From NCBI GenBank assembly GCA_965279115.1, contig OZ257137.1:1078587-1142586 (forward strand): a stretch of DNA of 64,000 nt, given 5' to 3'. The notes beneath the pieces were generated by a model. The model saw only the letters and a program-made list of their open reading frames with translations, was not told the origin of the DNA and did no database searches. This document shows positions 1-64,000 of this stretch, piece after piece (position 1 is the stretch's first letter; each line of letters starts with the position of its first letter). The position numbers and the translations under genes are program-made. This DNA comes from Burkholderiales bacterium. Lineage in GTDB: Bacteria; Pseudomonadota; Gammaproteobacteria; Burkholderiales; JAEUOS01.

Positions 1-252
1 TCGGGCGGCGAGCAGCAGCGCCTGGCAATCGCGCGGGCAATCGTGAACCGGCCCGCGATCATCATCGCCGACGAACCCACCTCCAACCTCGACGCCGACT
101 ACGCCGCCGAGATCATCGACCTGTTCGTGGCCTTCCACCAGGTGGGCGTCACGCTCATCATCGCCACCCACGACGAGTCCGCAGTCACGCGCGCAGCGGC
201 GCGCGCCACCGTGCGCAGCGTGCAGCTCAAGGGCGGCGAGGTGGTGGAATGA
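1..252 (+). CDS. ftsE: Cell-division ABC ATPase FtsE, C-terminal fragment (5' end lies outside the window)
   Basis: Frame 1 is open from nt 1. Motifs: SGGEQQRLAIARAIV (ABC signature), IIIADEPTSNLD (Walker B/D-loop), IIATHD (H-loop). The stop overlaps the ftsX start (ATGA at 249-252). Confidence 0.85.
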   Translation, partial: SGGEQQRLAIARAIVNRPAIIIADEPTSNLDADYAAEIIDLFVAFHQVGVTLIIATHDESAVTRAAARATVRSVQLKGGEVVE

Positions 253-1157
253 AGGCCTGGCTGACGCTCCACTGGATGGCGTTTGCCGGTACGCTGGCCA
301 AGCTGGGCGCGACGCCCTTCGCCACGCTGCTCAATGTGCTGGTGATTGGCGTAGCGCTGGCCTTGCCGGCCGGCGCCTACACGCTGCTTGTCAACCTGCA
401 GCAGGCCGCGCGCAACGTTTCCAGCGACCCGGAGTTCTCGGCATTCCTGTCGCTGGATGTGAAGAAGGATGACATCGCCGACCTCGACCGACGCCTGCGC
501 GCGCTACCCGGTATCGCGCGCGTCGAGTTCCGCTCGCGCGAGGCGGCGCTGGCGGAGTTTCGCAAGCATCCTTCGATGGGCGACGTGATCGCCGCGCTGG
601 ACAAGAACCCGCTGCCAGACGCCTTCATCGTGCGATTGGCCGACACCAACGCCGAAGAACTCGACCGCCTGGCCGAAAAGGTGCGCGGCTGGGCCAATGT
701 GGAACATGTGCAGGTGGATTCGGCCTGGGTGCGCCGTGTCGCCGCGGCTGTGGGACTGGGACGGGTGGCCGTCCTGATCCTGGCCGGCCTGCTCTCGTTC
801 GCACTGCTTGCCGTTACCTTCAACACCATCCGCCTGCAGATTCTTACCCAGCGGGAAGAGATCGCGGTGTCCAAGCTGCTGGGAGCGACCAACGGCACCA
901 TCCGCCGTCCGTTCTACTACTATGGCGCCTTGCTGGGCCTGCTCGGTGGCGGCGCCGCTCTGGGCATCGTGTACGGCGCGTTTTACCTCCTCAACAATAG
1001 CGTAGCGGAGTTCGCGGCCCTGTATGCCTCGGATTTCCGGCTGGGCGCGCTGCCGCCGGAGGACATGGCGTCCATCCTGGGCTTTGCCGCGGCGCTGGGC
1101 CTGGCGGGCGCCTGGCTTTCGGTCTCGCAGCACCTGCGGGAGTTTGAACCCCGCTAA
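249..1157 (+). CDS. ftsX: Cell-division permease-like protein FtsX
   Basis: 302 aa. N-terminal TM, periplasmic loop, then three C-terminal TM segments (FtsX-like permease pattern). Translationally coupled to ftsE. Confidence 0.85.
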   Translation: MKAWLTLHWMAFAGTLAKLGATPFATLLNVLVIGVALALPAGAYTLLVNLQQAARNVSSDPEFSAFLSLDVKKDDIADLDRRLRALPGIARVEFRSREAALAEFRKHPSMGDVIAALDKNPLPDAFIVRLADTNAEELDRLAEKVRGWANVEHVQVDSAWVRRVAAAVGLGRVAVLILAGLLSFALLAVTFNTIRLQILTQREEIAVSKLLGATNGTIRRPFYYYGALLGLLGGGAALGIVYGAFYLLNNSVAEFAALYASDFRLGALPPEDMASILGFAAALGLAGAWLSVSQHLREFEPR

Positions 1158-1179
1158 GCCGGGCAACGCCTCGGCACGT

Positions 1180-1791
1180 TCAGTTGCCTGCGAGCAGCAG
1201 GCGAATATCGGACACCAGCCGGTCAAGCGACGAGGCATTGTCGCCGGAGGGCGAAGGCCGCACGAACAAACGCAGACGCCCCAGCGGGTCGAACACGTAG
1301 GTGCCTGCCGAGTGGTCCATGGTGTAGCTGCCGGGCGTCTTGCCCGGCACCTTCTGGTAAAACACCTTGAAGTCCTTGGCCACCGCCGCCGTGGTGGCGG
1401 CATCGCCGAACAAGCCAACGAAGCCGGGATGGAATGCCGGCACATACTGGGCGAGCAGAGCCTGGGTATCGCGTTCCGGGTCGATGGTGATGAACAGCAC
1501 CTGCAGCTTCTGGCCGTCCGGTCCCAACCTGGAAACCACCTCGCGCATTTCGGCCAGCGCCGTAGGACACACATCGGGGCACTGGGTGAAGCCGAAGAAC
1601 ACGGTGACGACCTTGCCCTTGTAATCGGCCAGCGTGACTCTCTTCCCGTTATGGTCGGTCAGGGCAAAGCCCTTGGCATAGTCGGCGCCGGTGACGTCGG
1701 TGTTGCGGAACTGCGGCTTGCCGTCGCCGCAGCCGGCCAGTGCCACGGCCACGCAGAGAAGGAACATGCGTGCAAGACGGGACAGGGTCAT
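1180..1791 (-). CDS. SCO1/SenC copper chaperone (thioredoxin fold, lipoprotein-like signal)
   Basis: Internal start [23 protein letters not shown] (lipobox-like LAGC). CPDVCP CxxxC copper motif and a downstream conserved His (MDHSAG). The start overlaps the ctaB stop (ATGA). The longer 322-aa ORF start is rejected because it overlaps ctaB. Confidence 0.85.
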
Positions 1792-2699
1792 TGACTCAGG
1801 TAGGGCTGCAGGTAGTGGTCGACCAGCAGCGCCGCGAACAGCGCCGCAAGGTAATAAAGCGAGTAGGTGAAGGTGGCGCGCGCCTGCTTGTCGCTGTACG
1901 AGAGGTAAAGCTTCGCCGCATGGCGGATGAAGCCCGCCGCCAGGATCAGCGCCGATACCAGGTACAGCCAGCCGCTCATGCGGATGACAAACGGCAGGAT
2001 GCTCACCGCACCGAGCAGTACGGTGTAGAGCAGGATGTGCAGCTGCGTGAAGCGCTGGCCGTGCGTGACCGGCAGCATCGGCAGGCCGGATTTGCGGTAG
2101 TCCTCCACGCGGTACAGGGCCAGCGCCCAGAAATGGGGAGGCGTCCACACGAAGATGATCAGCACCAGCAACACGGCCTCGGGCCCCACGTCACCGGTGA
2201 CCGCCGCCCAGCCCAGCGCCGGCGGCATCGCGCCCGACAATCCGCCGATGACGATGTTCTGCGGCGTGGTCGGCTTGAGAAGCACGGTGTAGATGAAGGA
2301 ATATCCGAAAAAGGTGGCGATGGTGAGCCACATCGTCAGCGCATTGACCCATGCCAGCAGCAAGGCGCTGCCGATGGCGGCGAGCAGCAGGGCGAACACC
2401 AGCGCCTGTGCGGTGCTGACTTCACCGCGCGCCATCGGGCGCGCGCGGGTACGCGCCATTTGCGCGTCGATGCGCTGTTCGATCAGGCAATTGACAGCGA
2501 ACGCGCCGCCGGCCAGCAGCCATATGCCCGCCGTGCCGGCGAACAGCACGGCAGGCTCGACCATGCCGGGCGTGGCGAGAAACATGCCGATCACGGCGCA
2601 GAACACCGCCAGCATGGTCACGCGCGGCTTGGTCAGTTCGGCGAACTGGCGAATCCGTTGGCTGGCTGATGGCGCGCGCTCGGCGCTGGAGACTTGCAT
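1788..2699 (-). CDS. ctaB: Protoheme IX farnesyltransferase (heme O synthase)
   Basis: 303 aa polytopic UbiA-family protein (ELTKPRVT, multiple TM segments). Sits next to ctaA and the cox genes. Confidence 0.9.
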
Positions 2700-2703
2700 G
2701 GGT

Positions 2704-3819
2704 TCAGGTGGCCCGCGCCAGGCTTGTTGCGACGGGCGTCGGCTCGGCAGCGGCGAGCCGCGAGTTTAACAGCGCAAGCACCGCCGCAAGGGCGGCCGCG
2801 CCGCCGTTATGCACCACGGCCACCGCCAGCGGCCAGGCGAACACCACATTCGAAACGCCGGTCAGTATCTGCAGCGTGAGCAGGCCAACCAGCGTCATCG
2901 CCATCCCGCCGCACATCGCGGAACGCGCGCTTTCGCGCCATAGTCGTGCCGCAAGCCATACAAGTGCCACCGTGACGACCAGCGCAAAAACCCGATGCGC
3001 CCAGTGGATGGCCACCAGGGCCTGCACCGGCAGGAAGGTTCCGTCATCGTTCATTCCGAGCGGGCGGGTGAGGTCGAAGCCGCGCGCGAAATCGACTTCG
3101 GGCATCAGGGAACCGTTGCACAGCGGAAAGTCCTGGCAAGCCAGCACTGCGTAGTTGGTGCTGACCCAGCCGCCCAGCGCGATCTGCGCGAACACCAGCA
3201 GAAGGACCAGAAGGGCCGCGGGGCGCAAGCGTGCCGCGACATCGGTCGGCACCGCCATCGGTTCGGTGCGCGCGGCCAGCGCCGCTAGCGCGCACAGCAG
3301 CAGCACGCCCAGCAGCAGGTGCACCGTCACAATCACCGGCATGAGCTTCAACGTGACGGTCCACGCGCCGAACGCGCCCTGTATGCATACCAGCACGAAC
3401 AGGCCGGTGGCCGGCCAGGGTGAACGCGCGAACCGGCTCCGCCTGACCCAAGCGAGCGCCATGAGGACGGTGATCAGTGCGCCCACGCCCATGGCGAAAT
3501 AGCGATGCAGCATTTCGATCCACGCCTTGGTGAATGTCACCGGACCGGTGGGCATGGCGGCTTCGGCGGCACGGATCTGCTCGGCGGCGGCAAGCGGATT
3601 CGAATGACCATAGCACCCGGGCCAGTCGGGACAGCCAAGCCCGGAGTCGGTGAGTCGGGTGAAGGCGCCGAACATGATCAAGTCGAAAGTCAGGAAGGCG
3701 GTGATCCACACCAGTTTGCGGTACTTGTCCGCGTCGCCCCTCACCCACACCCAGGCGAGCGGCATGGCGGCGACCATCAGGCCGACTGCCAACAACTGCA
3801 TGAGCGCGAACGCGTTCAT
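2704..3819 (-). CDS. ctaA: Heme A synthase (COX15/CtaA)
   Basis: 371 aa, about 8 TM segments. Conserved [10 protein letters not shown] cysteine loop and His-containing helices typical of COX15/CtaA. Confidence 0.85.
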
Positions 3820-4427
3820 CAGCCTATCCTTGAATACTTGAGCAAGCGACTCAGGTCCTTGCTCATCTTCATGGGATCAGCCCCCTTCGGATAGCGCAGC
3901 ACCAGATTCCCCAACGGGTCGATCAGGTATATATGGTCCGCACGCACCCCATCGGCGGGGAAGGCGTTGGCTACCGACGAACCCCCAGCACGAAGCATCC
4001 TGGTTCCGTCATATTCCCGGATGATCTGGGTGGTTAGCGGCACCTCGTCGATGATGATCCAGGCTCTTTCCAGCCGGTCGCGCTCCTTGCCTTGCATGGT
4101 GCGCAGCTGGCGCATCTTGAAGAGCTTGTCGGTGCAGTCTTTGGCGCATGCGCCGCCGTCGAATGTAAGCAGGACCCACTTGCCCCTGAAATCCGAAAGG
4201 CGAAAAGGCTTGCCGTCAAGCAGGGCGAGTGGCACCTCGGGAACCGCCTTCACCGGTTCGACAAGGGTGCCATAGTTGACTCGGCCCTCAGGGCGGAAAA
4301 AATAGAATGTGACGTAGGACGCAATGACGGGCGTGGCGCATACCAGGAATAGCAGCAGCATCTTGATGCGCCCGGCGATCATGGCTTCGCGGTATGCGTC
4401 TTCACGTGTCTCTAGATGGCTTGTCAT
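3819..4427 (-). CDS. Membrane-anchored SCO-like thioredoxin-fold protein (second SCO paralog in the cluster)
   Basis: One N-terminal TM, then a thioredoxin-like fold with CAKDC (CxxxC). Lies between SURF1 and ctaA. The start is uncertain: ATG at 4427 overlaps the SURF1 end by 26 nt; an alternative ATG is at 4382. Confidence 0.6.
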   Translation of the reverse strand: MTSHLETREDAYREAMIAGRIKMLLLFLVCATPVIASYVTFYFFRPEGRVNYGTLVEPVKAVPEVPLALLDGKPFRLSDFRGKWVLLTFDGGACAKDCTDKLFKMRQLRTMQGKERDRLERAWIIIDEVPLTTQIIREYDGTRMLRAGGSSVANAFPADGVRADHIYLIDPLGNLVLRYPKGADPMKMSKDLSRLLKYSRIG

Positions 4428-5148
4428 GGCGAAAGAAGGTAAAGAACAGGAACAGTCCGAGGGTCAGCAAGGCGAGCGAATACCACTGGAAGGCATACCC
4501 GCGGTGCTTCGCCGCCGTCATGCCGGCATCGCTTGTGGGGCCCGCGTCCGGTGCGCGGATCAGGCCGTCACCGCCGGCATCGCCGATCTGGCGCAGGATG
4601 AATGGCTGCACATCAAGGCCGGTGCGGGCGGCGAATTTTTCAGGGGTGAGGTTTTGCCACAGGCTGCCGGCATCGGTATTTTCCTTGAGTTCCAGCGTGC
4701 GCCGCGGCGCGATGTATGCCCGCCCACGGATCTCGACCAGGCCGGCCGGAGTGGCAACGGCCGGCAGTTTCGAACGATCCGCCCCCGGCTGGACAAGACC
4801 CCGATCGACGAGGATCAGTTTGCCCCCACCTGCCGGCCTGAGCGGCGTGATCACCGCCAAGCCGGAGACGCGTCCGGCGAACCGGTTGTCCCAGTAGACT
4901 GTCGAGGCCGCCATAAATTCCCCGCGCACCACCAATTTGCGACCATCCACCGCCTCGGCCGTCAATGCAGCGCCACCGACAAGCACTTCAACGGCGTCGC
5001 GCCCTGCGGCCGCGCGGGCTTCGAGTTGGTCCTTCTCCAGCGCGCGAGCGCTTTGCCAGTTTCCGGCCCACGAGGCAAGCGCGATGATGACGGCCGTTGC
5101 GATTGCAGGTAAAAATCGGAACTCCGGGCGGGTACGCAGGCGAATCAT
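4402..5148 (-). CDS. SURF1 family cytochrome oxidase biogenesis protein
   Basis: Start chosen at MIRLRTRPEF. N- and C-terminal TM segments flank a periplasmic domain (WQ..R...K pattern, C-terminal YAFQWY). The position matches SURF1 in aa3 clusters. Confidence 0.8.
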   Translation of the reverse strand: MIRLRTRPEFRFLPAIATAVIIALASWAGNWQSARALEKDQLEARAAAGRDAVEVLVGGAALTAEAVDGRKLVVRGEFMAASTVYWDNRFAGRVSGLAVITPLRPAGGGKLILVDRGLVQPGADRSKLPAVATPAGLVEIRGRAYIAPRRTLELKENTDAGSLWQNLTPEKFAARTGLDVQPFILRQIGDAGGDGLIRAPDAGPTSDAGMTAAKHRGYAFQWYSLALLTLGLFLFFTFFRHDKPSRDT

Positions 5149-5226
5149 GGGGGGCTCTGAAGCGCGCACAATAGCGCGTGCCCGACCCGCGTGGCAGCGT
5201 GCCACGCTCCATAGCCGGATACTTCA

Positions 5227-5430
5227 ATGAAACTCATTCCTGCATTCATTCTCGTGGCCATCCTGGCCAGCCTGGGCTCCGCACTGTATTTCATGATCAA
5301 GGACGGCAGCCGGACGCGCCGCACCGTGCAGGCCCTCACCGTACGCATTTCGCTTTCTGTCGCCCTGTTCCTGTTTCTCATGTTCGGCTACTGGATGGGG
5401 TGGTTCGTGCCGAACCAGCGTCCGTTCTAG
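5227..5430 (+). CDS. Twin-transmembrane small protein (DUF2909-like)
   Basis: 67 aa with two hydrophobic helices. It is the only plus-strand gene embedded in the cox cluster, as in other betaproteobacterial cox loci (family call from memory). Confidence 0.65.
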   Translation: MKLIPAFILVAILASLGSALYFMIKDGSRTRRTVQALTVRISLSVALFLFLMFGYWMGWFVPNQRPF

Positions 5431-5512
5431 GCCGCCCGCGGCGCGCTTTCAGGAGCCCAATGAAAAACGCCGCACTCGCGTGCGGCGCTTCGCTGGCGCG
5501 TAGAACAGCGCC

Positions 5513-6376
5513 TTACATCCAGTAGACGACGATATAAAGGCCCAGCCAAACAACGTCGACGAAGTGCCAGTACCACGCCGCACCTTCGAAAGCGAAGTGA
5601 TGATCCGGCTTGAAGTGTCCCTTCAGACAGCGAAACCACACCACCGTCAGCATGATGGCGCCAACCGTCACGTGGAAACCGTGGAACCCGGTCAGCATGA
5701 AAAAGGTCGAGCCATAGATCCCGGATGAAAGCTTGAGGTTCAAATCCGAATAGGCGTGTGCATACTCGTACCCTTGGCAGCCCAGGAAGACCACGCCGAG
5801 GGCGATGGTCAGGAAAAGAAAAAGGTTGAGCACGCCACGCTTGTTGTCCTTCAAGGCATGGTGCGCGATGGTCAGCGTGACGCCAGAAGTCAACAGCAGG
5901 ATGGTATTGATGGTGGGTAGCCAGAACGGGCCCATGGCCGTGAAGGGCTCGCCATACTCCGGCCCGGCTGTGGGCCAAATCGCCTTGAAGTCCGGCCAGA
6001 CCATGCGCTGGTCGAGTTCGCCGAGCCAGGGCACCGAAATCTGGCGCGCGTAGAAAAGGGCGCCGAAAAACGCCGCGAAGAACATGACTTCGGAAAAGAT
6101 GAACCAGCCCATGCTCCAGCGGAACGAGAGGTCGACCTTGCCGGAATACTGACCGCCTTCGGATTCACCTGCGACGGTGCCGAACCAGCCGAACAGCATG
6201 TAAATCAGGAAGGCGAACCCCAGCCCGACCGCATACACGCCAGGCATCATGCCGTTGATCCAGGTGGCCGCGCCTATGGCCATGAGGAACAATGCAATGG
6301 AGCCCTTGATGGGCCAGGAGGACGGCTGCGGTATGAAATAGTCCGGAGTCGTTCCGTGTGCGGCTGGTGCGCTCAT
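5513..6376 (-). CDS. ctaE: Cytochrome c oxidase subunit III
   Basis: 287 aa, 7-TM pattern. C-terminal motifs FHGFHVTVG and WYWHFVDVVW are typical of subunit III. Confidence 0.92.
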   Translation of the reverse strand: MSAPAAHGTTPDYFIPQPSSWPIKGSIALFLMAIGAATWINGMMPGVYAVGLGFAFLIYMLFGWFGTVAGESEGGQYSGKVDLSFRWSMGWFIFSEVMFFAAFFGALFYARQISVPWLGELDQRMVWPDFKAIWPTAGPEYGEPFTAMGPFWLPTINTILLLTSGVTLTIAHHALKDNKRGVLNLFLFLTIALGVVFLGCQGYEYAHAYSDLNLKLSSGIYGSTFFMLTGFHGFHVTVGAIMLTVVWFRCLKGHFKPDHHFAFEGAAWYWHFVDVVWLGLYIVVYWM

Positions 6377-6431
6377 GCTTCTTTCTCCTCGCGTCGTTCA
6401 CTGACGGCGCTTATCGTTACTGCGATCAACA

Positions 6432-6605
6432 CTACTTTGCGGTCACAATCCGGACCAACACCACCAGCGCCGCGACAAAAACCGCCGCGCCGAAAATCCC
6501 TGCGATGATTGCCTGCCTGGGGCTGATCTTCGCGACATCGTCGTCATAGCCTGCCGACTTGCGAATGCCAATAAACGACCATAGCACTGCGCGCATGGCC
6601 TGCAT
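6432..6605 (-). CDS. Small membrane protein (DUF2970-like)
   Basis: 57 aa beginning MQAMRAVLWSFIGIRK, with one C-terminal TM. The longer ORF in this frame (to 7067) overlaps ctaG and is rejected. Confidence 0.6.
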   Translation of the reverse strand: MQAMRAVLWSFIGIRKSAGYDDDVAKISPRQAIIAGIFGAAVFVAALVVLVRIVTAK

Positions 6606-6640
6606 GGGCGACGCCGTTCCTCGCGGCTTGCCCTCCCCGC

Positions 6641-7192
6641 TCAAGAGTTGCCCTTCCCGGCGATCTCGAAGAACGTGTACGACAGCGTGATCGTCGTCAC
6701 GTCTTTCGTCATGTCGGGATCGATCACGAACACCACCGGAAATTGCCTGGACTCTCCAGCCGCGAGGGTCTGCTGCTTGAAGCAGAAACACTCGAGCTTC
6801 TTGAAATATTGTGACGCCGCCTTCGGCGCATAACTCGGGATCGCCTGGCCGGTCATGGGGCGATCGGTGAGATTGGTCACCTCGTACATCACCTGCACCA
6901 GTTCGCCCGGATGCACCTGCGTGCTGCCCGACACCGGCCGGAAACGCCACGGCATATTGTTCGAATTGGCGTCGAACTCGATGGTGACCTTGCGGGTCAG
7001 GTCGACCTGCGTGTTGGTTGGGCGCGCATCTGCCTTGACCAGCTGGTTGATCCCGGTGATCTCGCAAATCGTCTTGTAGAACGGCACCAGCGCGTAGCCA
7101 AATCCGCCCATGAGCACCACCACCACGAGAAGCTTCTTGAGCGTTTCGCGGTTGCCGGCGGTTTGTGCGGTTTGTTCGGATTGTGCCGTCAT
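6641..7192 (-). CDS. ctaG: Cytochrome c oxidase assembly protein CtaG/Cox11
   Basis: 183 aa. N-terminal TM plus a soluble domain carrying the CFCF copper-binding motif (LECFCFKQQ). Confidence 0.88.
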   Translation of the reverse strand: MTAQSEQTAQTAGNRETLKKLLVVVVLMGGFGYALVPFYKTICEITGINQLVKADARPTNTQVDLTRKVTIEFDANSNNMPWRFRPVSGSTQVHPGELVQVMYEVTNLTDRPMTGQAIPSYAPKAASQYFKKLECFCFKQQTLAAGESRQFPVVFVIDPDMTKDVTTITLSYTFFEIAGKGNS

Positions 7193-7199
7193 GTTTGCC

Positions 7200-7319
7200 T
7201 CAGCCGAACAGTACCCGCTTGCCGATCACGCCCAGGAAGAAGACAAACGCGATCGACACCAGCACCACGGCTGTGCGGCCATTGCTGCGGGGTGCGGTCG
7301 GTCCGGTCTGGTTCGACAT
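7200..7319 (-). CDS. 39-aa single-TM protein (cytochrome oxidase small assembly protein-like)
   Basis: Hand-translated: MSNQTGPTAPRSNGRTAVVLVSIAFVFFLGVIGKRVLFG. It is below the ORF-track length cutoff and fills the ctaD-ctaG gap exactly. No strong SD is visible. Confidence 0.55.
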   Translation of the reverse strand: MSNQTGPTAPRSNGRTAVVLVSIAFVFFLGVIGKRVLFG

Positions 7320-7361
7320 GGTTCCGAGGAAGTGCGCGCGGCGATGGATTCCGAAATCCCC

Positions 7362-8957
7362 TTACTTTACCTGCGGAGCGGTCTCGAAAGTGTGATATGG
7401 CGCCGGCGACGGAACGCTCCATTCCAGGCCCTCCGCACCCTCCCAGGGATTGGCCGCGGCCTTGGTGCCGCCCTTGATCGCCTTGATGACCACCGCCAGC
7501 AGAATGAGCTGCGAGAAACCGAAACCAAACGCGCCGATCGAGGCGATCATGTTGAAGTCCGCGAACTGGGTTGCGTAGTCCGGGATGCGACGCGGCATGC
7601 CGGCCAGGCCGAGGAAGTGCATCGGGAAGAAGGTGATGTTGAAGAAGATCATCGAGCACCAGAAATGCAGCTTGGCCAAGCCTTCGTCGTACATGTAGCC
7701 GGTCCACTTGGGCAGCCAGAAATACACGCCTGAGAACATCGCAAACAGCGAACCGGCCACCAGCACATAGTGGAAATGCGCCACGACGTAGTAAGTGTCC
7801 TGAAGCTGGATATCGACCGGAGTGACCGCCAGGATAAGGCCGGTGAAGCCGCCCATGGTGAACACGAAGATGAAACCGACCGCAAACAGCATCGGGGTCT
7901 CGAAGGTCATCGAACCACGCCACATGGTGGCGATCCAGTTGAACACCTTCACGCCCGTGGGCACGGCGATCAGCATGGTCGCGTACATGAAAAACAGCTG
8001 GCCGGCCGCCGGCATACCGGTGGTGAACATGTGGTGCGCCCAGACGATGAACGAGAGGATCGCGATCGACGAGGTGGCGTACACCATCGAGGCATAGCCG
8101 AACAGCTGCTTGCGGGCGAAGGCGGGGACCACATGGCTGATGATGCCGAAGGCAGGCAGGATCATGATGTAGACCTCGGGATGGCCGAAGAACCAGAAGA
8201 TGTGCTGGTACATGACCGGGTCGCCGCCGCCGGCGGCGTTGAAGAACGAGGTGCCGAAGTGGCGATCGGTGAGCACCATGGTGATGGCGCCGGCCAGAAC
8301 GGGCATGACGGCGATCAGCAGGTAAGCGGTGATGAGCCACGTCCAGCAGAACATCGGCATCTTCATCAGCGTCATGCCGGGCGCGCGCATGTTGAGGATG
8401 GTGGTGATGATGTTGATGGAGCCCATGATCGACGATGCGCCCATGATGTGCATGGCGAAGATGCCCAGGTCCATGCCAAGGCCCATCTGCGTCGAGAGGG
8501 GCGCATAGAGCGTCCAGCCGGCGGCGGTGGCGCCACCAGGCACGAAGAAGGAAATCACCAGCAGGGCGGCGGCCGGAACCAGCAGCCAGAACGACCAGTT
8601 GTTCATGCGCGCGAACGCCATGTCGGGCGCACCGATCTGCAGCGGGATCATCCAGTTGGCGAAACCCACGAAGGCCGGCATGATCGCGCCGAACACCATG
8701 ATCAGGCCGTGCATGGTGGTGAACTGGTTGAACATCTCCGGGCGCCAGTATTGCAGGCCGGGCTGGAAAAGCTCGGCGCGGATGCACAGCGCAAGCACGC
8801 CGCCGACCATCAGCATGGCGAAGGAGAACCACAGGTACAGGGTGCCGATATCCTTGTGATTGGTGGTCATGACCCAGCGCATCAGGCCGGACGGCGGGCC
8901 GTGGTGGTGGTCTTCGTGATCGTGGGCGTGGCCGTGATTGTCGAGAACTGCGCTCAT
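7362..8957 (-). CDS. ctaD: Cytochrome c oxidase subunit I
   Basis: 531 aa, 12-TM. Canonical heme-copper motifs are present ([20 protein letters not shown]). Confidence 0.97.
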
Positions 8958-9006
8958 GATTGCCTCTGCGGGTATGACGTGATCGTTGACGTGTCTGGTG
9001 TGCGGC

Positions 9007-10218
9007 TTATTGCGGCTTGGCGGCGAGCTGGCTCAGCTTGGCCGCATCCCAGGCCTTGGCGGCCTTGATGTCGGCAGGCATCGCGATGTCATCGGACTTG
9101 TTGCCCCAGCTGTTGCGTGTGTAGGCGATGACCGCCGCCAGTTCGACATCCGACAGGCTCTTGAACGAAGCCATCGCGGTGCCCTGGCGGCCGTTGATGA
9201 GCACGGCGACCTGGTTGTCCTTCGGGCCCTGCACCACCTTGGCGCCATCGAGCGGCGGGAAGGCGGGCGGGGTCCCCTTGCCGGTGGCCTGGTGGCAGGC
9301 CACGCAGGCGGCGGCATAGACCTTTTCACCACGCGCGACCAGCTCGGCCTTGGTCCACTGCTTGTTCGGGTCGTCCATCTTGGCGGCCATCAACTTTTTC
9401 TGCTCCTCGACCCACTTGGAGTAATCGGCCTCCGACTTGACGTTGACGACAATGGGCATGAAACCGTGCTCCTTGCCGCACAGTTCGGCGCACTGGCCAC
9501 GGTATATGCCGACCTTGTCGGCCTTGAACCAGGTGTCGCGGATGAAGCCGGGGATCGCGTCCTGCTTGACGCCGAAGGCGGGAATCATCCAGGCGTGGAT
9601 CACATCCTGCGCGGTGGTCAGGATGCGGACCTTCTTGCCCACCGGGACAACAACCTCGTTGTCCACCTCAAGCATGTAATTGATGCCCTTTTCGGCCTTG
9701 CCCTCTATCTGGTCGACCGGCGTGGACAGGCTCGAATAGAAGCTGATGCCTTCGCCTTCGCCCTTGACGTAGTCATAGCCCCACTTCCACTGGTAGCCGG
9801 TGGCCTTGATGGTGAGGTCGGCGTTGGAAGTGTCCTTCATCGCCAGTACCGTCTTGGTCGCCAGGGCGGCCATGACGATGACGATGATCATCGGAACGAC
9901 CGTCCAGGCGATTTCCACGGTGGTGCTCTCATGGAAGGTTGCCGGCTTGTGCCCCTTGGATTTGCGATGCGCGTACACGGAGTAGAACATCACGCCGAAA
10001 ACCGCGACGAAAATCACCGCGCAGATCGCGAGCATCACGATGTGGAGGTCGTAGATCTGGCTGGCGATCGTCGTTACCGGTGGCGCCAGATTGAGCTGGT
10101 TTACCGCCGGCCCGCCAGGCATGTCGCCCGTGGCTGCGCTGGCGATGCCGGTTGCGAGCGCCAGCGAAACGCCGGCGGCATACAAGGTCTTGCTGCAAGA
10201 GGTTGCTACGCCCATCAT
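9007..10218 (-). CDS. ctaC: Cytochrome c oxidase subunit II with fused C-terminal cytochrome c domain
   Basis: 403 aa. CuA site HAWMIP...[13 protein letters not shown]-terminal CVACH heme c motif. Confidence 0.95.
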
Positions 10219-10298
10219 GTCCTCAGTCGCGATTGATTATGTGTGTTCATGGTCCGGAGGTGCCTGGCCTGCTGCCACAGCGCTCCCGGTTGTCAAGT

Positions 10299-10790
10299 TC
10301 AAGCGTTGGACGCCCCACGCAGGGCCGCCCCGAATTCGTTTGCAAAGGCCAGGCGTCGCTCGAATCCCAGATGCCGCCCCAGTTCAACCTGTTTTCCGGA
10401 CTGCGAAAGCAGTACTTTCACCCCCGCAGGCTGGCGCAACACCGAAAGCCGCGCCCAGCGGGGGTTGAATTCCTGCACACTTCGCGTGCTGCCGTTGCCA
10501 TGCTCGATGGTCACCATCCGGGGGCCCACGGAAATCCGCTCAAATTCACCCGCGCGCCTGCCACAGGCGAAAAAGGCGTAACCCACCACCAGCATTTCCA
10601 GGCCGGCAAAGGGAAGAATCAACCACGGTCCATACGAGGCAAAAGCTACGCCGAACCCGAAGGAAAGAGCAACCAGACTCGCGAAAACCGCGATCAGTCC
10701 GCGCGGTCCGATCGAACAATTCCGCCGCGACAGGAATTCGACATTTCCATGCTGCGACGCAAAAGTTGAGTCCAACTCTTGATGTTTCAT
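10299..10790 (-). CDS. Integral membrane protein (DUF2244-like) heading the cox operon
   Basis: 163 aa. Two adjacent TM helices followed by a soluble domain. Lies immediately upstream of ctaC. Family assignment is from memory of cox-linked DUF2244 genes. Confidence 0.6.
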   Translation of the reverse strand: MKHQELDSTFASQHGNVEFLSRRNCSIGPRGLIAVFASLVALSFGFGVAFASYGPWLILPFAGLEMLVVGYAFFACGRRAGEFERISVGPRMVTIEHGNGSTRSVQEFNPRWARLSVLRQPAGVKVLLSQSGKQVELGRHLGFERRLAFANEFGAALRGASNA

Positions 10791-10852
10791 TTATATGAAC
10801 ACTCACACTTCAGGCGGCGAGTTGTCTTGTTTGTGCACCCCGTAATCTGAAA

Positions 10853-10885
10853 ATTATAGCAGTCTTTCAAATCACGACTTTCAAA
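10853..10885 (-). promoter_or_regulatory. Candidate cox operon promoter: extended -10 (TGCTATAAT) preceded by two TTTGAAAG direct repeats
   Basis: The minus strand reads TTTGAAAGtcgtgaTTTGAAAGacTGCTATAAT. The -10 lies at 10853-10858 and the repeats at 10864-10871 and 10878-10885, about 63 nt upstream of the 10790 start. Confidence 0.35.
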
Positions 10886-11097
10886 CGCCACGCCGGGGCC
10901 GGCGTTGCTCCGAAATGCGTCAAGACCACAATACGCGCGTGGGCAAAGCATGCGGGATCAAGCCCAAAACGTGACGGATATCACGCCCCATTGCAGGGCG
11001 CGATCTGATCATGCCGCGGCGTTCCCGCTGCACCCGATACGCCGGCCGGCGGCCCGCGATCGCGCTGCCGGCGTCCGGGGCACCCTTCCGGCGTCCG

Positions 11098-12390
11098 TCA
11101 GCCTTCGACGAACTGCTCGGCCCAGGACAGGGCCTCCAGATGCGCCCGGTTTATCTGTTCGTTGGAGAGCTGAAGGGAGCGCGACAGTTGCTCCACTTCG
11201 TCACCATCGGCGACCTCGCATGCCTCCACCAATTGCAGAAACGGCGCGAGTACGCCGCTGCGCTCGATCAAGGCATCGTTGATATCCGAAGGCAGGACGA
11301 TGTTTTCCAGCGCCTGCTCCATCGGCACACCCAGCATCACGTCGAGCAGCGAAAACACGCCGGCGAGGAACGCGTTGTCGCAATCTTCGACTGGCAGACA
11401 TTGAGCCGCCAGCAATTCCATGAAGCGGGCACGCGTGACGGCGAAACTCGCCACCACCGGCGGCGCAGTGCCACTCTTGATCGAGGTCAGCAGCAGCGCG
11501 GCCCAGCGGAACAGCTTCTTGAGACCCAGGATCATCACCGCATGGCGGAAAGAGGTGACCTCGCAGCCAAGGCCGAAGCCGGCGGAATTGATGTAGCGAA
11601 GCAATTTGAAGGACAACGTCGGATCGCGCTTGAGAAGCTCCTCGATGGTGCCGGGGTCGGCCTCCTTGCGGACCAGGTTGATCAACTGGATCACCGTGGA
11701 GTAGGCGGGGTTCGCGAGCTTGGCGGTGACCGCGGTCGGTCGTTCGAAGTAGTAGCCCTGGAAAAATTTCACGCCCAGCTTCATCAGCAGTTCGAATTCG
11801 GCCGCCGATTCGACCTTTTCGGCGATCACCTGGGCATGCTGATGGTTGCCGGCGATGCGCACGGCGGCCGGAAGGGTTTCCGGCTTGAGCCGACGCATGT
11901 CAAGCTTGATGTAGGACGCGTGGGGTACCCATGAAATATAGGGGCGCGTGAGGACATAGGCGCCAAAGGCGAGCCGGAAACCGCGCATGCGCAGTTGCTC
12001 CAGTATCTCGGCGGTAACCGCGATCAGGTCGGCGGCGTTGTCCTCGATGGCCGGAATCTCCAGCACGATCCGCTCGGGATCGACGATTTCGAGGTGGACG
12101 CCGGTCAGCGTCTCGGTAGTGCAGTTGACGAAAGCGAGTTTCTTGCCAAACAAGGCTTCGCTGCCGATGTTGGAAAGCGCATTGAACATCAGGGCGCTGT
12201 CGGTCGCGGCGGTCATCACCTCGGTGACGGCATCCGCCCCGGGATGCCGGCGATGCAACAGTTCATAGCCGATCACGCCGCGCTTGGCATCGACAATCGG
12301 TTGCCGCGCGATGACCGCGATGTCACCACCAGTCGGAATGAGGGCTGCAGGCCCCATCGGGTCGGGTACTGCGTGGGCGGCCAGGGACAT
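11098..12390 (-). CDS. EAL-HDOD domain signalling protein (EAL appears degenerate)
   Basis: EAL-like N-terminal half (QPIVD...GYELLHR, KLD, EKVE, QGYYFERP) followed by an HDOD-like C-terminal half. Start chosen at MSLAAH (12390) because the 12549 start overlaps bioC. Confidence 0.8.
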   Translation of the reverse strand: MSLAAHAVPDPMGPAALIPTGGDIAVIARQPIVDAKRGVIGYELLHRRHPGADAVTEVMTAATDSALMFNALSNIGSEALFGKKLAFVNCTTETLTGVHLEIVDPERIVLEIPAIEDNAADLIAVTAEILEQLRMRGFRLAFGAYVLTRPYISWVPHASYIKLDMRRLKPETLPAAVRIAGNHQHAQVIAEKVESAAEFELLMKLGVKFFQGYYFERPTAVTAKLANPAYSTVIQLINLVRKEADPGTIEELLKRDPTLSFKLLRYINSAGFGLGCEVTSFRHAVMILGLKKLFRWAALLLTSIKSGTAPPVVASFAVTRARFMELLAAQCLPVEDCDNAFLAGVFSLLDVMLGVPMEQALENIVLPSDINDALIERSGVLAPFLQLVEACEVADGDEVEQLSRSLQLSNEQINRAHLEALSWAEQFVEG

Positions 12391-12475
12391 GTTCGAATCC
12401 TGCGTCAGTCGGATTCCGTGATCTTCCCGCAATCCGTCGCCCGGCCAAGGATGGAGTTGACGCCCGATTGCCCCG

Positions 12476-13414
12476 TTATTTGCGTCGCGGCGTAAAGGTG
12501 ACCACCGCTTCGCCGCGCCCGCTGCGTCGGGGGAGGGACTTCCATGCATGCCCGTAGATCACTTCGAAGGTGGCCGGCAGCCTGCCGCCATTGCGCAAGC
12601 GCTCGTAAGCCCGTCGCACTTCCTGCAACCGGCCGCGGCCGGTGAGCGAGCGCCTGCGCCCGGCCATGGCGTTGGCCGATCCGGTGGAGCGCAAGTCCGC
12701 GAACAAGCCATCCAGCGTTTCGTAGGTCAGCGTCAACACTTCCATGTCCATGACCGGCGCGGAAAAGCCGGCCCGGCCAAGCGCATCGCCGATGTCATGA
12801 AGATCGATGAATCTCTTGACATGCCAGCCGTCGCCGGCCGCCGCGAAACTGTCACGCAATTCCTTGAGGGTATCGGGCCCCAATGCGCTGAACATGATGA
12901 GCCCGCCGGTTTCCAGCACCCGTTGTGCTTCGGATAGCACAGGAAAGGGGTCATCGACCCAGTGCAGGGCCAGGTTCGACCAGGCGAGCCCGAAAACGCC
13001 ATCGGCAAACGGCAGGCTCGCCATGTCGGCATTGACCCCATTGACGGCAGGGTTGCGCGACCGAAGCCAGTGCCGCCACCCGGTGGCTTGCGGAATCGAG
13101 GCCCGTACCATCGCATGGGCGAGATCGACACCGGTCACCCGGGCGGCGGGAAAACGCGCCAGCAATCCGGATGCGGCCGCGCCGGTGCCACAGCCAAGAT
13201 CAATAATGCGGGCCGGATCAAGACGTATCACCTCGAAGCGCTCAAGCATGCGGGAAGCCACTTCCCGGTGCAGGGCATCACCCTGGCCGAATGTCGCCGC
13301 CGCAAGGGAGAAATTGCGCTTGATGGCGGCTCGGTCGGCGAAAAACGGTTCGTCGGCGACGTTGGGCGGACTTTTCACGGTATTGCGATATGGACGGGGT
13401 TGGTAACGCGCCAA
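12476..13414 (-). CDS. bioC: Class I SAM-dependent methyltransferase, BioC-like (malonyl-ACP O-methyltransferase)
   Basis: SAM motif DLGCGTG and a LALHWV motif. N-terminal FSLAAATF...LHREVA pattern typical of BioC. Divergent from comF. Confidence 0.65.
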   Translation of the reverse strand: MARYQPRPYRNTVKSPPNVADEPFFADRAAIKRNFSLAAATFGQGDALHREVASRMLERFEVIRLDPARIIDLGCGTGAAASGLLARFPAARVTGVDLAHAMVRASIPQATGWRHWLRSRNPAVNGVNADMASLPFADGVFGLAWSNLALHWVDDPFPVLSEAQRVLETGGLIMFSALGPDTLKELRDSFAAAGDGWHVKRFIDLHDIGDALGRAGFSAPVMDMEVLTLTYETLDGLFADLRSTGSANAMAGRRRSLTGRGRLQEVRRAYERLRNGGRLPATFEVIYGHAWKSLPRRSGRGEAVVTFTPRRK

Positions 13415-13496
13415 GCTTCTGGCCGATAATCAGATGATTGCGGCGACCGGCGCACGAATCCCTATTGTCGCCTGCTGCACGCCACCGGAACGCGTG

Positions 13497-14186
13497 ATGG
13501 GCATCTTCGGCTTTCTTGAACGGACGGACATCGCGCAGGACTGTCGCCTTTGCGGGCAGTCCTCGCTGCGCGCAATCTGTGCTGGATGCGACCACGACCT
13601 GTCACGCCTGCCGGCGATGCACTGCAGGATCTGCGCGCTGCCCCTGCCGGCAGCTTCGGTTTGCGGCAGATGCCTCGCCCACCCGCCCTCTTTCGACGCC
13701 ACATGCGCGGCACTTCGCTACGAGTTCCCGGCTACCCACCTGATCCAGGCCTTCAAGTACGCCGGCGCGGTTGGCTTGGCCAGCACCCTGGCAACCTATC
13801 TTGAGGGCGCCATCCGCGCCACCGGTGAGGAGATGCCTGACCTTCTGATGGCCATGCCGCTGGCAAGGACCCGGCTCGCCGAACGCGGCTACAACCAGGC
13901 CCGCGAGATCGCGCGCTTGCTGGGCAAAAACATGGGCCTGCGACTGGATACCAACAGTGTTGTCCGCATCCGCCACGGAGCGCCACAAGCAGAACTGCCC
14001 ATGCCCGAACGGCGCCGCAACGTGCGCGGCGCCTTTGTGTCCAGGCGCGATTTCACGGGGCTCGACGTGGCCGTGGTCGATGACGTCATGACAACGGGCG
14101 CGACGCTTGACGAATTGGCCGGCGTGCTCAAGGCCGCGGGTGCAAAACGGGTCCGCAACTGGGTGGTCGCACGTACACCCCTGTAG
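13497..14186 (+). CDS. comF: ComF family protein (phosphoribosyltransferase domain)
   Basis: N-terminal four-Cys pattern (CRLCG...CAGC...CRIC...CGRC) and a C-terminal PRTase motif VAVVDDVMTTGATL. The start is uncertain (13434 or 13497). Confidence 0.75.
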   Translation: MGIFGFLERTDIAQDCRLCGQSSLRAICAGCDHDLSRLPAMHCRICALPLPAASVCGRCLAHPPSFDATCAALRYEFPATHLIQAFKYAGAVGLASTLATYLEGAIRATGEEMPDLLMAMPLARTRLAERGYNQAREIARLLGKNMGLRLDTNSVVRIRHGAPQAELPMPERRRNVRGAFVSRRDFTGLDVAVVDDVMTTGATLDELAGVLKAAGAKRVRNWVVARTPL

Positions 14187-14339
14187 TGCCGCAAGCCGGG
14201 CATGCCGGGTCGGCAAGCATCTGCGCCACTTCACATGAAATAGAATGAAAAGCTTCCCTGCCGGCGGGCTGAAACCTTGAATCAGGCCGCCCGGGCCCCG
14301 ATCTATCCGCAACGACCGTTTTCCGGAAACCCGCCGCTC

Positions 14340-15308
14340 ATGAACGCCCCCGCCAATACCGCCTCGCCCCAGGTCATAGACGTCACCGAAGCCACCTTTG
14401 ACCATGAGGTCATGGAGGCATCGATGCAGATGCCGGTGGTGATCGACTTCTGGGCCCCGTGGTGCGGCCCGTGCCGCGCGCTCTCCCCGGTGCTGGAGAA
14501 GCTGGCGGGCGAGTATGCCGGCCGGGTCAAGGTGGTGAAGATCAATTCCGACGAGAACATGGGCTTGTCGCAGGCATTCGGGGTGCGCAGCATCCCCTAC
14601 GTGGCCGCACTGGTGGGCGGCCAATTGGCGGCGCAATTCATGGGTGCCAAGCCCGAGGGCCAGGTCAAGGCCTTTTTCGACCAGGTACTGAAGGCGTTTT
14701 CGCAGGCCCTGCCGGAAGCCGCGCAGGCGCTCGAAGCCGCCGCCGCCAACGCGGCGCCACCACTGAGTCCTGCAGAAACCAAGCGCGGCCAGGCGGCACA
14801 GCTGGCCGGACGCGGCGACCTGGATGGCGCGATCGCCTGCCTTAACGAAGCCCTTGCCCTCGAACCCACCCTCACCGCGGCCCGGCTCGACCTGGCGGAG
14901 GTCGAAATGGCAGCCGACCGCTTCGATGCGGCGCGCGTGCACCTGGACGCGGCCGAGCCTAAATCCGACGACCGCGAATCCGTCCTGCGCCTGGATTCGC
15001 TCAAGGCCCGCCTGGTCACGCTTGATGCCGTCAAGGACCTCCCGGCCACAGCCGAACTGGAAGCCGCGCTAGCCGCCCGTCCCGACGACCTGCGCATCCG
15101 CTTCGACCTGGCGCATGCGCAGATCGCCGAGGGCGATTTCGAAACCGCGCTGGAAAACCTGATGACCATCCTGCAAACCGACCGCAAGTGGAACGAGGAA
15201 GGCGCGCGCAAGGCAATGATCAACGTCTTCAACCTGCTGTCGGGCAACGAGGAGGCGCACGACCTGGTTTCGAAGTACCGTCGCCGCCTGGCGACCGCAC
15301 TCAACTAG
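14340..15308 (+). CDS. Thioredoxin-domain plus TPR co-chaperone (YbbN/CnoX-like)
   Basis: WAPWCGPC thioredoxin active site followed by a roughly 200-aa TPR-like helical region. The ATG at 14340 is preferred over the TTG at 14277. Confidence 0.85.
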   Translation: MNAPANTASPQVIDVTEATFDHEVMEASMQMPVVIDFWAPWCGPCRALSPVLEKLAGEYAGRVKVVKINSDENMGLSQAFGVRSIPYVAALVGGQLAAQFMGAKPEGQVKAFFDQVLKAFSQALPEAAQALEAAAANAAPPLSPAETKRGQAAQLAGRGDLDGAIACLNEALALEPTLTAARLDLAEVEMAADRFDAARVHLDAAEPKSDDRESVLRLDSLKARLVTLDAVKDLPATAELEAALAARPDDLRIRFDLAHAQIAEGDFETALENLMTILQTDRKWNEEGARKAMINVFNLLSGNEEAHDLVSKYRRRLATALN

Positions 15309-15352
15309 CGGGGCGCGCTTGCCGCGCGGCGGCGCCGTCGGCAGGAACTTGC

Positions 15353-15817
15353 ATGCTGCACATCATCCTGTTCGAGCCCGAGATCCCGCCGAACACCGGC
15401 AATGTCATCCGGCTGGCGGCCAACACCGGCACCCAATTGCACCTTGTGGAACCGCTCGGTTTCCGCATGGAAGACCGGCAACTCAAGCGCGCCGGGCTTG
15501 ACTACCACGAGTACGCGCGCGTGCGCGTGCACGCCGACTGGGCCACCTGCCGGGCGGCACTGGGAGAACGCCGCCTGTTCGCGCTCTCCACGCGCGGTTC
15601 GAGGAACTACGCGGAAATGTCTTTCCGGGATGAAGACGCATTCGTCTTCGGCCCCGAAACACGCGGGCTGCCGGCAGCGGTACTCGAAGAATTTGCCACC
15701 GAGCGACGCCTGCGGATTCCGATGGTGCCGGAAAACCGCAGCCTCAACCTTTCAAATGCGGTCGCAGTCGTGGTGATGGAAGCCTGGCGCCAGAACGGTT
15801 TCGCCGGCGGCGCCTGA
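15353..15817 (+). CDS. trmL: tRNA (cytidine/uridine-2'-O)-methyltransferase TrmL (SpoU family)
   Basis: MLHIILFEPEIPPNTGNVIRL... and C-terminal SLNLSNAVAVV, which are SPOUT knot motifs. 154 aa. Confidence 0.88.
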   Translation: MLHIILFEPEIPPNTGNVIRLAANTGTQLHLVEPLGFRMEDRQLKRAGLDYHEYARVRVHADWATCRAALGERRLFALSTRGSRNYAEMSFRDEDAFVFGPETRGLPAAVLEEFATERRLRIPMVPENRSLNLSNAVAVVVMEAWRQNGFAGGA

Positions 15818-15835
15818 GGCGACTTGCCTCAATCG

Positions 15836-16822
15836 CTATTCGGAGCGCGGATCACGCGCCAGGAGCGCCGATACCGCCTGGCGCGGTCCGACGCCTTCGA
15901 AAAGGATCTGGCATACCGCGCTGGTGATCGGCATGTCGACTCCATGACGCTTTGCCAATGTGCGGGTCTCACGGGCGGTGTAAACCCCCTCAGCGACATG
16001 ACCGAGTTCAGCGAGGATCTGGTCGAGTCCCTGGCCGTCGGCCAGCCTGCGGCCCACGGTTCGATTGCGTGACAGGTCACCGGTCGCAGTGAGGATCAGG
16101 TCGCCCATGCCGGTCAAACCCATGAAGGTCTCGGCGCGCGCACCGAGAGCCGCGCCCAGCCTGGCCATTTCGGCCAGGCCACGGGTGATCAAGGCCGCGC
16201 GGGCGTTGAGCCCGAGTCCCAGGCCGTCGCTGATGCCTGCCGCAAGGGCGATCACGTTCTTGACCGCACCGCCCACTTCGACTCCAGCGATGTCCCCGCT
16301 CGAGTACACGCGAATGTTGCCACCATGCAGTTCCTGCGCCGTGGACGACGCGAAGGCGGTATCGGACGAAGCGAGGGTGAGCGCGACCGGCAGCCCCTGC
16401 GCCACCTCGGCCGCGAAGCTCGGCCCCGACAACACGCCGCGCGGCCATGCCGCCGGCAGTGTCTCGGCCGCAATCTGGTGCGGCAAGCTTGACGTGCCTT
16501 GCTCGAAGCCTTTGCACAGCCAAACCACCGGCACCGCTGCGCCGGCATCGGCAATACGCTCAAGGGTCGCGCGCAAACCTGCAACCGCGGGTGCGGCGAT
16601 CACGATGGCCGCACCCGCGGCAACAGCGAAGTCCTCGACCGGCACGACCTCAGGCGGCAGACGCACCCCGGGCAGGAAAACCGCATTCTCGCCCCGCTCG
16701 CGCATGGTCGCAGCCAGGCCGTGCTCGCGGGCCCAAAGCGCCACCCGCCGTCCGGGTCGCTTTGCCAGCGCAATCGCAATCGCGGTACCCCAGGCTCCGG
16801 CACCAAGTACGCCGATATCCAT
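15836..16822 (-). CDS. gpsA: NAD(P)H-dependent glycerol-3-phosphate dehydrogenase
   Basis: Starts [14 protein letters not shown] (Rossmann GxGxxG) and is GpsA-like along its whole length. The upstream in-frame extension is rejected. Confidence 0.92.
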
Positions 16823-16826
16823 TCTT

Positions 16827-17282
16827 CTAGACGCCCCAGACTTGCGAAATGCGCACAAACCCGGTGGCGCCGTCGCGATGGCGAACCCGCACCCAGCCGG
16901 GCGTTCCGGGCGCGGTTTCGACAAGATCGAGAACCACATCGGCGGCGACTTCGAGCACGGCCGGGGACGCGTCATCCGGCCTTTCACGCACCTGCGCCAC
17001 GGCGACACTGACTATCGTGCGGCGCTCGGACACCTGGCGGCGCTCCAGCCAGGCCATGTCGCCAGACCGGTCGCGCACCTTGAGCCAGCTTTCAATGGAG
17101 ACCACCACTTCGAAAGGCATGCCGCGAGGCGCCACGAACAGCTTCTTGCCACGCACCGCAGGCGCGTCGTAGAGGATTGCCGGGGCATCGCCTACGGAGC
17201 GGTACTCCACCGCCTTCTGTGCCGAAACCGGGGCCAGACCCAGAAATACGGAAACGGCCAGACCACTTGCAAGCCGGCGCAT
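16827..17282 (-). CDS. Secreted protein with two bacterial SH3-like repeats
   Basis: Signal peptide [22 protein letters not shown]. Two repeats follow with a W.kVrd..G..aWv pattern. Lies between secB and gpsA. Confidence 0.6.
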
Positions 17283-17293
17283 CGCGGCCCCGC

Positions 17294-17794
17294 CTATTGC
17301 ACCGTCATGGTCGCGGGAGCGGCTTCCTGGCCATTGCGACGCGCTTCCTCCATTTGTTGCAGGCGTTGCGCATAGAAAGCTTCGAAATTGACGTTTGGCA
17401 GGTGCAACGCAGGAAATCCCGCCCTGGAGACGACGTCGGCAACATTGGCGCGCAAGTACGGAAACAGGATGCCGGCACAATGGATGCCGAGCAGCGGATC
17501 GATCTGGTCCTGCGGGAAATTGCGGATCTCGAAAATGCCCGCCTGGCGGATTTCCACCAGAAACACCACGCGTTCCTTGAGTTTGGTAGTCACCGTGGCG
17601 GTCACGACCACCTCGTACATGCCCTCATTGAAGTTGGTCGCATCAATGTTGATCTGGGTCTCGAGCGCGGGCGGCTCGGTTTCCAAAAAGATCGCCGGCG
17701 CATGCGGAATCTCGATCGACAGGTCCTTCACGTAGATCTTGTCGAAGTTGAACACTACGGCGGCGCCGGGCGCCTGGTTGTCGGATTCGGCCAT
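17294..17794 (-). CDS. secB: Protein-export chaperone SecB
   Basis: 166 aa. FNFDKIYVKDLSIE...LFPYLR pattern typical of SecB. Conserved grxC-secB-gpsA neighbourhood. Confidence 0.92.
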   Translation of the reverse strand: MAESDNQAPGAAVVFNFDKIYVKDLSIEIPHAPAIFLETEPPALETQINIDATNFNEGMYEVVVTATVTTKLKERVVFLVEIRQAGIFEIRNFPQDQIDPLLGIHCAGILFPYLRANVADVVSRAGFPALHLPNVNFEAFYAQRLQQMEEARRNGQEAAPATMTVQ

Positions 17795-17848
17795 TTTGGT
17801 ATCTCGTTCTAGTAAGGATTGTGGGTGGGTTATGCCTGCAGGGCCGAA

Positions 17849-18121
17849 TCAGGCGCCCTGTGTCGCGAGCAGCGGCGCCAGTCCGCCGGCACGATCGAGC
17901 GCGACCAGGTCGTCGCATCCGCCAATATGCCTGCCACCGATGAATATCTGCGGAACGGTGGTACGCCCGCTCTCCTCGATCATGGTCTTCTTCAGCCCAG
18001 GCTCGAGGTCGATGCGGATCTTGTCGATGTTGTCGACACCGCGCGAGCGCAACAACGCCTCGGCACGGATGCAATATGGGCAGGTGGCTGTCGCGTACAT
18101 GCGAACACTGGTTGCTGGCAT
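17849..18121 (-). CDS. grxC: Glutaredoxin 3
   Basis: 90 aa. CPYC active site, TVPQIFI and GGCDD motifs. Confidence 0.92.
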   Translation of the reverse strand: MPATSVRMYATATCPYCIRAEALLRSRGVDNIDKIRIDLEPGLKKTMIEESGRTTVPQIFIGGRHIGGCDDLVALDRAGGLAPLLATQGA

Positions 18122-18186
18122 GGCTGTTCCGGTGAAAGGATCGGGGTCTGGATTATGGAAAAGTGGCGCGCTGAATCACCTGCCGG

Positions 18187-18600
18187 CTATTTCGACACCG
18201 GCAACCCGGCCTCGCGCCAAGCATTGAGGCCACCGGTGAGCACGTACACATCGGCGAGGCCGAATGCACGCAATTTGTCCGCGGCCGCCGCGGCGCGTTG
18301 CCCGGTGTCGCAACTGACGATCACCGGATGGCTCTTGAGCTTTTCGATCTCGCTGCGGCGCTCGTCGAGCACCTTGACGGGAAAATTCTTCGCGTTGGCG
18401 ATATGGCCGCGCGAATACTCGGCCTGCTCGCGAATGTCTATCACCGTGGCGTCCTTGTGGTTGATCATCTGCGTGGCTTGCAGGGTGCTGACGCGCGCGC
18501 CGCCGCGCGCCCCCGCAACCAGGGGCCAGACCAGCATGGCCCCGGATACGAACGCCACGGCGATCAGGGGCCAATTGTCAATCACGAACTTTTCAATCAC
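18187..18600 (-). CDS. Membrane-anchored single-domain rhodanese (YibN-like)
   Basis: N-terminal TM followed by a rhodanese fold with the active-site loop VSCDTGQRA. GTG at 18600 is preferred because ATG at 18639 overlaps the arsR-like gene. Confidence 0.8.
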   Translation of the reverse strand: MIEKFVIDNWPLIAVAFVSGAMLVWPLVAGARGGARVSTLQATQMINHKDATVIDIREQAEYSRGHIANAKNFPVKVLDERRSEIEKLKSHPVIVSCDTGQRAAAAADKLRAFGLADVYVLTGGLNAWREAGLPVSK

Positions 18601-18617
18601 TTCGATTCCTTGGGACG

Positions 18618-18956
18618 TTAACGACCGGGTACGCCGCAAAACACCTGGCGCATCAGGGACACCAGGTTGATCATGCGGTCGTCGGCGATACGGTAGAAGA
18701 CCTTGTTCGAATCCTTGCGCGTCTTGAGGATCTTCTTGTCCCGCAGGATCGCCAGATGTTGCGAAATATTGCTCTGGGAAGTACCGACGGCTTCGACGAT
18801 CTCCTGGACGGAGATCTCTCCACCTGACAGCAAACAGAGGATTTTCAGCCTGAGCGGATGGGCAATCGCCTTCATCGCCAGGGAAGCCTGCTCGATTTCC
18901 TCCGACCGGCCGATCAGGTCGAAGACGTCCTCAGTCACTTTTTTCGCCGCCGGCAT
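18618..18956 (-). CDS. ArsR/SmtB-family regulator, YgaV-like, with two conserved cysteines
   Basis: wHTH core HPLRLKILCLL...SQSNISQHLAILRD. Cys in helix 2 (ILCLL) and near the C-terminus (QVFCG). Confidence 0.8.
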   Translation of the reverse strand: MPAAKKVTEDVFDLIGRSEEIEQASLAMKAIAHPLRLKILCLLSGGEISVQEIVEAVGTSQSNISQHLAILRDKKILKTRKDSNKVFYRIADDRMINLVSLMRQVFCGVPGR

Positions 18957-19011
18957 CCATGCCCGCCAAGCACAACCCAAACCGCGATTATAAAATAGAG
19001 TGAGTCAACCC

Positions 19012-19773
19012 ATGTCCGACGCCATGTACAAACTCGTAATGATGCGCCACGGCGAATCCGTGTGGAACCGCGAAAACCGCTTCACCGGCTGGACCGACGT
19101 CGACCTCACCGACACAGGGGTCGAGGAAGCCCGGCGTGCCGGCCGCCTGCTGAAGGAAAAGGGCTTCGGCTTCGACAGCACCTTCACTTCGGTGCTCAAG
19201 CGCGCGGTCAAGACCCTCAACACGGCGCTGGAAGAACTCGACCTGCTTTGGCTGCCCACCGAAAAGCACTGGCGCCTGAACGAGCGCCACTATGGAGCCC
19301 TGCAGGGCCTTGACAAGGCGGAAACCGCCGCCAAGTACGGGGATGCGCAGGTACTGGTCTGGCGCCGCGCCTACGCCATTGCGCCCAATCCGCTCACAGG
19401 CGACGACCCGCGCCATCCGCGCTTCGATCCTCGCTACGCCGGCGTCGAGCCGCAACTGCTGCCTGCGACCGAGTGCCTCAAGGATACGGTGGCCCGGGTT
19501 CTGCCCTTCTGGAACGAGCGCATAGCCCCCGCCGTCAAGAGTGGTCAGCGGGTGCTGATCGCCGCCCACGGCAACAGCCTGCGCGCCCTGGTGAAGTACC
19601 TGGACAACGTCGGCGAGGATGAAATAGTCGGCCTCAACATTCCGACCGCGCAGCCGCTGGTCTACGAACTCGATGCCGACCTGCGACCGATCCGGAACTA
19701 CTACCTGGCCGACCCCGAGGAAATCGCCCGCGCGCAAGCCGCGGTGGCCGCACAAGGCAAGGCCCGGGCCTGA
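19012..19773 (+). CDS. gpmA: 2,3-bisphosphoglycerate-dependent phosphoglycerate mutase
   Basis: [12 protein letters not shown] (RHG catalytic motif), [18 protein letters not shown]. Confidence 0.93.
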
Positions 19774-19778
19774 CCCGC

Positions 19779-20969
19779 GTGCTGCGACGTGCCCACGCGC
19801 GGACAGTAGCCTGGCTTTGTGCGGCCCTGCTGGCGCCTGACCTGCAAGCGCAGGGCGGCAACGCCGAGGAACTCAAGGAACTGCGCGGTCGCATCGATTC
19901 CCTGAAGCGTGACATCGACCGCGCTGAAGGCAACCGGGCTGAGGCGGCAGATTCGCTGCGGGAATCGGAGCGGGCGATTTCGGAGGCCAATCGCGCCCTG
20001 CGCGAACTGTCAGAGGAAAAAAAGGGAGCGGAATCGCGCCTGCAGGAACTTGGCCGCAAGACCCGCACAGTGGGCGAGACGACCGGCGCACAGAACGCCC
20101 GCCTGTCACGCCTGATCCATGACGAGTACATAAAACACGAGCGCGGTTACGTCCAGATGCTGTTTTCCGGCGAAAGCCCCGCTGCGGCCGCTCGGGAAAT
20201 CCACTACGCAAGCTACATTTCCCGCGCGCAGGCACGCCTGATCGAAAGCCTGCGAGCCAACCTGCAGGAATTGCAACGTCTTGCCGGCGAGGCGCGCGAG
20301 AAAACCGCGCAGCTGGCCGAGATCGAAACCCGCCAGCGCAGCGAGCGCGAGCAACTGTCGCGCGAATCGGAGGCGCGCAAGAAGGTGCTGGAACGCCTGG
20401 CGACGCAGATCAAGTCGCAGCGGCGCGAGGTTTCGACCCTGGAACGCAACGAAAAGCGTCTCACGGACCTGATCGAGAAGCTGGCCCGCCTGGCCCAGCC
20501 GAAGGCGCCGGCGGAACCGGCCAGGCGCGGCGCCAGGCGCAACGACGCCCTCCCCGAGGCCGGATTTTCCGGCGCGTTCGCGTCCCTGCGCGGCAAGCTG
20601 CGCCTGCCCACCCGGGGGGAGCTCTCCGGACGTTTCGGCAGCCAGCGCGAGGGAGGCGGAACCACCTGGAAGGGCGTGTTCATCCGTGCCCAGCAAGGCG
20701 AGGAAGTCCGCTCGGTTGCACCAGGACGGGTAGTTTTCGCAGACTGGATGCGCGGCTTCGGCAACCTCATCATCGTCGACCATGGCAACGACTACCTGAG
20801 CATCTACGGAAACAACGAAACGTTGTTCCGGCAGGCTGGAGACGCGGTCGGCAGCGGAGATTCGATCGCTCGCGTCGGCAGTAGCGGAGGCAACGCGGAA
20901 ACGGGTCTATACTTTGAATTGCGACACCATGGCAAGCCATTTGACCCGCTTTCGTGGGCCAAAAAGTAG
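19779..20969 (+). CDS. envC: Murein hydrolase activator EnvC-like (coiled coil plus M23/LytM domain)
   Basis: Signal sequence, a long coiled-coil region, and a C-terminal LytM domain (FGNLIIVDHG...SIYGNN...GLYFELRHHG). Confidence 0.85.
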   Translation: MLRRAHARTVAWLCAALLAPDLQAQGGNAEELKELRGRIDSLKRDIDRAEGNRAEAADSLRESERAISEANRALRELSEEKKGAESRLQELGRKTRTVGETTGAQNARLSRLIHDEYIKHERGYVQMLFSGESPAAAAREIHYASYISRAQARLIESLRANLQELQRLAGEAREKTAQLAEIETRQRSEREQLSRESEARKKVLERLATQIKSQRREVSTLERNEKRLTDLIEKLARLAQPKAPAEPARRGARRNDALPEAGFSGAFASLRGKLRLPTRGELSGRFGSQREGGGTTWKGVFIRAQQGEEVRSVAPGRVVFADWMRGFGNLIIVDHGNDYLSIYGNNETLFRQAGDAVGSGDSIARVGSSGGNAETGLYFELRHHGKPFDPLSWAKK

Positions 20970-21103
20970 TAGCTTTGTTGGCTCTGCGAGGGAACCAACT
21001 GACTTGCGATGGCGTCCCAGTCTTGTATCGGGTCGCGGGTTTGGGCGTTGTGTCAAAACCGGTTGGAAGCCAGCATGGTGCCCCTGAGGTGCCGGAGCCA
21101 AAC

Positions 21104-22516
21104 ATGAACGGCAAATGGAAAAGTAGCAGTCTGGTCGGCGTAGGCGTGGTGGCAGGCGTGCTGCTGGGCCTCAATTTTTCGGCCATAGCCCAGCGTGAGG
21201 CGCGCAGCCCGCTGCCCCTGCCCGAAATCCAGACCCTTGCCGAGGTGTTTGGAAACATCAAGCGCGACTATGTCGATTCGGTTGACGACAAGAAGCTCCT
21301 GACCGGCGCGGTCAAGGGCATGCTCAGCGATCTCGATCCGCATTCGGCCTACCTGGACCCCGAGGAGAACAAGGAGTTCGAGACCAGCATCCGCGGTGAA
21401 TTCGGCGGCCTGGGCATTGAGGTCGGCACCGAAGACGGCTATGTCAAGGTGGTTTCGCCCATCGAGGACACCCCGGCATCGAAAGCGGGCATCAAGGCCG
21501 GCGACCTGATCGTCAAGATCGATGACACCTCGACCAAGGGCATTTCGCTGGGCGATGCGGTCAAGAGGATGCGCGGCAAGCCGAAGACCCCCATCAAGCT
21601 TACAGTGGCACGCAAGGGCGAGAACCGCCCACTGGAGTTCACCCTGATACGCGAAGTGATCCGCGTGCAAAGCGTCAAGGCGAAACTCATCGAACCCGGT
21701 TACGCCCACATCCGCCTCACCCAGTTCCAGGAGCGCACGGTCGACGACCTCGCCCGCGCCATCGAGCGCATGTACAAGGAGTCCAACGGCAAGTTGAATG
21801 GCCTGGTGCTTGACATGCGCAACAACCCCGGCGGCCTGCTGCATACGGCCATCGGCGTATCGGCCGCGTTTCTCGAGCCGCGTACCCTCGTAGTATCGTC
21901 GAACGGGCGCCTTCCCGACACCAAGCACGAATACATGGCCACACCCGAGGAGTACTCCTTCCGCAATCGCGAAGACGTGCTGCGCGGTCTGCCCCCCTCG
22001 ATCCGCACCGTGCCGATAGTCGTTTTGGTCAATGACGGCTCGGCGTCGGCCTCCGAAATCGTCGCCGGCGCGCTACAGGACCACAAACGCGCGGTCGTGA
22101 TGGGCCAGACCACCTTCGGCAAGGGGTCGGTGCAGACCAAGTTGAACCTGTCCAATGGCGCCGGGATGAAGCTCACCACGGCGCGCTACTACACGCCGTC
22201 CGGGCGTTCAATCCAGGCCAAGGGCATCATTCCCGACTGGACAGTCGCCGAAACCGCCGAAGGCGCGGTGCGCAGCGCGCGCATGCGCGAGGCCGATCTG
22301 GCCAACCATCTGACCAACGACAAGGATCCGGACGCTGAGAAGAAAGCCGCGGTGACCGAGCCTGCCAAGGCCGATGCCAAGCCGCCGGCGCGGATCGAAT
22401 TCGGCAGCAAGGAGGATTTCCAATTCCTCCAGGCGATGAACCTCCTGAAGGGGCAGCCAGTCAAGGGCGAAAAGATCAAGGAACCCACGCCCAAAACAGC
22501 GGAAGCCAAGAAATAG
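21104..22516 (+). CDS. ctpA: Carboxy-terminal processing peptidase (S41)
   Basis: N-terminal TM, PDZ region, and S41 motifs GLVLDMRNNPGG and SASASEIVAGALQD...FGKGSVQ. Confidence 0.9.
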   Translation: MNGKWKSSSLVGVGVVAGVLLGLNFSAIAQREARSPLPLPEIQTLAEVFGNIKRDYVDSVDDKKLLTGAVKGMLSDLDPHSAYLDPEENKEFETSIRGEFGGLGIEVGTEDGYVKVVSPIEDTPASKAGIKAGDLIVKIDDTSTKGISLGDAVKRMRGKPKTPIKLTVARKGENRPLEFTLIREVIRVQSVKAKLIEPGYAHIRLTQFQERTVDDLARAIERMYKESNGKLNGLVLDMRNNPGGLLHTAIGVSAAFLEPRTLVVSSNGRLPDTKHEYMATPEEYSFRNREDVLRGLPPSIRTVPIVVLVNDGSASASEIVAGALQDHKRAVVMGQTTFGKGSVQTKLNLSNGAGMKLTTARYYTPSGRSIQAKGIIPDWTVAETAEGAVRSARMREADLANHLTNDKDPDAEKKAAVTEPAKADAKPPARIEFGSKEDFQFLQAMNLLKGQPVKGEKIKEPTPKTAEAKK

Positions 22517-22541
22517 GCTGTCGACGCGCGCGGCTTGGAAA

Positions 22542-22567
22542 CAGGGGCTGCATGCCCCTGTTTTTTT
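22542..22567 (+). terminator. Rho-independent terminator after ctp
   Basis: Stem CAGGGGC (22542-22548) / GCCCCTG (22554-22560), 5-nt loop, then TTTTTTT (22561-22567). Confidence 0.8.
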
Positions 22568-22592
22568 GTCACGATTCCGACAGAACGTGTAC

Positions 22593-23336
22593 ATGGACGA
22601 CGATCAACTGTTGCGCTACTCGCGCCACATCCTATTGCCGCAAGTCGGCATCGAGGGACAGGAACGCCTGCTCGGCAGCCATGCGCTAATCATAGGCGCC
22701 GGTGGCCTGGGTTCGCCAGCAGCGCTTTACCTTGCGACCGCCGGCGTGGGACGGATCACGCTGGCCGATGGCGACACGGTCGACCTCACCAACCTGCAAC
22801 GGCAGATCCTGCATCGTACTTCCAGTGTCGGCCAGCCGAAGGCCGCCTCGGGACGCCGGACACTGGCGGAATACAACCCGGGCATCACGGTGGTCGCACT
22901 GGAAAAACGCGCCGAAGGGCCGTTGCTGGACGAATTGGTGGCCAGTGCCGATGTGGTGCTCGACTGTTGCGACAATTTCGCCACCCGCCATGCGGTCAAC
23001 CGCGCCTGTGTACGCCATGCCAAACCTCTGGTGTCCGGGGCAGCGATACGCTTTGACGGGCAAGTGAGCGTGTTCGACATGCGCCGTGCCGATGCGCCCT
23101 GCTACCAATGCCTGTTCCCCGAAGGCCAGGATGTCGACGAGTCCCGCTGTGCGGTGATGGGCGTGTTCGCACCGATTACCGGCATCATCGGAACGGTGCA
23201 GGCTGCCGAAGCACTGAAGGTGCTGGCCGACATCGGCGAGACCCTCAACGGACGCCTGCTTCTGCTCGACGGCCTGTCGATGGAGTGGCGGCAGGTGCGC
23301 CTGAAGAAGGACAGCGCCTGCGCCGTGTGCGCCTAG
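22593..23336 (+). CDS. moeB: Molybdopterin-synthase adenylyltransferase MoeB (ThiF/E1-like)
   Basis: YSRHILLP...GAGGLGS nucleotide motif. CxxC pairs (CYQC...CAVC). Confidence 0.85.
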   Translation: MDDDQLLRYSRHILLPQVGIEGQERLLGSHALIIGAGGLGSPAALYLATAGVGRITLADGDTVDLTNLQRQILHRTSSVGQPKAASGRRTLAEYNPGITVVALEKRAEGPLLDELVASADVVLDCCDNFATRHAVNRACVRHAKPLVSGAAIRFDGQVSVFDMRRADAPCYQCLFPEGQDVDESRCAVMGVFAPITGIIGTVQAAEALKVLADIGETLNGRLLLLDGLSMEWRQVRLKKDSACAVCA

Positions 23337-23371
23337 GGCGTCACGACGCTCCGAGGCGGTCCGGATTGCCT

Positions 23372-23944
23372 TCAGCCCAGCAGCAGTGGCAACTGGCGAT
23401 CCAGCCCGTCGACCGGCGATTTCTTGAAGCCGCTTTTGGCAAACTGGTGCCAGCGCCCGATCACGTAGCACAGGAGCGCGTTGGCCTGCGCGGAGACATC
23501 CACGGACGTGGGAATCGTGCCCTGGCTGACCGCGATACGGATCGACTGCTTGAGGCTGGCTTCGAGCTTGTCTGACAAGGCATTGATGCGCGCCTGCAAG
23601 CGCTCATTTTCATTGACCAGCGCATCGCCGATCAGGACGCGGGTCATGCCCGGATTTTGCGCCGCGAAGCGCAATGTCATGGTCACGACCGCATGCACCT
23701 GCCTGAGTCCGTCGGCTTCGTCCGCAGTGATTCTGTTGATCAAGCCGAACAGCGAGCCTTCGATGAATTCGATCAAACCCTCGAACATCTGCGCCTTGCT
23801 GGCGAAATGCCGGTACAACGCGGCCTCCGACACCTGCAGGCGTTCCGCCAGGGCGGCCGTGGTGATCTTTTCACCCTTGGGGGACTCCAGCATCTGCGCT
23901 ATCAGCTGGAGGATCTGGGTCTTGCGTTCTCCGGAGCGGGCCAT
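23372..23944 (-). CDS. slmA: Nucleoid occlusion factor SlmA (TetR family)
   Basis: Strong resemblance to E. coli SlmA along the whole length (ITTAALA..L.VSEAALYRHF.SK..MF..LIEFIE.SL; NPGLTRVL). Confidence 0.85.
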   Translation of the reverse strand: MARSGERKTQILQLIAQMLESPKGEKITTAALAERLQVSEAALYRHFASKAQMFEGLIEFIEGSLFGLINRITADEADGLRQVHAVVTMTLRFAAQNPGMTRVLIGDALVNENERLQARINALSDKLEASLKQSIRIAVSQGTIPTSVDVSAQANALLCYVIGRWHQFAKSGFKKSPVDGLDRQLPLLLG

Positions 23945-23983
23945 CTTGTCCTGGGTGCGAAGTTGGATCGCGAGGCATGAATC

Positions 23984-24658
23984 TCAACGCGTCGCCAGTT
24001 GGCGGCGCCATGGCATGCGTGAGTACTTACTCAATTGAAGCACCGATTTGAGCTTGACGTCAACAAAGGCCGGTCGACCGGGTTCCCGTGAAACCCAGAT
24101 CGTGGTCAGCCCCAGCCGGCGCGCCGTCCTGAGGTTGTCCAGGTTGTCCTCCACCATGACCACACGGCGCGCATGCCCACGATGGCGGCGCAGGATGCGC
24201 GCCAGCGACGAACGCGCAGGCTTGGGCACGTAACGCATTGATTCAATGGTTTCGATGGCATGCAAATGCGGGCCCACCCCCATCACCGCCAGCACCGCAT
24301 CCACGTAGTGGCGCGGCGCGTTCGAGGCGATGATCTTGCGGCCAGGCAAGGTCTTGAGCAGCCGGCGCAATGGACGGTCATAGTCCAGCAGCCGGTCGAG
24401 ATCGGGAAACTGGTGGGTTTCCTGCAGGAAATGGTCGGGGTCGACCGCATGTCGGCGCATCAGCCCCAGCAAGGTCGCACCATAGCGCTGCCAGTATTCG
24501 CGACGCAATTCGTTGGCGGCGGGCTCGGCGAGGTCGAGGTGCCGCATGACATATTCCGTCATGGAACGGTTCATGCGGTCGAAAATGTGCGGCGTGGCGC
24601 GATGCAGGGTGTCGTCGAGGTCGAACAGCCAAAGGGTGCGGTTGCGGTCGGGATGCAA
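23984..24658 (-). CDS. HAD-superfamily pyrimidine 5'-nucleotidase-like hydrolase
   Basis: WLFDLDDTLH (HAD motif I), ASNAP (motif II region), VMVEDNLDNL (motif IV). Confidence 0.75.
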   Translation of the reverse strand: MHPDRNRTLWLFDLDDTLHRATPHIFDRMNRSMTEYVMRHLDLAEPAANELRREYWQRYGATLLGLMRRHAVDPDHFLQETHQFPDLDRLLDYDRPLRRLLKTLPGRKIIASNAPRHYVDAVLAVMGVGPHLHAIETIESMRYVPKPARSSLARILRRHRGHARRVVMVEDNLDNLRTARRLGLTTIWVSREPGRPAFVDVKLKSVLQLSKYSRMPWRRQLATR

Positions 24659-24691
24659 GGCGGACGCGTCAGTGTGATTAAACTTCGGTCG

Positions 24692-25144
24692 ATGCGATTG
24701 TCACCCAACTTCACGCTTGCCGAGTTGATCCGCTCGGAAACGGCCGAACGCCTGGGCATCGACAATCGTCCCGGACCGGACCATGTGGCCAACCTGGGCC
24801 GCCTCGCCGCGACGATGGAGCAGGTCCTGGTAGTGCTCGGTCAACCTGTCGCGATCAACAGCGGCTACCGTTCGCCCGCCCTCAACGCCGCCGTCGGCGG
24901 CGCACCGCAGTCCCGTCACGCACTGGGGCTGGCCATCGATTTCACATGTGCCGGATTTGGCACCCCGCTGCAGGTCGCACAAGCGATCGCGGCATCTTCC
25001 CTGCCGTACGACCAGTTGATCCATGAGTTCGGGCGCTGGGTGCACCTGGGCCTCTCAACGCAACCGGATGCGCCACGGCGCCAGTTACTGACCATCTGCA
25101 ACAGCGCCGCCGGATACCTGGACGGACTCGTCGCCTGCCCGTAG
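24692..25144 (+). CDS. Peptidase M15A family (D-Ala-D-Ala carboxypeptidase / endolysin-like metallopeptidase)
   Basis: INSGYRSPALN...SRHALGLAIDF...HEFGRWVHL (Zn ligand pattern H..D..H). No signal peptide. The 5' part of the 294-aa ORF is antisense to the nucleotidase gene and is rejected. Confidence 0.7.
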   Translation: MRLSPNFTLAELIRSETAERLGIDNRPGPDHVANLGRLAATMEQVLVVLGQPVAINSGYRSPALNAAVGGAPQSRHALGLAIDFTCAGFGTPLQVAQAIAASSLPYDQLIHEFGRWVHLGLSTQPDAPRRQLLTICNSAAGYLDGLVACP

Positions 25145-25309
25145 CCGGACTGTTGCGTGGCCTTCGCTCGCTCACTCCTTGCTGCATCGCGGCGTGACAA
25201 GCGGCTTATATCAAATTAGCATTTACTTATATTATTAAGTTCGAACGCGGCAATGATACCCCTGCTGCGTTGCGCCGCCCAGCAGACAATGCAAAAAGGA
25301 ACCTCGAAA

Positions 25310-26647
25310 ATGGACGTTGGTGGCTTCATCGGCCGCGTCAAAGGCGCGCCTGAGAACTTTCTCGACGCTCGACAGATTCGCGCCGTCCAGTCGGGCCGGC
25401 GCGAGTTCCTGCGCAACACCCTGTTGGCGGCGGGCGCCGCCACCGCCGCACCCGCGTTTGCGCAAACACAGGGGGACAAGCTGATTCTCGAACCCCAGCC
25501 GCATGCCACATCGCTGGGCCAGCCGGTCGCGGTCACCGGGTACGGGATGCCATCGAAACATGAGCGCAACCTCATGCGGCGCGAATCACCCGGCCTCACC
25601 CGGGTTGGCGCTGCATCAGTGTCTTTCTCTCCCTTGCAAGGCATGTTCGGCATCATTACCGCGTCCGGCCTGCATTTCGAACGTCACCATCAGGGGTGGC
25701 ATGATCTTGATCCGTCCCGACACAGGCTCATGATCAACGGATCTGACGAACGGCTGGTAAAGCACCCCTCCATCTTCACCATCGATGATCTCATGCGCAT
25801 GCCATCGGTTTCGCGCATGCATTTCATCGAATGCGGCGCCAACACGGGCATGGAGTGGGGCAATGTTGCCGTGCCGACAGTCCAGTACACCCACGGCATG
25901 CTTTCCTGCGGCGAATTCACGGGTGTGCGCCTGCGCGACGTCCTCGACTATTGTGGCGCCGACTACAAGCGCGGTCGCTATGTGCTCGCTGAAGGGGGCG
26001 ATGGTTCCGGCCTTACACGGACCATCCCGATGGAACTGGTTGAAGCCGGGGAAGTGCTGCTCTGTTACGGCATGAACGGCGAAATGCTCCGTCCCGAGAA
26101 CGGCTATCCGTTGCGCCTGGTGGTGCCTGGCGTGCAGGGTGTCTCCTGGGTGAAATGGCTGCGACGCATCGAGGTCGGCGACGCACCCTATGGAGCGCGT
26201 GAAGAGGTCATGCACTACGTGGACATGATGCCGGACGGCACGCATCGTCAATACACCTCGACCCAGGAGTGCAAGTCGGTCATCACCACACCATCCGGCG
26301 GGCAAACCTTGCTGGACAAGGGATCCTATAACGTGACGGGGCTTGCATGGAGCGGACGCGGCAAGATTCGGCGCGTCGACGTCAGCTTCGACGGCGGGCG
26401 CAACTGGAAGACCGCGACCTTGCAGACGCCGGTGCTGTCGAAGTGCCTGACCAGATTCTCGCTACCTTGGTCATGGAACGGCGAAACGGCGATCCTGCAA
26501 AGCCGTGCCATCGACGAAACAGGCTATGTGCAGCCGCAAATGCGCCAGCTTCGGGCGGTCCGCGGCACGCGTTCGATTTATCACAACAACGCCATCCAGT
26601 CGTGGAAAGTTGAAACCTCGGGGGAGGTCAGCAATGTCCAGGTCTAG
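25310..26647 (+). CDS. soxC: Sulfane/sulfite dehydrogenase molybdopterin subunit SoxC
   Basis: Tat signal SGRREFLRNTLLAAGAATAAPAFAQ. Sulfite-oxidase-family Moco and dimerisation domains. ATG at 25310 has AAGGAA 9 nt upstream; an alternative ATG is at 25253. Confidence 0.88.
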   Translation: MDVGGFIGRVKGAPENFLDARQIRAVQSGRREFLRNTLLAAGAATAAPAFAQTQGDKLILEPQPHATSLGQPVAVTGYGMPSKHERNLMRRESPGLTRVGAASVSFSPLQGMFGIITASGLHFERHHQGWHDLDPSRHRLMINGSDERLVKHPSIFTIDDLMRMPSVSRMHFIECGANTGMEWGNVAVPTVQYTHGMLSCGEFTGVRLRDVLDYCGADYKRGRYVLAEGGDGSGLTRTIPMELVEAGEVLLCYGMNGEMLRPENGYPLRLVVPGVQGVSWVKWLRRIEVGDAPYGAREEVMHYVDMMPDGTHRQYTSTQECKSVITTPSGGQTLLDKGSYNVTGLAWSGRGKIRRVDVSFDGGRNWKTATLQTPVLSKCLTRFSLPWSWNGETAILQSRAIDETGYVQPQMRQLRAVRGTRSIYHNNAIQSWKVETSGEVSNVQV

Positions 26648-27674
26648 GCTGACTGTCGCACTGATCGCGCTGATGGTTTCGGTCACCGCTGGCGCGCAGT
26701 CAAAGTCCGCAGGCAACGTCGCCTGGACCGGTCTCGGACGCGCCGCAACACCCGCCGAGATCAAGGCATGGGACATCGACGTCCGACCGGATTTCAAGGG
26801 CCTTCCACCGGGGGCCGGCAGCGTCGCCAGGGGACAGGATATCTGGGAAGCCAAATGCACTTCCTGCCATGGCGTTTTCGGCGAATCCAACGAGGTGTTC
26901 ACCCCGATCGTCGGCGGCACCACCAAGAAGGATATCCAGACCGGGCGTGTCGAAGCGCTGTCGAAGGGCTCCGAAGCACAGCGCAGCACCATGATGAAAG
27001 TCTCGACGCTGTCCACGCTGTGGGACTACATCAACCGCGCCATGCCGTGGAACAACCCCAAGACCCTCACCCACGACGAGGTCTATGCGGTGACCGCCTA
27101 CATCCTCAACCTGGCCGATATCCTTCCTGCCGACTACACACTGTCCGACAGGAATATTCGCGAAGTGCAGGAAATGTTGCCGAATCGCCACGGCAAGTCG
27201 GCGAAGCACGGTTTCTGGTTGCCCACCGGAAAGCCTGATGTAAAGAACGTCGCTTGCATGCGCGATTGCGGCCCGGAACCAAAAATCGCCTCCCGCCTTC
27301 CGGACCATGCGCGCAATTCGCATGGAAACCTGGTCGAGCAGACGCGCAACCTGGGTGGCGTGCGTGGCCAGGTAACGCAAGCCATCACGGCAGCGGCGGA
27401 AAAGAAGTCCGAATTCGCCAGCGTCCGTGACCTGACCTCGAAAGCGGCGTGCCTCGGATGCCACGGTATCGACAAAAAGGTGGTCGGGCCGGGATTCAAT
27501 CAAGTCATGGAAAAATACGGCAAGCAGGACCAGGCGGAAGCGTACCTTGCCGGCAAGATTCGCAGTGGCGGACAGGGAACCTGGGGTCAGGTGGCAATGC
27601 CTCCCGCCACCATGATCAGCGAGTCCGAAGCGACACTTCTGGCACGCTGGATCCTGAAAGGCGCGCCCGAATAG
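26634..27674 (+). CDS. soxD: Diheme cytochrome c SoxD
   Basis: Signal peptide and two CxxCH sites (CTSCH, CLGCH). GGGGAGG SD. Overlaps the soxC end by 14 nt. Confidence 0.85.
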   Translation: MSRSRLTVALIALMVSVTAGAQSKSAGNVAWTGLGRAATPAEIKAWDIDVRPDFKGLPPGAGSVARGQDIWEAKCTSCHGVFGESNEVFTPIVGGTTKKDIQTGRVEALSKGSEAQRSTMMKVSTLSTLWDYINRAMPWNNPKTLTHDEVYAVTAYILNLADILPADYTLSDRNIREVQEMLPNRHGKSAKHGFWLPTGKPDVKNVACMRDCGPEPKIASRLPDHARNSHGNLVEQTRNLGGVRGQVTQAITAAAEKKSEFASVRDLTSKAACLGCHGIDKKVVGPGFNQVMEKYGKQDQAEAYLAGKIRSGGQGTWGQVAMPPATMISESEATLLARWILKGAPE

Positions 27675-27749
27675 CGGGTCAAGCCCGGCATTGGGCTACC
27701 CTTGCATCAAAACCCAAGTAATTTGCCGTCAACACACATGGAGATAGGT

Positions 27750-28229
27750 ATGCAAAAAATCGACACGGGGCGCCGACTGGTGCTCAAGCAAGGCTCTGCC
27801 AGCGCCGTGATGGGCTTGTTCGTCGCCGCCGGACTGGTCAGGTCTGGTGCCGCCCACGCCGCATGGAATCAGGCCGCGTTTTCCGCCAAGGGCGTCGAGC
27901 CGGTCGTCAAGGCGCTCGGTGGCGCAAGTCCGGCCGCCAGCAAGGAAGTCAGTTGGGGATCTACGCCGGAGATCGCCGAAAACGGCGCGGTGGTGCCGAT
28001 ATCCATCGAGAGCAAGATCCCCAAGACAGAATCGATCGCCATCCTGGTTGAAAAGAACCCGAGCAGTCTCGCCGCCGTGTTCACGGTCCCTGCCGGTACC
28101 GATCCGAGTGTCAGCACGCGCGTGAAGATGGGCGAAACCTCGCAAGTGCATGCACTGATCAAGGCCGACGGGAAATACTTCGTCGCCACCCGCGAGATCA
28201 AGGTCACCCTGGGCGGTTGCGGCGGCTAG
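27750..28229 (+). CDS. soxY: Sulfur carrier protein SoxY
   Basis: Tat-type signal (GRRLVLK). Ends in the diagnostic VTLGGCGG swinging-arm motif. GGAGA SD. Confidence 0.93.
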   Translation: MQKIDTGRRLVLKQGSASAVMGLFVAAGLVRSGAAHAAWNQAAFSAKGVEPVVKALGGASPAASKEVSWGSTPEIAENGAVVPISIESKIPKTESIAILVEKNPSSLAAVFTVPAGTDPSVSTRVKMGETSQVHALIKADGKYFVATREIKVTLGGCGG

Positions 28230-28267
28230 TCATTACCCATACATCACCGAGTTCGAAAGGAAACACC

Positions 28268-28582
28268 ATGGCAGACCCGATGCGCATCCGCGCCAAAATC
28301 GAAGGCACAAAGACCGTCGTACGCGTACTGATGGCCCACGAGATGGAAACCGGCCAGCGCCGCGACAGTGGCGGCAAGGTCATTCCGGCCCACTTCATCC
28401 AGGAAGTCACCGCAGTCCACAACGGCAAGAACGTGCTGGCGGCGGAATGGGGGCCGGCGATATCGAAGAACCCCTATCTCCAGTTCCAGTTCAGCGGTGC
28501 CAAGGCGGGCGACAAGATCACCATCAACTGGACCGACAACAAGGGCGACAAGCGCAGCGACGAAGCCACGGTGGCCGCCTGA
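28268..28582 (+). CDS. soxZ: SoxZ
   Basis: 104 aa: MADPMRIRAK...VRVLMAHEMETGQRRD...PAHFI. Typical SoxZ sequence, following soxY. Confidence 0.9.
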   Translation: MADPMRIRAKIEGTKTVVRVLMAHEMETGQRRDSGGKVIPAHFIQEVTAVHNGKNVLAAEWGPAISKNPYLQFQFSGAKAGDKITINWTDNKGDKRSDEATVAA

Positions 28583-28647
28583 TCCTCTGCCCTATGGCCG
28601 CGCGTCGACGCCAACCACCGCGCGCCCCCAAAAAACAAGGAGACACA

Positions 28648-29463
28648 ATGCAGACGCGATCTGGATACGCGATGGCCGGGCTCGCCCTGGCCTGCGCCGC
28701 GACATTGAGCATGGCCCAGTCCGGCGACGATACCGTGAAGAAGATCGAGGAGTATCGCCAGGCCCTGGCGGGCGGCAACCCGGCGGAACTGTGGGAGGCA
28801 CGCGGCGAAGACCTCTGGAAGAAGAAGGCCGGTCCGAAAAATGTCTCCCTGGAAACCTGCGACCTCGGAAAGGGACCCGGTGTGGTGGCAGGCGCTTATG
28901 CGGAATTGCCCCGTTACTTCGACGACGCAAACCGGGTGATGGATCTCGAGACACGTCTGGTGCACTGCCGCACCACCATCCAGGGACTCACAGCGGCGGA
29001 GGCCAAGGCCCGCCCCTTCGGCAACGGCAATCAACGTTCGGACAACGAAGCCCTGGTTGCCTTCATCACCGCGGAATCCAAGGGCGTGAAGATGAACGTC
29101 GCGCTCAACCACCCAAAGCTGCGCGAGGCATATCAGCTGGGCAAGAAGATGTTCTTCTTCCGTGGCGGCCCGCACGACTTCGCCTGCGCCACCTGCCATG
29201 CCGAAACCGGCAAGCGCATTCGTCTGCAGGATCTGCCCAACCTGACCGAGCAGAAGGATGCGCAGCGCGCCTACACCACCTGGCCCGCATACCGCGTATC
29301 CCAGGGGGAGTTGCGCACCTTCCAGTGGCGACTCAACGACTGCTTCCGGCAGCAACGATTCCCGGACCTCGAGTTCACCTCGGAGGCTTCGGTCGCGCTG
29401 ACGACATTTCTGGCCTACAACGCCAATGGCGCCGCGTTCAACGCGCCCGCCATCAAACGCTAG
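28648..29463 (+). CDS. soxA: SoxA cytochrome c (single CxxCH site)
   Basis: Signal peptide. Only one heme motif (CATCH), plus a conserved Cys in WRLNDCFRQQ (distal ligand position). AAGGAG SD. Confidence 0.88.
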   Translation: MQTRSGYAMAGLALACAATLSMAQSGDDTVKKIEEYRQALAGGNPAELWEARGEDLWKKKAGPKNVSLETCDLGKGPGVVAGAYAELPRYFDDANRVMDLETRLVHCRTTIQGLTAAEAKARPFGNGNQRSDNEALVAFITAESKGVKMNVALNHPKLREAYQLGKKMFFFRGGPHDFACATCHAETGKRIRLQDLPNLTEQKDAQRAYTTWPAYRVSQGELRTFQWRLNDCFRQQRFPDLEFTSEASVALTTFLAYNANGAAFNAPAIKR

Positions 29464-29485
29464 GCCGCCCACCGGAACCTGATAC

Positions 29486-30106
29486 ATGAAGACGACAACA
29501 CAAATCATCACCGGTCTGTCACTGGCATTGGGCGTCGCCGGTTGCGCTACCACCTCTGACGCGGAACTGACGCGACAGGCCGTCGAAGTGCTGCGGGCAT
29601 CCTTCAAGGAGCGCGGACAGGCGAAGCTTGACCGACTCAATCAGGACGAGCCCCAGGCTTTATGCAGCGCAAGCGACGGCAAGCCCCTGGACAAGGAGGC
29701 GCAGTCGAAGCTGGAGAACGCGCAACGCGCGCTGGTCCGCTACCCCGCCGACGGCAAGCTGCTCGGCGACTGGCGCCAGGGCGAACGCATCGCGCAATCC
29801 GGTGTCGGCAAGCAGTTTTCCGACAACCCGGCAAACCCGGCGGGCGGCAATTGCTACGCCTGCCACCAGATGAGCCCGCAGGAAATCTCCTACGGCACCA
29901 TCGGCCCGTCGTTGCTCGGGTACGGCAAGATGCGTGGCAATTCCGCCGCCATCCAGCAGTACACCTACAGCAAGATCTGGAACGCGCAGGCTTACAACGC
30001 CTGCTCCAACATGCCGCGCTTCGGTCACAACAACATCCTCACGGAACAGCAGGTCAAGGACGTCACCGCACTGTTGCTCGACCCGGATTCGCCCGTCAAC
30101 AAGTAG
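29486..30106 (+). CDS. soxX: SoxX monoheme cytochrome c with lipoprotein-type signal
   Basis: LALGVAGC lipobox. CYACH heme site followed by GTIGPSL. Confidence 0.85.
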   Translation: MKTTTQIITGLSLALGVAGCATTSDAELTRQAVEVLRASFKERGQAKLDRLNQDEPQALCSASDGKPLDKEAQSKLENAQRALVRYPADGKLLGDWRQGERIAQSGVGKQFSDNPANPAGGNCYACHQMSPQEISYGTIGPSLLGYGKMRGNSAAIQQYTYSKIWNAQAYNACSNMPRFGHNNILTEQQVKDVTALLLDPDSPVNK

Positions 30107-30169
30107 GCGGGCCCCGGCGGGCGCGTAATTCCCGCCCCGCCAGCACCGCCGCCACGCAAGAACTCCATC

Positions 30170-31915
30170 ATGAACCGCCGTGAATTCCTCAACCTGATCG
30201 CCGCCGCGTCCGCAAGCGGCCTGGCACTGGATGGCGGCGATGCGCTGGCAGTCAACCCGGCGGCCAGCCTGTACGACTTCAAGGCCTTCGGAAACGTGCA
30301 CTTGCTGCACTTCACCGACTGCCACGCCCAGTTGCTGCCCGTTTATTTCCGCGAACCGGATGTCAATCTCGGAGTCGGTGAAGCGGTCGGCCGACCGCCC
30401 CATCTGGTAGGCAATGCCCTGCTGGACTACTTCAAGATCAACCCGGCGATGACGCCGCGCGGTGCGGCGCGCGACCTGGCGCGAAATACGGCGCATGCGC
30501 TGACCTACCTCGACTTCGCCCGCGCGGCAAAGCTATACGGCAAGACCGGCGGCTTTGCCCACTTGGCCACGCTGGTCAAGAAGCTGCGCGCCGACCGCCC
30601 CGGCGCCCTCCTGCTGGACGGCGGCGACACCTGGCAAGGTTCGGCGACCGCCCTTTGGTCCAACGGACAGGACATGATTGACGCGTGCAAGCTGCTGGGC
30701 GTCGACGTGATGACCGGTCACTGGGAATTCACCCTCGGCGCGAAACGCGTTGAGGAAGTGGTTGCCAAGGATTTCAAGGGAAAAATCGATTTCGTGGCGC
30801 AAAACATCAAGACCGCCGACTTCGGCGATCCGGTTTTTCCCGCCTTCGTGATCAAGGAAATGAACGGTGTGGCGGTGGCAATCATCGGTCAGGCCTTCCC
30901 TTACACGCCCATCGCCAATCCGCGCCATATGGTGGCCGACTGGAACTTCGGTATCCAGGACGAAAACATGCAGAAAACGGTCAACGAAGCGCGTGCCAAG
31001 GGTGCTGCGGCGGTGATCGTCCTGTCGCACAACGGCATGGACGTCGACATCAAGATGGCCTCCCGCGTCACCGGCATCGACGCCATCATGGGTGGCCATA
31101 CCCACGACGGGGTGCCGCAACCGATCATCGTCAGGAACGCCGGCGGCCAAACGCTGGTCACCAATGCCGGCAGCAACACCAAGTTCCTGGGCGTGCTCGA
31201 CCTTGAGGTCAAGGGCGGGCGGGTGAGCGATTTCCGCTACAAGCTCTTGCCGGTGTTCTCCAATTACCTCAAGGCCGACGCGGAGATGCAGGCCCTGATC
31301 GACCGGGTGCGCGCGCCGCACCAGGCCAGACTGTCCGAAAAATTGGCGACAACCGAGGGCCTGCTTTATCGCCGCGGCAATTTCAATGGCACGCTCGACC
31401 AGGTGATTCTTGACGCACTGATGGAAGTCAAGGGCGCGCAGATCGCGTTTTCGCCCGGGTTCCGCTGGGGCACCAGCCTGCTACCCGGCCAGGCCATCAC
31501 CATGGACCACCTGATGGACCAGACCGCGATCACCTACCCCTACGTCACGCAGAACGAATTCACCGGCGAGCAGATCAAAACCATTCTCGAGGATGTGGGC
31601 GACAACCTGTTCAATCCCGATCCGTACTACCAGCAGGGCGGCGACATGGTGCGGGTGGGCGGCATGACCTATGCCTGTGATCCGAATGCGAAGATGGGCG
31701 GCCGCATCTCCGACATGCGCCTGGGCGGCAAGCCGCTCGAGGCGGACAAGAAATACAAGGTGGCGGGCTGGGCGCCAGTCGCCGAGGGCGCCTCCGGGCA
31801 GCCCATCTGGGACCTGGTCGCCGGATACATGCGCTCGAAAAAGGTGATCCAGCCTGTCAGGCTGAACCTGCCGCGCCTCACAGGCATGGCCGGCAACCCG
31901 GGAATTGCACGATGA
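30170..31915 (+). CDS. soxB: Thiosulfohydrolase SoxB (dimanganese 5'-nucleotidase-like)
   Basis: Tat signal MNRREFLNLIAAASASG. Metallophosphoesterase motifs (HFTDCH, GGDTWQG, GHWEF, SHNG, GGHTH). 581 aa. Confidence 0.93.
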   Translation: MNRREFLNLIAAASASGLALDGGDALAVNPAASLYDFKAFGNVHLLHFTDCHAQLLPVYFREPDVNLGVGEAVGRPPHLVGNALLDYFKINPAMTPRGAARDLARNTAHALTYLDFARAAKLYGKTGGFAHLATLVKKLRADRPGALLLDGGDTWQGSATALWSNGQDMIDACKLLGVDVMTGHWEFTLGAKRVEEVVAKDFKGKIDFVAQNIKTADFGDPVFPAFVIKEMNGVAVAIIGQAFPYTPIANPRHMVADWNFGIQDENMQKTVNEARAKGAAAVIVLSHNGMDVDIKMASRVTGIDAIMGGHTHDGVPQPIIVRNAGGQTLVTNAGSNTKFLGVLDLEVKGGRVSDFRYKLLPVFSNYLKADAEMQALIDRVRAPHQARLSEKLATTEGLLYRRGNFNGTLDQVILDALMEVKGAQIAFSPGFRWGTSLLPGQAITMDHLMDQTAITYPYVTQNEFTGEQIKTILEDVGDNLFNPDPYYQQGGDMVRVGGMTYACDPNAKMGGRISDMRLGGKPLEADKKYKVAGWAPVAEGASGQPIWDLVAGYMRSKKVIQPVRLNLPRLTGMAGNPGIAR

Positions 31916-32415
31916 AAATCTCCAAGCTATGGGCTGGTTTGCTCGCGTACGTCCTTGCTCAAGGGGCGAATGCCCAGCCTGCCGCCACGTTCAGCACGAA
32001 ACAGCTGACGCCGGAAACCGCCCTGACCGCCGCGCGCGCCGCGCTGGAGCATTGCCGCAAGGGTGGCTTCCAGGTGGCAGTAGCTGTCGTGGATCGCGCC
32101 GGCGTCACCCAGGTGCTGCTGCGCGACCGCTTCGGCGGCGCGCATACCGTGGAGGTGGCGACGAACAAGGCCTGGACCGCTGCCAGCTTTCGCATCAGCA
32201 CCACTGCCCTTGCTGCGGAAACACAGGCCGGCAAGCCGATGAGCGGCATTCGCGCGACACCGCGCGTGGCCGCCTTCGGCGGTGGCCTGCCGATCGAGGC
32301 TGGCGGCGCCGTGCTGGGCGCCATCGGCGTCTCGGGCGCTCCTGGCGGAGATGCGGACGACGCCTGCGCGCAGGCGGGCATCAAGGCCATCGCCGACGCC
32401 ATAGAGTTCCAGTAA
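31912..32415 (+). CDS. Periplasmic GlcG/HbpS-like (DUF336) putative heme-binding protein
   Basis: Signal peptide MKISKLWAGLLAYVLAQGANA. Motifs VAVVDRAG...A..KA.TA and GG.PI...G..LGAIGVSGAPGGD.DD.CA typical of DUF336. The start overlaps the soxB stop (ATGA). Confidence 0.75.
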   Translation: MKISKLWAGLLAYVLAQGANAQPAATFSTKQLTPETALTAARAALEHCRKGGFQVAVAVVDRAGVTQVLLRDRFGGAHTVEVATNKAWTAASFRISTTALAAETQAGKPMSGIRATPRVAAFGGGLPIEAGGAVLGAIGVSGAPGGDADDACAQAGIKAIADAIEFQ

Positions 32416-32417
32416 CC

Positions 32418-32900
32418 GTGCAGACCCGCCGCCAGATCCTCGTCGCCGCCGCCGGCACGCTGATCGCGGCCCCGGCAACCGCGGCATGGGAACCAGGCGA
32501 GGCGATACAACTCCCGCCGCTGACGCTGCTTGATGGCAAGACGTTCGATCCGGCAACCCTCAAGGGCAAGCTGGTGATGCTTCAATTCTGGGCCTCGTGG
32601 TGCCCGTTTTGCGCCAAGCAGAATCCGCATGTGGAATCCCTGCATCGTGCCCAGCAGGCGCACGGGCTGGAAGTGCTGGCGGTGTCGATCGACAAGACCA
32701 CGAAGGCGGCTTCAGACTACATGCGCGCGAGGGGCTACACCTTCCGAGCCGGCATGGTCAATCCGGCCTACGAACGCATCTATCGCCTGCGCCGCGGCTT
32801 GCCGCAGGTGTACGTGATCGGGCGCGACAGCAAGGTCGCAAGAATCGAACTGGGCGAGATGTTCGAAGACGACATCCGCGACATCGCAAAACTGCTCTGA
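32418..32900 (+). CDS. TlpA/SoxW-like periplasmic thiol:disulfide oxidoreductase
   Basis: GTG start 2 nt after the previous stop. N-terminus VQTRRQILVAAAG (Tat-like). WASWCPFC active site. Confidence 0.75.
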   Translation: MQTRRQILVAAAGTLIAAPATAAWEPGEAIQLPPLTLLDGKTFDPATLKGKLVMLQFWASWCPFCAKQNPHVESLHRAQQAHGLEVLAVSIDKTTKAASDYMRARGYTFRAGMVNPAYERIYRLRRGLPQVYVIGRDSKVARIELGEMFEDDIRDIAKLL

Positions 32901-32935
32901 CGCGGAACGGCTCGCCGCGTCCGCAAGCGGCGCCC

Positions 32936-34009
<1,074 letters not shown>

Positions 34010-34030
34010 TCAATCAGCGCGGGGGAATGT

Positions 34031-34070
34031 GGAAAAGAAAAAGGCGCTTCCGATGAACCGGAAGCGCCTT
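34031..34070 (-). terminator. Rho-independent terminator (minus strand) ending the hsp20 transcription unit
   Basis: 12-bp stem AAGGCGCTTCCG (34041-34052) / CGGAAGCGCCTT (34059-34070). On the minus strand it is followed by TTTTTCTTTTCC. Confidence 0.8.
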
Positions 34071-34245
34071 TGAAAAGTTGCGGGATCCAGCAGGGGAACC
34101 AGATCCCGCCCCGCCCACATCATCAAGTGCGGGAGGAGGTCGCACAAGACAACGCCACGCGAACGTGAAGGACGGGTGCCGGCGGTGTTTCAGGGGAAGG
34201 AGCCACCGCCAGCGTACTGCCCGTAAAAGCAGATAAAGCTTTGAG
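34071..34245 (-). ncRNA. Candidate CcsR/cuckoo-like sRNA or structured 3' UTR with C/U-rich anti-SD loops
   Basis: No ORF here. Three minus-strand hairpins: stems 34181-34187/34204-34210, 34127-34131/34141-34145 and 34080-34087/34102-34109. Their loops read GCUCCUUCCCCUGAAA, ACCUCCUCC (the exact CCUCCUCCC is the complement of 34131-34139) and UGGUUCCCCUGCUG. A terminator follows. Confidence 0.4.
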
Positions 34246-34674
34246 TTACTGCACCGTCAAAAGTTTCCGGGTTTCGACAACTTTTTTCGGCAGGGTCAAG
34301 GTCAGCACACCGTCCACATACTTGGCGACGGCATTTTCCTGATCGATTTCCACACCCAGTTCAAAGCTGCGAACCGCACGGCCGACCTGACGCTCCGTAT
34401 ACAAAATACGATCGCCTTCTGAAGCGCTACGCTCGCCCTTGGCTTCCGCCGTGATGGTGACACGCGCACCGTCGATCTCGACGGCGATGTCTTCCTTGCG
34501 AAAGCCCGGCAGATCGGCCGCTACCGAATAGCTCGCGCCCTGCTCGGTGACCTCGAAAGGAATCGCGCGGACGCTTGTCGCAGGCCGGGCACTGCGTTGC
34601 GCCAGCGCGCCCAGCACATCATTGAAGGCGGCATCGAAGGGGCTGCGGCGCGCATACGAATAAAGCATGGTCAT
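34246..34674 (-). CDS. Small heat-shock protein (Hsp20/alpha-crystallin family)
   Basis: Starts MTMLYSY with a GGAGA SD. Alpha-crystallin domain (YSVAADLPGFRKEDIAVEIDG..VTITAE...F.R.F.L...D...A.Y.DGVLTLTLPK). Confidence 0.9.
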   Translation of the reverse strand: MTMLYSYARRSPFDAAFNDVLGALAQRSARPATSVRAIPFEVTEQGASYSVAADLPGFRKEDIAVEIDGARVTITAEAKGERSASEGDRILYTERQVGRAVRSFELGVEIDQENAVAKYVDGVLTLTLPKKVVETRKLLTVQ

Positions 34675-34728
34675 GATCGTTTCTCCGTTGTCGAAATTTT
34701 TTTGCGGTGGACACCGCGATGCATACCA

Positions 34729-34756
34729 AGGTGGGCCCTGCAAGACTTTTTTCAAG
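34729..34756 (-). promoter_or_regulatory. Sigma-32 (RpoH)-type promoter upstream of hsp20
   Basis: The minus strand reads tCCCTCTTGAAaaaagtcttgcaggGCCCACCTt. -35 CTTGAA lies at 34751-34756, the spacer is 14 nt, and the -10 GCCCACCT at 34729-34736 is compared with consensus CCCCATNT. Confidence 0.5.
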
Positions 34757-34925
34757 AGGGAATTGCAGCGCATATGTGCGATGGAAAAGCCCGATTGCTG
34801 CGCAGTGGCGCAACGCGCCGCGTGGCGGCATGGCAAAACCGATCGAGCGCGTAGATATGGTCATGGGCCGGCTAATCAAGTGGCCTAAAATCGACGGCAT
34901 CGGCCTCGTTGCCGCCGCCAAATCC

Positions 34926-35129
34926 ATGCAAGTTCCCAGCCCCAATTTCGAGAATCCCGAACGCCTCGCCTGTGCGCGTTGCGGCACCATGCTGGAATGC
35001 GGCGCACGCAGTGCCGGACCATGCTGGTGCACTACCTTGCCCCCGCTGACGAAGGTTGACGCCAGTCTGAATGGCTGCATGTGCCCGACGTGCCTCGCCG
35101 ACGCGCTGGCACGACAGGGCAAACCATGA
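34926..35129 (+). CDS. Cysteine-rich CWC family protein
   Basis: CARCG...C...GPCWC...CMCPTC pattern. The start is uncertain; the ORF is open from 34707 but its 5' part overlaps the hsp20 promoter. Confidence 0.5.
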   Translation: MQVPSPNFENPERLACARCGTMLECGARSAGPCWCTTLPPLTKVDASLNGCMCPTCLADALARQGKP

Positions 35130-35238
35130 TCGGGATCGGTTTCTATACCGGTGCAATTCCGCTGGCGCGGGACACCGCAAGCGCCTTCCCGGGAAAGACC
35201 AGATTCATGAACGTCTGCGGGGCCGGAGGTCCTGGCGC

Positions 35239-36432
35239 ATGACGCGCACCCACTGGAAGGGCGCGATCGTGGCGCTGCTCTTGGGCGTGGTCGGCGCGAT
35301 ATACATCGGCAAGCTGCCGCCGGCTATCCCGGCGCTGCGCGACGAGTTCTCGCTCACGCTCGCGCAATCGGGATGGCTGGTCTCGGCCTTCAATACGCTT
35401 GGCATGGTCGCCTCGATCTTCATGGGGCTCTTCACCGCACGCGTAGGTGCTTGGCGACTCTGCATGGGCGGCCTGGGCTTTCTGGTGCTGGGAGGAGCGA
35501 TCGGCGCTTTCGCCCCGGGTGCGCAATGGCTGCTCGCAAGCCGATTTCTCGAGGGCGTGGGCTTTCTTTCCATCGTGGTGGCGGCGCCAGCACTGATCAT
35601 GCAATCCACCGCCCCGCAGGACCGCAATCGCATATTCAGCTTCTGGGGCGGCTACATGCCCACCGGCACCACGCTGGGCATGCTGCTGGCGCCCCTGTTG
35701 ATCCAGACCCTGGGCTGGCGCGCCCTGTGGCTTGCCACGGTCGCCTGCGCCTTGGCCGCGCTGCTGCTGCTGTATACCCTGCGCGGCGCCTATCACCCGC
35801 CGGCAGCCGCCGGCACCACGTCCTGGCGTGCCTCCGCCGGGCCGCTCAAATCCGCCGGCCCATGGTGGATCGCATTGGCCTTCGGCTGCTACGCATTCAA
35901 CTACTACGCCATCATGGTCTGGCTTCCCACCTTCATGGTAGGTGAGCGCAACACGCCACTCGGTGTGGCGTCGTTGCTCACGGCGCTGATGGTGGCGGCG
36001 AACATTCCCGGCAACCTGCTGGGCGGCGCACTCCTGCACCGCGGCTTCGCGCGCGGCACCAATGTTTGCCTGGCCGGATTGGTCACGGCGCTGACCTGCC
36101 TTGTGATCTTCTCACCCGCACTACCGGACTGGGCGCGCTATCTCGGTTGCGTCGCGTTTTCTTTCTCGGTGGGCATCCTGCCGGGTTCGGTGATGTCGTC
36201 TGCCCAGACCCACGCGCGCACGCCGGCGCAGGTGGGCACGGTGCAGGGCATGATCAACCAGGGGTCCAACTTCGGGCAGTTCGTGAGTCCGCCACTGGTA
36301 ACGGCAGTGGTCGGTGCCTCGATGGCCTGGGATCGTATGCTCGTTCTACTGCTTGCCACCAGCACGATCATCTTCATGTCCGGATGCGTCATCCGCGTGA
36401 TCGAGCGGGGCCTCGCCGCCGCCCGGCCGTAA
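35239..36432 (+). CDS. MFS transporter
   Basis: About 12 TM segments. Starts MTRTHWKGAIVALLLG. Typical MFS loop pattern. Confidence 0.85.
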   Translation: MTRTHWKGAIVALLLGVVGAIYIGKLPPAIPALRDEFSLTLAQSGWLVSAFNTLGMVASIFMGLFTARVGAWRLCMGGLGFLVLGGAIGAFAPGAQWLLASRFLEGVGFLSIVVAAPALIMQSTAPQDRNRIFSFWGGYMPTGTTLGMLLAPLLIQTLGWRALWLATVACALAALLLLYTLRGAYHPPAAAGTTSWRASAGPLKSAGPWWIALAFGCYAFNYYAIMVWLPTFMVGERNTPLGVASLLTALMVAANIPGNLLGGALLHRGFARGTNVCLAGLVTALTCLVIFSPALPDWARYLGCVAFSFSVGILPGSVMSSAQTHARTPAQVGTVQGMINQGSNFGQFVSPPLVTAVVGASMAWDRMLVLLLATSTIIFMSGCVIRVIERGLAAARP

Positions 36433-36527
36433 GGCCGCTGCGGACACTTTCTGCGGCTCGCATCCGGCCGGTAATCCATTGAAAAGGCGGTCTTTTCCAA
36501 TTTTTGCTGCATTGCATCAAAAACCTC

Positions 36528-36580
36528 TTGACTTGCCAACATTCGCCCATATAATTGAAATTGTTGCGATGCAGCAATTC
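36528..36580 (+). promoter_or_regulatory. Near-consensus sigma-70 promoter of the phasin gene, with an overlapping inverted repeat
   Basis: TTGACT (36528-36533), 16 nt spacer, TATAAT (36550-36555). Then AATTGTTGC-gat-GCAGCAATT (36559-36579, 8/9 complementary). A related TTGCTGC lies at 36504-36510. Confidence 0.6.
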
Positions 36581-36665
36581 AGCTTGAATCGCTCCCAGAG
36601 CACCCCGTCGCCGGATGCGTACCCGAGGCGACTTTCCAGAATCCGCCATCGAAAGGAATCTCACC

Positions 36666-37223
36666 ATGTACAGCACGCCCGACCAATTCGCCGCCGCCAG
36701 CAAAGCCGGCTTTGAAAGCTTCGTCAACGCCGCCTCCACTGGCATGAGCAGCTTTGAAAAGCTTGTCGAACTCAATGTTTCCAGCGCCAAGTCAATGTTC
36801 GACGAAGCCACCCAGAACGCCCGTGCCGCCTTGGCCGTAAAGGACGCCAAGGAACTCCTGGCATTCAACGTCGGCGCCGCGCAACCGGTGATCGAAAAAT
36901 CGCTCGCCTGGTCCAAGGAGGCCTTCGGCATCCTGAGCCAGGCCCAGGCGACCCTGCGCGCCAGTGCCGAAGAGCATGCCGCGGCCGCGCAAAAGGAATT
37001 CGCCGCCACGCTCGACAAGGCATTGAAGAGTGCGCCGCCCGGAACCGAAAGCGCGGTCGCGGCCTTGCGTTCAGCCGTCGCCGCCGCCACCTCCGCCTAT
37101 GACAACGCCGCCAAGGCGGCCAAGCAGGCTTTCGACACTGCCGAAAGCAGCTTCACCAGCGCCGCCTCGACCGCCGCAGCGAATGTCGCTGCCGCCACCA
37201 AGGCAGCGTCCAAGCGCAAGTAA
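36666..37223 (+). CDS. phaP: Phasin family protein (PHA granule-associated)
   Basis: Starts MYSTPDQFAAASKAGFESF. Ala-rich amphipathic helices typical of betaproteobacterial PhaP. SD GAAAGGAA. Confidence 0.85.
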   Translation: MYSTPDQFAAASKAGFESFVNAASTGMSSFEKLVELNVSSAKSMFDEATQNARAALAVKDAKELLAFNVGAAQPVIEKSLAWSKEAFGILSQAQATLRASAEEHAAAAQKEFAATLDKALKSAPPGTESAVAALRSAVAAATSAYDNAAKAAKQAFDTAESSFTSAASTAAANVAAATKAASKRK

Positions 37224-37256
37224 GCCACAAGCATCAGATCTCCTCGCAACACCTTC

Positions 37257-37285
37257 AAGCCCGGCCTTGCGCCGGGCTTTTTTTC
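37257..37285 (+). terminator. Rho-independent terminator after phaP
   Basis: GCCCGGC (37259-37265) / GCCGGGC (37271-37277), then TTTTTTT. Confidence 0.8.
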
Positions 37286-37304
37286 GCCCCGCGCTCGCGA
37301 AGGC

Positions 37305-38786
37305 TCAGCCGCCAGACTGCGCCATCCGGCTGCGCAACGCCGTCTTCTGCACCTTGCCCAGCGCCGTCTTGGGCAGGCTCTCGGCAAATACCACCCGGCG
37401 CGGATGCTTGTAGCGTGCAAGCCGGCCGTCAAACAGTGCGATGACCCCATCCTCATCAAGGCTGGAACCCGGTCGCCTGACCACCACCGCGACCGCGACC
37501 TCGCCCCAGCGCGCGTCTTCCTGCCCGATCACCGCGGATTCGACGATGTCCGGACAATCCGCCAGCACGTTCTCCAGTTCCGCCGGATAGATGTTCTCGC
37601 CTCCGGAGATGATCATGTCCTTGGAGCGACCCACCACCCAGTAAAAACCTTCGGAATCCCGATAGGCCAGGTCTCCGGAACGGAACCAGCCGTCGGCGAA
37701 TGCCGGATTGCCGGGGTCATTCCAGTAACCCGCCACCACGTTCTTCCCGCGGATGTATATCTCGCCGGTCTCGCCGGTGGCCGCATCCTTGCCATCGGCG
37801 TTCACCAGGCGTACCTCCACATGCATGGCCGGCTTGCCTGTGCTGCCCGCATGACCGAACGCGTCCCCGGCCCGCAGCACGATCGAAACCGGTCCCGTCT
37901 CGGTGGCGCCATACACCTGGCTGACCGGCACGCCACGGGCCTGCACCGACTCGATCATCGACAAAGGCACGGTCGACGACCCGGTATTGAGCAGGCGCAG
38001 GCTCGACAGGTCCGCCAATGGCCAATCGGGATGCGCCAGAATCGCCTTGAGCGTGGCCGGCACCAGCAGGGACAAGGTGGGCCGGCGTGCGGATACGTCG
38101 GCGATCCAGGCGGCGGGGTCGAATCGAGCGTGCAAGGTGGTGGTGCCGCCGGCGGCCAGCACCGGCAGTGTCTGGATGCACAGTCCGCCGACGTGAAACA
38201 TCGGCAGCGCGTTCAGCACATGATCAGCCGCCGTGATGTCCTGGGCGGCGGTCGCCGAGGCGATGTTCCACAGCAGGTTGGCCTGGGTATGCAGCGCTCC
38301 TTTGGGTGCACCGGTGGTACCCGAGGTGTAGACGATCATGACGGGACTGTCGTCACTGCCGGCGAGTGGCGTGTCACGGGGCGCAGCTTCATCGACCAGC
38401 GTTGACGTCGCGGCGACCGCGATGCCCGCGGCGCGCGCCGCGGCGGCACCGGCATCGGCGAATGCCTCATCACGGAACAACAGCCGGGTGCCGGATTGGC
38501 GCAGGATCGCCACCAGTTCCGGCGTCGCCAGGCGCATGTTGAGCGGCACCGCAATCGCGCCCAGACGCGCCAGCGCCATCAGGAACACGATGAAATCCGG
38601 ATGGTTCAGGCCCAGCCAGGCAATTCGTTCGCCTTCCTTGACAGCATGGCGGACCGACAGCGTTGCGGTCGCGATCTCGATGCGGCGCCACAATTGCGCA
38701 TAGGTGACCTCCATGCCATGCAGGTGCATAGCGCACTTGTCCGGTGTCATACCGGCCCAATGCTCGACGATGCGCGAAAGGTTCAT
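37305..38786 (-). CDS. AMP-dependent synthetase/ligase (acyl- or aryl-CoA ligase)
   Basis: 493 aa. Motifs IVYTSGTTGAPKG, YGATE, SGDLAY.D..G and PKTALGKV. Confidence 0.85.
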   Translation of the reverse strand: MNLSRIVEHWAGMTPDKCAMHLHGMEVTYAQLWRRIEIATATLSVRHAVKEGERIAWLGLNHPDFIVFLMALARLGAIAVPLNMRLATPELVAILRQSGTRLLFRDEAFADAGAAAARAAGIAVAATSTLVDEAAPRDTPLAGSDDSPVMIVYTSGTTGAPKGALHTQANLLWNIASATAAQDITAADHVLNALPMFHVGGLCIQTLPVLAAGGTTTLHARFDPAAWIADVSARRPTLSLLVPATLKAILAHPDWPLADLSSLRLLNTGSSTVPLSMIESVQARGVPVSQVYGATETGPVSIVLRAGDAFGHAGSTGKPAMHVEVRLVNADGKDAATGETGEIYIRGKNVVAGYWNDPGNPAFADGWFRSGDLAYRDSEGFYWVVGRSKDMIISGGENIYPAELENVLADCPDIVESAVIGQEDARWGEVAVAVVVRRPGSSLDEDGVIALFDGRLARYKHPRRVVFAESLPKTALGKVQKTALRSRMAQSGG

Positions 38787-38858
38787 GACTGGCTGTTGAC
38801 AGACGCTAGGCGGAACGGACTCCCCGCGACGAATTGGGCACGTGCTATCGCGCCAATG

Positions 38859-40160
38859 CTAGACGGTTTCCTCGTCGCGCTCACCCGGCTCGTACAGGCA
38901 TTCGCGGCCCAGCTTGTCGACGCACAGTTCCGCCGTCCACGGCAGCATCAGCGAACCGCAGCGCGAATCGCGGTACAGGCGCTCCAGCGGCAGGCTTTTC
39001 AGCATCGACTGGCCACCGCAGGTGCGCACCGCCAGGCGACAGATCTCGTTGGCGTTTTCCATGATGGTGTAGTGCGCCGCATACAGGCCCAGGCGCACTT
39101 CCTTGTGCGGGTCCACCCGTGCCGCACGGGCGATCTGCAGGAAGATCGCGCGGGTCTGCTCGAGCTTGATCTTCATTTCCGCCACTGCCACCTGCTTGGT
39201 GGGATACATGCGGCGCTTCACCGGCGGCATGCCCGGCACTTCGCCGCGCAGGTATTGCACCGTGAAGTCGTAGGCGGCCTGCGCGATGCCCATGTAGGTG
39301 GGCGAGAGGGTGGCGAACATGTGCGGCCAGCGTGATGCCGCCTGGGCGTAGATGCCTTCCGGCATCAGGCGCTCGCATTCCGGCACGAACACATCCTTGA
39401 ACAGCAGGTTGCGCGACACCGTGCCGCGCATGCCCAGCGGGTCCCATTCGCCGCTGACAGTCACGCCGGGCAGGTTGCGGTCGACCGCGAGGTACAGCGA
39501 ATCACGCTGCGTCGCGCCGGGCTTGTCCACCGTGCACAGCACGCCGTAGTAGTCGGCCGCCCCGGCCAGCGAGGCGAAGATCTTGCGGCCGTTGACGATA
39601 TAGCCGCCCTCCACCTTGGTGGCCAGCGTGCCCCATGGCGCCTTGCCGGCCGCCGCCGCGCCGCCCTCGGAGAACGGCTGCGAATAGATCTTGCCCTCGC
39701 GCACGATGCGGTCGTAGTGGATGGCGCGGTTCTTCTCGTGGTCGGCGCGATCCTCCGGCGACATGTCGAGGTCGTCGGCGATGAAGCCCGACCAGATGGT
39801 CGAACACACGTGCATGTTGTAGGTGAGCGCGGTGGCGCCGCAATGGCGGCCGATCTCGGCCGCGACCATCACATAGGTGGCGAAATCGGCGCCCCAGCCG
39901 CCGTATTGCTCCGGCACGCAGATGCGCAACAGTCCCGCGTCGCGCATGTCGGCATAGTTCTCGAAGGGAAACACCGCATCGCGGTCGATCTGTTCGGCGC
40001 GCCTTGCAAAGCGATTACGCCCAAGGTCCGCGGCAATCGTCAGCAGTTCACGCTGTTTCGCGGTTGGCTCGGCATACTCGCCGATGATGGAAGGCGGAAG
40101 ATACGCCCCCCTGGACGGGGCAGACGCCCCGATAGGCGAAGTCTGGAGGACTGCAGCCAT
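38859..40160 (-). CDS. Acyl-CoA dehydrogenase-fold flavoprotein (dehydrogenase or ACAD-type monooxygenase)
   Basis: 433 aa. ACAD N-terminal, middle and C-terminal pattern (PEQYGGWG, S.P..GS, C-terminal helical domain). Substrate is unknown. Confidence 0.75.
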   Translation of the reverse strand: MAAVLQTSPIGASAPSRGAYLPPSIIGEYAEPTAKQRELLTIAADLGRNRFARRAEQIDRDAVFPFENYADMRDAGLLRICVPEQYGGWGADFATYVMVAAEIGRHCGATALTYNMHVCSTIWSGFIADDLDMSPEDRADHEKNRAIHYDRIVREGKIYSQPFSEGGAAAAGKAPWGTLATKVEGGYIVNGRKIFASLAGAADYYGVLCTVDKPGATQRDSLYLAVDRNLPGVTVSGEWDPLGMRGTVSRNLLFKDVFVPECERLMPEGIYAQAASRWPHMFATLSPTYMGIAQAAYDFTVQYLRGEVPGMPPVKRRMYPTKQVAVAEMKIKLEQTRAIFLQIARAARVDPHKEVRLGLYAAHYTIMENANEICRLAVRTCGGQSMLKSLPLERLYRDSRCGSLMLPWTAELCVDKLGRECLYEPGERDEETV

Positions 40161-40169
40161 GTTGGCCTC

Positions 40170-40955
40170 CTAGTTCGGAAAGTGCTTGGCGAGAAATTCC
40201 AGCGCCAGCGCATTGAACGCAGCAGGCGCCTCGAGATTGGCGATGTGGCCGATGCGCGGCAGGCAGCGATATTCGGAGTCTGCAATGCGCTCGGCCATTT
40301 TCTGCATTACCTCCGGCACGGCGTTGCGGTCATCCTCGCCGGCGATGCACAAGGTCGGCACGCGGATGCCGGCCAGGTTGGCGCGCTGGTCGAAGGAGAC
40401 GATCGCCGACAGCGCCGCCCGGTAGGTGGCCTCCGGCACCTTGCTCATCACCGCGTGCGCCAGCGTCACACCTTCCGTTTCGGCATCGCGGCCGATCATC
40501 GCCGCCACCAGCTCCGGCGCCAGACCGGCCATGCCGCGCCCCGCGTCCAGCGGCGCAAAACGGCTTTGCAGGAATTGCCGCTGCCAGTCACCCCCGGGCT
40601 TGCCGAAGGCCGGCGACGTACCGGAGAGGATCAGGCCATGCACCTTGTCGGGACACTGCGCCATGGCCTGTTGCGCCACCATGCCGCCCATGCTGTGGCC
40701 AAGAATCACGTTGCGATGCGCGCCGGTCTCATCGACCAGCGACTCGAACGCGCGCGCCAGCCCGACATTGTCGTACGGGTCGATCATCGCCGAGCCGCCG
40801 TAGCCCGGCATGTCCCAGGCCACGGCGCGATAGCCGGCCGCCACCAGCGCCGCGATGGTCGTGGGCCAGGCTTCCTTGCCGCCGCCCACACCGTGCAACA
40901 GGAACACCGCGGTCGAGCCGCGCCCTTCGTCGATGCAGGCGATCTTGCCCATCAT
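40170..40955 (-). CDS. Alpha/beta hydrolase
   Basis: HGVGGG oxyanion region, GHSMGG nucleophile elbow, and a C-terminal His (IGHIANLE). Confidence 0.85.
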   Translation of the reverse strand: MMGKIACIDEGRGSTAVFLLHGVGGGKEAWPTTIAALVAAGYRAVAWDMPGYGGSAMIDPYDNVGLARAFESLVDETGAHRNVILGHSMGGMVAQQAMAQCPDKVHGLILSGTSPAFGKPGGDWQRQFLQSRFAPLDAGRGMAGLAPELVAAMIGRDAETEGVTLAHAVMSKVPEATYRAALSAIVSFDQRANLAGIRVPTLCIAGEDDRNAVPEVMQKMAERIADSEYRCLPRIGHIANLEAPAAFNALALEFLAKHFPN

Positions 40956-40960
40956 GTCAT

Positions 40961-42007
40961 CTACGCCAGCTCGCCGTGCAGCACGCCGGTGTCGACCACC
41001 AGGTCGCCATCGAGCATGACGGTGCAGTTGCGCAGGGGCAGGTCGAAGTGGCCGAGGGTATGCCGGCCTGCCACTTCATTGGCGCCGGTGGAATACAGGA
41101 AATTGCCGCCGAAGGCGCGCAACTCGGTGCCGTTGAAATCGCGCTTGTCGTAAAAGGCCATCGAATCCCAGCGCGCCGCCGGGTTCATGCCCCAGCCGAC
41201 GTGGGACACCGCATAGGCTTCCTGATCGCCCCAGGCGGCGAAATAGCCTCGCATCAGGTCGGCGTCCAGATGGTCGCCGCCGATGTCGGTGACGTAGTCG
41301 TTCTCGATGGTCAGCACCACCGGCTTTTCCAGGTAGCGCTTGAAGGTGAGGTTGACGTCACCTTCATTCATGACCAGCGTACCGTTGACACTGCCGGCCG
41401 CCGGAAAGGCCAGGCACAGGCCGCCCGGCCAGTGCGAGATGGTGCCGGCACGCGCCGTGTAGCCCCAGCCGCCGCCGACCCGGGCGTTTTCCAGATTGAT
41501 GTGCAGGTCGGTGCCGGCGACCGAGGTCACCTGCATGGACTTGGCGGCGCGCAGGCGCTTGATGCCGGCCTTGACCCGGGGTTCGAGGGCGGGGTCGGGG
41601 CGGCAGCGCTCCAGCACTTCGGGATGCTCGTTGGAGACCATCAGCACGCGTGCGCCCTGGCCGAGAATCTCCGGCAGTTCCGGCGCGTGCAGCAAGCCTT
41701 CCACGGTCAGGTCGGCCACAAAAGTGCATCCGGCAAGTGCCTGAATCACCGGTCCCAGGCGCGCGATCGCGTCCGAAGCCCCGGTCGAGCGCACCGGCAC
41801 CGGCGCCGAGAGCTTGGGCGACGTGAGTTCGATACGGAACACACTGGCGCCCAGGCGCGCCAGTGCCAGCACGGCGAGTTCCACATTGACCGGCCGCGAC
41901 TGGGTTTCCGACAACACCGCCGCCACGTCACCGGCCTTGACGCCACACAGGGCGAAGGTGTCGGCGAAGCAGTCGATCCACTTGGCTTCTATGCGTTCCT
42001 GCAGCAT
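40961..42007 (-). CDS. NicX-like protein (2,5-dihydroxypyridine 5,6-dioxygenase / aminopeptidase-T M29 fold)
   Basis: 348 aa. Candidate metal ligand pattern SHVGWG ... GRHTLGHFDLP (H...HxD), as I recall for NicX. Family call is from memory and is not a search result. Confidence 0.55.
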   Translation of the reverse strand: MLQERIEAKWIDCFADTFALCGVKAGDVAAVLSETQSRPVNVELAVLALARLGASVFRIELTSPKLSAPVPVRSTGASDAIARLGPVIQALAGCTFVADLTVEGLLHAPELPEILGQGARVLMVSNEHPEVLERCRPDPALEPRVKAGIKRLRAAKSMQVTSVAGTDLHINLENARVGGGWGYTARAGTISHWPGGLCLAFPAAGSVNGTLVMNEGDVNLTFKRYLEKPVVLTIENDYVTDIGGDHLDADLMRGYFAAWGDQEAYAVSHVGWGMNPAARWDSMAFYDKRDFNGTELRAFGGNFLYSTGANEVAGRHTLGHFDLPLRNCTVMLDGDLVVDTGVLHGELA

Positions 42008-42020
42008 GCGCGGCTCCCGA

Positions 42021-42077
42021 AAAGGCGCAAGACCTTGCGCCTTTGATGACGATGGCGCATGATATATGAAATTTCAT
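42021..42077. promoter_or_regulatory. Two palindromes in the divergent marR / nicX-like intergenic region (candidate MarR operators or leader hairpin)
   Basis: AAAGGCGCAAG-ac-CTTGCGCCTTT (42021-42044, perfect 11-bp arms) and the perfect 12-bp palindrome ATGAAATTTCAT (42066-42077), which lies 13 nt upstream of the marR ATG. Confidence 0.45.
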
Positions 42078-42090
42078 GTAATGCAAATCC

Positions 42091-42552
42091 ATGCCGACCC
42101 GGCCATCGCAACTACGCTTCATCGACGACTACCTGTCCTACCTGCTGGCACGCGCCAGCCACGCGGTGTACAAGGAGTTCGAGCGCACCGTCAACGCAGC
42201 AGGGTTTTCTTCGCTGCAGTGGCGGGTGCTCGCCACCTTGGCCGACACCGACGGCATGGCCATCGGCGACTTGGCGCGTGAAGTGCTGGCCAAGCAACCC
42301 ACCCTGACCAAGCTGGTACAGCGCATGGCCGAGGCGGGATGGGTGGAGCGCACTGCCGATGCGCGCGATGCGCGCCTGACGCTGGTTCAGGCCACGCCCA
42401 GGGGCCGGCGCGAAGTGGCGCGCCTGATGGCCGCCGCCAAGACCCACGAAACCGAAGTCCTGGCCGGCTTCGGCGCCGGGGAAGTAGCCACCCTCAAGGC
42501 CTTGCTACGCGGCATGATCGACCGCTCCGAGCGCCCGCCCCGTTCATCCTGA
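42091..42552 (+). CDS. MarR family transcriptional regulator
   Basis: 153 aa. wHTH pattern (LQWRVLATLAD..GMAIGDLAREVLAKQPTLTKLVQRM...GWV.R..D..D.R). Confidence 0.88.
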   Translation: MPTRPSQLRFIDDYLSYLLARASHAVYKEFERTVNAAGFSSLQWRVLATLADTDGMAIGDLAREVLAKQPTLTKLVQRMAEAGWVERTADARDARLTLVQATPRGRREVARLMAAAKTHETEVLAGFGAGEVATLKALLRGMIDRSERPPRSS

Positions 42553-42571
42553 AGGCAAAGCCGCCGTCCCC

Positions 42572-44914
42572 TCAGGCCGTCACACCCTTGGGTACGGCGC
42601 GCAATAGCGCGTCCTTGCGCCGGGCATCCTCCTTCGCTCGCGTCGCCAGGGTATGCGCCTGTTGCGCACCCGACAGGTACTGCTTCGGCCAGCCGACGTC
42701 GCGGAAATCGTATTCCGCCGCCGCATGGAGTGTGAAGTAAGGATCGGCCAGATGTGGCCGCCCCAGTGCCACCAGGTCTGCGCGACCCGACGCCAGCAGC
42801 GTGTTGACCTGATCGGCCGTGGTGATGGCCCCGACGGCCATGGTGGCGATGCCGGCGTCATAGCGCACCTGCTCGGAGAACTGCGCCTGGTACATGCGCC
42901 CATAGACGGGTTTCGAGGCCGGATCGGTTTGTCCCGTGGACACATCGATCAGGTCGCACCCGTGCGCCTTGAAGGCGCGGGCGATTTCCACCGCATCGCC
43001 GCCGGTGGTGCCGCCGGGTATCCAGTCGGTGGCGGATATGCGCACGCTCATCGGCTTGTCGGCAGGCCATGCCGCACGCACCGCGTCCCATACCTCGAGC
43101 GGCCAGCGCAGGCGGTTGGCGAGCGACCCGCCGTATTCATCGGTGCGCTTGTTGGTTACCGGCGAAATGAAGCTGGCCAGCAGGTAGCCATGCGCCATGT
43201 GCAGTTCGAGCATGTCGAAACCGCAGGCAATCGCCCGGCGCGCGCTGGCGACAAACTCGTCGCGAACGCGATCCATGTCGGCACGCGTCATTTCGCGCGG
43301 TACCTGGTTGGAAGCAGCGTAGGGCACGGCGGAAGGCGCCAGGAGTGGCCAGTTGCCGTTGGGCAACGGGTGATCCATCTGCTCCCAGCCCACCTGGGTG
43401 GAGCCCTTGCGACCCGCATGTCCCAGCTGCAGGCAGATCTTTGCTGCGCCGCTCGCATGCACGAAATCGACCACGCGCTTCCAGCCCGCCTGCTGGTCGT
43501 CGTTGTACAGGCCCGGGCATCCCGGGGTGATGCGCGCTTCCGGCGACGGGCAGGTCATCTCCACGAACACCAGGCCAGCCCCACCCACCGCGCGTGCGCC
43601 GTAGTGCACCAGGTGCCAGTCGCCCGGCACCCCGTCCTTCGCCATGTATTGCGCCATCGGCGAAACCACGACACGGTTGCGCAAGGTCATGCCGCGCAGG
43701 TGGAAGGGCGCGAACATCGGCGGCGCCTTGAAGCCGGCCGGCAGGGTGGCGCCCTCGGTGCGTGCAACCTCGCCGTTCCACCAGTCTTCGAGTTCCGCCA
43801 CGCTGGCGGCGTCGCGCATGCGCATGTTCTCGAAGGTGATGGCCTTGGAGCGGCTCATCAGGCTGAAGTTGAACTGCGCCGGATGCATGTTCCAGAAGCG
43901 CCGCACGTTCTCGAACCACACCAGCGACACATTGGCGGCGTGCTGGATCCGGTCGGCTTCCTCATGGCGTGTGCGATCGTAATCGCGCAGGGCCGCCAGC
44001 TGGTCATCGGGATGGCGCAGTATGGAGGCGTGCAGCCCGATCGCATCTTCCAGCGCCAGCTTGGTACCGGAACCGATCGACCAGTGCGCGGTATGCGCCG
44101 CGTCGCCCAGCAGCACCACATTCTCGTGGCTCCACTTCTCGCAGCGGATGGCGGGAAAGTTGCGCCAGAACGAGCGGTTGGTCAGAAGCTTGTGGCCGCC
44201 CAGCAGGTCGGCAAACACCTCCTGGCACAACGCCGCCGTGCGTTCCTCGTCCTGGATGCCAAGGCCGGAACGCGCGAAGGTCTCGTCGGTGGTTTCCAGC
44301 ACCAGCGTGCAGCGCGGTGCGGCACCGGGGCGGGTGTACATGTAGGAATGCAGGTTCCAGATGCCGTGCTCGTTCTCGGCGAACGCATAGGTGAACCCCG
44401 GCAGTGTCATGTCGGCGCCCAGCCAGCAGAACTTGTTGCTGCGCAGGTCCACCTGGGGCGCGAAATGCGCCTTCCATGTCTCGCGCACGGCGCTGTTGAT
44501 GCCGTCGGCACCGATCACCAGATCGGCTTCACGCGCCACCTCGTCGATCGGCCGCGCCTCGCTCTGGTAGCGCACTTCGATATCGAGTTCGGCGGCGCGC
44601 TTTTGCAGGATGGCCAGCAGGGCCAGTCGCCCGAGTCCGGAGAACCCGTGCCCGCCGGAACGCATGATGGTGCCCTTGTAGTGCACGTGGATGTCGTCCC
44701 AATAGGCAAAGCTGGCGGCGATCGCCTTGTATGAAGGCTCATCGCACGCACGCAGGTTGCCGAGGGTTTCATCGGACAACACGATGCCGAAGCCGAAGGT
44801 GTCGTCGGGGCGATTGCGCTCGGTTACGCGGATCTTCGCTTCAGGAAACGACTTCTTGATCAGGATCGCGCTGTACAGGCCAGCCGGACCGCCGCCCAGG
44901 ACTTCGATCTTCAT
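42572..44914 (-). CDS. Fused FAD-dependent aromatic monooxygenase plus Old-Yellow-Enzyme-type reductase (2-aminobenzoyl-CoA monooxygenase/reductase or salicylyl-CoA 5-hydroxylase family)
   Basis: N-terminal half: MKIEVLGGGPAGLY (GxGxxG), GADG..S.VR, LLGDAAHT. C-terminal half: OYE motifs (L.NR.VVSPM, HLVHYG.RA.GGAGL, LQLGHAGRKGS, MLELHMAHGYLL). The start at 44914 has a GGAAG SD. Confidence 0.85.
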   Translation of the reverse strand: MKIEVLGGGPAGLYSAILIKKSFPEAKIRVTERNRPDDTFGFGIVLSDETLGNLRACDEPSYKAIAASFAYWDDIHVHYKGTIMRSGGHGFSGLGRLALLAILQKRAAELDIEVRYQSEARPIDEVAREADLVIGADGINSAVRETWKAHFAPQVDLRSNKFCWLGADMTLPGFTYAFAENEHGIWNLHSYMYTRPGAAPRCTLVLETTDETFARSGLGIQDEERTAALCQEVFADLLGGHKLLTNRSFWRNFPAIRCEKWSHENVVLLGDAAHTAHWSIGSGTKLALEDAIGLHASILRHPDDQLAALRDYDRTRHEEADRIQHAANVSLVWFENVRRFWNMHPAQFNFSLMSRSKAITFENMRMRDAASVAELEDWWNGEVARTEGATLPAGFKAPPMFAPFHLRGMTLRNRVVVSPMAQYMAKDGVPGDWHLVHYGARAVGGAGLVFVEMTCPSPEARITPGCPGLYNDDQQAGWKRVVDFVHASGAAKICLQLGHAGRKGSTQVGWEQMDHPLPNGNWPLLAPSAVPYAASNQVPREMTRADMDRVRDEFVASARRAIACGFDMLELHMAHGYLLASFISPVTNKRTDEYGGSLANRLRWPLEVWDAVRAAWPADKPMSVRISATDWIPGGTTGGDAVEIARAFKAHGCDLIDVSTGQTDPASKPVYGRMYQAQFSEQVRYDAGIATMAVGAITTADQVNTLLASGRADLVALGRPHLADPYFTLHAAAEYDFRDVGWPKQYLSGAQQAHTLATRAKEDARRKDALLRAVPKGVTA

Positions 44915-44927
44915 TTGGGTTCTTCCT

Positions 44928-46541
44928 TCAATTGCGGGCGAGAAGCTGGCGCACCAGTTCACCCTTGATGATCTTGCGGGTCGGCGTAAGGGGCATCGCC
45001 GTCACGATTTCCAGACGCTCCGGCCACTTGACCTTGCCGACGTCTTCGGACGCCAGAAAGTCCCGCATCTCCTCGAGCGAGAATGCGTGTCCCGGGCGCG
45101 TGACCACAAAGCAGCAGGCCTTCTCGCCTAGCACCGCGTCCGGGATTGGCGCGACAGCCACCTCGGCCACCGCGGGATGTTTGAGCAACATCGCCTCGAC
45201 ATCCAGCGGATTGAACTTGACGCCGCCACGGTTGATGATTTCCTTGACGCGCCCGGTAAGTCGCACGTTGCCTGCGTTGTCGATGACAGCAAGGTCGCCG
45301 GTGCGGAACCAGCCGGCCTCGGCGAAGGCATCCCGCGTGGCTTGCGGGTTTTCGAGGTAGCCGGCAAAGAGCGACGGGCCGCGCATCTGCAGTTCGCCTT
45401 CAATGCCCGGGGAAAGTTCATTCCCGCCGGCATCGACCACCCGCAATTCGGTACCGGGCGAGGCGCGCCCGGTGGATTCCAGGCGTACCGGTTCAGGGTC
45501 GCCGGGCCGGGTGAAGGCGCCAGCCTGCAGCTCGGTCATGCCCCACAACTGCATCACTTTGCCGCCGCCCAGTCGTGGTTCCAGCGCCCGGCCAAGCGCG
45601 GGTGGCACCGCGCTGCCGGAGATCTGCACGAACTTCAGACAGGTCATGTCCAGGCCATCGAACAGCCCGCCGTTGAGGCAGGCGGCGATATGCGCCGGCG
45701 CGGTGAAGGCTGCAGTAGGGCGCATGATGCGGATCGCATCGGCCAGGCCCGGCGGCGAGAACGCCGGCAGGAGCGCAATGGTCGCGCCCACGGCCAGCGC
45801 CATGTTCACCGTGAAAAGACCATACAAGTGGGTAAACGGCGCGGCCGACAGCATCACATCGTCCGGACCCAGTGCCAGTTCGGCCGCTGACAGGCGCGCA
45901 TTGGCGAGAAAGTCCTGATAGGCGTGCGGCACCCCCTTGGGTGACGACGTGGTTCCCGAGGTGTAGAGCAGCAGGAACGGATCCTCGCCCGAGAGCCTCG
46001 GCAGACCGGTCGCTGCCTTGGTGTCAGGCAATTCACGCCAGTCGCGTGCTTGTCGCGGCACCTGGTCGCCTACTGCAATGACTTCGCGCAATGCCGGCAG
46101 TCCGCTACGCAAGCCCAGAAAAGTGTCTGCGGCGGCATAGTCCTTGGTCGCATCCAGGCACACCACGGCAACCGCGCCGCTGTGCCGCAGCAGGCCTTCG
46201 AGGTCAGCGGCGCGATATGGCATGTGCAGGGTTTGCATCACCGCACCGAGCGATGCAATCGCGAGATAGGCCAGCACGAACTGTGGCGTGTTGGGCAACT
46301 GCACTGCGACCACGTCACCGCGCCGGATGCCCAACGCCGACAAACCCTGCGCCACAGCCAGCGCTTCATCCCGCAGCCGCCGGTATGACCACACGGCATC
46401 GCCAAGCCGCAAGGCCGCATGATCCGGGCGCTCGCGCGCATTTCGCTCCAGCCAGTCGGACAAGGTTTCGTCGTTCCAGTAACCGTTGGCGCGATAGGCG
46501 GCACCGCGCACCGGGTCGAAGGTGATGGAAAGGCGGGTCAT
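44928..46541 (-). CDS. Aryl-acid-type AMP ligase (EntE/DhbE-like aryl-CoA ligase)
   Basis: N-terminal YRANGYWNDETLSDWL pattern, as in 2,3-dihydroxybenzoate/salicylate-AMP ligases. LLYTSGTTSSPKG, WGMTE, TGDLA. 537 aa. Confidence 0.8.
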   Translation of the reverse strand: MTRLSITFDPVRGAAYRANGYWNDETLSDWLERNARERPDHAALRLGDAVWSYRRLRDEALAVAQGLSALGIRRGDVVAVQLPNTPQFVLAYLAIASLGAVMQTLHMPYRAADLEGLLRHSGAVAVVCLDATKDYAAADTFLGLRSGLPALREVIAVGDQVPRQARDWRELPDTKAATGLPRLSGEDPFLLLYTSGTTSSPKGVPHAYQDFLANARLSAAELALGPDDVMLSAAPFTHLYGLFTVNMALAVGATIALLPAFSPPGLADAIRIMRPTAAFTAPAHIAACLNGGLFDGLDMTCLKFVQISGSAVPPALGRALEPRLGGGKVMQLWGMTELQAGAFTRPGDPEPVRLESTGRASPGTELRVVDAGGNELSPGIEGELQMRGPSLFAGYLENPQATRDAFAEAGWFRTGDLAVIDNAGNVRLTGRVKEIINRGGVKFNPLDVEAMLLKHPAVAEVAVAPIPDAVLGEKACCFVVTRPGHAFSLEEMRDFLASEDVGKVKWPERLEIVTAMPLTPTRKIIKGELVRQLLARN

Positions 46542-46562
46542 GGTCTTGCCTGGCGCCAGGTC

Positions 46563-47258
46563 TCAGCCACGCGCCGCGCGGGCGGGCTCCGCGCGCGCAA
46601 AGCCCTGATACAGGTCGAGCATGCGCTCGAACCAGGCGCCAACCGCGTCATCGGCTTCCAGAACAGGTTCGGGATATACGATGCGCGCCCATTGCAAGGG
46701 GCTCATCATGATGTGGTCGGCATAACCGGGGGTCGCACCGCAGACAAACGGCTGCGCGCGCAAGCTTGCACGCAAGGGGTCGAGCGCGCGGCGAAACCCC
46801 TTGGTCGAACCCTCGCGGCCGGCATGCAGTTCCTCAAGCGTTTTGCCGAAGCCCTTTTCAAACCCCGCGCGGACGTGGGCAGCGTCGCCGGCGTCAAGGA
46901 GTTGCGTGACCGAGAGCGCACACACCGGCGCCAGCGCCGCCATCAACTGGCGGTCGGCCACCGCATTGACGAAACGGCCCAATGCCAGTCCGGCAGGTCC
47001 GCCAAACAGGCTTGGCGTGGTCGGATAGGTGGTTTCAAGATACTCGGCGATCTTCCACGAATCGCTGACCACCGTTTCGCCGTCGCGGATGATCGGCACC
47101 TTGCCCTGGCCGGAAAAGGAGATCGCCGCCTTGTCGGAAATGCGCACCGGCTGCGTCTCGAACGCGAGCCCCTTGTGCTTAAGGGCCATGCGCGTGCGCC
47201 AGGAAAACGAACTGTAGCGCGCGCCACTGTCGGCCCCGAGCTCATACAGAACGATCAT
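46563..47258 (-). CDS. Glutathione S-transferase, zeta-like signature (possible maleylpyruvate/maleylacetoacetate-type isomerase)
   Basis: N-terminal thioredoxin-like domain with SSFSWRTRMAL, which resembles the zeta-class SSCxWRVRIAL motif. GKVP...SDS glutathione-site pattern. Confidence 0.7.
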   Translation of the reverse strand: MIVLYELGADSGARYSSFSWRTRMALKHKGLAFETQPVRISDKAAISFSGQGKVPIIRDGETVVSDSWKIAEYLETTYPTTPSLFGGPAGLALGRFVNAVADRQLMAALAPVCALSVTQLLDAGDAAHVRAGFEKGFGKTLEELHAGREGSTKGFRRALDPLRASLRAQPFVCGATPGYADHIMMSPLQWARIVYPEPVLEADDAVGAWFERMLDLYQGFARAEPARAARG

Positions 47259-47355
47259 GGCCTTATCTCCGGGTTGTCTGATAAATACTTTAGGTCTAAA
47301 CTATTCAGATGTCAATCATAATGCGCAAACCCGCTGCGAGAAGGACGAGACCATC

Positions 47356-47769
47356 ATGAAAATCCTGCAACCACCCGGTTGGGCCACACCACGCGGTTAC
47401 GCCAACGGCATAGCCGCGCGCGGCACGCTCGTCATGATCGGCGGCCAGGTCGGCTGGGACCCGGTCAAGAGCGGTGCCGGCGGCAAGGGCGTATGGCCGG
47501 CGCTGGACTTCGCCGGACAAACCCGCCAGGCATTGCAGAACATCGTCGCCATCCTGGCCGAGGCCGGCGGCAAGCCGGAGCATCTGGTGCGCCTGACCTG
47601 GTATGTGCTCGACCGTGACGAATACGTGGCCGCATGGCCCGCCGTGGGCGCGGCCTACAAGGAAATCATCGGGCGGCACTTCCCTGCAATGTCGGCCTTT
47701 GGCGTCACTTCGCTGGTGGAGCCGGAAGCAAGACTGGAAATCGAAGCTACCGCAGTAGTTCCCGATTGA
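47356..47769 (+). CDS. RidA/YjgF family enamine-imine deaminase-like protein
   Basis: 137 aa. PRGYANG...GQVG...Q.RQAL.N...L...G...V.L..YV...PA....V..L....RLEIEA pattern. Confidence 0.85.
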   Translation: MKILQPPGWATPRGYANGIAARGTLVMIGGQVGWDPVKSGAGGKGVWPALDFAGQTRQALQNIVAILAEAGGKPEHLVRLTWYVLDRDEYVAAWPAVGAAYKEIIGRHFPAMSAFGVTSLVEPEARLEIEATAVVPD

Positions 47770-47786
47770 ACCTGATACATCAAACC

Positions 47787-48773
47787 ATGCACATTCCCCA
47801 CAGCCTTCGCGCCCTGCTCCTGGCAGGCGTCACCGCCCTTGCCAGCGTGGCGCAACCGGCATTCGCGCAGGGCTATCCCGCCAAGCCAGTCCGCATCGTC
47901 GTGCCCTACCCGGCCGGCGGCGGCATCGACATCATGTCGCGGCAGATCGCGCAGCGGCTTGCGCAGAAGTTCAACCAATCGGTGGTGGTTGAGAACAAGC
48001 CGGGCGCCGGCACCCTCGTCGCGGCCGAAACGGTCGCACGCGCGGCACCGGATGGATACACCCTGCTGGTGACCACCGATGCCACCATGACCATCAACCC
48101 GCATCTGTACGGCAAGCTGCCCTACGACCCGGTCAAGGACTTCGTGCCGGTCACGCAATTGGTGCTCCTGAACCAGTTGCTGGTGGCCAACGCCAACCTG
48201 CCGGCAAGCAACCTCAAGGAATTGCTGGCCTATGCCAAGGCCAATCCGGGCAAACTGAACTACGCTTCATACGGTGTGGGCAGCCAGCCGCACCTGGCCA
48301 TGGAAATCCTCAAGTCCCAGGCCGGGGTGGACATCGTCCACGTACCGTACAAGGGCATCCCGCAGGCCGTGCCTGCGGCGATCGCGGGCGAGGTCCAGCT
48401 CACCTTTTCGGGCGCGGCTTCAACCCAGGCACACATCAAGGCAGGCAAGCTGAAGGCCATCGCCATCGGCGGGACGAGGCGCCTTTCGATCATGCCGGAT
48501 GTCCCGACCTTCGCCGAATCCGGCTTTCCCGACGTGCCGGCCAACGCATGGTTCGGCCTGTTCACCCCCACCGGCACCCCGCGCGAGATCGTCATGACGC
48601 TGCACGGCGAAGTCACGCGCATGCTCAAGGAGCCGGATTACCTGCAGAAGGAAATCGTGGCCAAGGGTTACGAGCTGGTTGCCGGCACGCCCGAGGATTT
48701 CGCCAGCTTCCTCACGGCCGACAGCACACGCAACGCCCGCGCCGTGAAAATCTCCGGTGCCCGCGCCGACTAG
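47787..48773 (+). CDS. Tripartite tricarboxylate transporter substrate-binding protein (Bug/TctC family)
   Basis: Signal peptide followed by the hallmark YPAKPVRIVVPYPAGGGIDIMSR. Confidence 0.9.
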   Translation: MHIPHSLRALLLAGVTALASVAQPAFAQGYPAKPVRIVVPYPAGGGIDIMSRQIAQRLAQKFNQSVVVENKPGAGTLVAAETVARAAPDGYTLLVTTDATMTINPHLYGKLPYDPVKDFVPVTQLVLLNQLLVANANLPASNLKELLAYAKANPGKLNYASYGVGSQPHLAMEILKSQAGVDIVHVPYKGIPQAVPAAIAGEVQLTFSGAASTQAHIKAGKLKAIAIGGTRRLSIMPDVPTFAESGFPDVPANAWFGLFTPTGTPREIVMTLHGEVTRMLKEPDYLQKEIVAKGYELVAGTPEDFASFLTADSTRNARAVKISGARAD

Positions 48774-48795
48774 CTTGCAACACTGAAAAGTATGC

Positions 48796-50613
48796 ATGCC
48801 GGATAAAGCGACCGACAGACGCCCCTTTGCCGCACTCTGGTTCGCGGTTCTGGCCATGGCCGTCGGCATTCCTTGGGCGCTGAATGCCTTCGAACTGGTC
48901 GAGGCCAAGCTCCTTGACCTCGAGTTTCAGACAATCCGCAAGATCGGCCCCCGTGAGATCGCCCGCGACGTAGTAGTGGTCGGCATCGACGTAGAGGACC
49001 TGCGCCGTTTCAACGACCCGAAGGATTTCTGGCACCCCCACTACGGCCGCTTCCTCTCGGCGGTCGCGGATGCCAAGCCCGCCGTGGTGGGAATGGATAT
49101 CGTCTTTCCGGAGCGTTCCTACCAGCGACTGGTGCCTGGAATAGACCAGAGCTTGATGAAGGGGCTGCTTGCATTGCGCGCATCTGCGCCCCTGGTGATC
49201 GCCCGCACAGTTGACGATTTCAACGCCTTTCGGCAGATTTTCCCGCCCTACCTCGCCGTTGCCGGCGCAGACGCTGTCGGCAGCGCACTGGTGTGCCGGG
49301 ACGGGGACGAGGTGATTCGCCGCTTCGACGAATACCTGTGTGACAGCGCGCGCCGCGACCCAATTCCGAGCCTGGCCGGGCTGATGGCGGGCCATCTGGG
49401 CGTCAGGGAATCATGGCGGGGCATCATCGACTACGGCATGGGTCCGCCGATCAGCTATATCCCGTTTCGCGACGTTATCTACTGGTCCGACCGTGGCGAT
49501 CCACGACTGCAGACGGCGCTCGCCGGTAAGCCCGTGCTGCTCGGCTTTATCCTGCCCTTCGAGGACCGGAAAACCGTTCCGGTCGACCTGGCTGCCCTCG
49601 AACCGGGCAATCATTTGGTGCCCGGCGTTCTGGTGCACGCACAGATCCTGCGCAACATGCTCAACGGCGGCCTGGTACGGCAGCCACCGGCGCTGCTCAT
49701 TGCACTGCTCATCCTGGCAGGCGCCGGTTTCTGGCTGCTTCCATCCGCCCCCGGATCGCGCCTAGCCTTGCTCGGATTCCTGATCGCATTGCCGGCTGGC
49801 GCCCTACTGGCGCTCAAGTCCCAGCACACCTTCGTTCCGGTCCTCGCACCCATGCTGGCCGCCTTGCTGGGCGCAGGCGCGCGCTATGTCCATGCAGCCA
49901 CCGCGCAGGCACGGGAGCGCGCCTTGTTGCGAAGTTCTTTCGGAGGCTATGTCAGCCCGCAGGTGATGAGTGCGATTCTTGCTGGCTCGGTCCATCCCGG
50001 GCTCGAAGGCGAGCGTCGCAATGTGGCCGTGCTGTTTTCCGACATCCGCGACTTCACACGCCGCAGTGAGGGCATGACACCGGAAAGCCTGATCGACATG
50101 CTGAACCAGTACTTCACCGAGATGACCGACGTCGTGCATGCGAACGACGGCACGGTGGACAAGTTCATCGGCGACGGCATGATGGCCTTTTTCGGCGCAC
50201 CACAGCAACTCGACAATCCTTCGCAGAATGCCGTTGACGCCGCGCTGCAGATGCTTGAACGGCTGGAAACACTTAACCGGAAGCTCGTCGAGCAAGGCTT
50301 CGAGCCGCTGCGGATCGGCATCGGCATCCATGTGGGCGAGGTCATCATCGGGCACGTCGGTTCGGCAAGCCGACACGAGTACACCGCCATTGGCGACGCC
50401 GTCAACACCGCATCGCGTGTGGAAGGCCTGACCAAGGATGCGGGATGCCCGCTCCTGGTCACCCGGCCGGTTTTCGCTGCGCTTGCCAGGCGCACGGGAT
50501 TTGCCGACCTTGGCAGCAAGGAAATTCGCGGGCGCTCGGCGATACAGATATACGGCCATTCTGGCAATATCACTGCCAATTCCGCGGTCGGCGCAGCACC
50601 GCCAGGGAGATAA
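48796..50613 (+). CDS. CHASE2 extracytoplasmic sensor fused to a class III adenylate/guanylate cyclase
   Basis: One TM, a roughly 280-aa periplasmic region with CHASE2-like motifs (VVVGIDVEDL, FWHPHYGRF, VVGMDIVFPE), three TM segments, then a cyclase domain (VAVLFSDIRDFT, KFIGDGMMAFFG, IGIHVGEVIIGHVG, YTAIGDAVNTASR). The Lys...Thr specificity pair suggests ATP. Confidence 0.88.
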   Translation: MPDKATDRRPFAALWFAVLAMAVGIPWALNAFELVEAKLLDLEFQTIRKIGPREIARDVVVVGIDVEDLRRFNDPKDFWHPHYGRFLSAVADAKPAVVGMDIVFPERSYQRLVPGIDQSLMKGLLALRASAPLVIARTVDDFNAFRQIFPPYLAVAGADAVGSALVCRDGDEVIRRFDEYLCDSARRDPIPSLAGLMAGHLGVRESWRGIIDYGMGPPISYIPFRDVIYWSDRGDPRLQTALAGKPVLLGFILPFEDRKTVPVDLAALEPGNHLVPGVLVHAQILRNMLNGGLVRQPPALLIALLILAGAGFWLLPSAPGSRLALLGFLIALPAGALLALKSQHTFVPVLAPMLAALLGAGARYVHAATAQARERALLRSSFGGYVSPQVMSAILAGSVHPGLEGERRNVAVLFSDIRDFTRRSEGMTPESLIDMLNQYFTEMTDVVHANDGTVDKFIGDGMMAFFGAPQQLDNPSQNAVDAALQMLERLETLNRKLVEQGFEPLRIGIGIHVGEVIIGHVGSASRHEYTAIGDAVNTASRVEGLTKDAGCPLLVTRPVFAALARRTGFADLGSKEIRGRSAIQIYGHSGNITANSAVGAAPPGR

Positions 50614-50618
50614 TCCGC

Positions 50619-52238
50619 ATGATGGACAAGCGTATTTCGAAGGCCCCCGGCCGGCAGTTGCCGCAGCGCCGCCAATTCCTGAAGGTCGGCTTAGGCTGCG
50701 CCAGCATATTCGCCTCTGGACCGTTGGCACAGGTTTGGGCACAAACCCCGCAAGGAGAGCAACTCCTCAAGTTGCCCAAGGTGGCGCTGGTGATCGGCAA
50801 CAGCCGCTACCCGCAGTCGCCGCTGAAAAATCCGGTCAACGACGCACGCGCCTTTGGCGAGGCGCTGCTCAAGCTGGGCTTTGATGTCAGCGTGAAGCTC
50901 GACGCCGACCGTGCTGCCATGAATGCAGCCATCGCCGCATACGTGGACAAGCTTACCAAGCAAAAGTGCGTTGGCCTCTTCTACTACGCCGGCCATGGCA
51001 TGCAACTGGCCTGGAAGAACTACCTGTTGCCGGTGGACGCCAGCGTCGCAGCCGTAAAGGACGTGCAGTCACAGGGCGTCGAACTCAACGCCTTGATTGC
51101 CGGCCTGACACGCGCATCCAACCCGCTCAACCTGATTATCCTCGACGCCTGCCGCGACAACCCCTTTGGGAGTGTTGCGCAACTGGAGCAAAAGGGCTTG
51201 AGCCAGATGGATGCCCCGCTCGGCACTCTGCTGGCCTACGCCACCTCGCCAGGGAATACCGCGAGCGACGGCGAGGGCGCCAACGGGCTTTACACCGAGA
51301 ACCTGCTAAAGGAAATCCAGGTCAAGGAAGCCAAGGTAGAGGACGTATTCAAGCGCGTGCGACTGAGCGTCCGGCGCGCTTCCAGGGGGTTGCAAATCCC
51401 CTGGGAAAGCACTTCGCTGGAAGATGACTTCTACTTCCTGCCGCCCGGCATACTTGCCAAGCCGGGTGATGACGAACGCGCCCGGCAGTTCGCCGAGGAA
51501 CTCAAGTTGTGGGATTCGATCCAGGAGGCGGCTTCGCCAGCCCCGTTCGAGTCCTACCTCAGGAGGTTCCCCAGCGGCCAATTTTCCGAACTCGCGCAAC
51601 TACAACTCGAACGCCTGCTGGCCAAGGAAGGGGAAAAACCGATCCTGATCGCGCCGGCGATCGGCAACCCCTACACCGCTGGTACTTCGCGCGCGGACAC
51701 CCGGTTTCTGATCGGCGACACCTGGACCTGGCGAGTATTCGACCGCCATACCGGCGCCGAGAAGGGCACGCGAACGCATACAGTCACCGAAATTACCGAC
51801 AACGAGGTGCGCTTCAACAAGGGGAGGATCATCTCCGACCTGCTCGGCAACATCAAGCAATCCGGTGACGGCCGCCGCTACACCGGCAATCAGTTCCAGC
51901 CGCTCGAATTCGCCGTGGGAAAACAATGGACCACGCGCTTCCAGGTGGTCAACCCGGCAGGCAACAACGTCGAATCCGAATACACCTTCCGCATCACGAC
52001 AAAAGAAAAGGTCAACGTTCCTGCCGGCACCTTCGATTGCTTCCGCATCGAAGGCAAGGGAATCAGCCGCGCCCGATTCGGTTCCGGCAGCACAACGCTG
52101 ATGAACAACTTCTGGATGGCACCGGATGCTTGCCGGCGCGTCATAAAGCAGGAAATCAACCGCACGTTCTACGGGCCACGCGGCCTGAACCAGCTTGAAG
52201 ACGACCGGACTGAATTGGTGTCGTTCAAGCAAGGCTAG
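50619..52238 (+). CDS. Tat-signal caspase-fold (peptidase C14) protein, paralog 1, with a C-terminal beta-rich domain of unknown function
   Basis: The start lies 5 nt after the cyclase stop, with a GGGAGA SD. QRRQFLKVG twin-arginine motif and VWA-Q cleavage site. Catalytic His in YYAGHG and Cys in ILDACRDNPF. Confidence 0.85.
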   Translation: MMDKRISKAPGRQLPQRRQFLKVGLGCASIFASGPLAQVWAQTPQGEQLLKLPKVALVIGNSRYPQSPLKNPVNDARAFGEALLKLGFDVSVKLDADRAAMNAAIAAYVDKLTKQKCVGLFYYAGHGMQLAWKNYLLPVDASVAAVKDVQSQGVELNALIAGLTRASNPLNLIILDACRDNPFGSVAQLEQKGLSQMDAPLGTLLAYATSPGNTASDGEGANGLYTENLLKEIQVKEAKVEDVFKRVRLSVRRASRGLQIPWESTSLEDDFYFLPPGILAKPGDDERARQFAEELKLWDSIQEAASPAPFESYLRRFPSGQFSELAQLQLERLLAKEGEKPILIAPAIGNPYTAGTSRADTRFLIGDTWTWRVFDRHTGAEKGTRTHTVTEITDNEVRFNKGRIISDLLGNIKQSGDGRRYTGNQFQPLEFAVGKQWTTRFQVVNPAGNNVESEYTFRITTKEKVNVPAGTFDCFRIEGKGISRARFGSGSTTLMNNFWMAPDACRRVIKQEINRTFYGPRGLNQLEDDRTELVSFKQG

Positions 52239-52303
52239 CAGCAGGCGTTCGGCAATGGCAATGAAGCATTCGCAAGCATGGCCAAGCGGCTGTCACATTG
52301 CGC

Positions 52304-52378
52304 CCGGCGATACAGGTATGCAACCATTCTGGCAGGGACACCACGAATTCCATGGCTGCCGCTACACCGCAAGGGTGA
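52304..52378 (+). pseudogene. Relic of the cyclase C-terminal tail carried along by the duplication
   Basis: Translates PAIQVCNHSGRDTTNSMAAATPQG*. This aligns with the cyclase C-terminus SAIQIYGHSGNITANSAVGAAPPGR*. No upstream cyclase domain is present. Confidence 0.55.
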
Positions 52379-52389
52379 TAATCTGAACC

Positions 52390-54009
52390 ATGGGCAAACG
52401 CTATTCGAAGGCACCGGACCGGCAGTTTCAACAGCGCCGGCAAATCATCAAGGTCGGCCTGGCCGGCGCGAGCGTATTTGCCTCCGGACCGTTGGCCCAT
52501 GTATGGGCGCAAACACCGCAAGGCGAACAGCTCCTCAAGCTGCCCAAGGTGGCGCTGGTGATCGGCAACAGCCGCTACCCGCAGTCGCCCCTGAGAAATC
52601 CGGTCAACGACGCGCGCGCGTTTGGCGAGTCATTGCTGAAGCTGGGCTTTGATGTCAACGTGAAGCTTGATGCCGACCGCGCCGCCATGAATGCCGCTAT
52701 CGCAGCCTATGTGGACAGGCTTGCCAGGCAAAAGTGCGTGGGGCTGTTCTACTACGCCGGGCACGGCATGCAGCTGGCCTGGAAGAACTACCTGTTGCCG
52801 GTGGATGCCAGCGTCGCCGCGGTAAAGGACGTGCAGACACAGGGCGTCGAACTAAACGCCCTGATCGCCGGCTTGACCCGCGCGTCCAACCCGCTCAACC
52901 TGGTCATACTCGACGCGTGCCGCGACAACCCCTTTGGCAGCGTTGCGCAGCTGGAGCAAAAGGGCTTGAGCCAGATGGATGCTCCGCTCGGCACCCTGCT
53001 TGCCTACGCCACCTCCCCTGGCAACACTGCCAGCGACGGGGAAGGCGCCAACGGGCTTTACACCGAGAACCTGCTAAAGGAAATCCAGGTCAAGGAAGCC
53101 AAGGTAGAGGACGTATTCAAGCGCGTGCGACTGAGCGTCCGGCGCGCTTCCAGGGGGTTGCAAATCCCCTGGGAAAGCACTTCGCTTGAAGATGACTTTT
53201 ACTTCCTGCCGCCAGGCATGATTGCCAAACCTGGCGATGACGAAAAGGCACGTCTGTTTGCCGAGGAACTCAAGATCTGGGAATCGATACAGGAGGCCGC
53301 GTCGTCTGCGCCCTTCGAGTCCTACCTCAGAAAGTTTCCCAGTGGCCAGTTCGCCGAGCTTGCGCAATTGCAACTTGAGCGCCTCTTGGCCAAGGAAGGA
53401 GAAAAGCCGATCCAGATCGCCCCCGCCAACGGCAACCCCTACACTGCGGGCAGCGCACGCGCGGATACAAGTTACGTGATTGGTGATTCCTGGACTTGGC
53501 GCGTATTCGATCGGGAAAGCGGTGCCGACAAGGGCCGCCGATCCAGAACCGTCACCGAAATCACCGAGCATGAGGTGCGCTACAACAAGGGACTCCCGGT
53601 CACGGATCTGCTTGGAAATCTGAAACGGACCGCCGACGGCCGGCGCTTCACGGGCGGGCAGTTCCTGCCGCTCGAATTCATGGTCGGCAAACAGTGGACG
53701 ACGCAATTCAGGTCATTCAACAGCAGCATGAACGTGGAATTCAATTCCGAGTACACCTTCCGCATCGTTGCCAGGGAAAAACTCACCGTCACGGCCGGCA
53801 CTTTTGATTGCTTTCGTGTCGAGGGAAAAGGGATAAGTCGCCCGATTCACGGATCGGGAAGCACCACGCTGCTATACAACTATTGGATGGATCCCGCGGT
53901 CTGCAGGGGCGTGATCAAGCAGGAAATAAACCGCACCTTCTTTGGTCGATTCGGCATGAATGTCATCGAAAATGATCGATACGAACTAATTTCCTACAGG
54001 CAAGGTTGA
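52390..54009 (+). CDS. Tat-signal caspase-fold (peptidase C14) protein, paralog 2
   Basis: QRRQIIKVG twin-arginine motif. The YYAGHG / ILDACRDNPF dyad context is the same as in paralog 1. The C-terminal domain is divergent. Confidence 0.85.
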   Translation: MGKRYSKAPDRQFQQRRQIIKVGLAGASVFASGPLAHVWAQTPQGEQLLKLPKVALVIGNSRYPQSPLRNPVNDARAFGESLLKLGFDVNVKLDADRAAMNAAIAAYVDRLARQKCVGLFYYAGHGMQLAWKNYLLPVDASVAAVKDVQTQGVELNALIAGLTRASNPLNLVILDACRDNPFGSVAQLEQKGLSQMDAPLGTLLAYATSPGNTASDGEGANGLYTENLLKEIQVKEAKVEDVFKRVRLSVRRASRGLQIPWESTSLEDDFYFLPPGMIAKPGDDEKARLFAEELKIWESIQEAASSAPFESYLRKFPSGQFAELAQLQLERLLAKEGEKPIQIAPANGNPYTAGSARADTSYVIGDSWTWRVFDRESGADKGRRSRTVTEITEHEVRYNKGLPVTDLLGNLKRTADGRRFTGGQFLPLEFMVGKQWTTQFRSFNSSMNVEFNSEYTFRIVAREKLTVTAGTFDCFRVEGKGISRPIHGSGSTTLLYNYWMDPAVCRGVIKQEINRTFFGRFGMNVIENDRYELISYRQG

Positions 54010-54048
54010 CCGGGCGGCGTTCCGGCAACCGGTACAGGAGTTCAAAAA

Positions 54049-54903
54049 ATTAGATTCCATGCACCCATCCTGATATGCGCGCTCGCCGCCCTGTCGCTTT
54101 CACCTGCCGCCGCGGGCGAACCGGTGGCGATGGCGACGGACGTCAAAGGCACTGTGACCCTCGTCGGCGACAAGCCCGTACCCATCGGCATGCTGCACTA
54201 CTTCGAAGCACCGACAACCGTTCGCCTTGCTCCCGGCGCAACGCTTGCAGTGACCTACTTCGCCAACCCGGTCCAGTACAGCTTCAAGGGACCGAGCGTG
54301 CTCACAATCGAGGCGATCGTGCCAAAGGCATCCGAGGGTGCCGCGCCTGAAATCCGGCGTGTCGGACCGGAACGATCCATCGACGGCGGCCTGACCAAGG
54401 ATCAATGGCGGCGACTGCAACAGGCGACCGTGGTGATGCGCTCGGCGCGCCTTGCTTTCGCGGTAATCTCGCCGAACCAGACTTCCATTCTGTCCCCGCG
54501 CGCGGAGCTGTCCTGGACACCCGCAGCGGGCGCAAGGAGCTATCGCCTCACGTTGAGTGACGATCAGGATAACCCTATTGCAACCTGGCCCAGTACCTCG
54601 ACGACAAGCACGATTCCCGAAACGGCGAGACTTGCAGCGGGAAAATCCTTTCGCTGGAAAGTTGAAGCCGTGGATGTAGCGCCGCCGCTGGTCGCAAGCG
54701 GTGTTTTTTCCACCGCGACAGCGGAAGTGGCAGAACGCATGACACGACAGCGTCCTGCCGACGGCGGGGATCTTGCCGCCAACGTTTTCTACGCAACGCT
54801 CCTCGATATCGAAGGGTTTGCCAGCGACGCCAAAGCAGAGTGGCGGCGCCTCGCACGCCAGTTTCCCGATGAGCAGGCGCTCCGGCGCCGCGCGGCGCCC
54901 TGA
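54049..54903 (+). CDS. Secreted protein (beta-sandwich/FN3-like middle region, helical C-terminus); proposed ATT start
   Basis: The track ORF starts at GTG 54124, but the frame is open from 54010 and encodes (I)RFHAPILICALAALSLSPAAA-GEP, a canonical Sec signal. AGGAG (54036-54040) lies 8 nt before ATT 54049. No ATG, GTG or TTG is available upstream in this frame. Confidence 0.6.
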   Translation: MRFHAPILICALAALSLSPAAAGEPVAMATDVKGTVTLVGDKPVPIGMLHYFEAPTTVRLAPGATLAVTYFANPVQYSFKGPSVLTIEAIVPKASEGAAPEIRRVGPERSIDGGLTKDQWRRLQQATVVMRSARLAFAVISPNQTSILSPRAELSWTPAAGARSYRLTLSDDQDNPIATWPSTSTTSTIPETARLAAGKSFRWKVEAVDVAPPLVASGVFSTATAEVAERMTRQRPADGGDLAANVFYATLLDIEGFASDAKAEWRRLARQFPDEQALRRRAAP

Positions 54904-54998
54904 GCGCCTGCGCCAACAACCCGGTTTGCCGTGTCCGTCAACCTGCGTCGCTATAATCAGCGCCCTCGAATTGCCTGCAACGCACCAAGGAATTTTTC

Positions 54999-56189
54999 AT
55001 GACCGCACACGCGCCCAAAGCCCAATTCACCTGGGAAGACCCGCTGCACCTCAACGAGCAGTTGACCGAAGACGAGCGCATGGTGCGCGAAGCGGCCTAC
55101 GACTACTGCCAGTCCAAGCTGCAGCCACGCATTCTTGAGGCATTTCGCCACGAGAAAGGTGACGCGTCGATCTTCCGCGAAATGGGCGAAATCGGCCTTC
55201 TGGGACCGACGATTCCCACCGAATACGGCGGCCCGGGCCTCAACTACGTGTGCTACGGCCTGATCGCACGCGAAGTCGAGCGTGTGGATTCCGGCTACCG
55301 CTCGATGATGAGCGTGCAGTCCTCACTGGTGATGGTGCCGATCTATGAATTCGGCTCCGAGGCGCAGCGCAGGAAATACCTGCCCAAGCTTGCCACCGGC
55401 GAATGGATCGGCTGCTTCGGCCTGACCGAGCCCAACCACGGTTCCGACCCGGCCTCCATGATCACCCGCGCCAGGACGGTGCCGGGCGGTTTCTCGGTCA
55501 CCGGCGCGAAGATGTGGATCTCCAACTCGCCGTTTGCCGACGTGTTTGTCGTGTGGGCCAAGAACGACGAGGGCCGCATCCGCGGCTACATCCTCGAAAA
55601 GGGCATGAAGGGTTTGTCGGCACCGAAGATCGAAGGCAAGTTCGGCCTGCGCGCCTCGATTACCGGCGAGATCGTCATGGATGACGTTTTCGTGCCGGCC
55701 GAGAACGAGCTGCCCAATGTGGAAGGCCTCAAGGGCCCGTTCACCTGCCTGAATTCGGCGCGCTACGGCATCGCCTGGGGTGCACTCGGCGCAGCCGAAG
55801 ACTGCTGGCACCGGGCGCGGCAATACGTGCTCGACCGCAAGCAGTTCGGTCGCCCCCTGGCCGCCAACCAGCTGATCCAGAAGAAACTCGCCGACATGCA
55901 GACCGAGATCACGCTTGGCCTGCAGGGCTGCCTGCGCCTGGGCCGCATGAAGGATGAAGGCACCGCCGCAGTGGAGATCACCTCCATCATGAAGCGCAAT
56001 TCCTGCGGCAAGTCGCTCGACATCGCCCGCGTGGCGCGCGACATGCTGGGCGGCAACGGCATCTCCGACGAATACGGCATCATCCGCCACATGGTCAACC
56101 TGGAAGTCGTGAACACCTATGAAGGCACGCACGACATCCACGCCCTGATCCTGGGGCGGGCGCAAACCGGCATCCAGGCGTTCCAGTAG
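54999..56189 (+). CDS. gcdH: Glutaryl-CoA dehydrogenase
   Basis: 396 aa. F.WEDPL.L...[19 protein letters not shown] and [14 protein letters not shown] are typical of GcdH. Confidence 0.9.
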
Positions 56190-56197
56190 CCCGCATC

Positions 56198-57739
56198 GTG
56201 TCGGCCGGCGCAGCGATGCAACCCGGCCGACGCCTGCACCTCGCGGCAAGTCACGTGCTGCGGGCCATCACTTCGATCTGGCTTGTCTTCCTGACAATGC
56301 AGGTCGCGTCCGCCGAACAACTCACCGTCGGCTCCAAACGCTTCACGGAGTCCTACATCCTGGGCGAGATCATCGCGGCGACGGCAGCGCCGCATGCGAC
56401 GGTCACGCATCGCCAGGGCCTGGGCAACACAGCCATCGTTTTCGAGGCGCTCAAGACCGGCGCCATCGACCTCTACCCGGAGTACACCGGCACCCTTGCG
56501 CGCGAAATGTTGAAGCTCCCGCCCGAGGCCACCTTGGCAGACATGCGCGCCGCGCTGCTACCCATGGGCCTGGGCGCAGCTGTGCCGCTCGGCTTTCACA
56601 ACGGCTACGCGCTGGCCATGCGACGTGAAGAAGCCGATCGTCGCAAGCTCACCGCCCTTTCTGACCTGAAGGCCAATCCGGACCTGAAACTCGCGCTCTC
56701 GCACGAGTTCCTTGGTCGCGTCGATGGCTGGCCGGGACTGGCCGCCCGCTATGGATTGCCGCACAAGCCGGTGGGCATAGACCATGGACTCTCATACGAC
56801 GCGCTCGCCAAACGCAGCATTGATGCCACCGACATCTACACCACCGACGCGAAAATCGCCCGCGAAGGCCTGGTGGCGCTCAAGGACGACCAGAACTATT
56901 TTCCGCGCTACGAGGCCGTGCTGGTCTATCGCCTCGATCTGGTAAGCCGCGCCCCGGCCGCATGGAAAGCCATCCAGACGCTGGAAGGTCGCATCGACGA
57001 GTCCGCGATGATCACCATGAACGCGTCAGCCGAAATTGACGGCCGTGCCTTTGCCACAGTCGCCGCCGAATTCATTGCTGGCAAGGACGGCAGCACCGGC
57101 CGCGCGAGTTTCACCTCCAAGTTGTTCGGTGACGACTTCTGGAGGCTGTTGCGCCAGCACGTACTTCTGGTGGTGGTGGCCGTCGGCGCAGCCATCGCCC
57201 TCGGCGTGCCGCTTGGAGTATTGGCCGCCGGCATACCGGCGCTCAAGCAACCGGTGCTGGCGATCACCGGCATTTTGCAGACCATCCCTTCACTGGCACT
57301 GTTGGCGATGTTGATCCCGCTTCTGGGTAGCATCGGCACCGGCCCGGCACTGGTGGCGCTGGTGCTCTATGCGCTCCTGCCTATCGTGCAGAACACCTGC
57401 ACCGGACTGGCCGGAATAGCCGCCGGACTGCGGCAGGCGGCCCTCTCGCTGGGTCTCACCCGACGTCAGCGGCTGACGCACATCGATTTACCGCTGGCCA
57501 TGCCGGTGATCTTGGCCGGCGTAAAGACAGCGGCGGTCACCACGGTGGGCACCGCGACCATCGCCGCCTTTATTGGCGCCGGAGGCTTCGGCGAGCGCAT
57601 CGCCACCGGCCTTGCGTTGAACGACAACGCGACCCTTTTGGCAGGGGCGATTCCCGCAGCGCTTCTGGCATTGTTGACCCAAGGCCTTTTCGCGCTCGCG
57701 GAGCACCGCATCGACCGCTCCGTCGCCAGAGGCCACTGA
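56198..57739 (+). CDS. ABC transporter fusion: osmoprotectant-type substrate-binding domain (N-terminal) plus permease domain (C-terminal)
   Basis: The N-terminal half is OpuBC/ProX-like (GSKRFTESYILGEI, DLYPEYTGT). The C-terminal half is a 5-6 TM BPD permease (EAA-like region LSLGLTRRQRL..I.LP.A.P). GTG start; an alternative ATG is at 56216. Confidence 0.8.
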   Translation: MSAGAAMQPGRRLHLAASHVLRAITSIWLVFLTMQVASAEQLTVGSKRFTESYILGEIIAATAAPHATVTHRQGLGNTAIVFEALKTGAIDLYPEYTGTLAREMLKLPPEATLADMRAALLPMGLGAAVPLGFHNGYALAMRREEADRRKLTALSDLKANPDLKLALSHEFLGRVDGWPGLAARYGLPHKPVGIDHGLSYDALAKRSIDATDIYTTDAKIAREGLVALKDDQNYFPRYEAVLVYRLDLVSRAPAAWKAIQTLEGRIDESAMITMNASAEIDGRAFATVAAEFIAGKDGSTGRASFTSKLFGDDFWRLLRQHVLLVVVAVGAAIALGVPLGVLAAGIPALKQPVLAITGILQTIPSLALLAMLIPLLGSIGTGPALVALVLYALLPIVQNTCTGLAGIAAGLRQAALSLGLTRRQRLTHIDLPLAMPVILAGVKTAAVTTVGTATIAAFIGAGGFGERIATGLALNDNATLLAGAIPAALLALLTQGLFALAEHRIDRSVARGH

Positions 57740-57827
57740 GCCGCCGATCCATCGGCAACGGTTGCAGTTGGCTTGCGGTGGCCAGCCGATAGCCATATAC
57801 TTGCTTTTGGCAACTAACGACTTGTCA

Positions 57828-58781
57828 ATGGCTATCCCCATGCAATCCACCGCCGCCACCATCTCCCCGTCCGACCCGGTTGAATCCGTCCGCCAGTTCA
57901 ACCGCTTCTACACCCGCCAGATCGGGCTGCTGGAAGAAGGTTTGCACAAGAGCGCGTTCTCGCTGACCGAGGCGCGCATGCTCTACGAGTTGGCGCACCG
58001 CGATGGATTGACCGCCCGCGACTTGTGCAACGAACTGGGTCTGGATGCCGGCTACCTGAGCCGCATCCTCAAATCCTTCGATCAGCGCGGCCTGATCGCG
58101 CGCACGCCAGCGGCGGGCGACGCGCGTCAGTCCATTCTCGCCCTCACCCGCAAGGGCCGCGCCGCCTTCGCGCCGCTTGACCGCGCCTCGCGCGCGCAAA
58201 TCGGCACCATGCTCAAACAGCTAGGCGATAACGAACGACACAAGCTGCTCCAGGCCATGCAGGATGTGCAGCAAGTACTCGAACCGGGCCCGGAACCGCG
58301 GGTACCGTACATGCTGCGCGGCCTCAAGGTAGGCGACGCCGGCTGGATCGCGCGTCGCCAGGGCATGCTCTACCACGAGGAATTCGGCTGGGACCACACC
58401 TTCGAGGCCATGGTGGCCGAGATCCTCGTCGCCTACATCCGCAACTTCGATGCCCGCCACGAGAACGCATGGATCGCGGAACGCGAAGGCGAGATCGTCG
58501 GATCAGTGTTCGCAGTGCGCCAATCAAATGACGTGGCCAAGCTGCGGATGCTGTATGTCGAGCCCTCCGCGCGCTGCCTGGGCATAGGCGCTCGCCTGGT
58601 CGATGAATGCATCGCCTTTGCGCGGGAACGCCGCTACAAAACCCTCACCCTTTGGACCAACGACATCCTGGTATCGGCAAGGAAGATCTACGTGGCTGCC
58701 GGATTCAAGCTGGTCCAGGAAGAACGCCACCATTCCTTCGGCGTGGACCTGGTCGGGCAGAACTGGGAACTCATGCTGTAA
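57828..58781 (+). CDS. MarR-type wHTH fused to a GNAT N-acetyltransferase domain
   Basis: N-terminal half: RQFNRFYTRQIG...LTEARMLYEL...LSRILKSFDQRGLI. C-terminal half: GNAT motif A (LYVEPSARCLGIGARLV). Confidence 0.8.
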   Translation: MAIPMQSTAATISPSDPVESVRQFNRFYTRQIGLLEEGLHKSAFSLTEARMLYELAHRDGLTARDLCNELGLDAGYLSRILKSFDQRGLIARTPAAGDARQSILALTRKGRAAFAPLDRASRAQIGTMLKQLGDNERHKLLQAMQDVQQVLEPGPEPRVPYMLRGLKVGDAGWIARRQGMLYHEEFGWDHTFEAMVAEILVAYIRNFDARHENAWIAEREGEIVGSVFAVRQSNDVAKLRMLYVEPSARCLGIGARLVDECIAFARERRYKTLTLWTNDILVSARKIYVAAGFKLVQEERHHSFGVDLVGQNWELML

Positions 58782-58821
58782 ACGCCAATGGTCCGTCTGA
58801 ACGGACGCCTCCACCACATCT

Positions 58822-61203
58822 TCAGGAGGGTTTTCGGCGGCGCGGCGCGAACACCATGCTCGCCGCCAGGCCCGCCAGGGCGCCGATCGCCACGGTTGTG
58901 CCAATCTTGGCCAGCACCGGCGAGGTGGAAAGCGCCAGCATGGCGAACGCCGAAAAGGTGGATGCAGCGGCCAGCAGAACGGAGAGACTGGCACGTCGTC
59001 GCTCACCCGGCTCCGGCGAGAGCGTGGAAAAAAACATGGTGTAGTTGGAAGCCACACCCACCACCAGCAGCAATGCCACCACATTGAAGATGGTGAGGCT
59101 GCCCTCGATCATCAGGATCGCCCAGGCGGTGAAGACCACAGTAGTGACCAAGGTTGCCAGCATCGAAGCGATGGCGCGAAGCTTGCGCAGTTGCAGCGCC
59201 AGCAGCAGAACGATGCCGAGGGCGCCGAAAAGCGCAGTTCGCAGCGTGCGTTCGCGATAGCCAGCCACCAGGGTCTCGACATCGCCCTTGAGATCGAGCA
59301 GTCGCACGCCGGCTGTGCCCGCCCCGGTCAGGGCGCGACGCACGGCGCCCGGGTCGGCCACACCATGCAAAAGCACCAGCACGGCCACGCCGTCATCGTT
59401 GGTGACGACCTGCGCGTCCAGCCAGCGGCCGATGATGGTATCGCCGTAGTAGGCCCGATCAAGCGGCGCCCCGGACTTGGCCGCGGCCACGGCAGCCACG
59501 AAAGGCTCGAAGGCGCGCGGCTGGAACTTGCCGCCCGCCAGCACTTCGGCAACCCGCGCGCGCAGGGTCGCTTCGTCCGGCAACGTTGCCTGACGGCGCT
59601 TTTGTTCCTCGATGGGCGGCAACAGCACCGCCGGGCTGTCGTAGCCGGCCAGCATCCCCGCAGCCACTTGCGCGTCGAGCAGTTTGGCCACGCGCGTGGC
59701 GCTCGTCAGCGCTGCGTCGCGACTCGCGCCCCGCACCACCACCATGGTGCGCAGGTCGGGCATGCCGATGTCGTTGCGGAATTGCGCATCGCGAGACGTC
59801 TCGCTGGCGGTGCTGGCCGAAAGCGCATCCAGATTGTCCTGCCACATCGTGGGATTGCGCTGGATCAGCAGAACCAGCACGGCCAGCGCCGTCACTGCGA
59901 GGGGAATGCGCAGCCAGGAGAGCCGGTCGCCCAGCACGCCCAGCCATTCAAAATGCCGCCACCGGATTCCCTGGTAACCACGCCCGTCCGCGGCGCCCCT
60001 TGGCAACAACGCGGGCAACAGCCAGCGGGTGGAGCCGGCTGCCACCAGCAGGCCGACGATGGAAAACAGGCCGAGTTGTTGCAAACCCTGGAAGCCGGAG
60101 AACAGCATGGCTGCAAAGCCGATCAGCGAGGTCATGGTCGCCAGCAGGATCTGGCGCCAGAAGCGCGGCGCATGCGTGCCCTGATCGTCGCGCTGCACGA
60201 AGGTGTAGATCGCGTAGTCCACCGCTTCGCCGATGAGAGTCACGCCAAAGGCGAGCGTGATGCCGTGGATGCTGCCGTTCACCCATCCAACGGCCGCGAA
60301 CCCGGCGAGCGCCCCGGTGGCGACTGGTATGACCGCCAGGCCGAGGAAACGCGGACTGCGCAGCGCCCAGAGGAGAAGCAGCGCCACCAGGCCGGTGGCC
60401 AGCAGCGAAAGCCGCTCGGCATCACGGCCGATGGCGTCACGTGACTTGACGATGAAGTAGCCGGCACCGGCGAACTCCAGCACCGGCCGCGCCTGGTCCG
60501 CTGGCCAATGCGCGAGCACGGCCTCGGCGTGGTTCTCCGCTGCCGCCATGGTTTTCCGCAGCGCGTCGATGTCCTGCCCGCGCGCCGCTGTTTCAAACAA
60601 CAGGACCGCTGCGCGGCCGTCGGCGGTGAACCAGACCCCGTCGCCTGCCAGGCGCGCCGCCAGGCCGGATGCTTTCTGCACCAGGCCCAGCGACTCCAGC
60701 GTCGGGTCCGCCGCCGCGACGGGGCGGATCAGAGGGCCGCGCGCGGACACTAGTTCGCGTTCCAGGCGCGCAAAGGCATCGCCCAGTTCCGCCACGCCGA
60801 AACGCTCGCCAGGCGCCGCTTCGCCCGCACCGCCAGTCAGGATGTAGCGCGCCGCAAACAATCGTCCACGCTCGGCTTCGTGTGCCGCGATCTCGCCATT
60901 GCTCGTCCAAGCGATGGCCCGGTCGGCAGCCAGGCGTTCGCGCAGACCGCGGCTGGCCTGCGAAAGCGCGGCGGTTTGAGCCGCCGTCAACGCGTCCGCG
61001 CCGGCCGGCGGTTCCAGCCGCAGCCCCAACAGCATGATGCGCGTGGAAAGGCCGTCGCGTAGCTGGTCGGCCATGAGGCGCTGGTCGGCGTCGGCTGCGC
61101 CCGGCAGGAACGACGTAACGTCGGTCACCACCGTGGTGCGGGTGATCTGCAACACCGATGCGGCCAGCAGGATCAGCCACACCAGCCATGGCCAGCGTTT
61201 CAT
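58822..61203 (-). CDS. MMPL/RND-superfamily predicted exporter
   Basis: About 790 aa. Two blocks of about 6 TM segments, each preceded by a large periplasmic loop. Starts MKRWPWLVWLILLAAS. Confidence 0.8.
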   Translation of the reverse strand: MKRWPWLVWLILLAASVLQITRTTVVTDVTSFLPGAADADQRLMADQLRDGLSTRIMLLGLRLEPPAGADALTAAQTAALSQASRGLRERLAADRAIAWTSNGEIAAHEAERGRLFAARYILTGGAGEAAPGERFGVAELGDAFARLERELVSARGPLIRPVAAADPTLESLGLVQKASGLAARLAGDGVWFTADGRAAVLLFETAARGQDIDALRKTMAAAENHAEAVLAHWPADQARPVLEFAGAGYFIVKSRDAIGRDAERLSLLATGLVALLLLWALRSPRFLGLAVIPVATGALAGFAAVGWVNGSIHGITLAFGVTLIGEAVDYAIYTFVQRDDQGTHAPRFWRQILLATMTSLIGFAAMLFSGFQGLQQLGLFSIVGLLVAAGSTRWLLPALLPRGAADGRGYQGIRWRHFEWLGVLGDRLSWLRIPLAVTALAVLVLLIQRNPTMWQDNLDALSASTASETSRDAQFRNDIGMPDLRTMVVVRGASRDAALTSATRVAKLLDAQVAAGMLAGYDSPAVLLPPIEEQKRRQATLPDEATLRARVAEVLAGGKFQPRAFEPFVAAVAAAKSGAPLDRAYYGDTIIGRWLDAQVVTNDDGVAVLVLLHGVADPGAVRRALTGAGTAGVRLLDLKGDVETLVAGYRERTLRTALFGALGIVLLLALQLRKLRAIASMLATLVTTVVFTAWAILMIEGSLTIFNVVALLLVVGVASNYTMFFSTLSPEPGERRRASLSVLLAAASTFSAFAMLALSTSPVLAKIGTTVAIGALAGLAASMVFAPRRRKPS

Positions 61204-61219
61204 CGGAACGCCGCCGGTG

Positions 61220-61831
61220 CTAGCGCGCAATGAGCGTCAATTCGCTCACGTCGCCGCCGGTTTCAGTGGTTTCGACCAGGCGCAGGCGTCCCTTGTCGCC
61301 CGCGACGACGATTCGGGCAACGCCACGCTTGAGGATCGCGTCTTGCGGAACCAGCGTCATCTCCCACCGGTTTCCGGTGCCTGCCATGCGGATGTCGAAA
61401 GCGCGCCGCAGGGCACGCGGGTCTCCCGAGAGCACCGCACGCAGCGCTTGGGCATAGGCCGCGAGATTGGGGCTGGTTTCGAAACGGATCACGTTGGGCG
61501 CGCCATTGCCGCTGCGCACGGTGACGGACTCGGCGGAGATGACGACGCTCTCGCGGATCGGCACGGTGGTGGTTTTCTCGACATTGGCGCCGGGGCTGTA
61601 GGTGAGGGTCCCGCGCGACTCCAGCGGCATGGTCTGCAGCGACGAAATGCGCCGCTCGATGAACGGCACCGCGGCGAGAGGTTGGCGCGCAACTGCCGGC
61701 AGCACCTGTGCCAGCAGGTCCTCTGCCGCCTGGCCCGCCAGCGGCGAAAGCGCCTGCGCATGGGATGGCCCTGCCAGGGCGCAATACCCAAGCGCGACCA
61801 TGCATAGAGTTCTCTTCAATCCGGCAATCAT
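61220..61831 (-). CDS. LolA-like periplasmic lipid/lipoprotein carrier fold protein
   Basis: Signal peptide MIAGLKRTLCMVALGYCALAGPSHAQ. F.E.R....L..PLES.G.L.Y ... W.M.L.P pattern of LolA-like proteins that are paired with predicted exporters. Call is from memory. Confidence 0.55.
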   Translation of the reverse strand: MIAGLKRTLCMVALGYCALAGPSHAQALSPLAGQAAEDLLAQVLPAVARQPLAAVPFIERRISSLQTMPLESRGTLTYSPGANVEKTTTVPIRESVVISAESVTVRSGNGAPNVIRFETSPNLAAYAQALRAVLSGDPRALRRAFDIRMAGTGNRWEMTLVPQDAILKRGVARIVVAGDKGRLRLVETTETGGDVSELTLIAR

Positions 61832-61941
61832 CTTCGTGGGCGAGGTGTCGGTTCGCTCCCGCTCCGGAAGCAACCTGCGCCACTTTACTGGAGATGGCGG
61901 ATCGCTTGCCGGATGCGCTCGGCCGGCGGCGCCCCTGCCAA

Positions 61942-62820
61942 CTAAATGACCGTCAGGCCGTCATCGGTGGACAGCGCGGCACCGGTCCTGTACGGCAATT
62001 CAAAACCACGCTCCTGATCCCCGACAGCGATGGCGCGGATTAGGGGCGCCTGCACAAGCACGCCGCCGAATATGGTGGCAAAAGCGACATCAGCCGCGTC
62101 CCGGCCGGTGCCAAAGCGCACCACCCCCATGGGAATCGAGGTGCCGGACGGGTCGAAGATGTACCAGCGGTGGCCGACATAGGCCTCTACATAGGCATGA
62201 AAGTCGGGTGGTCCCAGCGCCGGGTCGGCGCCGTAGTCGGTACCGGTAGCAAAACGCGCAGGGATGTTTACGGCGCGGCACAGGGCGATCATCAGGTGGG
62301 CGAAATCGCGGCACACGCCGACCTGTTCAATCAGCGTATCGACCGCCGAGGTATTGGTGTTGGTGGTGTTGGAGGTGAAGGTCACATGGTGGCTCACCCA
62401 GTCGCAAATGGCCTGCACGCGGCGGTAGCCCTGCGGCATCTGGCCGAACTGGTTGGCCGCGCGACGCAGCAAGCGGTCCGACTGGCAGTAGCGGCTGGGG
62501 TAGAGGTAGCCAATCACATCGGTGGGCAAGTCGCGCACCGGCACTTCCTCGATCTGTTCCGGTCGCGCCTGGTGATGCGCGATGTCCACCGTGGCGGAGT
62601 AACGCACGCCCAGCCATCCCTGCTCGGCTCGCAGGCGCACGTAGCGGTTGCCGGTGGCCGCAATGCGATCGACACGCAGCGGGACATTCTGGCTCAGCGT
62701 GAACTGCTCGGCCGAAACAGTCTGGCAGTTCGTATGCGCAGCGTGAACGTTGAGCACGAAATCGGCGCCGCCCCCGTCAATCTGGTAGTTCAGCTCGACC
62801 AGCAGCTCTATGCGAATCAT
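61942..62820 (-). CDS. Transglutaminase-like cysteine protease superfamily protein
   Basis: N-terminal Bact_transglu_N-like region plus the core GVCRDFAHL (Cys), H (FHAYVE) and D (FDPS) triad pattern. Confidence 0.85.
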   Translation of the reverse strand: MIRIELLVELNYQIDGGGADFVLNVHAAHTNCQTVSAEQFTLSQNVPLRVDRIAATGNRYVRLRAEQGWLGVRYSATVDIAHHQARPEQIEEVPVRDLPTDVIGYLYPSRYCQSDRLLRRAANQFGQMPQGYRRVQAICDWVSHHVTFTSNTTNTNTSAVDTLIEQVGVCRDFAHLMIALCRAVNIPARFATGTDYGADPALGPPDFHAYVEAYVGHRWYIFDPSGTSIPMGVVRFGTGRDAADVAFATIFGGVLVQAPLIRAIAVGDQERGFELPYRTGAALSTDDGLTVI

Positions 62821-62868
62821 GCCCGCAGGCGGAACCGTCCGCCGGTTGTAGGGATGGTCACGGCAGTC

Positions 62869-63921
62869 TCAGGCGTAGCTGCGCAGACTGCGCGAAAACT
62901 CCACCAGCGGCACGACACCGCTGGATTCGGCGCGGCGACACCATTCCTTCAACCTGGCGACAAGTTGATCCGCCGGCGCCGTCGAGCTTGCCCACATGGT
63001 GGCGAGTTCGGCACGCATCTCGTCCATGGTTTTCACGGACCTTTCCTCGCGCGAACCAAGGCGGCGCATTGATTGCGCGTAAGCCGCCAGCACCTGGTAG
63101 CGATGCCGCCCGACCGCCTTGAACATGGAAAGATCGACCTCGCGCCGATGGGCCACGAAGCGCGGCACCGGTACGCCATGCTTTACTTTCGCCAGACCCG
63201 CGAATTGCAGGATGCGGATATACATCCAGCCAATATCGAATTCGTACCACTTGTTGGAAAACCTGGCCGATGTCGGATACGCGTGATGGTTGTTGTGCAG
63301 TTCCTCGCCGCCGATCAGGATGCCCCAGGGCGACATGTTGGTGCTGGCGTCCTCGCAGTTCCAGTTGCGGTAGCCGATATAGTGGCCCACGCCATTGATG
63401 ACACCGGCAGCCCAGAACGGGATCCACGCGATCTGCGTGATGAAGATCAGCGCGCCGGGCACGATGCCGAAGAGCAGCACGTCGACCACGCCGGTCAGCG
63501 TAAGCCCGAGCAGCACATAGCGCGAATACAGGTTGCGCTCGATCCAGTCATCCGGCGTGCCCGCCCCGTAGCGCTCGACCATGGCGCTGTCGCCGGCGGC
63601 CTTGACATACAGGAACACACCACCCCACAGCACCCGGTTCAACCCCAGAACCTGCGGGCTGTGCGGATCCCCGGCGGTTTCGCGGTGCGCATGATGCTTG
63701 CGATGCACTGCCACCCACTCGCGGGTGCGCATGCCGGTGGTAAGCCACAGCCAGAGCCGGAAGAAATGGCTCACCGCGGGGTGCAAGGTCAGGGCATGAT
63801 GGGTCTGGCAGCGATGCAGGAAAAGCGTCACGCACACGATGGTGATGTGCGTGAGCGCCAGCGCCGTGGCGACATACGCCCACCATGGCCAGTCGAACCA
63901 GCCGGAGAATAGATGCGGCAC
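62869..63921 (-). CDS. Acyl-CoA (delta-9-type) fatty acid desaturase
   Basis: Histidine boxes HRCQTH, HRKHH and HNNHH. Four TM segments. Confidence 0.88.
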   Translation of the reverse strand: MPHLFSGWFDWPWWAYVATALALTHITIVCVTLFLHRCQTHHALTLHPAVSHFFRLWLWLTTGMRTREWVAVHRKHHAHRETAGDPHSPQVLGLNRVLWGGVFLYVKAAGDSAMVERYGAGTPDDWIERNLYSRYVLLGLTLTGVVDVLLFGIVPGALIFITQIAWIPFWAAGVINGVGHYIGYRNWNCEDASTNMSPWGILIGGEELHNNHHAYPTSARFSNKWYEFDIGWMYIRILQFAGLAKVKHGVPVPRFVAHRREVDLSMFKAVGRHRYQVLAAYAQSMRRLGSREERSVKTMDEMRAELATMWASSTAPADQLVARLKEWCRRAESSGVVPLVEFSRSLRSYA

Positions 63922-63937
63922 TTCGCTTCAGCCCCGC

Positions 63938-64000
63938 CTACTTGCTGCCCAGCGCGACCGGGAAGTTGAGGCTGGCCTTGTTGTAAGCCGCCGGAGCGTA
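63938..64000 (-). CDS. 3' end of an unidentified minus-strand gene (continues beyond the window)
   Basis: The open frame reads ...YAPAAYNKASLNFPVALGSK*. It is too short to identify. Confidence 0.25.
   Translation of the reverse strand, partial: YAPAAYNKASLNFPVALGSK

Follow-up and report, generated by a model that had tools for sequence, protein, structure and literature searches.

A Conserved Structured RNA with Anti-Shine-Dalgarno-like Loops in the 3' Untranslated Region of hsp20 in Uncultured Burkholderiales

Introduction

Among the described RNAs closest to the one reported here are those of the cuckoo family, in which two to four adjacent hairpins each carry CCUCCUCCC in the loop (PMC4615179), and which in a screen of 2,680 genomes were found in alphaproteobacteria only, mostly beside a DUF1127 gene. 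CcsR1-4 are RpoHI/HII-dependent RNAs derived from a 3'UTR, and RNase E matures them by cutting next to U residues, e.g., at ACUUC (PMC8034643). In Burkholderia, double-hairpin RNAs of 57-92 nt are independently transcribed from intergenic regions in three to five copies per genome, and for Burkholderia sRNAs the CU-rich loops are predicted to mask ribosome-binding sites (RBSs) (PMC5688073). In Staphylococcus aureus, the 3'UTR of icaR holds an anti-Shine-Dalgarno (anti-SD) motif, UCCCCUG, that pairs with the SD sequence of its own mRNA (UAGGGGG), and RBS occlusion by pairing has been documented or proposed for UCCCC-motif RNAs of this species (PMC3868564).

SorX, from ompR-1, is a 3'UTR-derived sRNA of a stress regulon. 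CpxQ, from cpxP, is likewise a stress-regulon sRNA and belongs to the type II class of 3'UTR-derived RNAs. Well-studied sRNA arms exist for the envelope-stress and general-stress regulons; in the cytoplasmic heat-shock (sigma-32) regulon we know of few sRNA examples, mostly alphaproteobacterial (CcsR).

Here we describe a structured RNA element downstream of an hsp20 gene in a 64,000-nucleotide stretch of a Burkholderiales genome (GCA_965279115.1 OZ257137.1:1078587-1142586; hereafter the window). A first-pass annotation made from the sequence alone had proposed that the element is a CcsR/cuckoo-like anti-SD RNA in the 3' region of a sigma-32-driven gene. We compared it with homologous loci, with Rfam, and with the systems named above.

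Results

The hsp20 gene, its presumptive promoter and the nearest downstream boundary marker lie on the minus strand of the window as follows.

34729..34756, minus strand: putative sigma-32-like promoter of hsp20, CTTGAAA-N14-CCCACCT (consensus match only)
34704..34718, minus strand: hairpin at the 5' end of the hsp20 5'UTR (CGCGGUG UC CACCGC), conserved in all loci
34246..34674, minus strand: hsp20 coding sequence (CDS), 142 aa, Pfam PF00011 (an ORF whose homologues carry PF00011 and are named HSP20 family proteins)
33943..33948, minus strand: TACAAT, probable -10 box of a separate argB promoter, marking a boundary outside the RNA

The sigma-32 consensus is CTTGAAA-N13-14-CCCCATnT. As the first-pass annotation had claimed, hsp20 is preceded by a sigma-32-like match to this consensus, and the match is conserved at all homologous loci, with CTTGAA and a CCCAYNT-like -10 box kept in position. 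The pattern CTTGAAA-N12-15-CCCAYNT, which was picked after the site had been seen, has a single match in the 64 kb as compared to 0.01 expected. Immediately 3' of the -10 box, all loci (L001-L007 and L033-L042) have CGCGG-N5-7-CCGC with varying loop and stem letters; Rfam reported no ROSE or fourU thermometer at 34704-34718. A scan of 33700-35200 found no sigma-70-like promoter, and hsp20 and the RNA have one shared terminator. Between this terminator and argB, G(T/C)TACAAT is kept in nearly all loci and is probably argB's own -10 box, and its position after the terminator argues that the hsp20 transcript stops there. From the sequence, the simplest transcription unit would be the sigma-32-like promoter, hsp20, the RNA and the terminator.

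Divergently upstream of hsp20 are a small cysteine-rich ORF (34707-35129, plus strand), with a Pfam Cys_rich_CWC domain in related loci (L039, L040 and L042), and an MFS transporter gene (35071-36432, plus strand). The usual upstream neighbor in related loci is cobT (DBI_PRT), and cobT-hsp20-argB synteny is widely kept.

On the minus strand, 174 nt separate the hsp20 stop codon (TAA, 34246-34248) from the terminator stem-loop (34040-34071), in agreement with the roughly 175 nt first estimated to lie before a strong minus-strand intrinsic terminator. When 34031-34245 was folded as minus-strand RNA, as had been suggested along with the original proposal, its minimum free energy lay far below that of dinucleotide shuffles (-106.3 versus -71.2 +/- 4.5 kcal/mol; z = -7.8), and none of 200 shuffles folded as well. 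The three hairpins with C/U-rich loops described in the first-pass annotation were all recovered with the loop sequences it had given. Hairpin 1 has the stem GGCGGUG/CACCGCC and the loop GCUCCUUCCCCUGAAA; the central hairpin has the apical stem GUGCG/CGCAC and the loop ACCUCCUCC, in which an exact CCUCCUCC occupies 34132-34139 (minus strand); and hairpin 3 pairs the arms GCGGGAUCUGG and CUGGAUCCCGC below the loop UUCCCCUG. Further parts of the fold had gone unmentioned. One hairpin follows the stop directly (34217-34232), and a second, small one (34156-34167) lies together with the long CCUCCUCCC-bearing hairpin inside a closing helix (CCCGUCC/GGGCGGG); also new is that nucleotide-level conservation starts ~45 nt inside the hsp20 CDS. 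The parts of the RNA are listed below, with pairing and compensatory changes taken from the homologue alignment described further on.

34258..34290, minus strand: invariant nucleotide block, CCGAAAAAA...CGGAAACUUUUG, candidate site for processing and for the RNA's 5' limit
34217..34232, minus strand: hairpin 0 (CUGCUU UUAC GGGCAG), in type A only; 6 pairs, 100% paired, sequence almost invariant
34178..34213, minus strand: hairpin 1 with C/U-rich loop GCUCCUUCCCCUGAAA (34188-34203); 12 pairs, 4 compensatory, 99.3% paired
34110..34176, minus strand: central domain, comprising the closing helix, the small hairpin (34156-34167) and the long hairpin with loop ACCUCCUCC (34132-34140)
34080..34109, minus strand: hairpin 3 with loop UUCCCCUG (34091-34098); 10 pairs, 96.6% paired
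34031..34079, minus strand: U-rich linker AACUUUUCAAAGG, intrinsic terminator (stem 34040-34071) and U-run

Predicted unpaired fractions of the three C/U tracts are 82-89% in the window RNA (82% for the hairpin 1 loop, 86% for that of hairpin 3) and 57-89% in all homologues tested. The terminator stem has 14 bp, 8 of them G-C, followed by the U-run, and the corresponding consensus helix 8 is 99.3% paired. The bare 8-mer CCTCCTCC occurs once in the window against 1.9 expected, which by itself is not significant; the significance of the element comes from its structure and conservation.

A protein search with Hsp20 against one genome per GTDB species returned 22 loci, and the seven closest (60-86% Hsp20 identity), all from Burkholderiales MAGs, have the element 3' of hsp20 without exception. 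A DNA pattern of three blocks, all from the RNA itself (CCTCCTCCC...GGCGGGG...GTTCCCCTG) matched 10 contigs in a metagenome search, of which 7 carry the hsp20-linked element (some are duplicates) and 3 are chance matches in unrelated sequence; none of the 10 matches is an element copy away from hsp20. Nine further element-bearing contigs were reached through Hsp20 homologues (52-78% identity). About 19 distinct Burkholderiales MAG or metagenome loci have the element, always between hsp20 and argB, and it was not found at the more distant hsp20-argB loci of Usitatibacter (L011) and Uliginosibacterium (L012). As judged by these comparisons, the element is a real, structured RNA restricted to one clade.

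The element has two forms, a short one of ~215 nt (type A; added examples are L033, L035 and L042) and a long one of ~330 nt (type B; L037-L041, with 3'UTRs of 320-345 nt). Type B has an extra structured 5' part and an unrelated terminator sequence at the equivalent place, and is without the small hairpin. The core that it has in common with type A consists of a hairpin 1 carrying UCUCCCCCU, a closing helix (GUCCGCC/GGCGGAC) around the hairpin with the invariant GACCUCCUCCC, and a hairpin 3 with the loop AAUCCCCCUGG. GACCUCCUCCC is invariant in 19 of 19 sequences of types A and B. The extra structured stretch of type B is ~140 nt long and runs from the hsp20 stop to the conserved core (L037:1930-2070 and the equivalent in L038-L041), and immediately before hairpin 1 type B also has a single-stranded AGCUCCCRC.

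Covariation downstream of hsp20 homologues, a check that had also been proposed for the element, was assessed on 12 distinct full-length sequences with a mean column identity of 80%. RNAalifold gave 64 pairs in 8 helices, of which 16 pairs show double compensatory changes, and 97.6% of cells over the 64 pairs are paired. None of 500 column shuffles matched the observed pairing, compensatory-pair count or covariation score, and when partners were slid by 1-3 columns the pairing dropped to 39-48%. Eleven of the pairs with compensatory changes are in helices 3-6, i.e., the central domain. Pairs that never vary were found in hairpin 0 (5 of 6) and in the terminator stem (9 of 12). Over the 19 sequences of both types, compensatory changes extend to the closing helix, the apical helix and the outer stem of hairpin 3, where column pair 135/161 is CG in 12 sequences, UA in 5 and UG in 2. 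The MAFFT alignment of types A and B misaligns hairpin 1, and cross-type covariation in that hairpin is taken from per-sequence folds only. A covariance model built from type A cores only recovered all type B cores at E ~1e-3; these E-values are rough.

The type A model (R1) found one copy of the element in the window and one in each related locus, with no second copy in 217 kb that included the entire window. Two weak matches that contain GCGAUCUCCUCCUGG (L002:4706-4837 and L004:5192-5323, E ~0.9) were dismissed as chance; both lie antisense to a minus-strand ORF at its SD region and start, and this ORF has a signal-peptide-like N-terminus.

As compared to L033, identity is 92% in the RNA, 74% in the CDS and 56% in the argB-side spacer; as compared to L042, the values are 80%, 66% and 51%, respectively. 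By this measure, conservation of the RNA is equal to or above that of the CDS and far above that of the spacer. The homologues differ by single-base indels in loops and stems, and the region thus has no conserved reading frame. The region, described in the first-pass annotation as having no ORF, is overlapped by mechanical ORFs of 43-52 aa. A small ORF was considered and rejected because the indels are frame-breaking; stop-free stretches are uninformative at 64% GC.

At gathering thresholds, Rfam gave no match in the whole window or in four homologous loci. When matches were listed by E-value, suhB/mmgR, Pxr, ar14 and CcsR1 appeared, all sub-threshold. In the 1 kb searched (33900-34900), ar14 (RF02344) scored 18.7 bits against a threshold of 58.8 (E = 0.52) and CcsR1 (RF02791) scored 12.2 bits against 65.3 (E = 7.2); RF02278 had no match up to E = 10. 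CCUCCUCCC is found in the central loop only, with loop 1 reading CUCCUUCCCCUG, CCCCUCCCCC or UCUCCCCCU (in homologues, hairpin 1 loop variants are CCCCUCCCCC, UUUCUCCCCUG and UCUCCCCCU) and loop 3 reading UUCCCCUG or AAUCCCCCUGG. The assignment to the CcsR/cuckoo family failed on these grounds, i.e., a CcsR1 score far under threshold, the motif in one loop of three, and no DUF1127 neighbor. The element is thus not a demonstrable member of that family, and a resemblance in the presumed mode of action stands. It constitutes a well-supported, uncatalogued family of structured RNAs, absent from Rfam 15, and a full-text literature search of open-access papers and preprints returned no report of an hsp20-linked RNA of this kind.

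Conservation at the end of the hsp20 CDS is concentrated in the codons CCG AAA AAA GTY GYC GAA ACC CGG AAA CTT TTG (34258-34290). In all 14 type A loci, codons -13 to -4 have the same letters at synonymous sites, and all five type B loci retain CCGAAAAAA, CGGAAACUUUUG and CGGAAACTTTTG. This genome has 64% G+C, and AAA, CTT, TTG and CGG are minority codons in it; in argB, AAA is used 2 times as compared to 16 for AAG, and CTT+TTG 7 times as compared to 24 for CTG+CTC. Synonymous invariance despite minority codons points to selection on the nucleotide sequence itself. We suggest that the invariant GGAAACUUUUG is a candidate RNase E-type processing site: its A/U-rich ...AAC/UUUU..., presumably single-stranded, resembles the U-adjacent sites at which RNase E releases CcsR RNAs, and after a cut there the processed RNA would start just within the CDS. 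The block could alternatively be bound by a protein or serve as a promoter for another sigma factor.

Three other roles considered for this block were set aside. An internal sigma-70 promoter would have its -10 box at TATCTG (type A) or TACAGA/TACGTA (type B), downstream of the invariant TTG of CTTTTG, and in these the essential final T is missing. An antiterminator was suggested by the resemblance of CCGGAAAC in the CDS to the terminator 3' half CCGGAAGC, but type B keeps the block with an unrelated terminator. Lastly, UUUCGACAAC in the 5'UTR (34687-34696), just 5' of the SD, is complementary over ten nucleotides to GUUGUCGAAA at the CDS end (34272-34281); L001 keeps this complementarity with a single G-U pair, the L002 group has lost it, and it is probably chance.

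Discussion

The loops of the element are complementary to SD sequences (GGAGG, AGGGG), and ACCUCCU, the core of the 16S rRNA anti-SD, is part of the middle loop. Loops that are near-invariant above stems that change by compensation are the signature of displayed recognition loops, as read from the alignment, and because the displayed loops are anti-SD-like, RBS occlusion by base pairing is the best-supported mechanism. Anti-SD loops are of low complexity and SD complementarity is generic; an RNAduplex target scan of the window was uninformative, its top matches being the element's own antisense and assorted G-rich sites.

With moderate confidence, we read the element as a new family of 3'UTR-derived RNAs of the heat-shock regulon that would pair with SD sequences in the manner of CcsR. 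In a clade of uncultured Burkholderiales, the 3'UTR of the hsp20 mRNA is a structured and conserved RNA, ~215 nt long (330 nt in the sister group), and its transcription would run from the sigma-32-like hsp20 promoter to the shared intrinsic terminator. This promoter and terminator suggest that, when heat or proteotoxic stress sets in, the RNA builds up along with the chaperone. Its C/U loops, of the (Y)CUCCCCU type, ACCUCCUCC and UUCCCCUG, are predicted to be unpaired and are borne by three stable helical modules. RNase E may release a 3' fragment, the candidate cut lying either 9-12 nt ahead of the stop codon, at the invariant GGAAAC/UUUUG, or in an AU-rich stretch just past it, and the freed RNA may act in trans like CcsR, NfeR1 or the Burkholderia CU-rich sRNAs, by occluding target RBSs. 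The RNA would then be a non-coding arm of the heat-shock regulon. We prefer such trans action after processing to cis action on hsp20. The regulatory logic first proposed for this locus (promoter, 3'UTR and anti-SD loops) thus holds at the level of sequence, but the family name attached to it is not supported.

The element is like CcsR/cuckoo (RF02791) and ar14/NfeR1 (RF02344) in having the CCUCCUCCC anti-SD motif in a hairpin loop and a modular arrangement of adjacent hairpins. As in CcsR, it appears to lie in the 3'UTR of a small stress gene with an RpoH-type promoter and a shared terminator, and an RNase E-type AU-rich site upstream is plausible. Unlike in CcsR and ar14, only one of three loops has the motif, and neither covariance model recognizes the element. 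A closing helix surrounds the central hairpin together with an additional small hairpin; the element is one composite RNA, not a tandem array; hsp20, and not a DUF1127 gene, lies upstream; and the host belongs to the Burkholderiales and not to the alphaproteobacteria. It is also like the RF02278 'toxic small RNAs' (ncS03, ncS05, ncS27 and ncS62) in having a betaproteobacterial host but differs from them in being ~215-330 nt long, single-copy and joined to hsp20. The suggestion that a betaproteobacterial version is a new context has to be qualified, as CU-rich anti-RBS sRNAs (RF02278) are known in Burkholderia, although the element has no match to that family.

By its location, shared terminator, lack of an own promoter and excess conservation, the element falls at the sequence level within the class of 3'UTR-derived sRNAs. 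Like the type II examples CpxQ and SorX, it has no promoter of its own, uses the terminator of its parent gene, is conserved from within the end of the CDS, and would form a non-coding arm of a stress response. It differs from them in presenting three generic anti-SD loops as seed rather than a single specific seed, and its processing is putative.

The possibility that the element is a purely cis-acting 3'UTR, i.e., a block to 3' exonucleases, a temperature-sensitive decay element, or an icaR-like element that pairs with its own SD, is in our view unlikely. The exact icaR motif UCCCCUG (PMC3868564) is present in a long mRNA 3'UTR here also, and twice, in loops 1 and 3; the RNA and hsp20 are physically linked at every locus; and the promoter scan found no separate promoter for it. 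However, the SD of hsp20 is GGAG(A), and the loops pair with the hsp20 translation-initiation region at -4 to -11 kcal/mol through only 4-6 bp of generic GGAG, with no covariation with changes in the 5'UTR across 8 loci, for which reason an icaR-type pairing was rejected. Unlike icaR, the element is highly structured, has three loops and is conserved across many species, and three different invariant loops on compensating helices exceed what a stabilizer needs. We regard as quite unlikely a protein- or ribosome-binding RNA, sponge or decoy that would use the C-rich loops and hairpin 0 as recognition sites. Sequence conservation, and not that of pairing alone, is seen in hairpin 0 and the terminator stem, as their invariant pairs show, and the A-rich/U-rich invariant block in the CDS could be a site for a protein, but no candidate partner is encoded alongside (the neighbors are cobT, argB and the MFS transporter gene) and base-pairing roles of C/U-rich loops are well documented.

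True homology with cuckoo/CcsR/ar14, through vertical descent or horizontal transfer with divergence, appears improbable. The best of the weak Rfam alignments were to ar14 (18.7 bits) and CcsR1 (12.2 bits), the ar14 model aligns hairpins 1 and 2 to its two CCUCCUCCC hairpins, and an exact CCUCCUCCC loop, a three-hairpin layout and RpoH-type control are held in common. These scores are far under gathering thresholds (E 0.5-7 on 1 kb), the motif is missing from two of the three loops, there is no DUF1127 gene, and the family was confined to alphaproteobacteria among the 2,680 genomes; moreover, the common motif is short and easily convergent. Least credible, to the point that we give it almost no weight, is the absence of any dedicated function, the region being an elaborate terminator, a repeat or mobile element, or a small coding gene. 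The overlapping mechanical ORFs of 43-52 aa and the readiness of GC-rich sequence to fold would fit such a region, but it occurs once and in conserved synteny, with no other copy found by the covariance model, every reading frame is broken by single-nucleotide indels, 16 pairs show compensatory changes, and conservation is above that of the flanking spacer and the CDS.

The general principle of an anti-SD regulatory RNA is already known. Comparative support for the element is strong, its putative function is read by analogy, and its link to the heat-shock regulon is plausible. A bolder version of our preferred reading, which we offer as speculation and consider unlikely in its full form, is that the hsp20 mRNA is the precursor of a sigma-32-induced triple anti-SD mimic, cut at GGAAAC/UUUUG, that competes with ribosomes and is a convergent betaproteobacterial counterpart of CcsR. 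If true, the riboregulator would compete for strong SD sites and reduce the supply of newly made proteins while misfolded ones are dealt with by the co-encoded chaperone, and it would be a so far missing sRNA arm of the sigma-32 response. A covarying RNA of this kind joined to a sigma-32-type hsp20 gene in Burkholderiales would mean that anti-SD RNAs became coupled to chaperone or stress genes more than once. The three loops and one putative cleavage site make the element a concrete candidate for mutation, and the sequences and covariation are sufficient to seed an RNA family model. All hosts of the element are uncultured Burkholderiales, the source of the window being a freshwater betaproteobacterium.

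What the first reader, a model, noticed from the sequence alone, without database searches (positions are those of the whole stretch)
48796..54903. CHASE2-sensor cyclase tightly coupled to two Tat-exported caspase-fold proteins and a secreted partner: candidate periplasmic protease to cNMP signalling module
Directly seen. The cyclase stop (50611-50613) is 5 nt from the start of a caspase-fold gene that has its own SD. A second paralog and a Sec-signal protein follow on the same strand with short gaps. Both caspase-fold proteins carry textbook twin-arginine signals (QRRQFLK and QRRQIIK, with a VWA-Q cleavage site) and an intact His (YYAGHG) / Cys (ILDACRDNPF) dyad. They would therefore be folded, probably active C14 proteases delivered to the periplasm, which is where the CHASE2 domain of the cyclase sits. 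CHASE2 has no established ligand. Each caspase carries a roughly 200-aa beta-rich C-terminal domain that I cannot assign to a family. Inference: the proteases, or the products they generate from the downstream secreted protein or from envelope or foreign substrates, may form the input to CHASE2, with cAMP as the output (the specificity pair looks like Lys/Thr). Alternatively this is a conflict or self-destruction module kept outside the cytoplasm. I do not know of an experimentally described CHASE2-cyclase/periplasmic-caspase system. I vaguely recall CHASE2 genes neighbouring CHAT/caspase and FecR-like genes in cyanobacteria, but I cannot verify that here.
Basis: partly seen in the sequence, partly recalled or inferred. 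Interest (0 to 1): 0.85.

Follow-up and report, generated by a model that had tools for sequence, protein, structure and literature searches.

The report
Exported caspases linked to CHASE2 cyclase
A membrane sensor enzyme that makes cAMP sits in one gene cluster with two exported caspase-type proteases and a secreted partner protein. The same trio recurs in many soil and freshwater bacteria, which gives a testable lead on what the uncharacterised CHASE2 sensor domain detects.

Summary
The genes are a CHASE2 class III adenylate cyclase (48796-50613), two 82%-identical Tat-signal caspases with intact His/Cys (50619-52238 and 52390-54009), and a Sec-signal protein (54049-54903).

- **Main partner.** The cyclase's near-obligate partner is the downstream 284-aa protein, present in 42 of 49 related cyclase loci. 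It forms a new family: two Ig-like domains plus a TPR-like tail. It is not FecR and shows only faint DUF928 similarity.
- **Third component.** Caspase-domain proteins are frequent but interchangeable. They include the C-terminal caspase of two-partner-secretion exoproteins, caspase-DUF3108-like, caspase-MORN and caspase-FGE-sulfatase. All of the non-TpsA ones whose N-termini were read carry export signals, and nearly all keep the catalytic dyad.
- **This caspase family.** The window's own caspase family is mostly standalone and was recruited to cyclase loci several times.

No paper in the searchable library describes this module. My best model is a periplasmic protease-plus-adaptor input to CHASE2 with cAMP as output. 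That mechanism is inferred, not shown. I rate it a new variant of a known kind, interest about 0.7.

The parts
48796..50613 (+). Receptor adenylate cyclase. Layout: N-terminal TM helix, periplasmic CHASE2 domain (about 48868-49737), three TM helices, then a cytoplasmic class III cyclase domain (about 50017-50553) with a Lys/Thr specificity pair.
   Evidence: Pfam CHASE2 E 4.9e-24 and Guanylate_cyc E 9e-27. D416, D460, K456, N537 and R541 are invariant in alignment A4. TM segments were read directly from the translation. The 100%-identical protein P0322 comes from a 6.9-Mb NCBI contig.
50619..52238 (+). caspA, an exported caspase-fold (C14) protease. Parts: Tat-type signal (residues 1-41, RRQFLK...VWA|Q), caspase domain (residues 54-272, His126/Cys178), a short helical TPR-like linker, and a DUF3108-like beta domain (residues about 346-539).
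   Evidence: Peptidase_C14 E 3e-38, DUF3108_like E 3e-4 and DUF3108 E 4e-3. Family alignment A1. A C-terminal profile hits PDB 4FVS (E 3.5e-5) and 3FZX (E 0.014). The start lies 5 nt after the cyclase stop, with an AGGGAG SD.
52239..52389 (+). Intergenic spacer between caspA and caspB. Its last ~100 nt or so are a degenerate copy of the 3' end of the cyclase gene, which marks an in-situ tandem duplication of the unit (cyclase tail + caspase).
   Evidence: DNA alignment of 50440-50700 against 52210-52470. No terminator-like site lies in this spacer.
52390..54009 (+). caspB, a paralog of caspA with the same architecture (RRQIIK Tat-type signal, His/Cys dyad). Its caspase domain is 96% identical to caspA, but its DUF3108-like domain is only 66% identical.
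   Evidence: Nei-Gojobori estimates: caspase domain dS 0.43, dN/dS 0.04; C-terminal domain dS 1.7, dN/dS 0.14.
54049..54903 (+). Secreted partner protein ('down', 284 aa). Parts: Sec signal peptide, two Ig/FN3-like beta-sandwich domains joined by a helix, and a C-terminal TPR-like helical pair. The joining helix carries the conserved motif GGLxxDQWRRLQQATVVMR (DQWRRLQQA and VM invariant in 50 family members). The probable start is ATT at 54049, 8 nt after an AGGAG.
   Evidence: ATT aligns with ATG in L170. Homologs carry full signal peptides. Conservation of the motif. AF2 model pLDDT 85. Foldseek returns only generic Ig/FN3 matches. No Pfam or NCBIfam family reaches threshold. dN/dS 0.19 against L170.

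Best explanation
This is a three-component envelope-sensing module.

**Components**
- The inner-membrane cyclase exposes its CHASE2 domain to the periplasm and makes cAMP in the cytoplasm.
- The secreted Ig-Ig-TPR protein is its dedicated periplasmic co-receptor or adaptor.
- The two exported caspase-type proteases act on the input side. Their variable C-terminal DUF3108-like domains would recognise a periplasmic or envelope cue.

**Proposed steps (inferred)**
- Their probably Arg/Lys-directed caspase domains would then cleave either the adaptor or incoming proteins.
- A candidate cleavage site in the adaptor is its conserved, exposed RR/MR-containing linker.
- Cleavage would change the state of CHASE2 and so the rate of cAMP synthesis.

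**What is shown**
- Domain content and export signals.
- Conserved catalytic residues.
- The conserved, multi-architecture gene linkage.

**What is inferred**
- Physical interaction between the parts.
- The direction of information flow.
- The cleavage targets.
For: **Cyclase-adaptor coupling**
- From the adaptor side, all 8 independent contexts examined have a CHASE2 cyclase directly upstream, often overlapping by a few bases.
- From the CHASE2 side, 42 of 49 related cyclases with at least 900 nt of downstream sequence have the adaptor adjacent.

**Caspase linkage in several independent forms**
- TpsB + TpsA with a C-terminal Peptidase_C14, ending less than 65 nt before the cyclase. This holds in 14 of 17 loci of the clade closest to the window's cyclase.
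- Caspase-DUF3108-like upstream of the cyclase (L010, L120, L128-L130, L137).
- Sec-signal caspase after one or two adaptor copies, with MORN-like repeats read in L061 (L061, L062, L076, L145, L152, L153, L157).
- A divergently arranged trio (L172).
- Caspase-FGE-sulfatase with DUF4384 and a CHASE2 cyclase in a deltaproteobacterial genome.

**State of the caspases**
- All correctly framed linked caspases except L125 keep GH(G/A) and a catalytic Cys motif; L169 is frameshifted.
- All soluble ones read carry signal peptides.
- CHASE2-linked members are scattered among standalone ones in the family tree, which implies repeated recruitment.

**Within the window**
- Gaps are 5 nt and 39 nt, with no terminator-like site in the spacers.
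- All four genes are under purifying selection.

**Precedent**
- The only studied CHASE2 cyclases, in S. meliloti, respond to a protein signal through an accessory envelope protein (PMC7529298, PMC13001267).
Against: - The caspase-DUF3108-like family is usually not next to any CHASE2 gene: 1 of about 52 full-length members, and relatives at 66-70% identity are standalone. These proteases therefore work without the cyclase.
- Only 6 of 9 adaptor-bearing cyclase loci with at least 3 kb on both sides show a caspase within 6 kb.
- A 66%-identical cyclase (L173) has the adaptor but no caspase on its 6-kb contig.
- No interaction, cleavage or cAMP measurement exists.
- The CHASE2 model has no informative structural match.
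- No cAMP receptor or phosphodiesterase was found next to the module in the window.
- The adaptor's ATT start could mean low expression.
Confidence: 0.5

Rival explanations
1. The proteases are the output arm rather than the input. CHASE2 plus the adaptor would sense an independent envelope or environmental cue. The resulting cAMP, through a Crp-type regulator, would control expression of the operon. The exported caspases would then act as effectors on external, periplasmic or surface proteins, for example in adhesin processing, protein scavenging or competitor attack. Alternatively, the cyclase could hold or release the protease, as LapD does with LapG.
For: The caspases are co-transcription candidates downstream of the cyclase. 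The family functions standalone elsewhere. In the closest cyclase clade the caspase is the C-terminus of a giant two-partner-secretion exoprotein, which is typical of effectors or adhesins. One relative has a cNMP-binding Crp-like regulator 3 kb away.
Against: The cyclase is an active enzyme whose sensor and the proteases share one compartment, which fits input coupling better. Gene order varies (caspase before, between or after), so simple downstream regulation is not the conserved feature. No Crp-like gene lies near the module in the window.
Confidence: 0.25
2. This is a conflict or abortive-infection-type module. The cyclase would make a nucleotide alarm signal on envelope attack, such as by phage or toxin. 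The caspases would be destructive effectors kept outside the cytoplasm.
For: The cyclase domain matches PADLOC PycC (Pycsar cyclase) models, E 8e-30. The caspases match a PADLOC 'caspase' model (E 4e-15) and weakly match the NCBIfam EACC1-associated caspase model, at 47 bits against a 140-bit cut-off. Caspase-CHASE2 fusions occur in Aravind-type conflict systems (PMC8195603). GC content dips at 52-54 kb.
Against: The PycC hits reflect generic class III cyclase similarity. No cNMP-binding effector is adjacent. The flanks are metabolic genes, and the immediate flanks (upstream TctC, a same-strand downstream gene) are the same in L170. All genes are under purifying selection with no sign of rapid turnover. 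The Lys/Thr pair predicts cAMP, not the pyrimidine cNMPs of Pycsar.
Confidence: 0.08
3. The neighbours are coincidental. A standalone periplasmic caspase gene happened to insert between a cyclase and its partner gene and then duplicated, without functional coupling.
For: The family is standalone in nearly all sampled loci. In most relatives the cyclase and adaptor overlap directly, so the window's order is derived. The adaptor lost its ATG start.
Against: At least five different caspase architectures and gene orders are linked to CHASE2 cyclases, including in Deltaproteobacteria. Within this one family, CHASE2-linked members arise on at least five separate branches. L170 has an ATGA overlap between cyclase and caspase.
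Confidence: 0.07

Closest known systems
Sinorhizobium meliloti CHASE2 adenylate cyclases CyaD1/CyaD2/CyaK with the outer-membrane protein NsrA (and the FecR-domain protein SMc02177 encoded next to the cyaD1 region)
   Same: CHASE2 plus class III cyclase architecture with cAMP output. Perception needs an accessory envelope protein encoded nearby. The signal is proteinaceous (ribosomal protein uL2) and protease-sensitive (PMC7529298, PMC13001267, PMC5498481).
   Different: No caspase gene is described there. The accessory proteins belong to other families: a beta-barrel OMP and a FecR-domain protein. The window's partner failed the FecR test.
CHASE2 receptor plus secreted-partner operons: the Burkholderia/Pseudomonas LysM-FecR protein with a CHASE2 histidine kinase ('BiofilmReg', PA4035/PA4036 type), and the Campylobacterota cluster of CHASE2 cyclase + FecR-domain protein + TPR protein + phosphodiesterase
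   Same: A CHASE2 receptor is co-encoded with a signal-peptide-bearing partner protein, so CHASE2 probably works with a periplasmic co-factor (PMC5192318, PMC9239204).
   Different: The partner families differ. In Burkholderia the output is a kinase. No protease is present. These operons are known from genome comparison only, plus one regulator mutant.
Cyanobacterial orthocaspase-CHASE2 fusion proteins (Trichodesmium) and EACC2-caspase-CHASE2 proteins; the Nostoc CHASE2 + DUF928 + WD40 cluster
   Same: The same two domain families, caspase and CHASE2, are evolutionarily linked. A DUF928 protein lies next to CHASE2, and the window's partner family gives sub-threshold DUF928 hits (PMC3501461, PMC2853523, PMC8195603, PMC5587647).
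   Different: In the fusions the caspase is predicted to be cytoplasmic and on the output side of CHASE2. Here the caspases are separate exported proteins in the same compartment as CHASE2, and the output is a cyclase.
LapD-LapG-LapA (Pseudomonas fluorescens); named from my own knowledge, not checked with the tools
   Same: An inner-membrane nucleotide-signalling protein, a periplasmic cysteine protease and a giant surface adhesin act together. The closest cyclase relatives here are likewise linked to giant two-partner-secretion exoproteins.
   Different: LapD is a c-di-GMP receptor that signals inside-out. LapG is not caspase-fold. There is no sequence relationship to this module. This is a works-like analogy only.
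Pycsar anti-phage system (PycC cyclase + effector)
   Same: The class III-type cyclase domain matches PycC models.
   Different: There is no cNMP-binding effector. The cyclase has a CHASE2 sensor and a Lys/Thr (adenine) specificity pair. The genomic context is metabolic.

Membership tests
CHASE2 sensor domain (PF05226) | Sequence match above Pfam's gathering score | tested here: met
   85.7 bits against a 26.3-bit cut-off, residues 25-314.
CHASE2 sensor domain (PF05226) | Extracytoplasmic position: one TM helix before the domain and three after it | tested here: met
   Hydrophobic segments at residues 11-29 and three between about 297 and 375, read from the translation. No topology predictor was available.
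Class III adenylate cyclase | Catalytic domain with two metal-binding Asp, transition-state Asn and Arg, and a Lys + Asp/Thr adenine-specifying pair | tested here: met
   Guanylate_cyc 94 bits. D416, D460, K456, N537 and R541 are invariant in A4. Thr in EYTAIGD aligns with the Asp1018 position of mammalian cyclase by motif (plus my own knowledge). Enzyme product not testable here.
Peptidase C14 (caspase/metacaspase/orthocaspase) | Caspase-domain match and a His-Cys catalytic dyad | tested here: met
   132 bits against a 21.4-bit cut-off for both paralogs. H126 and C178 are invariant in 18 relatives, and the dyad motifs are kept in all linked caspases except L125 and the frameshifted L169.
Peptidase C14 (caspase/metacaspase/orthocaspase) | Proteolytic activity and P1 specificity | not testable with these tools
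   Arg/Lys specificity is inferred only from the conserved NDA and SDG motifs, by analogy with metacaspases (my own knowledge).
Tat-exported protein | S/T-R-R-x-F-L-K motif followed by a moderately hydrophobic region and an AxA-type cleavage site | tested here: met
   QRRQFLK and QRRQIIK, then VWA|Q. RR is at least 90% conserved in the family. CHASE2-linked relatives L128, L137 and L010 have Sec-like signals instead.
Tat-exported protein | Export depends on TatABC | not testable with these tools
   Needs a tatC mutant or an RR-to-KK substitution.
DUF3108 / DUF3108-like (PF11306, PF21347) | Sequence match to the family model | tested here: inconclusive
   caspA scores 21 bits against a 27-bit cut-off, and caspB has no hit. 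Many homologs carry precomputed PF21347 or PF11306. The C-terminal profile hits PDB 4FVS (E 3.5e-5) and 3FZX (E 0.014), which I take to be DUF3108-like structures (not checked). I judge membership likely.
FecR domain (PF04773) for the downstream protein | Sequence or fold match to FecR | tested here: not met
   No FecR hit in any of 41 members, even at E up to 1. No FecR or PupR structure appears among the sequence or Foldseek PDB matches.
DUF928 (PF06051) for the downstream protein | Sequence match to the family model | tested here: inconclusive
   4 of 41 members at best E 0.007. A distant relative, P0184, scores E 5e-4 and 20 bits against a 26-bit cut-off over profile positions 32-166. All hits are sub-threshold.
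Pycsar defence system | PycC cyclase with an adjacent effector carrying a cNMP-binding domain | tested here: not met
   PycC models match the cyclase domain. The neighbouring genes are caspases, the Ig-TPR protein and metabolic genes.
Two-partner secretion (relatives only) | TpsB (POTRA_2 + ShlB) plus TpsA with an N-terminal TPS domain | tested here: not met
   Absent from the window. Present in relatives L100 and L083, where the TpsA ends in the caspase domain.

The most novel reading that the evidence does not exclude
CHASE2 receptors in general may be read-outs of extracytoplasmic proteolysis. An exported caspase-fold protease, whose variable domain senses a cue, together with a small beta-sandwich adaptor (this Ig-Ig-TPR family, DUF928, DUF4384 or FecR-like proteins), would form the long-sought input of CHASE2. 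In the two-partner-secretion versions, the state of a giant surface filament would be relayed through its periplasmic C-terminal caspase domain to cAMP synthesis. That would amount to a contact- or surface-sensing pathway.
Probability: 0.3. Interest if true: 0.85.

Novelty: new variant of a known kind. Interest (0 to 1): 0.7.

Why it matters
The literature read here says the cues CHASE2 recognises are unknown. The only studied cases, in S. meliloti, point to a protein signal acting through unexplained accessory proteins. A conserved genetic link between CHASE2 cyclases, a dedicated secreted adaptor and exported caspase-type proteases gives a concrete hypothesis for how the domain is activated. 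It could be tested by reconstitution in an E. coli cya mutant.

It would also assign a signalling role, rather than a cell-death role, to a large and unstudied group of periplasmic bacterial caspase homologs. It would connect two-partner-secretion exoproteins to second-messenger signalling.

Tried and rejected
- **CHASE2 as a pseudo-caspase that pairs with the exported caspases.** The AF2 model of the periplasmic domain (pLDDT 73) gave no PDB match better than E 3.5e-3 and TM 0.2, and no caspase-fold hit. Not supported.
- **Downstream protein as FecR-like.** Rejected.
- **Membership of a catalogued defence system.** Only generic PycC and caspase model hits.
- **Promoter and terminator scan.** Counts were no higher than in shuffles, so it says nothing about operon borders.
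- **Source organism.** Looking up the genomic record of the window's own protein failed, and cluster look-up gave no name. The organism was not identified beyond 'NCBI contig of 6.9 Mb'.
- **Garnerone et al. 2018 (NsrA).** The paper is not held, so NsrA's domain content could not be checked.
- **Crp-like regulator in the window.** A tblastn search with the L081 Crp-like protein found nothing.
Full report
**Observation**

The four genes exist as described.

- ORF 48796-50613 encodes a 605-aa protein with a CHASE2 domain (residues 25-314) and a class III cyclase domain (408-586).
- It has one hydrophobic segment before CHASE2 and three after it. This places CHASE2 outside the cytoplasm and the cyclase inside (read).
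- In an alignment with six related cyclases, both metal-binding Asp, the adenine-specifying Lys456, and Asn537 and Arg541 are invariant. The partner position is Thr in the EYTAIGD motif, which predicts an adenylate cyclase (plus established knowledge of class III cyclases).
- The stop TAA lies at 50611-50613. An AGGGAG follows, then ATG at 50619.
- caspA (50619-52238) and caspB (52390-54009) are each 539 aa. Both are Peptidase_C14 at E about 3e-38 and are 82% identical to each other.
- They carry RRQFLK / RRQIIK twin-arginine motifs, a VWA|Q cleavage site, and the YYAGHG / LDACRDNPF dyad.
- RR, His126 and Cys178 are conserved in the family.

The fourth gene reads in frame from 54049 and encodes a clear Sec signal peptide. 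The codon at 54049 is ATT, and no ATG, GTG or TTG occurs before 54124. In the close relative L170 the aligned codon is ATG. All homologs have a full signal peptide. ATT at 54049, 8 nt after an AGGAG, is therefore the likely start. The database copy of this protein (P0121, 257 aa) starts later and loses the signal peptide.

**The unassigned domains**

*Caspase C-terminal domain.* Residues 346-539 of the caspases give sub-threshold DUF3108 and DUF3108-like hits. Many homologs carry those Pfam families. A profile of this region matches two structural-genomics proteins, 4FVS (E 3.5e-5) and 3FZX (E 0.014). The domain is therefore DUF3108-like, and its function is still unknown.

*Downstream protein.*
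- It has no Pfam or NCBIfam family above threshold.
- Its AlphaFold model has pLDDT 85.
- The model shows two Ig/FN3-like sandwiches, a connecting helix and a C-terminal TPR-like helical pair.
- The connecting helix carries the conserved motif GGLxxDQWRRLQQATVVMR, whose DQWRRLQQA and VM positions are invariant in 50 family members.
- Foldseek finds only generic Ig/FN3 proteins.
- It is not FecR-like by sequence or fold.
- A few members and distant relatives give weak, sub-threshold DUF928 hits over the second Ig domain and the tail.

*CHASE2 domain.* A model of the periplasmic domain (pLDDT 73) has no meaningful PDB match.

**Gene neighbourhoods, from three directions**

*(a) Starting from the caspase family.*
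- The family is large, with thousands of hits.
- Among about 52 full-length members in reference genomes, only L010 lies next to a CHASE2 cyclase.
- Relatives at 66-70% identity are standalone.
- More distant caspases in L061, L062 and L076 showed the order cyclase, then one or two copies of the downstream protein, then caspase.

*(b) Starting from the downstream protein.*
- Every context examined has a CHASE2 cyclase directly upstream, often overlapping.
- Every one also has a caspase-domain gene beside it.

*(c) Starting from the CHASE2 domain (80 metagenome loci).*
- Of 49 cyclases with at least 900 nt downstream, 42 have the partner gene adjacent.
- A caspase domain lies within 6 kb in 29 of the 80 loci, many of which are short contigs.
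- In the clade closest to the window's cyclase (56-65% identity), a caspase domain ends less than 65 nt upstream in 14 of 17 loci.

**The linked caspases come in several architectures**

| Architecture | Example loci |
|---|---|
| C-terminal domain of giant two-partner-secretion exoproteins (TpsB + TpsA with TPS, YDG, MBG and a C-terminal Peptidase_C14) | L100, L083 |
| Caspase-DUF3108-like upstream of the cyclase | L010, L120, L128-L130, L137 |
| Sec-signal caspase after the partner gene (MORN-like repeats read in L061) | L061, L145, L152, L153, L157 |
| Divergently arranged trio | L172 |
| Caspase-FGE-sulfatase, then FMN reductase, then DUF4384, then CHASE2 cyclase (deltaproteobacterial genome) | L075 |

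- All correctly framed linked caspases except L125 keep the His and Cys motifs; L169 is frameshifted.
- All soluble ones read carry a signal peptide.
- In a neighbour-joining tree of the caspase-DUF3108-like family, CHASE2-linked members fall on at least five separate branches among standalone members.
- At 66% cyclase identity (L173) the partner is present, but no caspase lies on the 6-kb contig.

**History of the window's arrangement**

- L170 has a 91%-identical cyclase and a 92%-identical caspase. Its order is TctC, cyclase, one caspase (ATGA overlap), the partner protein, then one further same-strand gene.
- The window has two caspases.
- The 150-nt spacer before caspB contains a degenerate copy of the cyclase 3' end. 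The duplication therefore happened in place.
- Between caspA and caspB, the caspase domain has dS 0.43, while the DUF3108-like domain has dS 1.7.
- This points to an old duplication with later homogenisation of the catalytic half, or to a swapped C-terminal half.
- All regions have dN/dS of 0.04-0.17.
- The cyclase and the partner are also under purifying selection.
- The flanks are metabolic genes. No Crp-like gene was found in the window with the one query tried.

**Interpretation**

The data show a conserved functional association with a fixed core and a variable third component.

- The core is the CHASE2 cyclase plus the Ig-Ig-TPR protein.
- The third component is an exported, catalytically intact caspase domain attached to variable non-catalytic domains. 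It is recurrent but replaceable.

CHASE2, the partner and the caspases share the periplasm, and the cyclase is an active enzyme. The most economical reading is therefore outside-in signalling. The variable domains would bind a cue, the protease would act on the adaptor, on CHASE2 or on an incoming protein, and cAMP output would change.

In the studied S. meliloti CHASE2 cyclases the signal is a protein and an accessory envelope protein is required (PMC7529298, PMC13001267). That fits this reading but does not prove it.

The rival readings are listed with their evidence:
- The proteases are effectors, or partners held in the LapG manner.
- The module is a conflict system.
- The adjacency is chance.

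Chance adjacency is the weakest, given the number of independent architectures.

**Comparison with the literature**

- Papers mention caspase-CHASE2 fusions with a cytoplasmic caspase (PMC3501461, PMC2853523, PMC8195603).
- CHASE2 receptors with FecR-domain partners are described (PMC5192318, PMC9239204, PMC5498481).
- One Nostoc cluster of CHASE2 + DUF928 + WD40 is reported (PMC5587647).
- Searches for CHASE2 with caspase, CHAT, FecR or DUF928, for two-partner secretion with caspase, and for periplasmic orthocaspases found no description of the module seen here.
- The search library lacks most subscription journals, so absence is not proof.

**Verdict**

The link is real and conserved, but the mechanism is untested. 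Several details were corrected: the core partner, the domain assignments, and the mostly standalone nature of this caspase family.
- Novelty: a new variant of a known kind, namely a receptor cyclase with accessory periplasmic proteins. Interest is about 0.7.

Noticed in passing
window 54049-54051 (and 54130): The partner gene appears to start with ATT, which aligns with ATG in relative L170. The database version of this protein (P0121, 257 aa) starts downstream and lacks the signal peptide, so it is probably mis-annotated.
   Followed up: yes
window 52239-52389: The spacer before caspB carries a degenerate copy of roughly the last 100 nt of the cyclase gene. This is the footprint of an in-place tandem duplication. 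Relative L170 has only one caspase.
   Followed up: yes
window 50619-52238 vs 52390-54009: Divergence between the two paralogs is mosaic: synonymous divergence is 0.43 in the caspase domain but 1.7 in the C-terminal domain. This suggests gene conversion of the catalytic half or exchange of the C-terminal half.
   Followed up: partly
window 52001-54000: G+C is 0.585 here, against about 0.62-0.66 in the flanks.
   Followed up: no
window 47634-48773: A TctC/Bug-family solute-binding gene ends 22 nt before the cyclase start. The same gene precedes the cyclase in L170 with a 19-nt gap. TctC genes also lie near the module in L081 and L084. This may be chance, since I recall this family being much expanded in these bacteria (not checked).
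   Followed up: no
window 42572-46541 (- strand): A 796-aa fusion of an FAD-monooxygenase domain and an Old-Yellow-Enzyme-type FMN oxidoreductase overlaps an AMP-dependent ligase gene. The pair resembles 2-aminobenzoyl-CoA monooxygenase/reductase with its CoA ligase. That resemblance is from memory; only the Pfam domains were checked.
   Followed up: partly
L100 707-11092; L083 1-7296: Complete operons of TpsB, then TpsA ending in a caspase domain, then CHASE2 cyclase, then the partner protein. Two-partner-secretion exoproteins with a C-terminal caspase domain do not seem to be described in the searchable literature.
   Followed up: partly
L075 9872-14881 (also L066, L079): A deltaproteobacterial cluster of caspase-FGE-sulfatase, FMN reductase, a DUF4384 protein and a CHASE2 cyclase. 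This is the same theme with a different small accessory protein.
   Followed up: partly
L087 6059-9626; L089 38-3498: Standalone members of the caspase-DUF3108-like family follow an LpqE-like gene and a CCP_MauG di-haem peroxidase gene in two different contigs.
   Followed up: no
L109, L114, L115, L161: A second, more distant CHASE2-like cyclase gene lies convergently a few kb from the first. In L109 and L161 it has its own weak partner-like hit.
   Followed up: no
partner protein residues about 135-225 (window 54451-54723): A profile of the partner family matches thousands of giant proteins through its second Ig-like domain, with up to 35 repeats per protein. The domain is therefore a widespread repeat type (Ig_Rha78A_N-like).
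   Followed up: partly

Follow-up and report, generated by a model that had tools for sequence, protein, structure and literature searches.

The two tandem caspase genes in a signalling operon of a Burkholderiales bacterium form a mosaic which is likely to be the result of domain constraint, recombination and recent conversion, superimposed on a tandem duplication. The mosaic would then exist because the rear half of the second gene (B) and the gene that follows it have a much older, recombination-derived ancestry. Gene B is a chimera of a resident-type 5' part and a deeply diverged 3' part. The operon has four genes, a CHASE2 cyclase, caspase A, caspase B and orf284, and lies in a window (the whole stretch of DNA that was analysed) of 64,000 nucleotides (Table 1).

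Table 1. Features of the caspase operon, in positions of the window
Feature	Position	Strand	Description
CHASE2 sensor/class III adenylate-guanylate cyclase	48796-50613	+	First operon gene; Pfam CHASE2 4.9e-24, Guanylate_cyc 9.4e-27
Tandem-duplication unit 1	50532-52299	+	Period 1768 bp; from DNA alignments and sequence reading
Caspase paralogue A	50619-52238	+	539 aa; Pfam Peptidase_C14 3.1e-38, weak DUF3108_like
A, Tat-type signal			aa 1-42 (QRRQFLK)
A, caspase domain	50745-51443		aa 43-275; His126/Cys178
Conversion tract, copy in A	51276-51418	+	143 nt, identical to 53044-53186
A, helical linker	51444-51644		aa 276-342
A, DUF3108-like beta-barrel	51645-52235		aa 343-539
orf284-start relic at duplication junction	52278-52299	+	ATGGCCAAGCGGCTGTCACATT; aligns to orf284 starts of L001 and L083
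Non-coding relic of cyclase 3' end (gene B upstream region)	52300-52389	+	73% identical to 50532-50621
Caspase paralogue B	52390-54009	+	539 aa; identical to NCBI protein P0003
B, caspase domain	52513-53211		
Conversion tract, partner copy in B	53044-53186	+	143 nt, identical to 51276-51418
B, linker	53212-53412		
B, DUF3108-like domain	53413-54006		
Contiguous diverged block, probably of older or foreign ancestry	53212-54798	+	4-fold divergence, GC3, unalignable spacer
orf284, secreted partner protein	54049-54903	+	284-aa orthologues in L001 and L083

The encoded proteins and the tandem duplication

We infer that A and B are predicted Tat-type exported, MALT1/orthocaspase-like cysteine proteases with a linker and a barrel. 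The Peptidase C14 profile (PF00656) matched both over the gathering score (E 1.9e-38 in B), and MALT1 was the best PDB match of the caspase protein (family profile E 2.7e-20). The AF2 model of A has a pLDDT of 86, and the comparison of the AF2 model with the MALT1 caspase domain (3v4o) gave a Foldseek E of 1e-13 and a TM of 0.77. The catalytic dyad of His126 (YAGHG) and Cys178 (DACRD) is found in A and B, is invariant across 88 homologues and aligns with the YAGHG and DMCRK motifs of MALT1. Furthermore, Asp75 and Asp176 align with residues that we take to be Asp365 and Asp462 of the MALT1 S1 pocket, which suggests cleavage after basic residues. In the signal region the motif of A, QRRQFLK, precedes VGLGCASIFASGPLA and VWA|Q, and that of B is QRRQIIK; R17 and R18 are conserved in at least 90% of the 88 homologues, and no Tat-signal model was matched in the NCBIfam search at E<=0.1. 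Compared with its single-copy orthologue P0001, A has 92% identity.

The C-terminal domain is an all-beta fold with long antiparallel strands in the AF2 model. The DUF3108-like profile scored 21 bits in A (E 3.3e-4) and 13.8 bits in B against a cut-off of 27, and DUF3108_like (PF21347) matched 73 of the 88 homologues at E<=0.01 (best 1.7e-8); in the comparison with the DUF3108 group of YmcC-fold beta-barrels, the family profile matched PDB 4fvs with E 0.0028. The protein orf284 is predicted to combine a Sec-type signal with two beta-sandwiches of Ig/FN3-like type and a helical, TPR-like tail. Its AF2 model (pLDDT 84) gave FN3-like fold matches, and its homologues gave weak matches to Ig_Rha78A_N, TPR and, in a few, DUF928. 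The probable start of orf284 is an ATT at 54049, with AGGAG 8 nt upstream and in the position equivalent to the ATG of the relic (52278+1771).

A and B form a tandem duplication of 1768 bp whose junction is still recognisable. The first unit opens with the final ~90 nt of the cyclase gene, spans caspase A and the spacer behind it, and closes with 22 nt from the start of orf284; at 52299/52300 the relic of the cyclase 3' end meets the relic of the orf284 5' end. Over the 73 nt 3' of A, identity is 75% with L001 and 62% with L083. These two related loci have a single caspase gene in conserved synteny, and together with L082 they have a matching cyclase gene upstream of the caspase. In the caspase domain outside the conversion tract, the per-site differences are 0.112 between A and B, 0.083 between B and L001 and 0.077 between A and L001. 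As A and B are there slightly further apart than A and L001, it is inexact to speak simply of a recent copy of A. The order of events may have been a duplication followed by replacement of the 3' half, or a tandem insertion of a whole divergent allele.

Breakpoints along the two paralogues

A and B were compared by formal global alignment and codon-based Nei-Gojobori counts, and it should be kept in mind that pairwise counts of this kind, as well as those at 4-fold sites, are crude measures. The sequence-only reading that preceded this analysis had counted about 17 substitutions in the mature N-terminal part of about 300 aa, and the alignment gives exactly 17 (aa 43-342; 102 nt differences, pS 0.38, dN 0.029). 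For the last 197 or so residues its estimate of about 68 differences with a one-codon indel and about 65% identity agrees with the computed 67 substitutions plus the indel and 65.5% identity (aa 343-539; pS 0.67, which is saturated, dN 0.24). The linker (aa 276-342) has a pS of 0.62 and a dN of 0.078.

Divergence along the genes is significantly non-uniform, in agreement with the sequence-only reading. In maximum chi-square tests the break between A and B falls at codon 353 when all sites are used (P<=0.003) and at codon 275 when third positions are used (0.241 vs 0.500, P<=0.003), and 4-fold sites place it at codon ~280 (0.31 vs 0.54, P=0.016). Split by domain, 4-fold sites differ between A and B by 0.283 (caspase domain), 0.48 (linker) and 0.55 (C-terminal domain). 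Control pairs were homogeneous at third positions (A-L083, P=0.15; B-L083, P=0.37). The abrupt transition that had been placed near LAKEGEKPI (codons 334-342) holds for the amino-acid change but not for silent sites, where the boundary coincides with the end of the caspase domain, ~70 codons before the protein-level boundary. Because of this earlier boundary, the linker is old at silent sites yet conserved as a protein. Synonymous divergence also proved unequal between the halves, with a twofold difference at silent sites, so that the equally high synonymous divergence named in that reading as the case against a mosaic was not what was found.

Constraint on the C-terminal barrel

A large part of the contrast between protease and barrel is ordinary heterogeneity in domain rates, seen between orthologues too. 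Across the family the barrel diverges ~1.8-2.8x faster than the caspase domain, and distant homologues have 60-70% identity in the caspase domain and 35-45% in the C-terminal domain. When amino-acid divergence in the C-terminal domain is divided by that in the caspase domain, the family median is 1.8, and the close orthologues P0001 and P0004 give 2.7. Purifying selection acts on the barrel: dN/dS between A and B is 0.14 in the C-terminal domain, the sliding-window analysis that had been proposed gave a maximum of 0.48 in any 30-codon window, and the replacements fall in family-variable columns (p=5e-7) with the conserved core motifs kept. Diversifying (positive) selection on the C-terminal domain was not detected by pairwise dN/dS, 30-codon windows or column variability.

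These rates could be read as one uniform history, in which the C-terminal domain has only evolved faster through relaxed or diversifying selection on a recognition surface once the gene had been duplicated. The lower conservation of this domain throughout the family agrees with such a history, and the conservation of the linker protein despite its silent divergence means that the differences in constraint are real. However, the twofold difference at silent sites with the third-position break and the homogeneous control pairs, the A-B divergence ratio of 9.5, far over the family baseline, the incongruent domain trees described below, the low dN/dS and a spectrum of differences without adenine bias are all against it. 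Rate heterogeneity alone is largely refuted by the silent-site tests, and we regard it as very improbable. A diversity-generating retroelement was rejected as a source of the variation; it is unlikely because the spectrum of C-terminal differences has no bias towards A, and the diverged stretch extends over linker, barrel, spacer and the following gene.

A similar architecture was found in other loci. In the five-gene array of L084, the caspase domains are 94.6% identical and the C-terminal domains 45% between the fourth and fifth genes (g4-g5), and 91.9% and 46% between the second and third (g2-g3), with a lower pS in the caspase domain in both pairs; in L085, a tandem caspase pair adjoins a CHASE2 cyclase. 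These data support a constant protease with variable C-terminal modules as a family-wide pattern, in arrays of up to five genes. Of the suggestion in the sequence-only reading that a conserved scaffold carries diversifying modules, the architecture is therefore retained, as it recurs in other arrays, while diversifying selection is not supported, with a dN/dS of 0.14.

Ancestry of the divergent block

The divergence of gene B does not end with the gene. A contiguous block comprising the linker and C-terminal domain of B, the intergenic spacer and codons 1-250 of orf284 has a 4-fold divergence to L001 of 0.44-0.59, against a background of 0.18-0.27. Within the block the values are 0.48 for the linker of B, 0.57 for its C-terminal domain, and 0.59 and 0.44 for two segments of orf284 aa 1-250, and at the right edge they fall to 0.12 (orf284 aa 251-284). 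The caspase domain of B (0.23), all domains of A (0.20-0.27) and the flanking TctC and acdH (0.25 and 0.26) give the corresponding values outside. GC3 is 0.66-0.69 in the block vs 0.75-0.85, and equal across the two domains of A (0.79 and 0.78); the spacer 3' of B, with 33-41% identity to homologues, is unalignable.

The domain trees are incongruent. In the signal and caspase parts, a group of A, B, P0001 and P0002 excludes P0004 with bootstraps of 100% and 87%. In the C-terminal tree A joins P0001 (100%), the former group has a bootstrap of only 2% and B is basal, although its position outside A, P0001, P0002 and P0004 has only 66%. Site patterns in the A, B and L001 triplet point in the same direction, as 153 sites in the 3' part have A equal to L001 but not B, and the other two patterns have 38 and 33; in the caspase domain the pattern is star-like (17, 27 and 24). 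The 3' half of B is thus better described as having a probably much older or foreign ancestry, common to the downstream orf284. In the search for a donor in the protein database and JGI metagenome contigs, neither a C-terminal domain of B type nor an orf284 of the window type came nearer than ~72-78%, so a foreign origin is suggested by divergence, composition and incongruence only. The synonymous sites of the block are near saturation and ages are therefore not finely ordered.

According to the explanation we prefer, purifying selection is weaker on the barrel than on the protease throughout the family, and the 5' part of B (upstream relic, signal and caspase domain) would come from a recent gene pool common to A and its closest orthologues. 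The stretch from codon ~275 through most of orf284 was most probably brought in as a block when a divergent allele recombined homologously with the locus; the crossovers may have lain inside the conserved part that encodes the caspase domain and close to the 3' end of orf284. A short recent conversion between the copies would then have produced the identical tract.

Conversion between the copies

The 143-nt run without differences, noted earlier by eye, is exact and is the longest identical run between A and B. Its length is beyond codon shuffling within the caspase domain (P<=1e-4), and in it A and B have common derived bases (e.g. sites 690, 744 and 748), L001, L082 and L083 differing from the A=B tract at 8, 18 and 23 of the 143 sites. 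On both counts the tract is a recent gene conversion between A and B, and it is the only demonstrable intragenomic conversion between them. Conversion homogenising the 5' two-thirds of the genes, one of two alternatives in the sequence-only reading, was right on recombination, which the silent-site break and incongruent trees support, but not on extent, since the boundary is at ~275 and not ~343. As the source of the whole 5' likeness it is unlikely, because outside the tract the caspase domain of B is as close to L001 as to A.

A broader role of conversion would require an ancient duplication in situ (dS>1.5) with repeated homogenisation of only the 5' part, and the loss of one copy in the single-copy relatives. 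The junction does show that the copies arose in place, one tract is demonstrable, adjacent paralogues in L084 also have homogenised caspase domains, and both domain trees place B in one five-member clade (86-100% bootstrap). Nevertheless, outside the tract the caspase domain of B is no closer to A than to L001 and the triplets are star-like, and orf284, which lies outside the repeat save for 22 nt, is still deeply diverged from L001 at silent sites. Such homogenisation also leaves unexplained why the orf284-start relic resembles L001 and L083 when the 5' region of the real orf284 does not (33-41%), and the L001 and L083 lineages would each have had to lose a copy independently and precisely, leaving an A-type C-terminal domain. 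We consider this history quite unlikely.

Another possibility is that the CHASE2 domain, barrel and orf284, the parts of the operon predicted to face the periplasm, are old allele classes kept under balancing or frequency-dependent selection and shuffled between lineages at conserved domain borders, A and B being two classes in one genome. The CHASE2 segment (aa 101-350) has a 4-fold divergence of 0.52 to L001 and 0.33 to L082, and its flanking segments the reverse (0.18-0.21 and 0.42-0.49). A is a mosaic also when compared with P0002 (caspase 96%, C-terminal 73%), the orf284 of the window is equally distant from all sampled relatives (0.51-0.59), which are closer to each other (0.39-0.49), and the arrays of other organisms have an equal pattern. 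On the other hand, the close loci behind this idea are only five, from metagenomes or one genome, and they carry no signal of positive selection. It also overlaps with the explanation preferred here, adding a selective reason for an identical recombination history; such long-lived polymorphism is conceivable, but we think it rather unlikely.

Comparison with known systems and possible function

The mechanism itself, in which a gene is duplicated, one part of it is replaced by recombination and a short tract is converted, is a textbook one. The signalling operon, in contrast, is unstudied. Partial conversion and concerted evolution occur in tandem bacterial paralogues, as in tufA/tufB and other duplicated genes. 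The direct repeats, the identical tract beyond chance, the shared derived states and the clear silent-site breakpoint of A and B resemble these cases. In contrast to them, the 5' similarity is for the most part at least as old as the divergence from a related organism and the diverged part runs past the repeat into the next gene, which makes import or replacement of a block, and not homogenisation, the probable main cause.

In CdiA-CT/CdiI and Rhs-CT/immunity systems, a conserved N-terminal body has a variable C-terminus with a cognate downstream gene, the two being swapped by recombination within the conserved region. Similarly, the conserved 5' part of B is followed by a divergent 3' part co-inherited with orf284, the breakpoint is at a domain border, a relic of the previous downstream gene is displaced and the arrays hold paralogues with differing C-termini. 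However, the C-termini of A and B have one fold and family (probably DUF3108-like) with shared motifs and purifying selection, and orf284 is a secreted Ig-like/TPR protein conserved across the family, not an immunity protein. No toxin or immunity families were matched at the locus in Pfam or NCBIfam searches and no CDI/Rhs-style demarcation motif was seen in A or B. A polymorphic toxin system of this type was rejected, given the same-family C-termini and the lack of toxin/immunity matches in those searches.

A and B resemble the MALT1 paracaspase and orthocaspases in protease fold, sequence and the YAGHG and LDxCR catalytic motifs. Unlike MALT1, they carry a predicted N-terminal twin-arginine signal and the C-terminal barrel, stand in a CHASE2-cyclase operon and have no death, Ig or CARD-type adaptor domains. 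The family of MALT1-like proteases with predicted export is large (>7,800 database proteins) and unstudied, as no study on a member of the A/B subfamily was found in the literature, and it occurs repeatedly in arrays with near-identical proteases and long-diverged barrels. A mosaic between paralogues seen by eye can mix constraint and recombination, with separate boundaries for protein and silent sites.

Genes for a CHASE2 cyclase, orf284 and a caspase also occur together as a triad in distant genomes (L010, L029, L048, L049, L064, L066, L081 and L085). CHASE2 sensors have been described in Burkholderia as a histidine kinase with an adjacent LysM-FecR protein (PMC5192318), and in cyanobacteria with DUF928 neighbours (PMC5587647). 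As in both of these, a transmembrane CHASE2 sensor gene adjoins a gene for a secreted beta-rich protein. The output here is a class III cyclase instead of the kinase of Burkholderia, orf284 is not FecR/LysM by Pfam, and the window operon adds a predicted periplasmic caspase.

A and B may be periplasmic proteases that have orf284 and the CHASE2 sensor as targets or partners, and would in this way control cyclic-nucleotide synthesis. The barrel is a putative module for recognition of a partner or substrate, in which case the two paralogues would putatively be two specificities on one protease chassis. It is a rather unlikely reading that cyclase, caspase with barrel and orf284 make up an undescribed periplasmic proteolytic signalling module, with CHASE2 domain, barrel and orf284 as matched specificity classes exchanged between lineages. 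If this were true, the classes would swap as cassettes at conserved domain borders and stack in arrays of 2-5 genes, and A/B with the divergent orf284 would be a captured second specificity set and not a drifting duplicate. In the window operon, variation in the barrel goes together with that in the neighbouring secreted protein and, as a separate matter, with that in the CHASE2 sensor domain, and this co-variation is a testable hint that CHASE2 sensors might read out a periplasmic proteolytic event.

Results

The tandem caspase paralogues A and B differ unevenly along their length, and this mosaic feature is real and statistically solid, as uniform divergence was rejected by maximum chi-square tests. 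The sequence-only reading had described a near-identical catalytic part and a strongly diverged C-terminal domain, and its counts made by eye held in a global protein alignment with codon-based counts: the 17 substitutions claimed in the N-terminal part correspond to 17 amino acid differences in aa 43-342, and the roughly 68 differences in the last 197 residues to 67 substitutions plus a one-codon indel (65.5% identity). The 143-nt identical run was confirmed as the longest identical DNA stretch between the genes (51276-51418 and 53044-53186). The abrupt transition placed near LAKEGEKPI was recovered when all sites were used (breakpoint at codon 353), but at silent sites the edge comes earlier, at codon 275 for third positions (0.241 vs 0.500, P<=0.003) and at codon ~280 for 4-fold sites, both by maximum chi-square. 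As the silent-site edge lies upstream of the protein edge, the linker (aa 276-342; pS 0.62 and dN 0.078 between A and B) is old at silent sites, yet conserved as protein. The protein-level edge reflects constraint, and the silent-site edge, where the caspase domain ends, reflects history.

Ordinary rate differences between the domains were evident throughout the family. The C-terminal domain was less conserved than the caspase domain in all within-family comparisons, with distant homologues showing 60-70% identity in the caspase domain and 35-45% in the C-terminal domain. However, the ratio of C-terminal to caspase amino acid divergence was 9.5 for A and B, compared to a family median of 1.8 and to about 2.7-2.8 for P0001 and P0004, which are close orthologues, so constraint accounts for part of the contrast and not for its size. 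Diversifying selection on a recognition module, one of the explanations offered earlier, was not detected in the C-terminal domain, where dN/dS was 0.14 and all 30-codon windows were <=0.48 by these crude tests. The A/B replacements are concentrated in columns that also vary among 83 more distantly related homologues (p=5e-7), core motifs such as GNPYTAG, DLLGN, DGRR, GKQW and AGTFDCFR-EGKG are kept in both barrels, and B looks functional. A diversity-generating retroelement was rejected as unlikely on a substitution spectrum without adenine bias.

The tandem repeat has a period of 1768 bp, and remnants of the duplication are found on both sides of its junction (table of features). The metagenomic loci L001 and L083, which share the flanking genes, have a single caspase gene each.

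Features of the caspase operon and of the duplication, in window coordinates
Feature	Position	Strand	Basis
CHASE2 / class III cyclase	48796-50613	+	Pfam domains
Caspase paralogue A	50619-52238	+	ORF and domain search
Ancestral spacer and first 22 nt of orf284, downstream of A	ATG at 52278	+	75% identical to L001 DNA
Duplication junction	52299/52300		DNA alignments
90-nt remnant of the cyclase 3' end, non-coding, upstream of B	52300-52389	+	73% identical to 50532-50621
Caspase paralogue B	52390-54009	+	ORF and domain search
orf284	downstream ORF after B	+	

Between A and B, the differences at 4-fold sites rise from 0.283 in the caspase domain through 0.48 (linker) to 0.55 (C-terminal domain). 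The control pairs A-L083 and B-L083 were homogeneous at third positions and GC3 of A is the same in both domains, which excludes a gene-wide mutational gradient as well as a compositional cause of the dS heterogeneity. An apparent twofold dS excess in the C-terminal domain of A itself against L001 was a Nei-Gojobori artefact (0.27 vs 0.20 at 4-fold sites in conserved codons). In neighbour-joining trees of the domains, B was nested inside the group of A and the orthologues P0001 and P0002 for the signal (bootstrap 100%) and for the caspase domain (87%). In the C-terminal tree A and P0001 grouped together (100%), the larger clade with P0002 and B received only 2%, and B was basal; triplet site patterns agree with this incongruence.

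Divergence from the single-copy locus L001 (differences at 4-fold sites in conserved codons)
Segment	Class	Difference
TctC	background	0.25
Cyclase catalytic domain	background	0.18
A, all domains	background	0.20-0.27
B caspase domain	background	0.23
B linker		0.48
B C-terminal domain		0.57
orf284 aa 1-125		0.59
orf284 aa 126-250		0.44
orf284 aa 251-284		0.12
acdH	background	0.26

The spacer 3' of B is unalignable (33-41% identity to homologues) and GC3 is 0.66-0.69 in the divergent block versus 0.75-0.85 around it. Together with the 4-fold divergences, this indicates that a contiguous stretch of ~1.6 kb (~53212-54798) is of much older or foreign ancestry. The orf284 of the window is as distant from those of its close relatives as from that of L083. 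From these comparisons we conclude that gene B is probably a chimera, whose 3' half, together with the downstream partner orf284, came from a divergent allele through homologous recombination. A word-index protein search for a closer relative of the B C-terminal half gave 18 matches, the best being an A-like fragment (72%), and a JGI metagenome scan gave no B-like C-terminal half. The nearest orf284 homologues adjoin A-like barrels, not B-like ones.

The 143-nt run records a genuine conversion between A and B that took place recently within the genome. Its length is unexpected under codon shuffling within the caspase domain (P<=1e-4), A and B are identical within it while the number of differing sites is 8 for L001, 18 for L082 and 23 for L083, and derived bases in the tract are common to A and B. 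The earlier interpretation is thus partly borne out: recombination is confirmed, with another boundary and another emphasis. The proposal of gene conversion homogenising the 5' two-thirds overstated conversion, since the caspase domain of B outside the tract differs from A by 0.112 per site and from L001 by 0.083, and so is not nearer to A. The mosaic could also be read as an ancient duplication, the 5' part of which was homogenised later, but this leaves unexplained both the deep divergence of orf284 and the closer resemblance of the relic after A, compared with the functional copy, to the orf284 start of the relatives.

Discussion

The mosaic of A and B is caused by processes of a known kind, namely constraint that differs between domains, a block brought in by recombination and one short tract of conversion, and while the process is known, its setting is an uncharacterised but widespread family. 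A new pathway of proteolytic signalling, in which matched periplasmic specificity modules are swapped like cassettes, is a rather unlikely reading.

The architecture of a conserved protease scaffold with a variable module, as suggested previously, holds at the family level. Five paralogues stand in a row in the metagenomic contig L084, where the caspase domains of g4 and g5 are 94.6% identical (pS 0.36) and their barrels 45% (pS 0.69), and those of g2 and g3 91.9% and 46%, respectively. Single-copy orthologues are also mosaic: A and P0002 (L082 2612-4228) share 96% of the caspase domain and 73% of the barrel, whereas P0004 is closer to A in the barrel (77%) and more distant in the caspase domain (91%), which points to recombination between lineages too, and not only between paralogues. 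In addition, the silent-site ancestry of the CHASE2 segment of the cyclase (aa 101-350, 49096-49845) conflicts with that of its flanks: its 4-fold divergence is 0.52 to L001 and 0.33 to L082, against 0.18-0.21 and 0.42-0.49 in both aa 1-100 and the catalytic domain. A separate exchange of the sensor domain seems to have taken place. Given the arrays, the orthologue mosaics and the CHASE2 incongruence, A and B are one case of a patchwork that extends over the locus and the whole family: the conserved catalytic modules go with the genome, and the modules that face the periplasm hold deep alleles.

The L084 array (1739-10747, JGI metagenome), in which each paralogue joins a caspase to a DUF3108-like domain, comes right after the genes of a barnase-like ribonuclease and of barstar. 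In L085 (4293-11712, Burkholderiales MAG GCA_016790635.1) a CHASE2 cyclase, an orf284 homologue and a 230-aa opposite-strand gene are followed by two tandem caspase paralogues, with HipA/HipB-like and Imm1 genes nearby. The linker of one L085 paralogue is expanded to 195 aa. In the homologues P0036, P0044 and P0057, either charged Ala/Arg/Glu-rich repeats lengthen the helical linker to ~200 aa or an ~80-aa Gly-rich insertion interrupts the barrel, which suggests that the protease-barrel linker is adjustable in length.

Both proteins carry a putative signal of the twin-arginine type, which reads QRRQFLK in A, QRRQIIK in B, and the two arginines of which are at least 90% conserved. They further have a C14 domain, whose His126/Cys178 dyad is invariant, a helical linker and an all-beta C-terminal domain (DUF3108_like match in 73 of 88 homologues). 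The closest solved structure is the MALT1 paracaspase, and two of the acidic residues that form the MALT1 S1 pocket are aligned and conserved, which hints at cleavage after basic residues. The DUF3108_like family is known as a YmcC-fold barrel (PMC4364669). The family of A and B counts >7,800 database proteins, and the triad of CHASE2 cyclase, orf284 and caspase recurs in several distant genomes. CHASE2 sensors with secreted partner proteins are already known (PMC5192318, PMC5587647); in the literature we found no study of a system combining caspase, CHASE2 and DUF3108. The most likely putative mechanism is that periplasmic proteolysis of orf284, or together with orf284, would feed into the CHASE2 sensor and set the cyclic-nucleotide output, with the barrel acting as the recognition module.

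The orf284 protein combines a Sec-type signal with two Ig/FN3-like sandwiches, and its tail is TPR-like; its assignment as a FecR-domain protein was unsupported by Pfam and fold search. Its signal peptide has no canonical start codon upstream (54036-54130). An in-frame ATT at 54049, which lies 8 nt after AGGAG and corresponds in position to the ATG of the relic (52278+1771), yields 284 aa like the orthologues and is the probable start. The public annotation (P0137, 257 aa) begins at the internal ATG 54130, and the signal peptide is therefore absent from it.

All four genes of the region are in one orientation according to the ORF and domain reading of the window. The ORF list stretches gene A upstream to ATG 50445 (597 aa), out of frame over the cyclase 3' end (50445-50618), but the N-termini of the orthologues (P0001 MMVKH, P0002 MDKR) indicate that its real start is ATG 50619 or 50622. 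A scan of the operon gave no internal promoter or terminator above shuffled expectation, and thus no evidence for B being transcribed separately. The flanking genes are syntenic with L083 and L001, and the operon therefore lies in a stable, Burkholderiales-typical chromosomal context and not in a mobile element. The flanks (44928-48773 and 54999-56189) contain an acyl-CoA synthetase-like gene, GST, RidA and a TctC/Bug-family binding protein, and downstream an acyl-CoA dehydrogenase.
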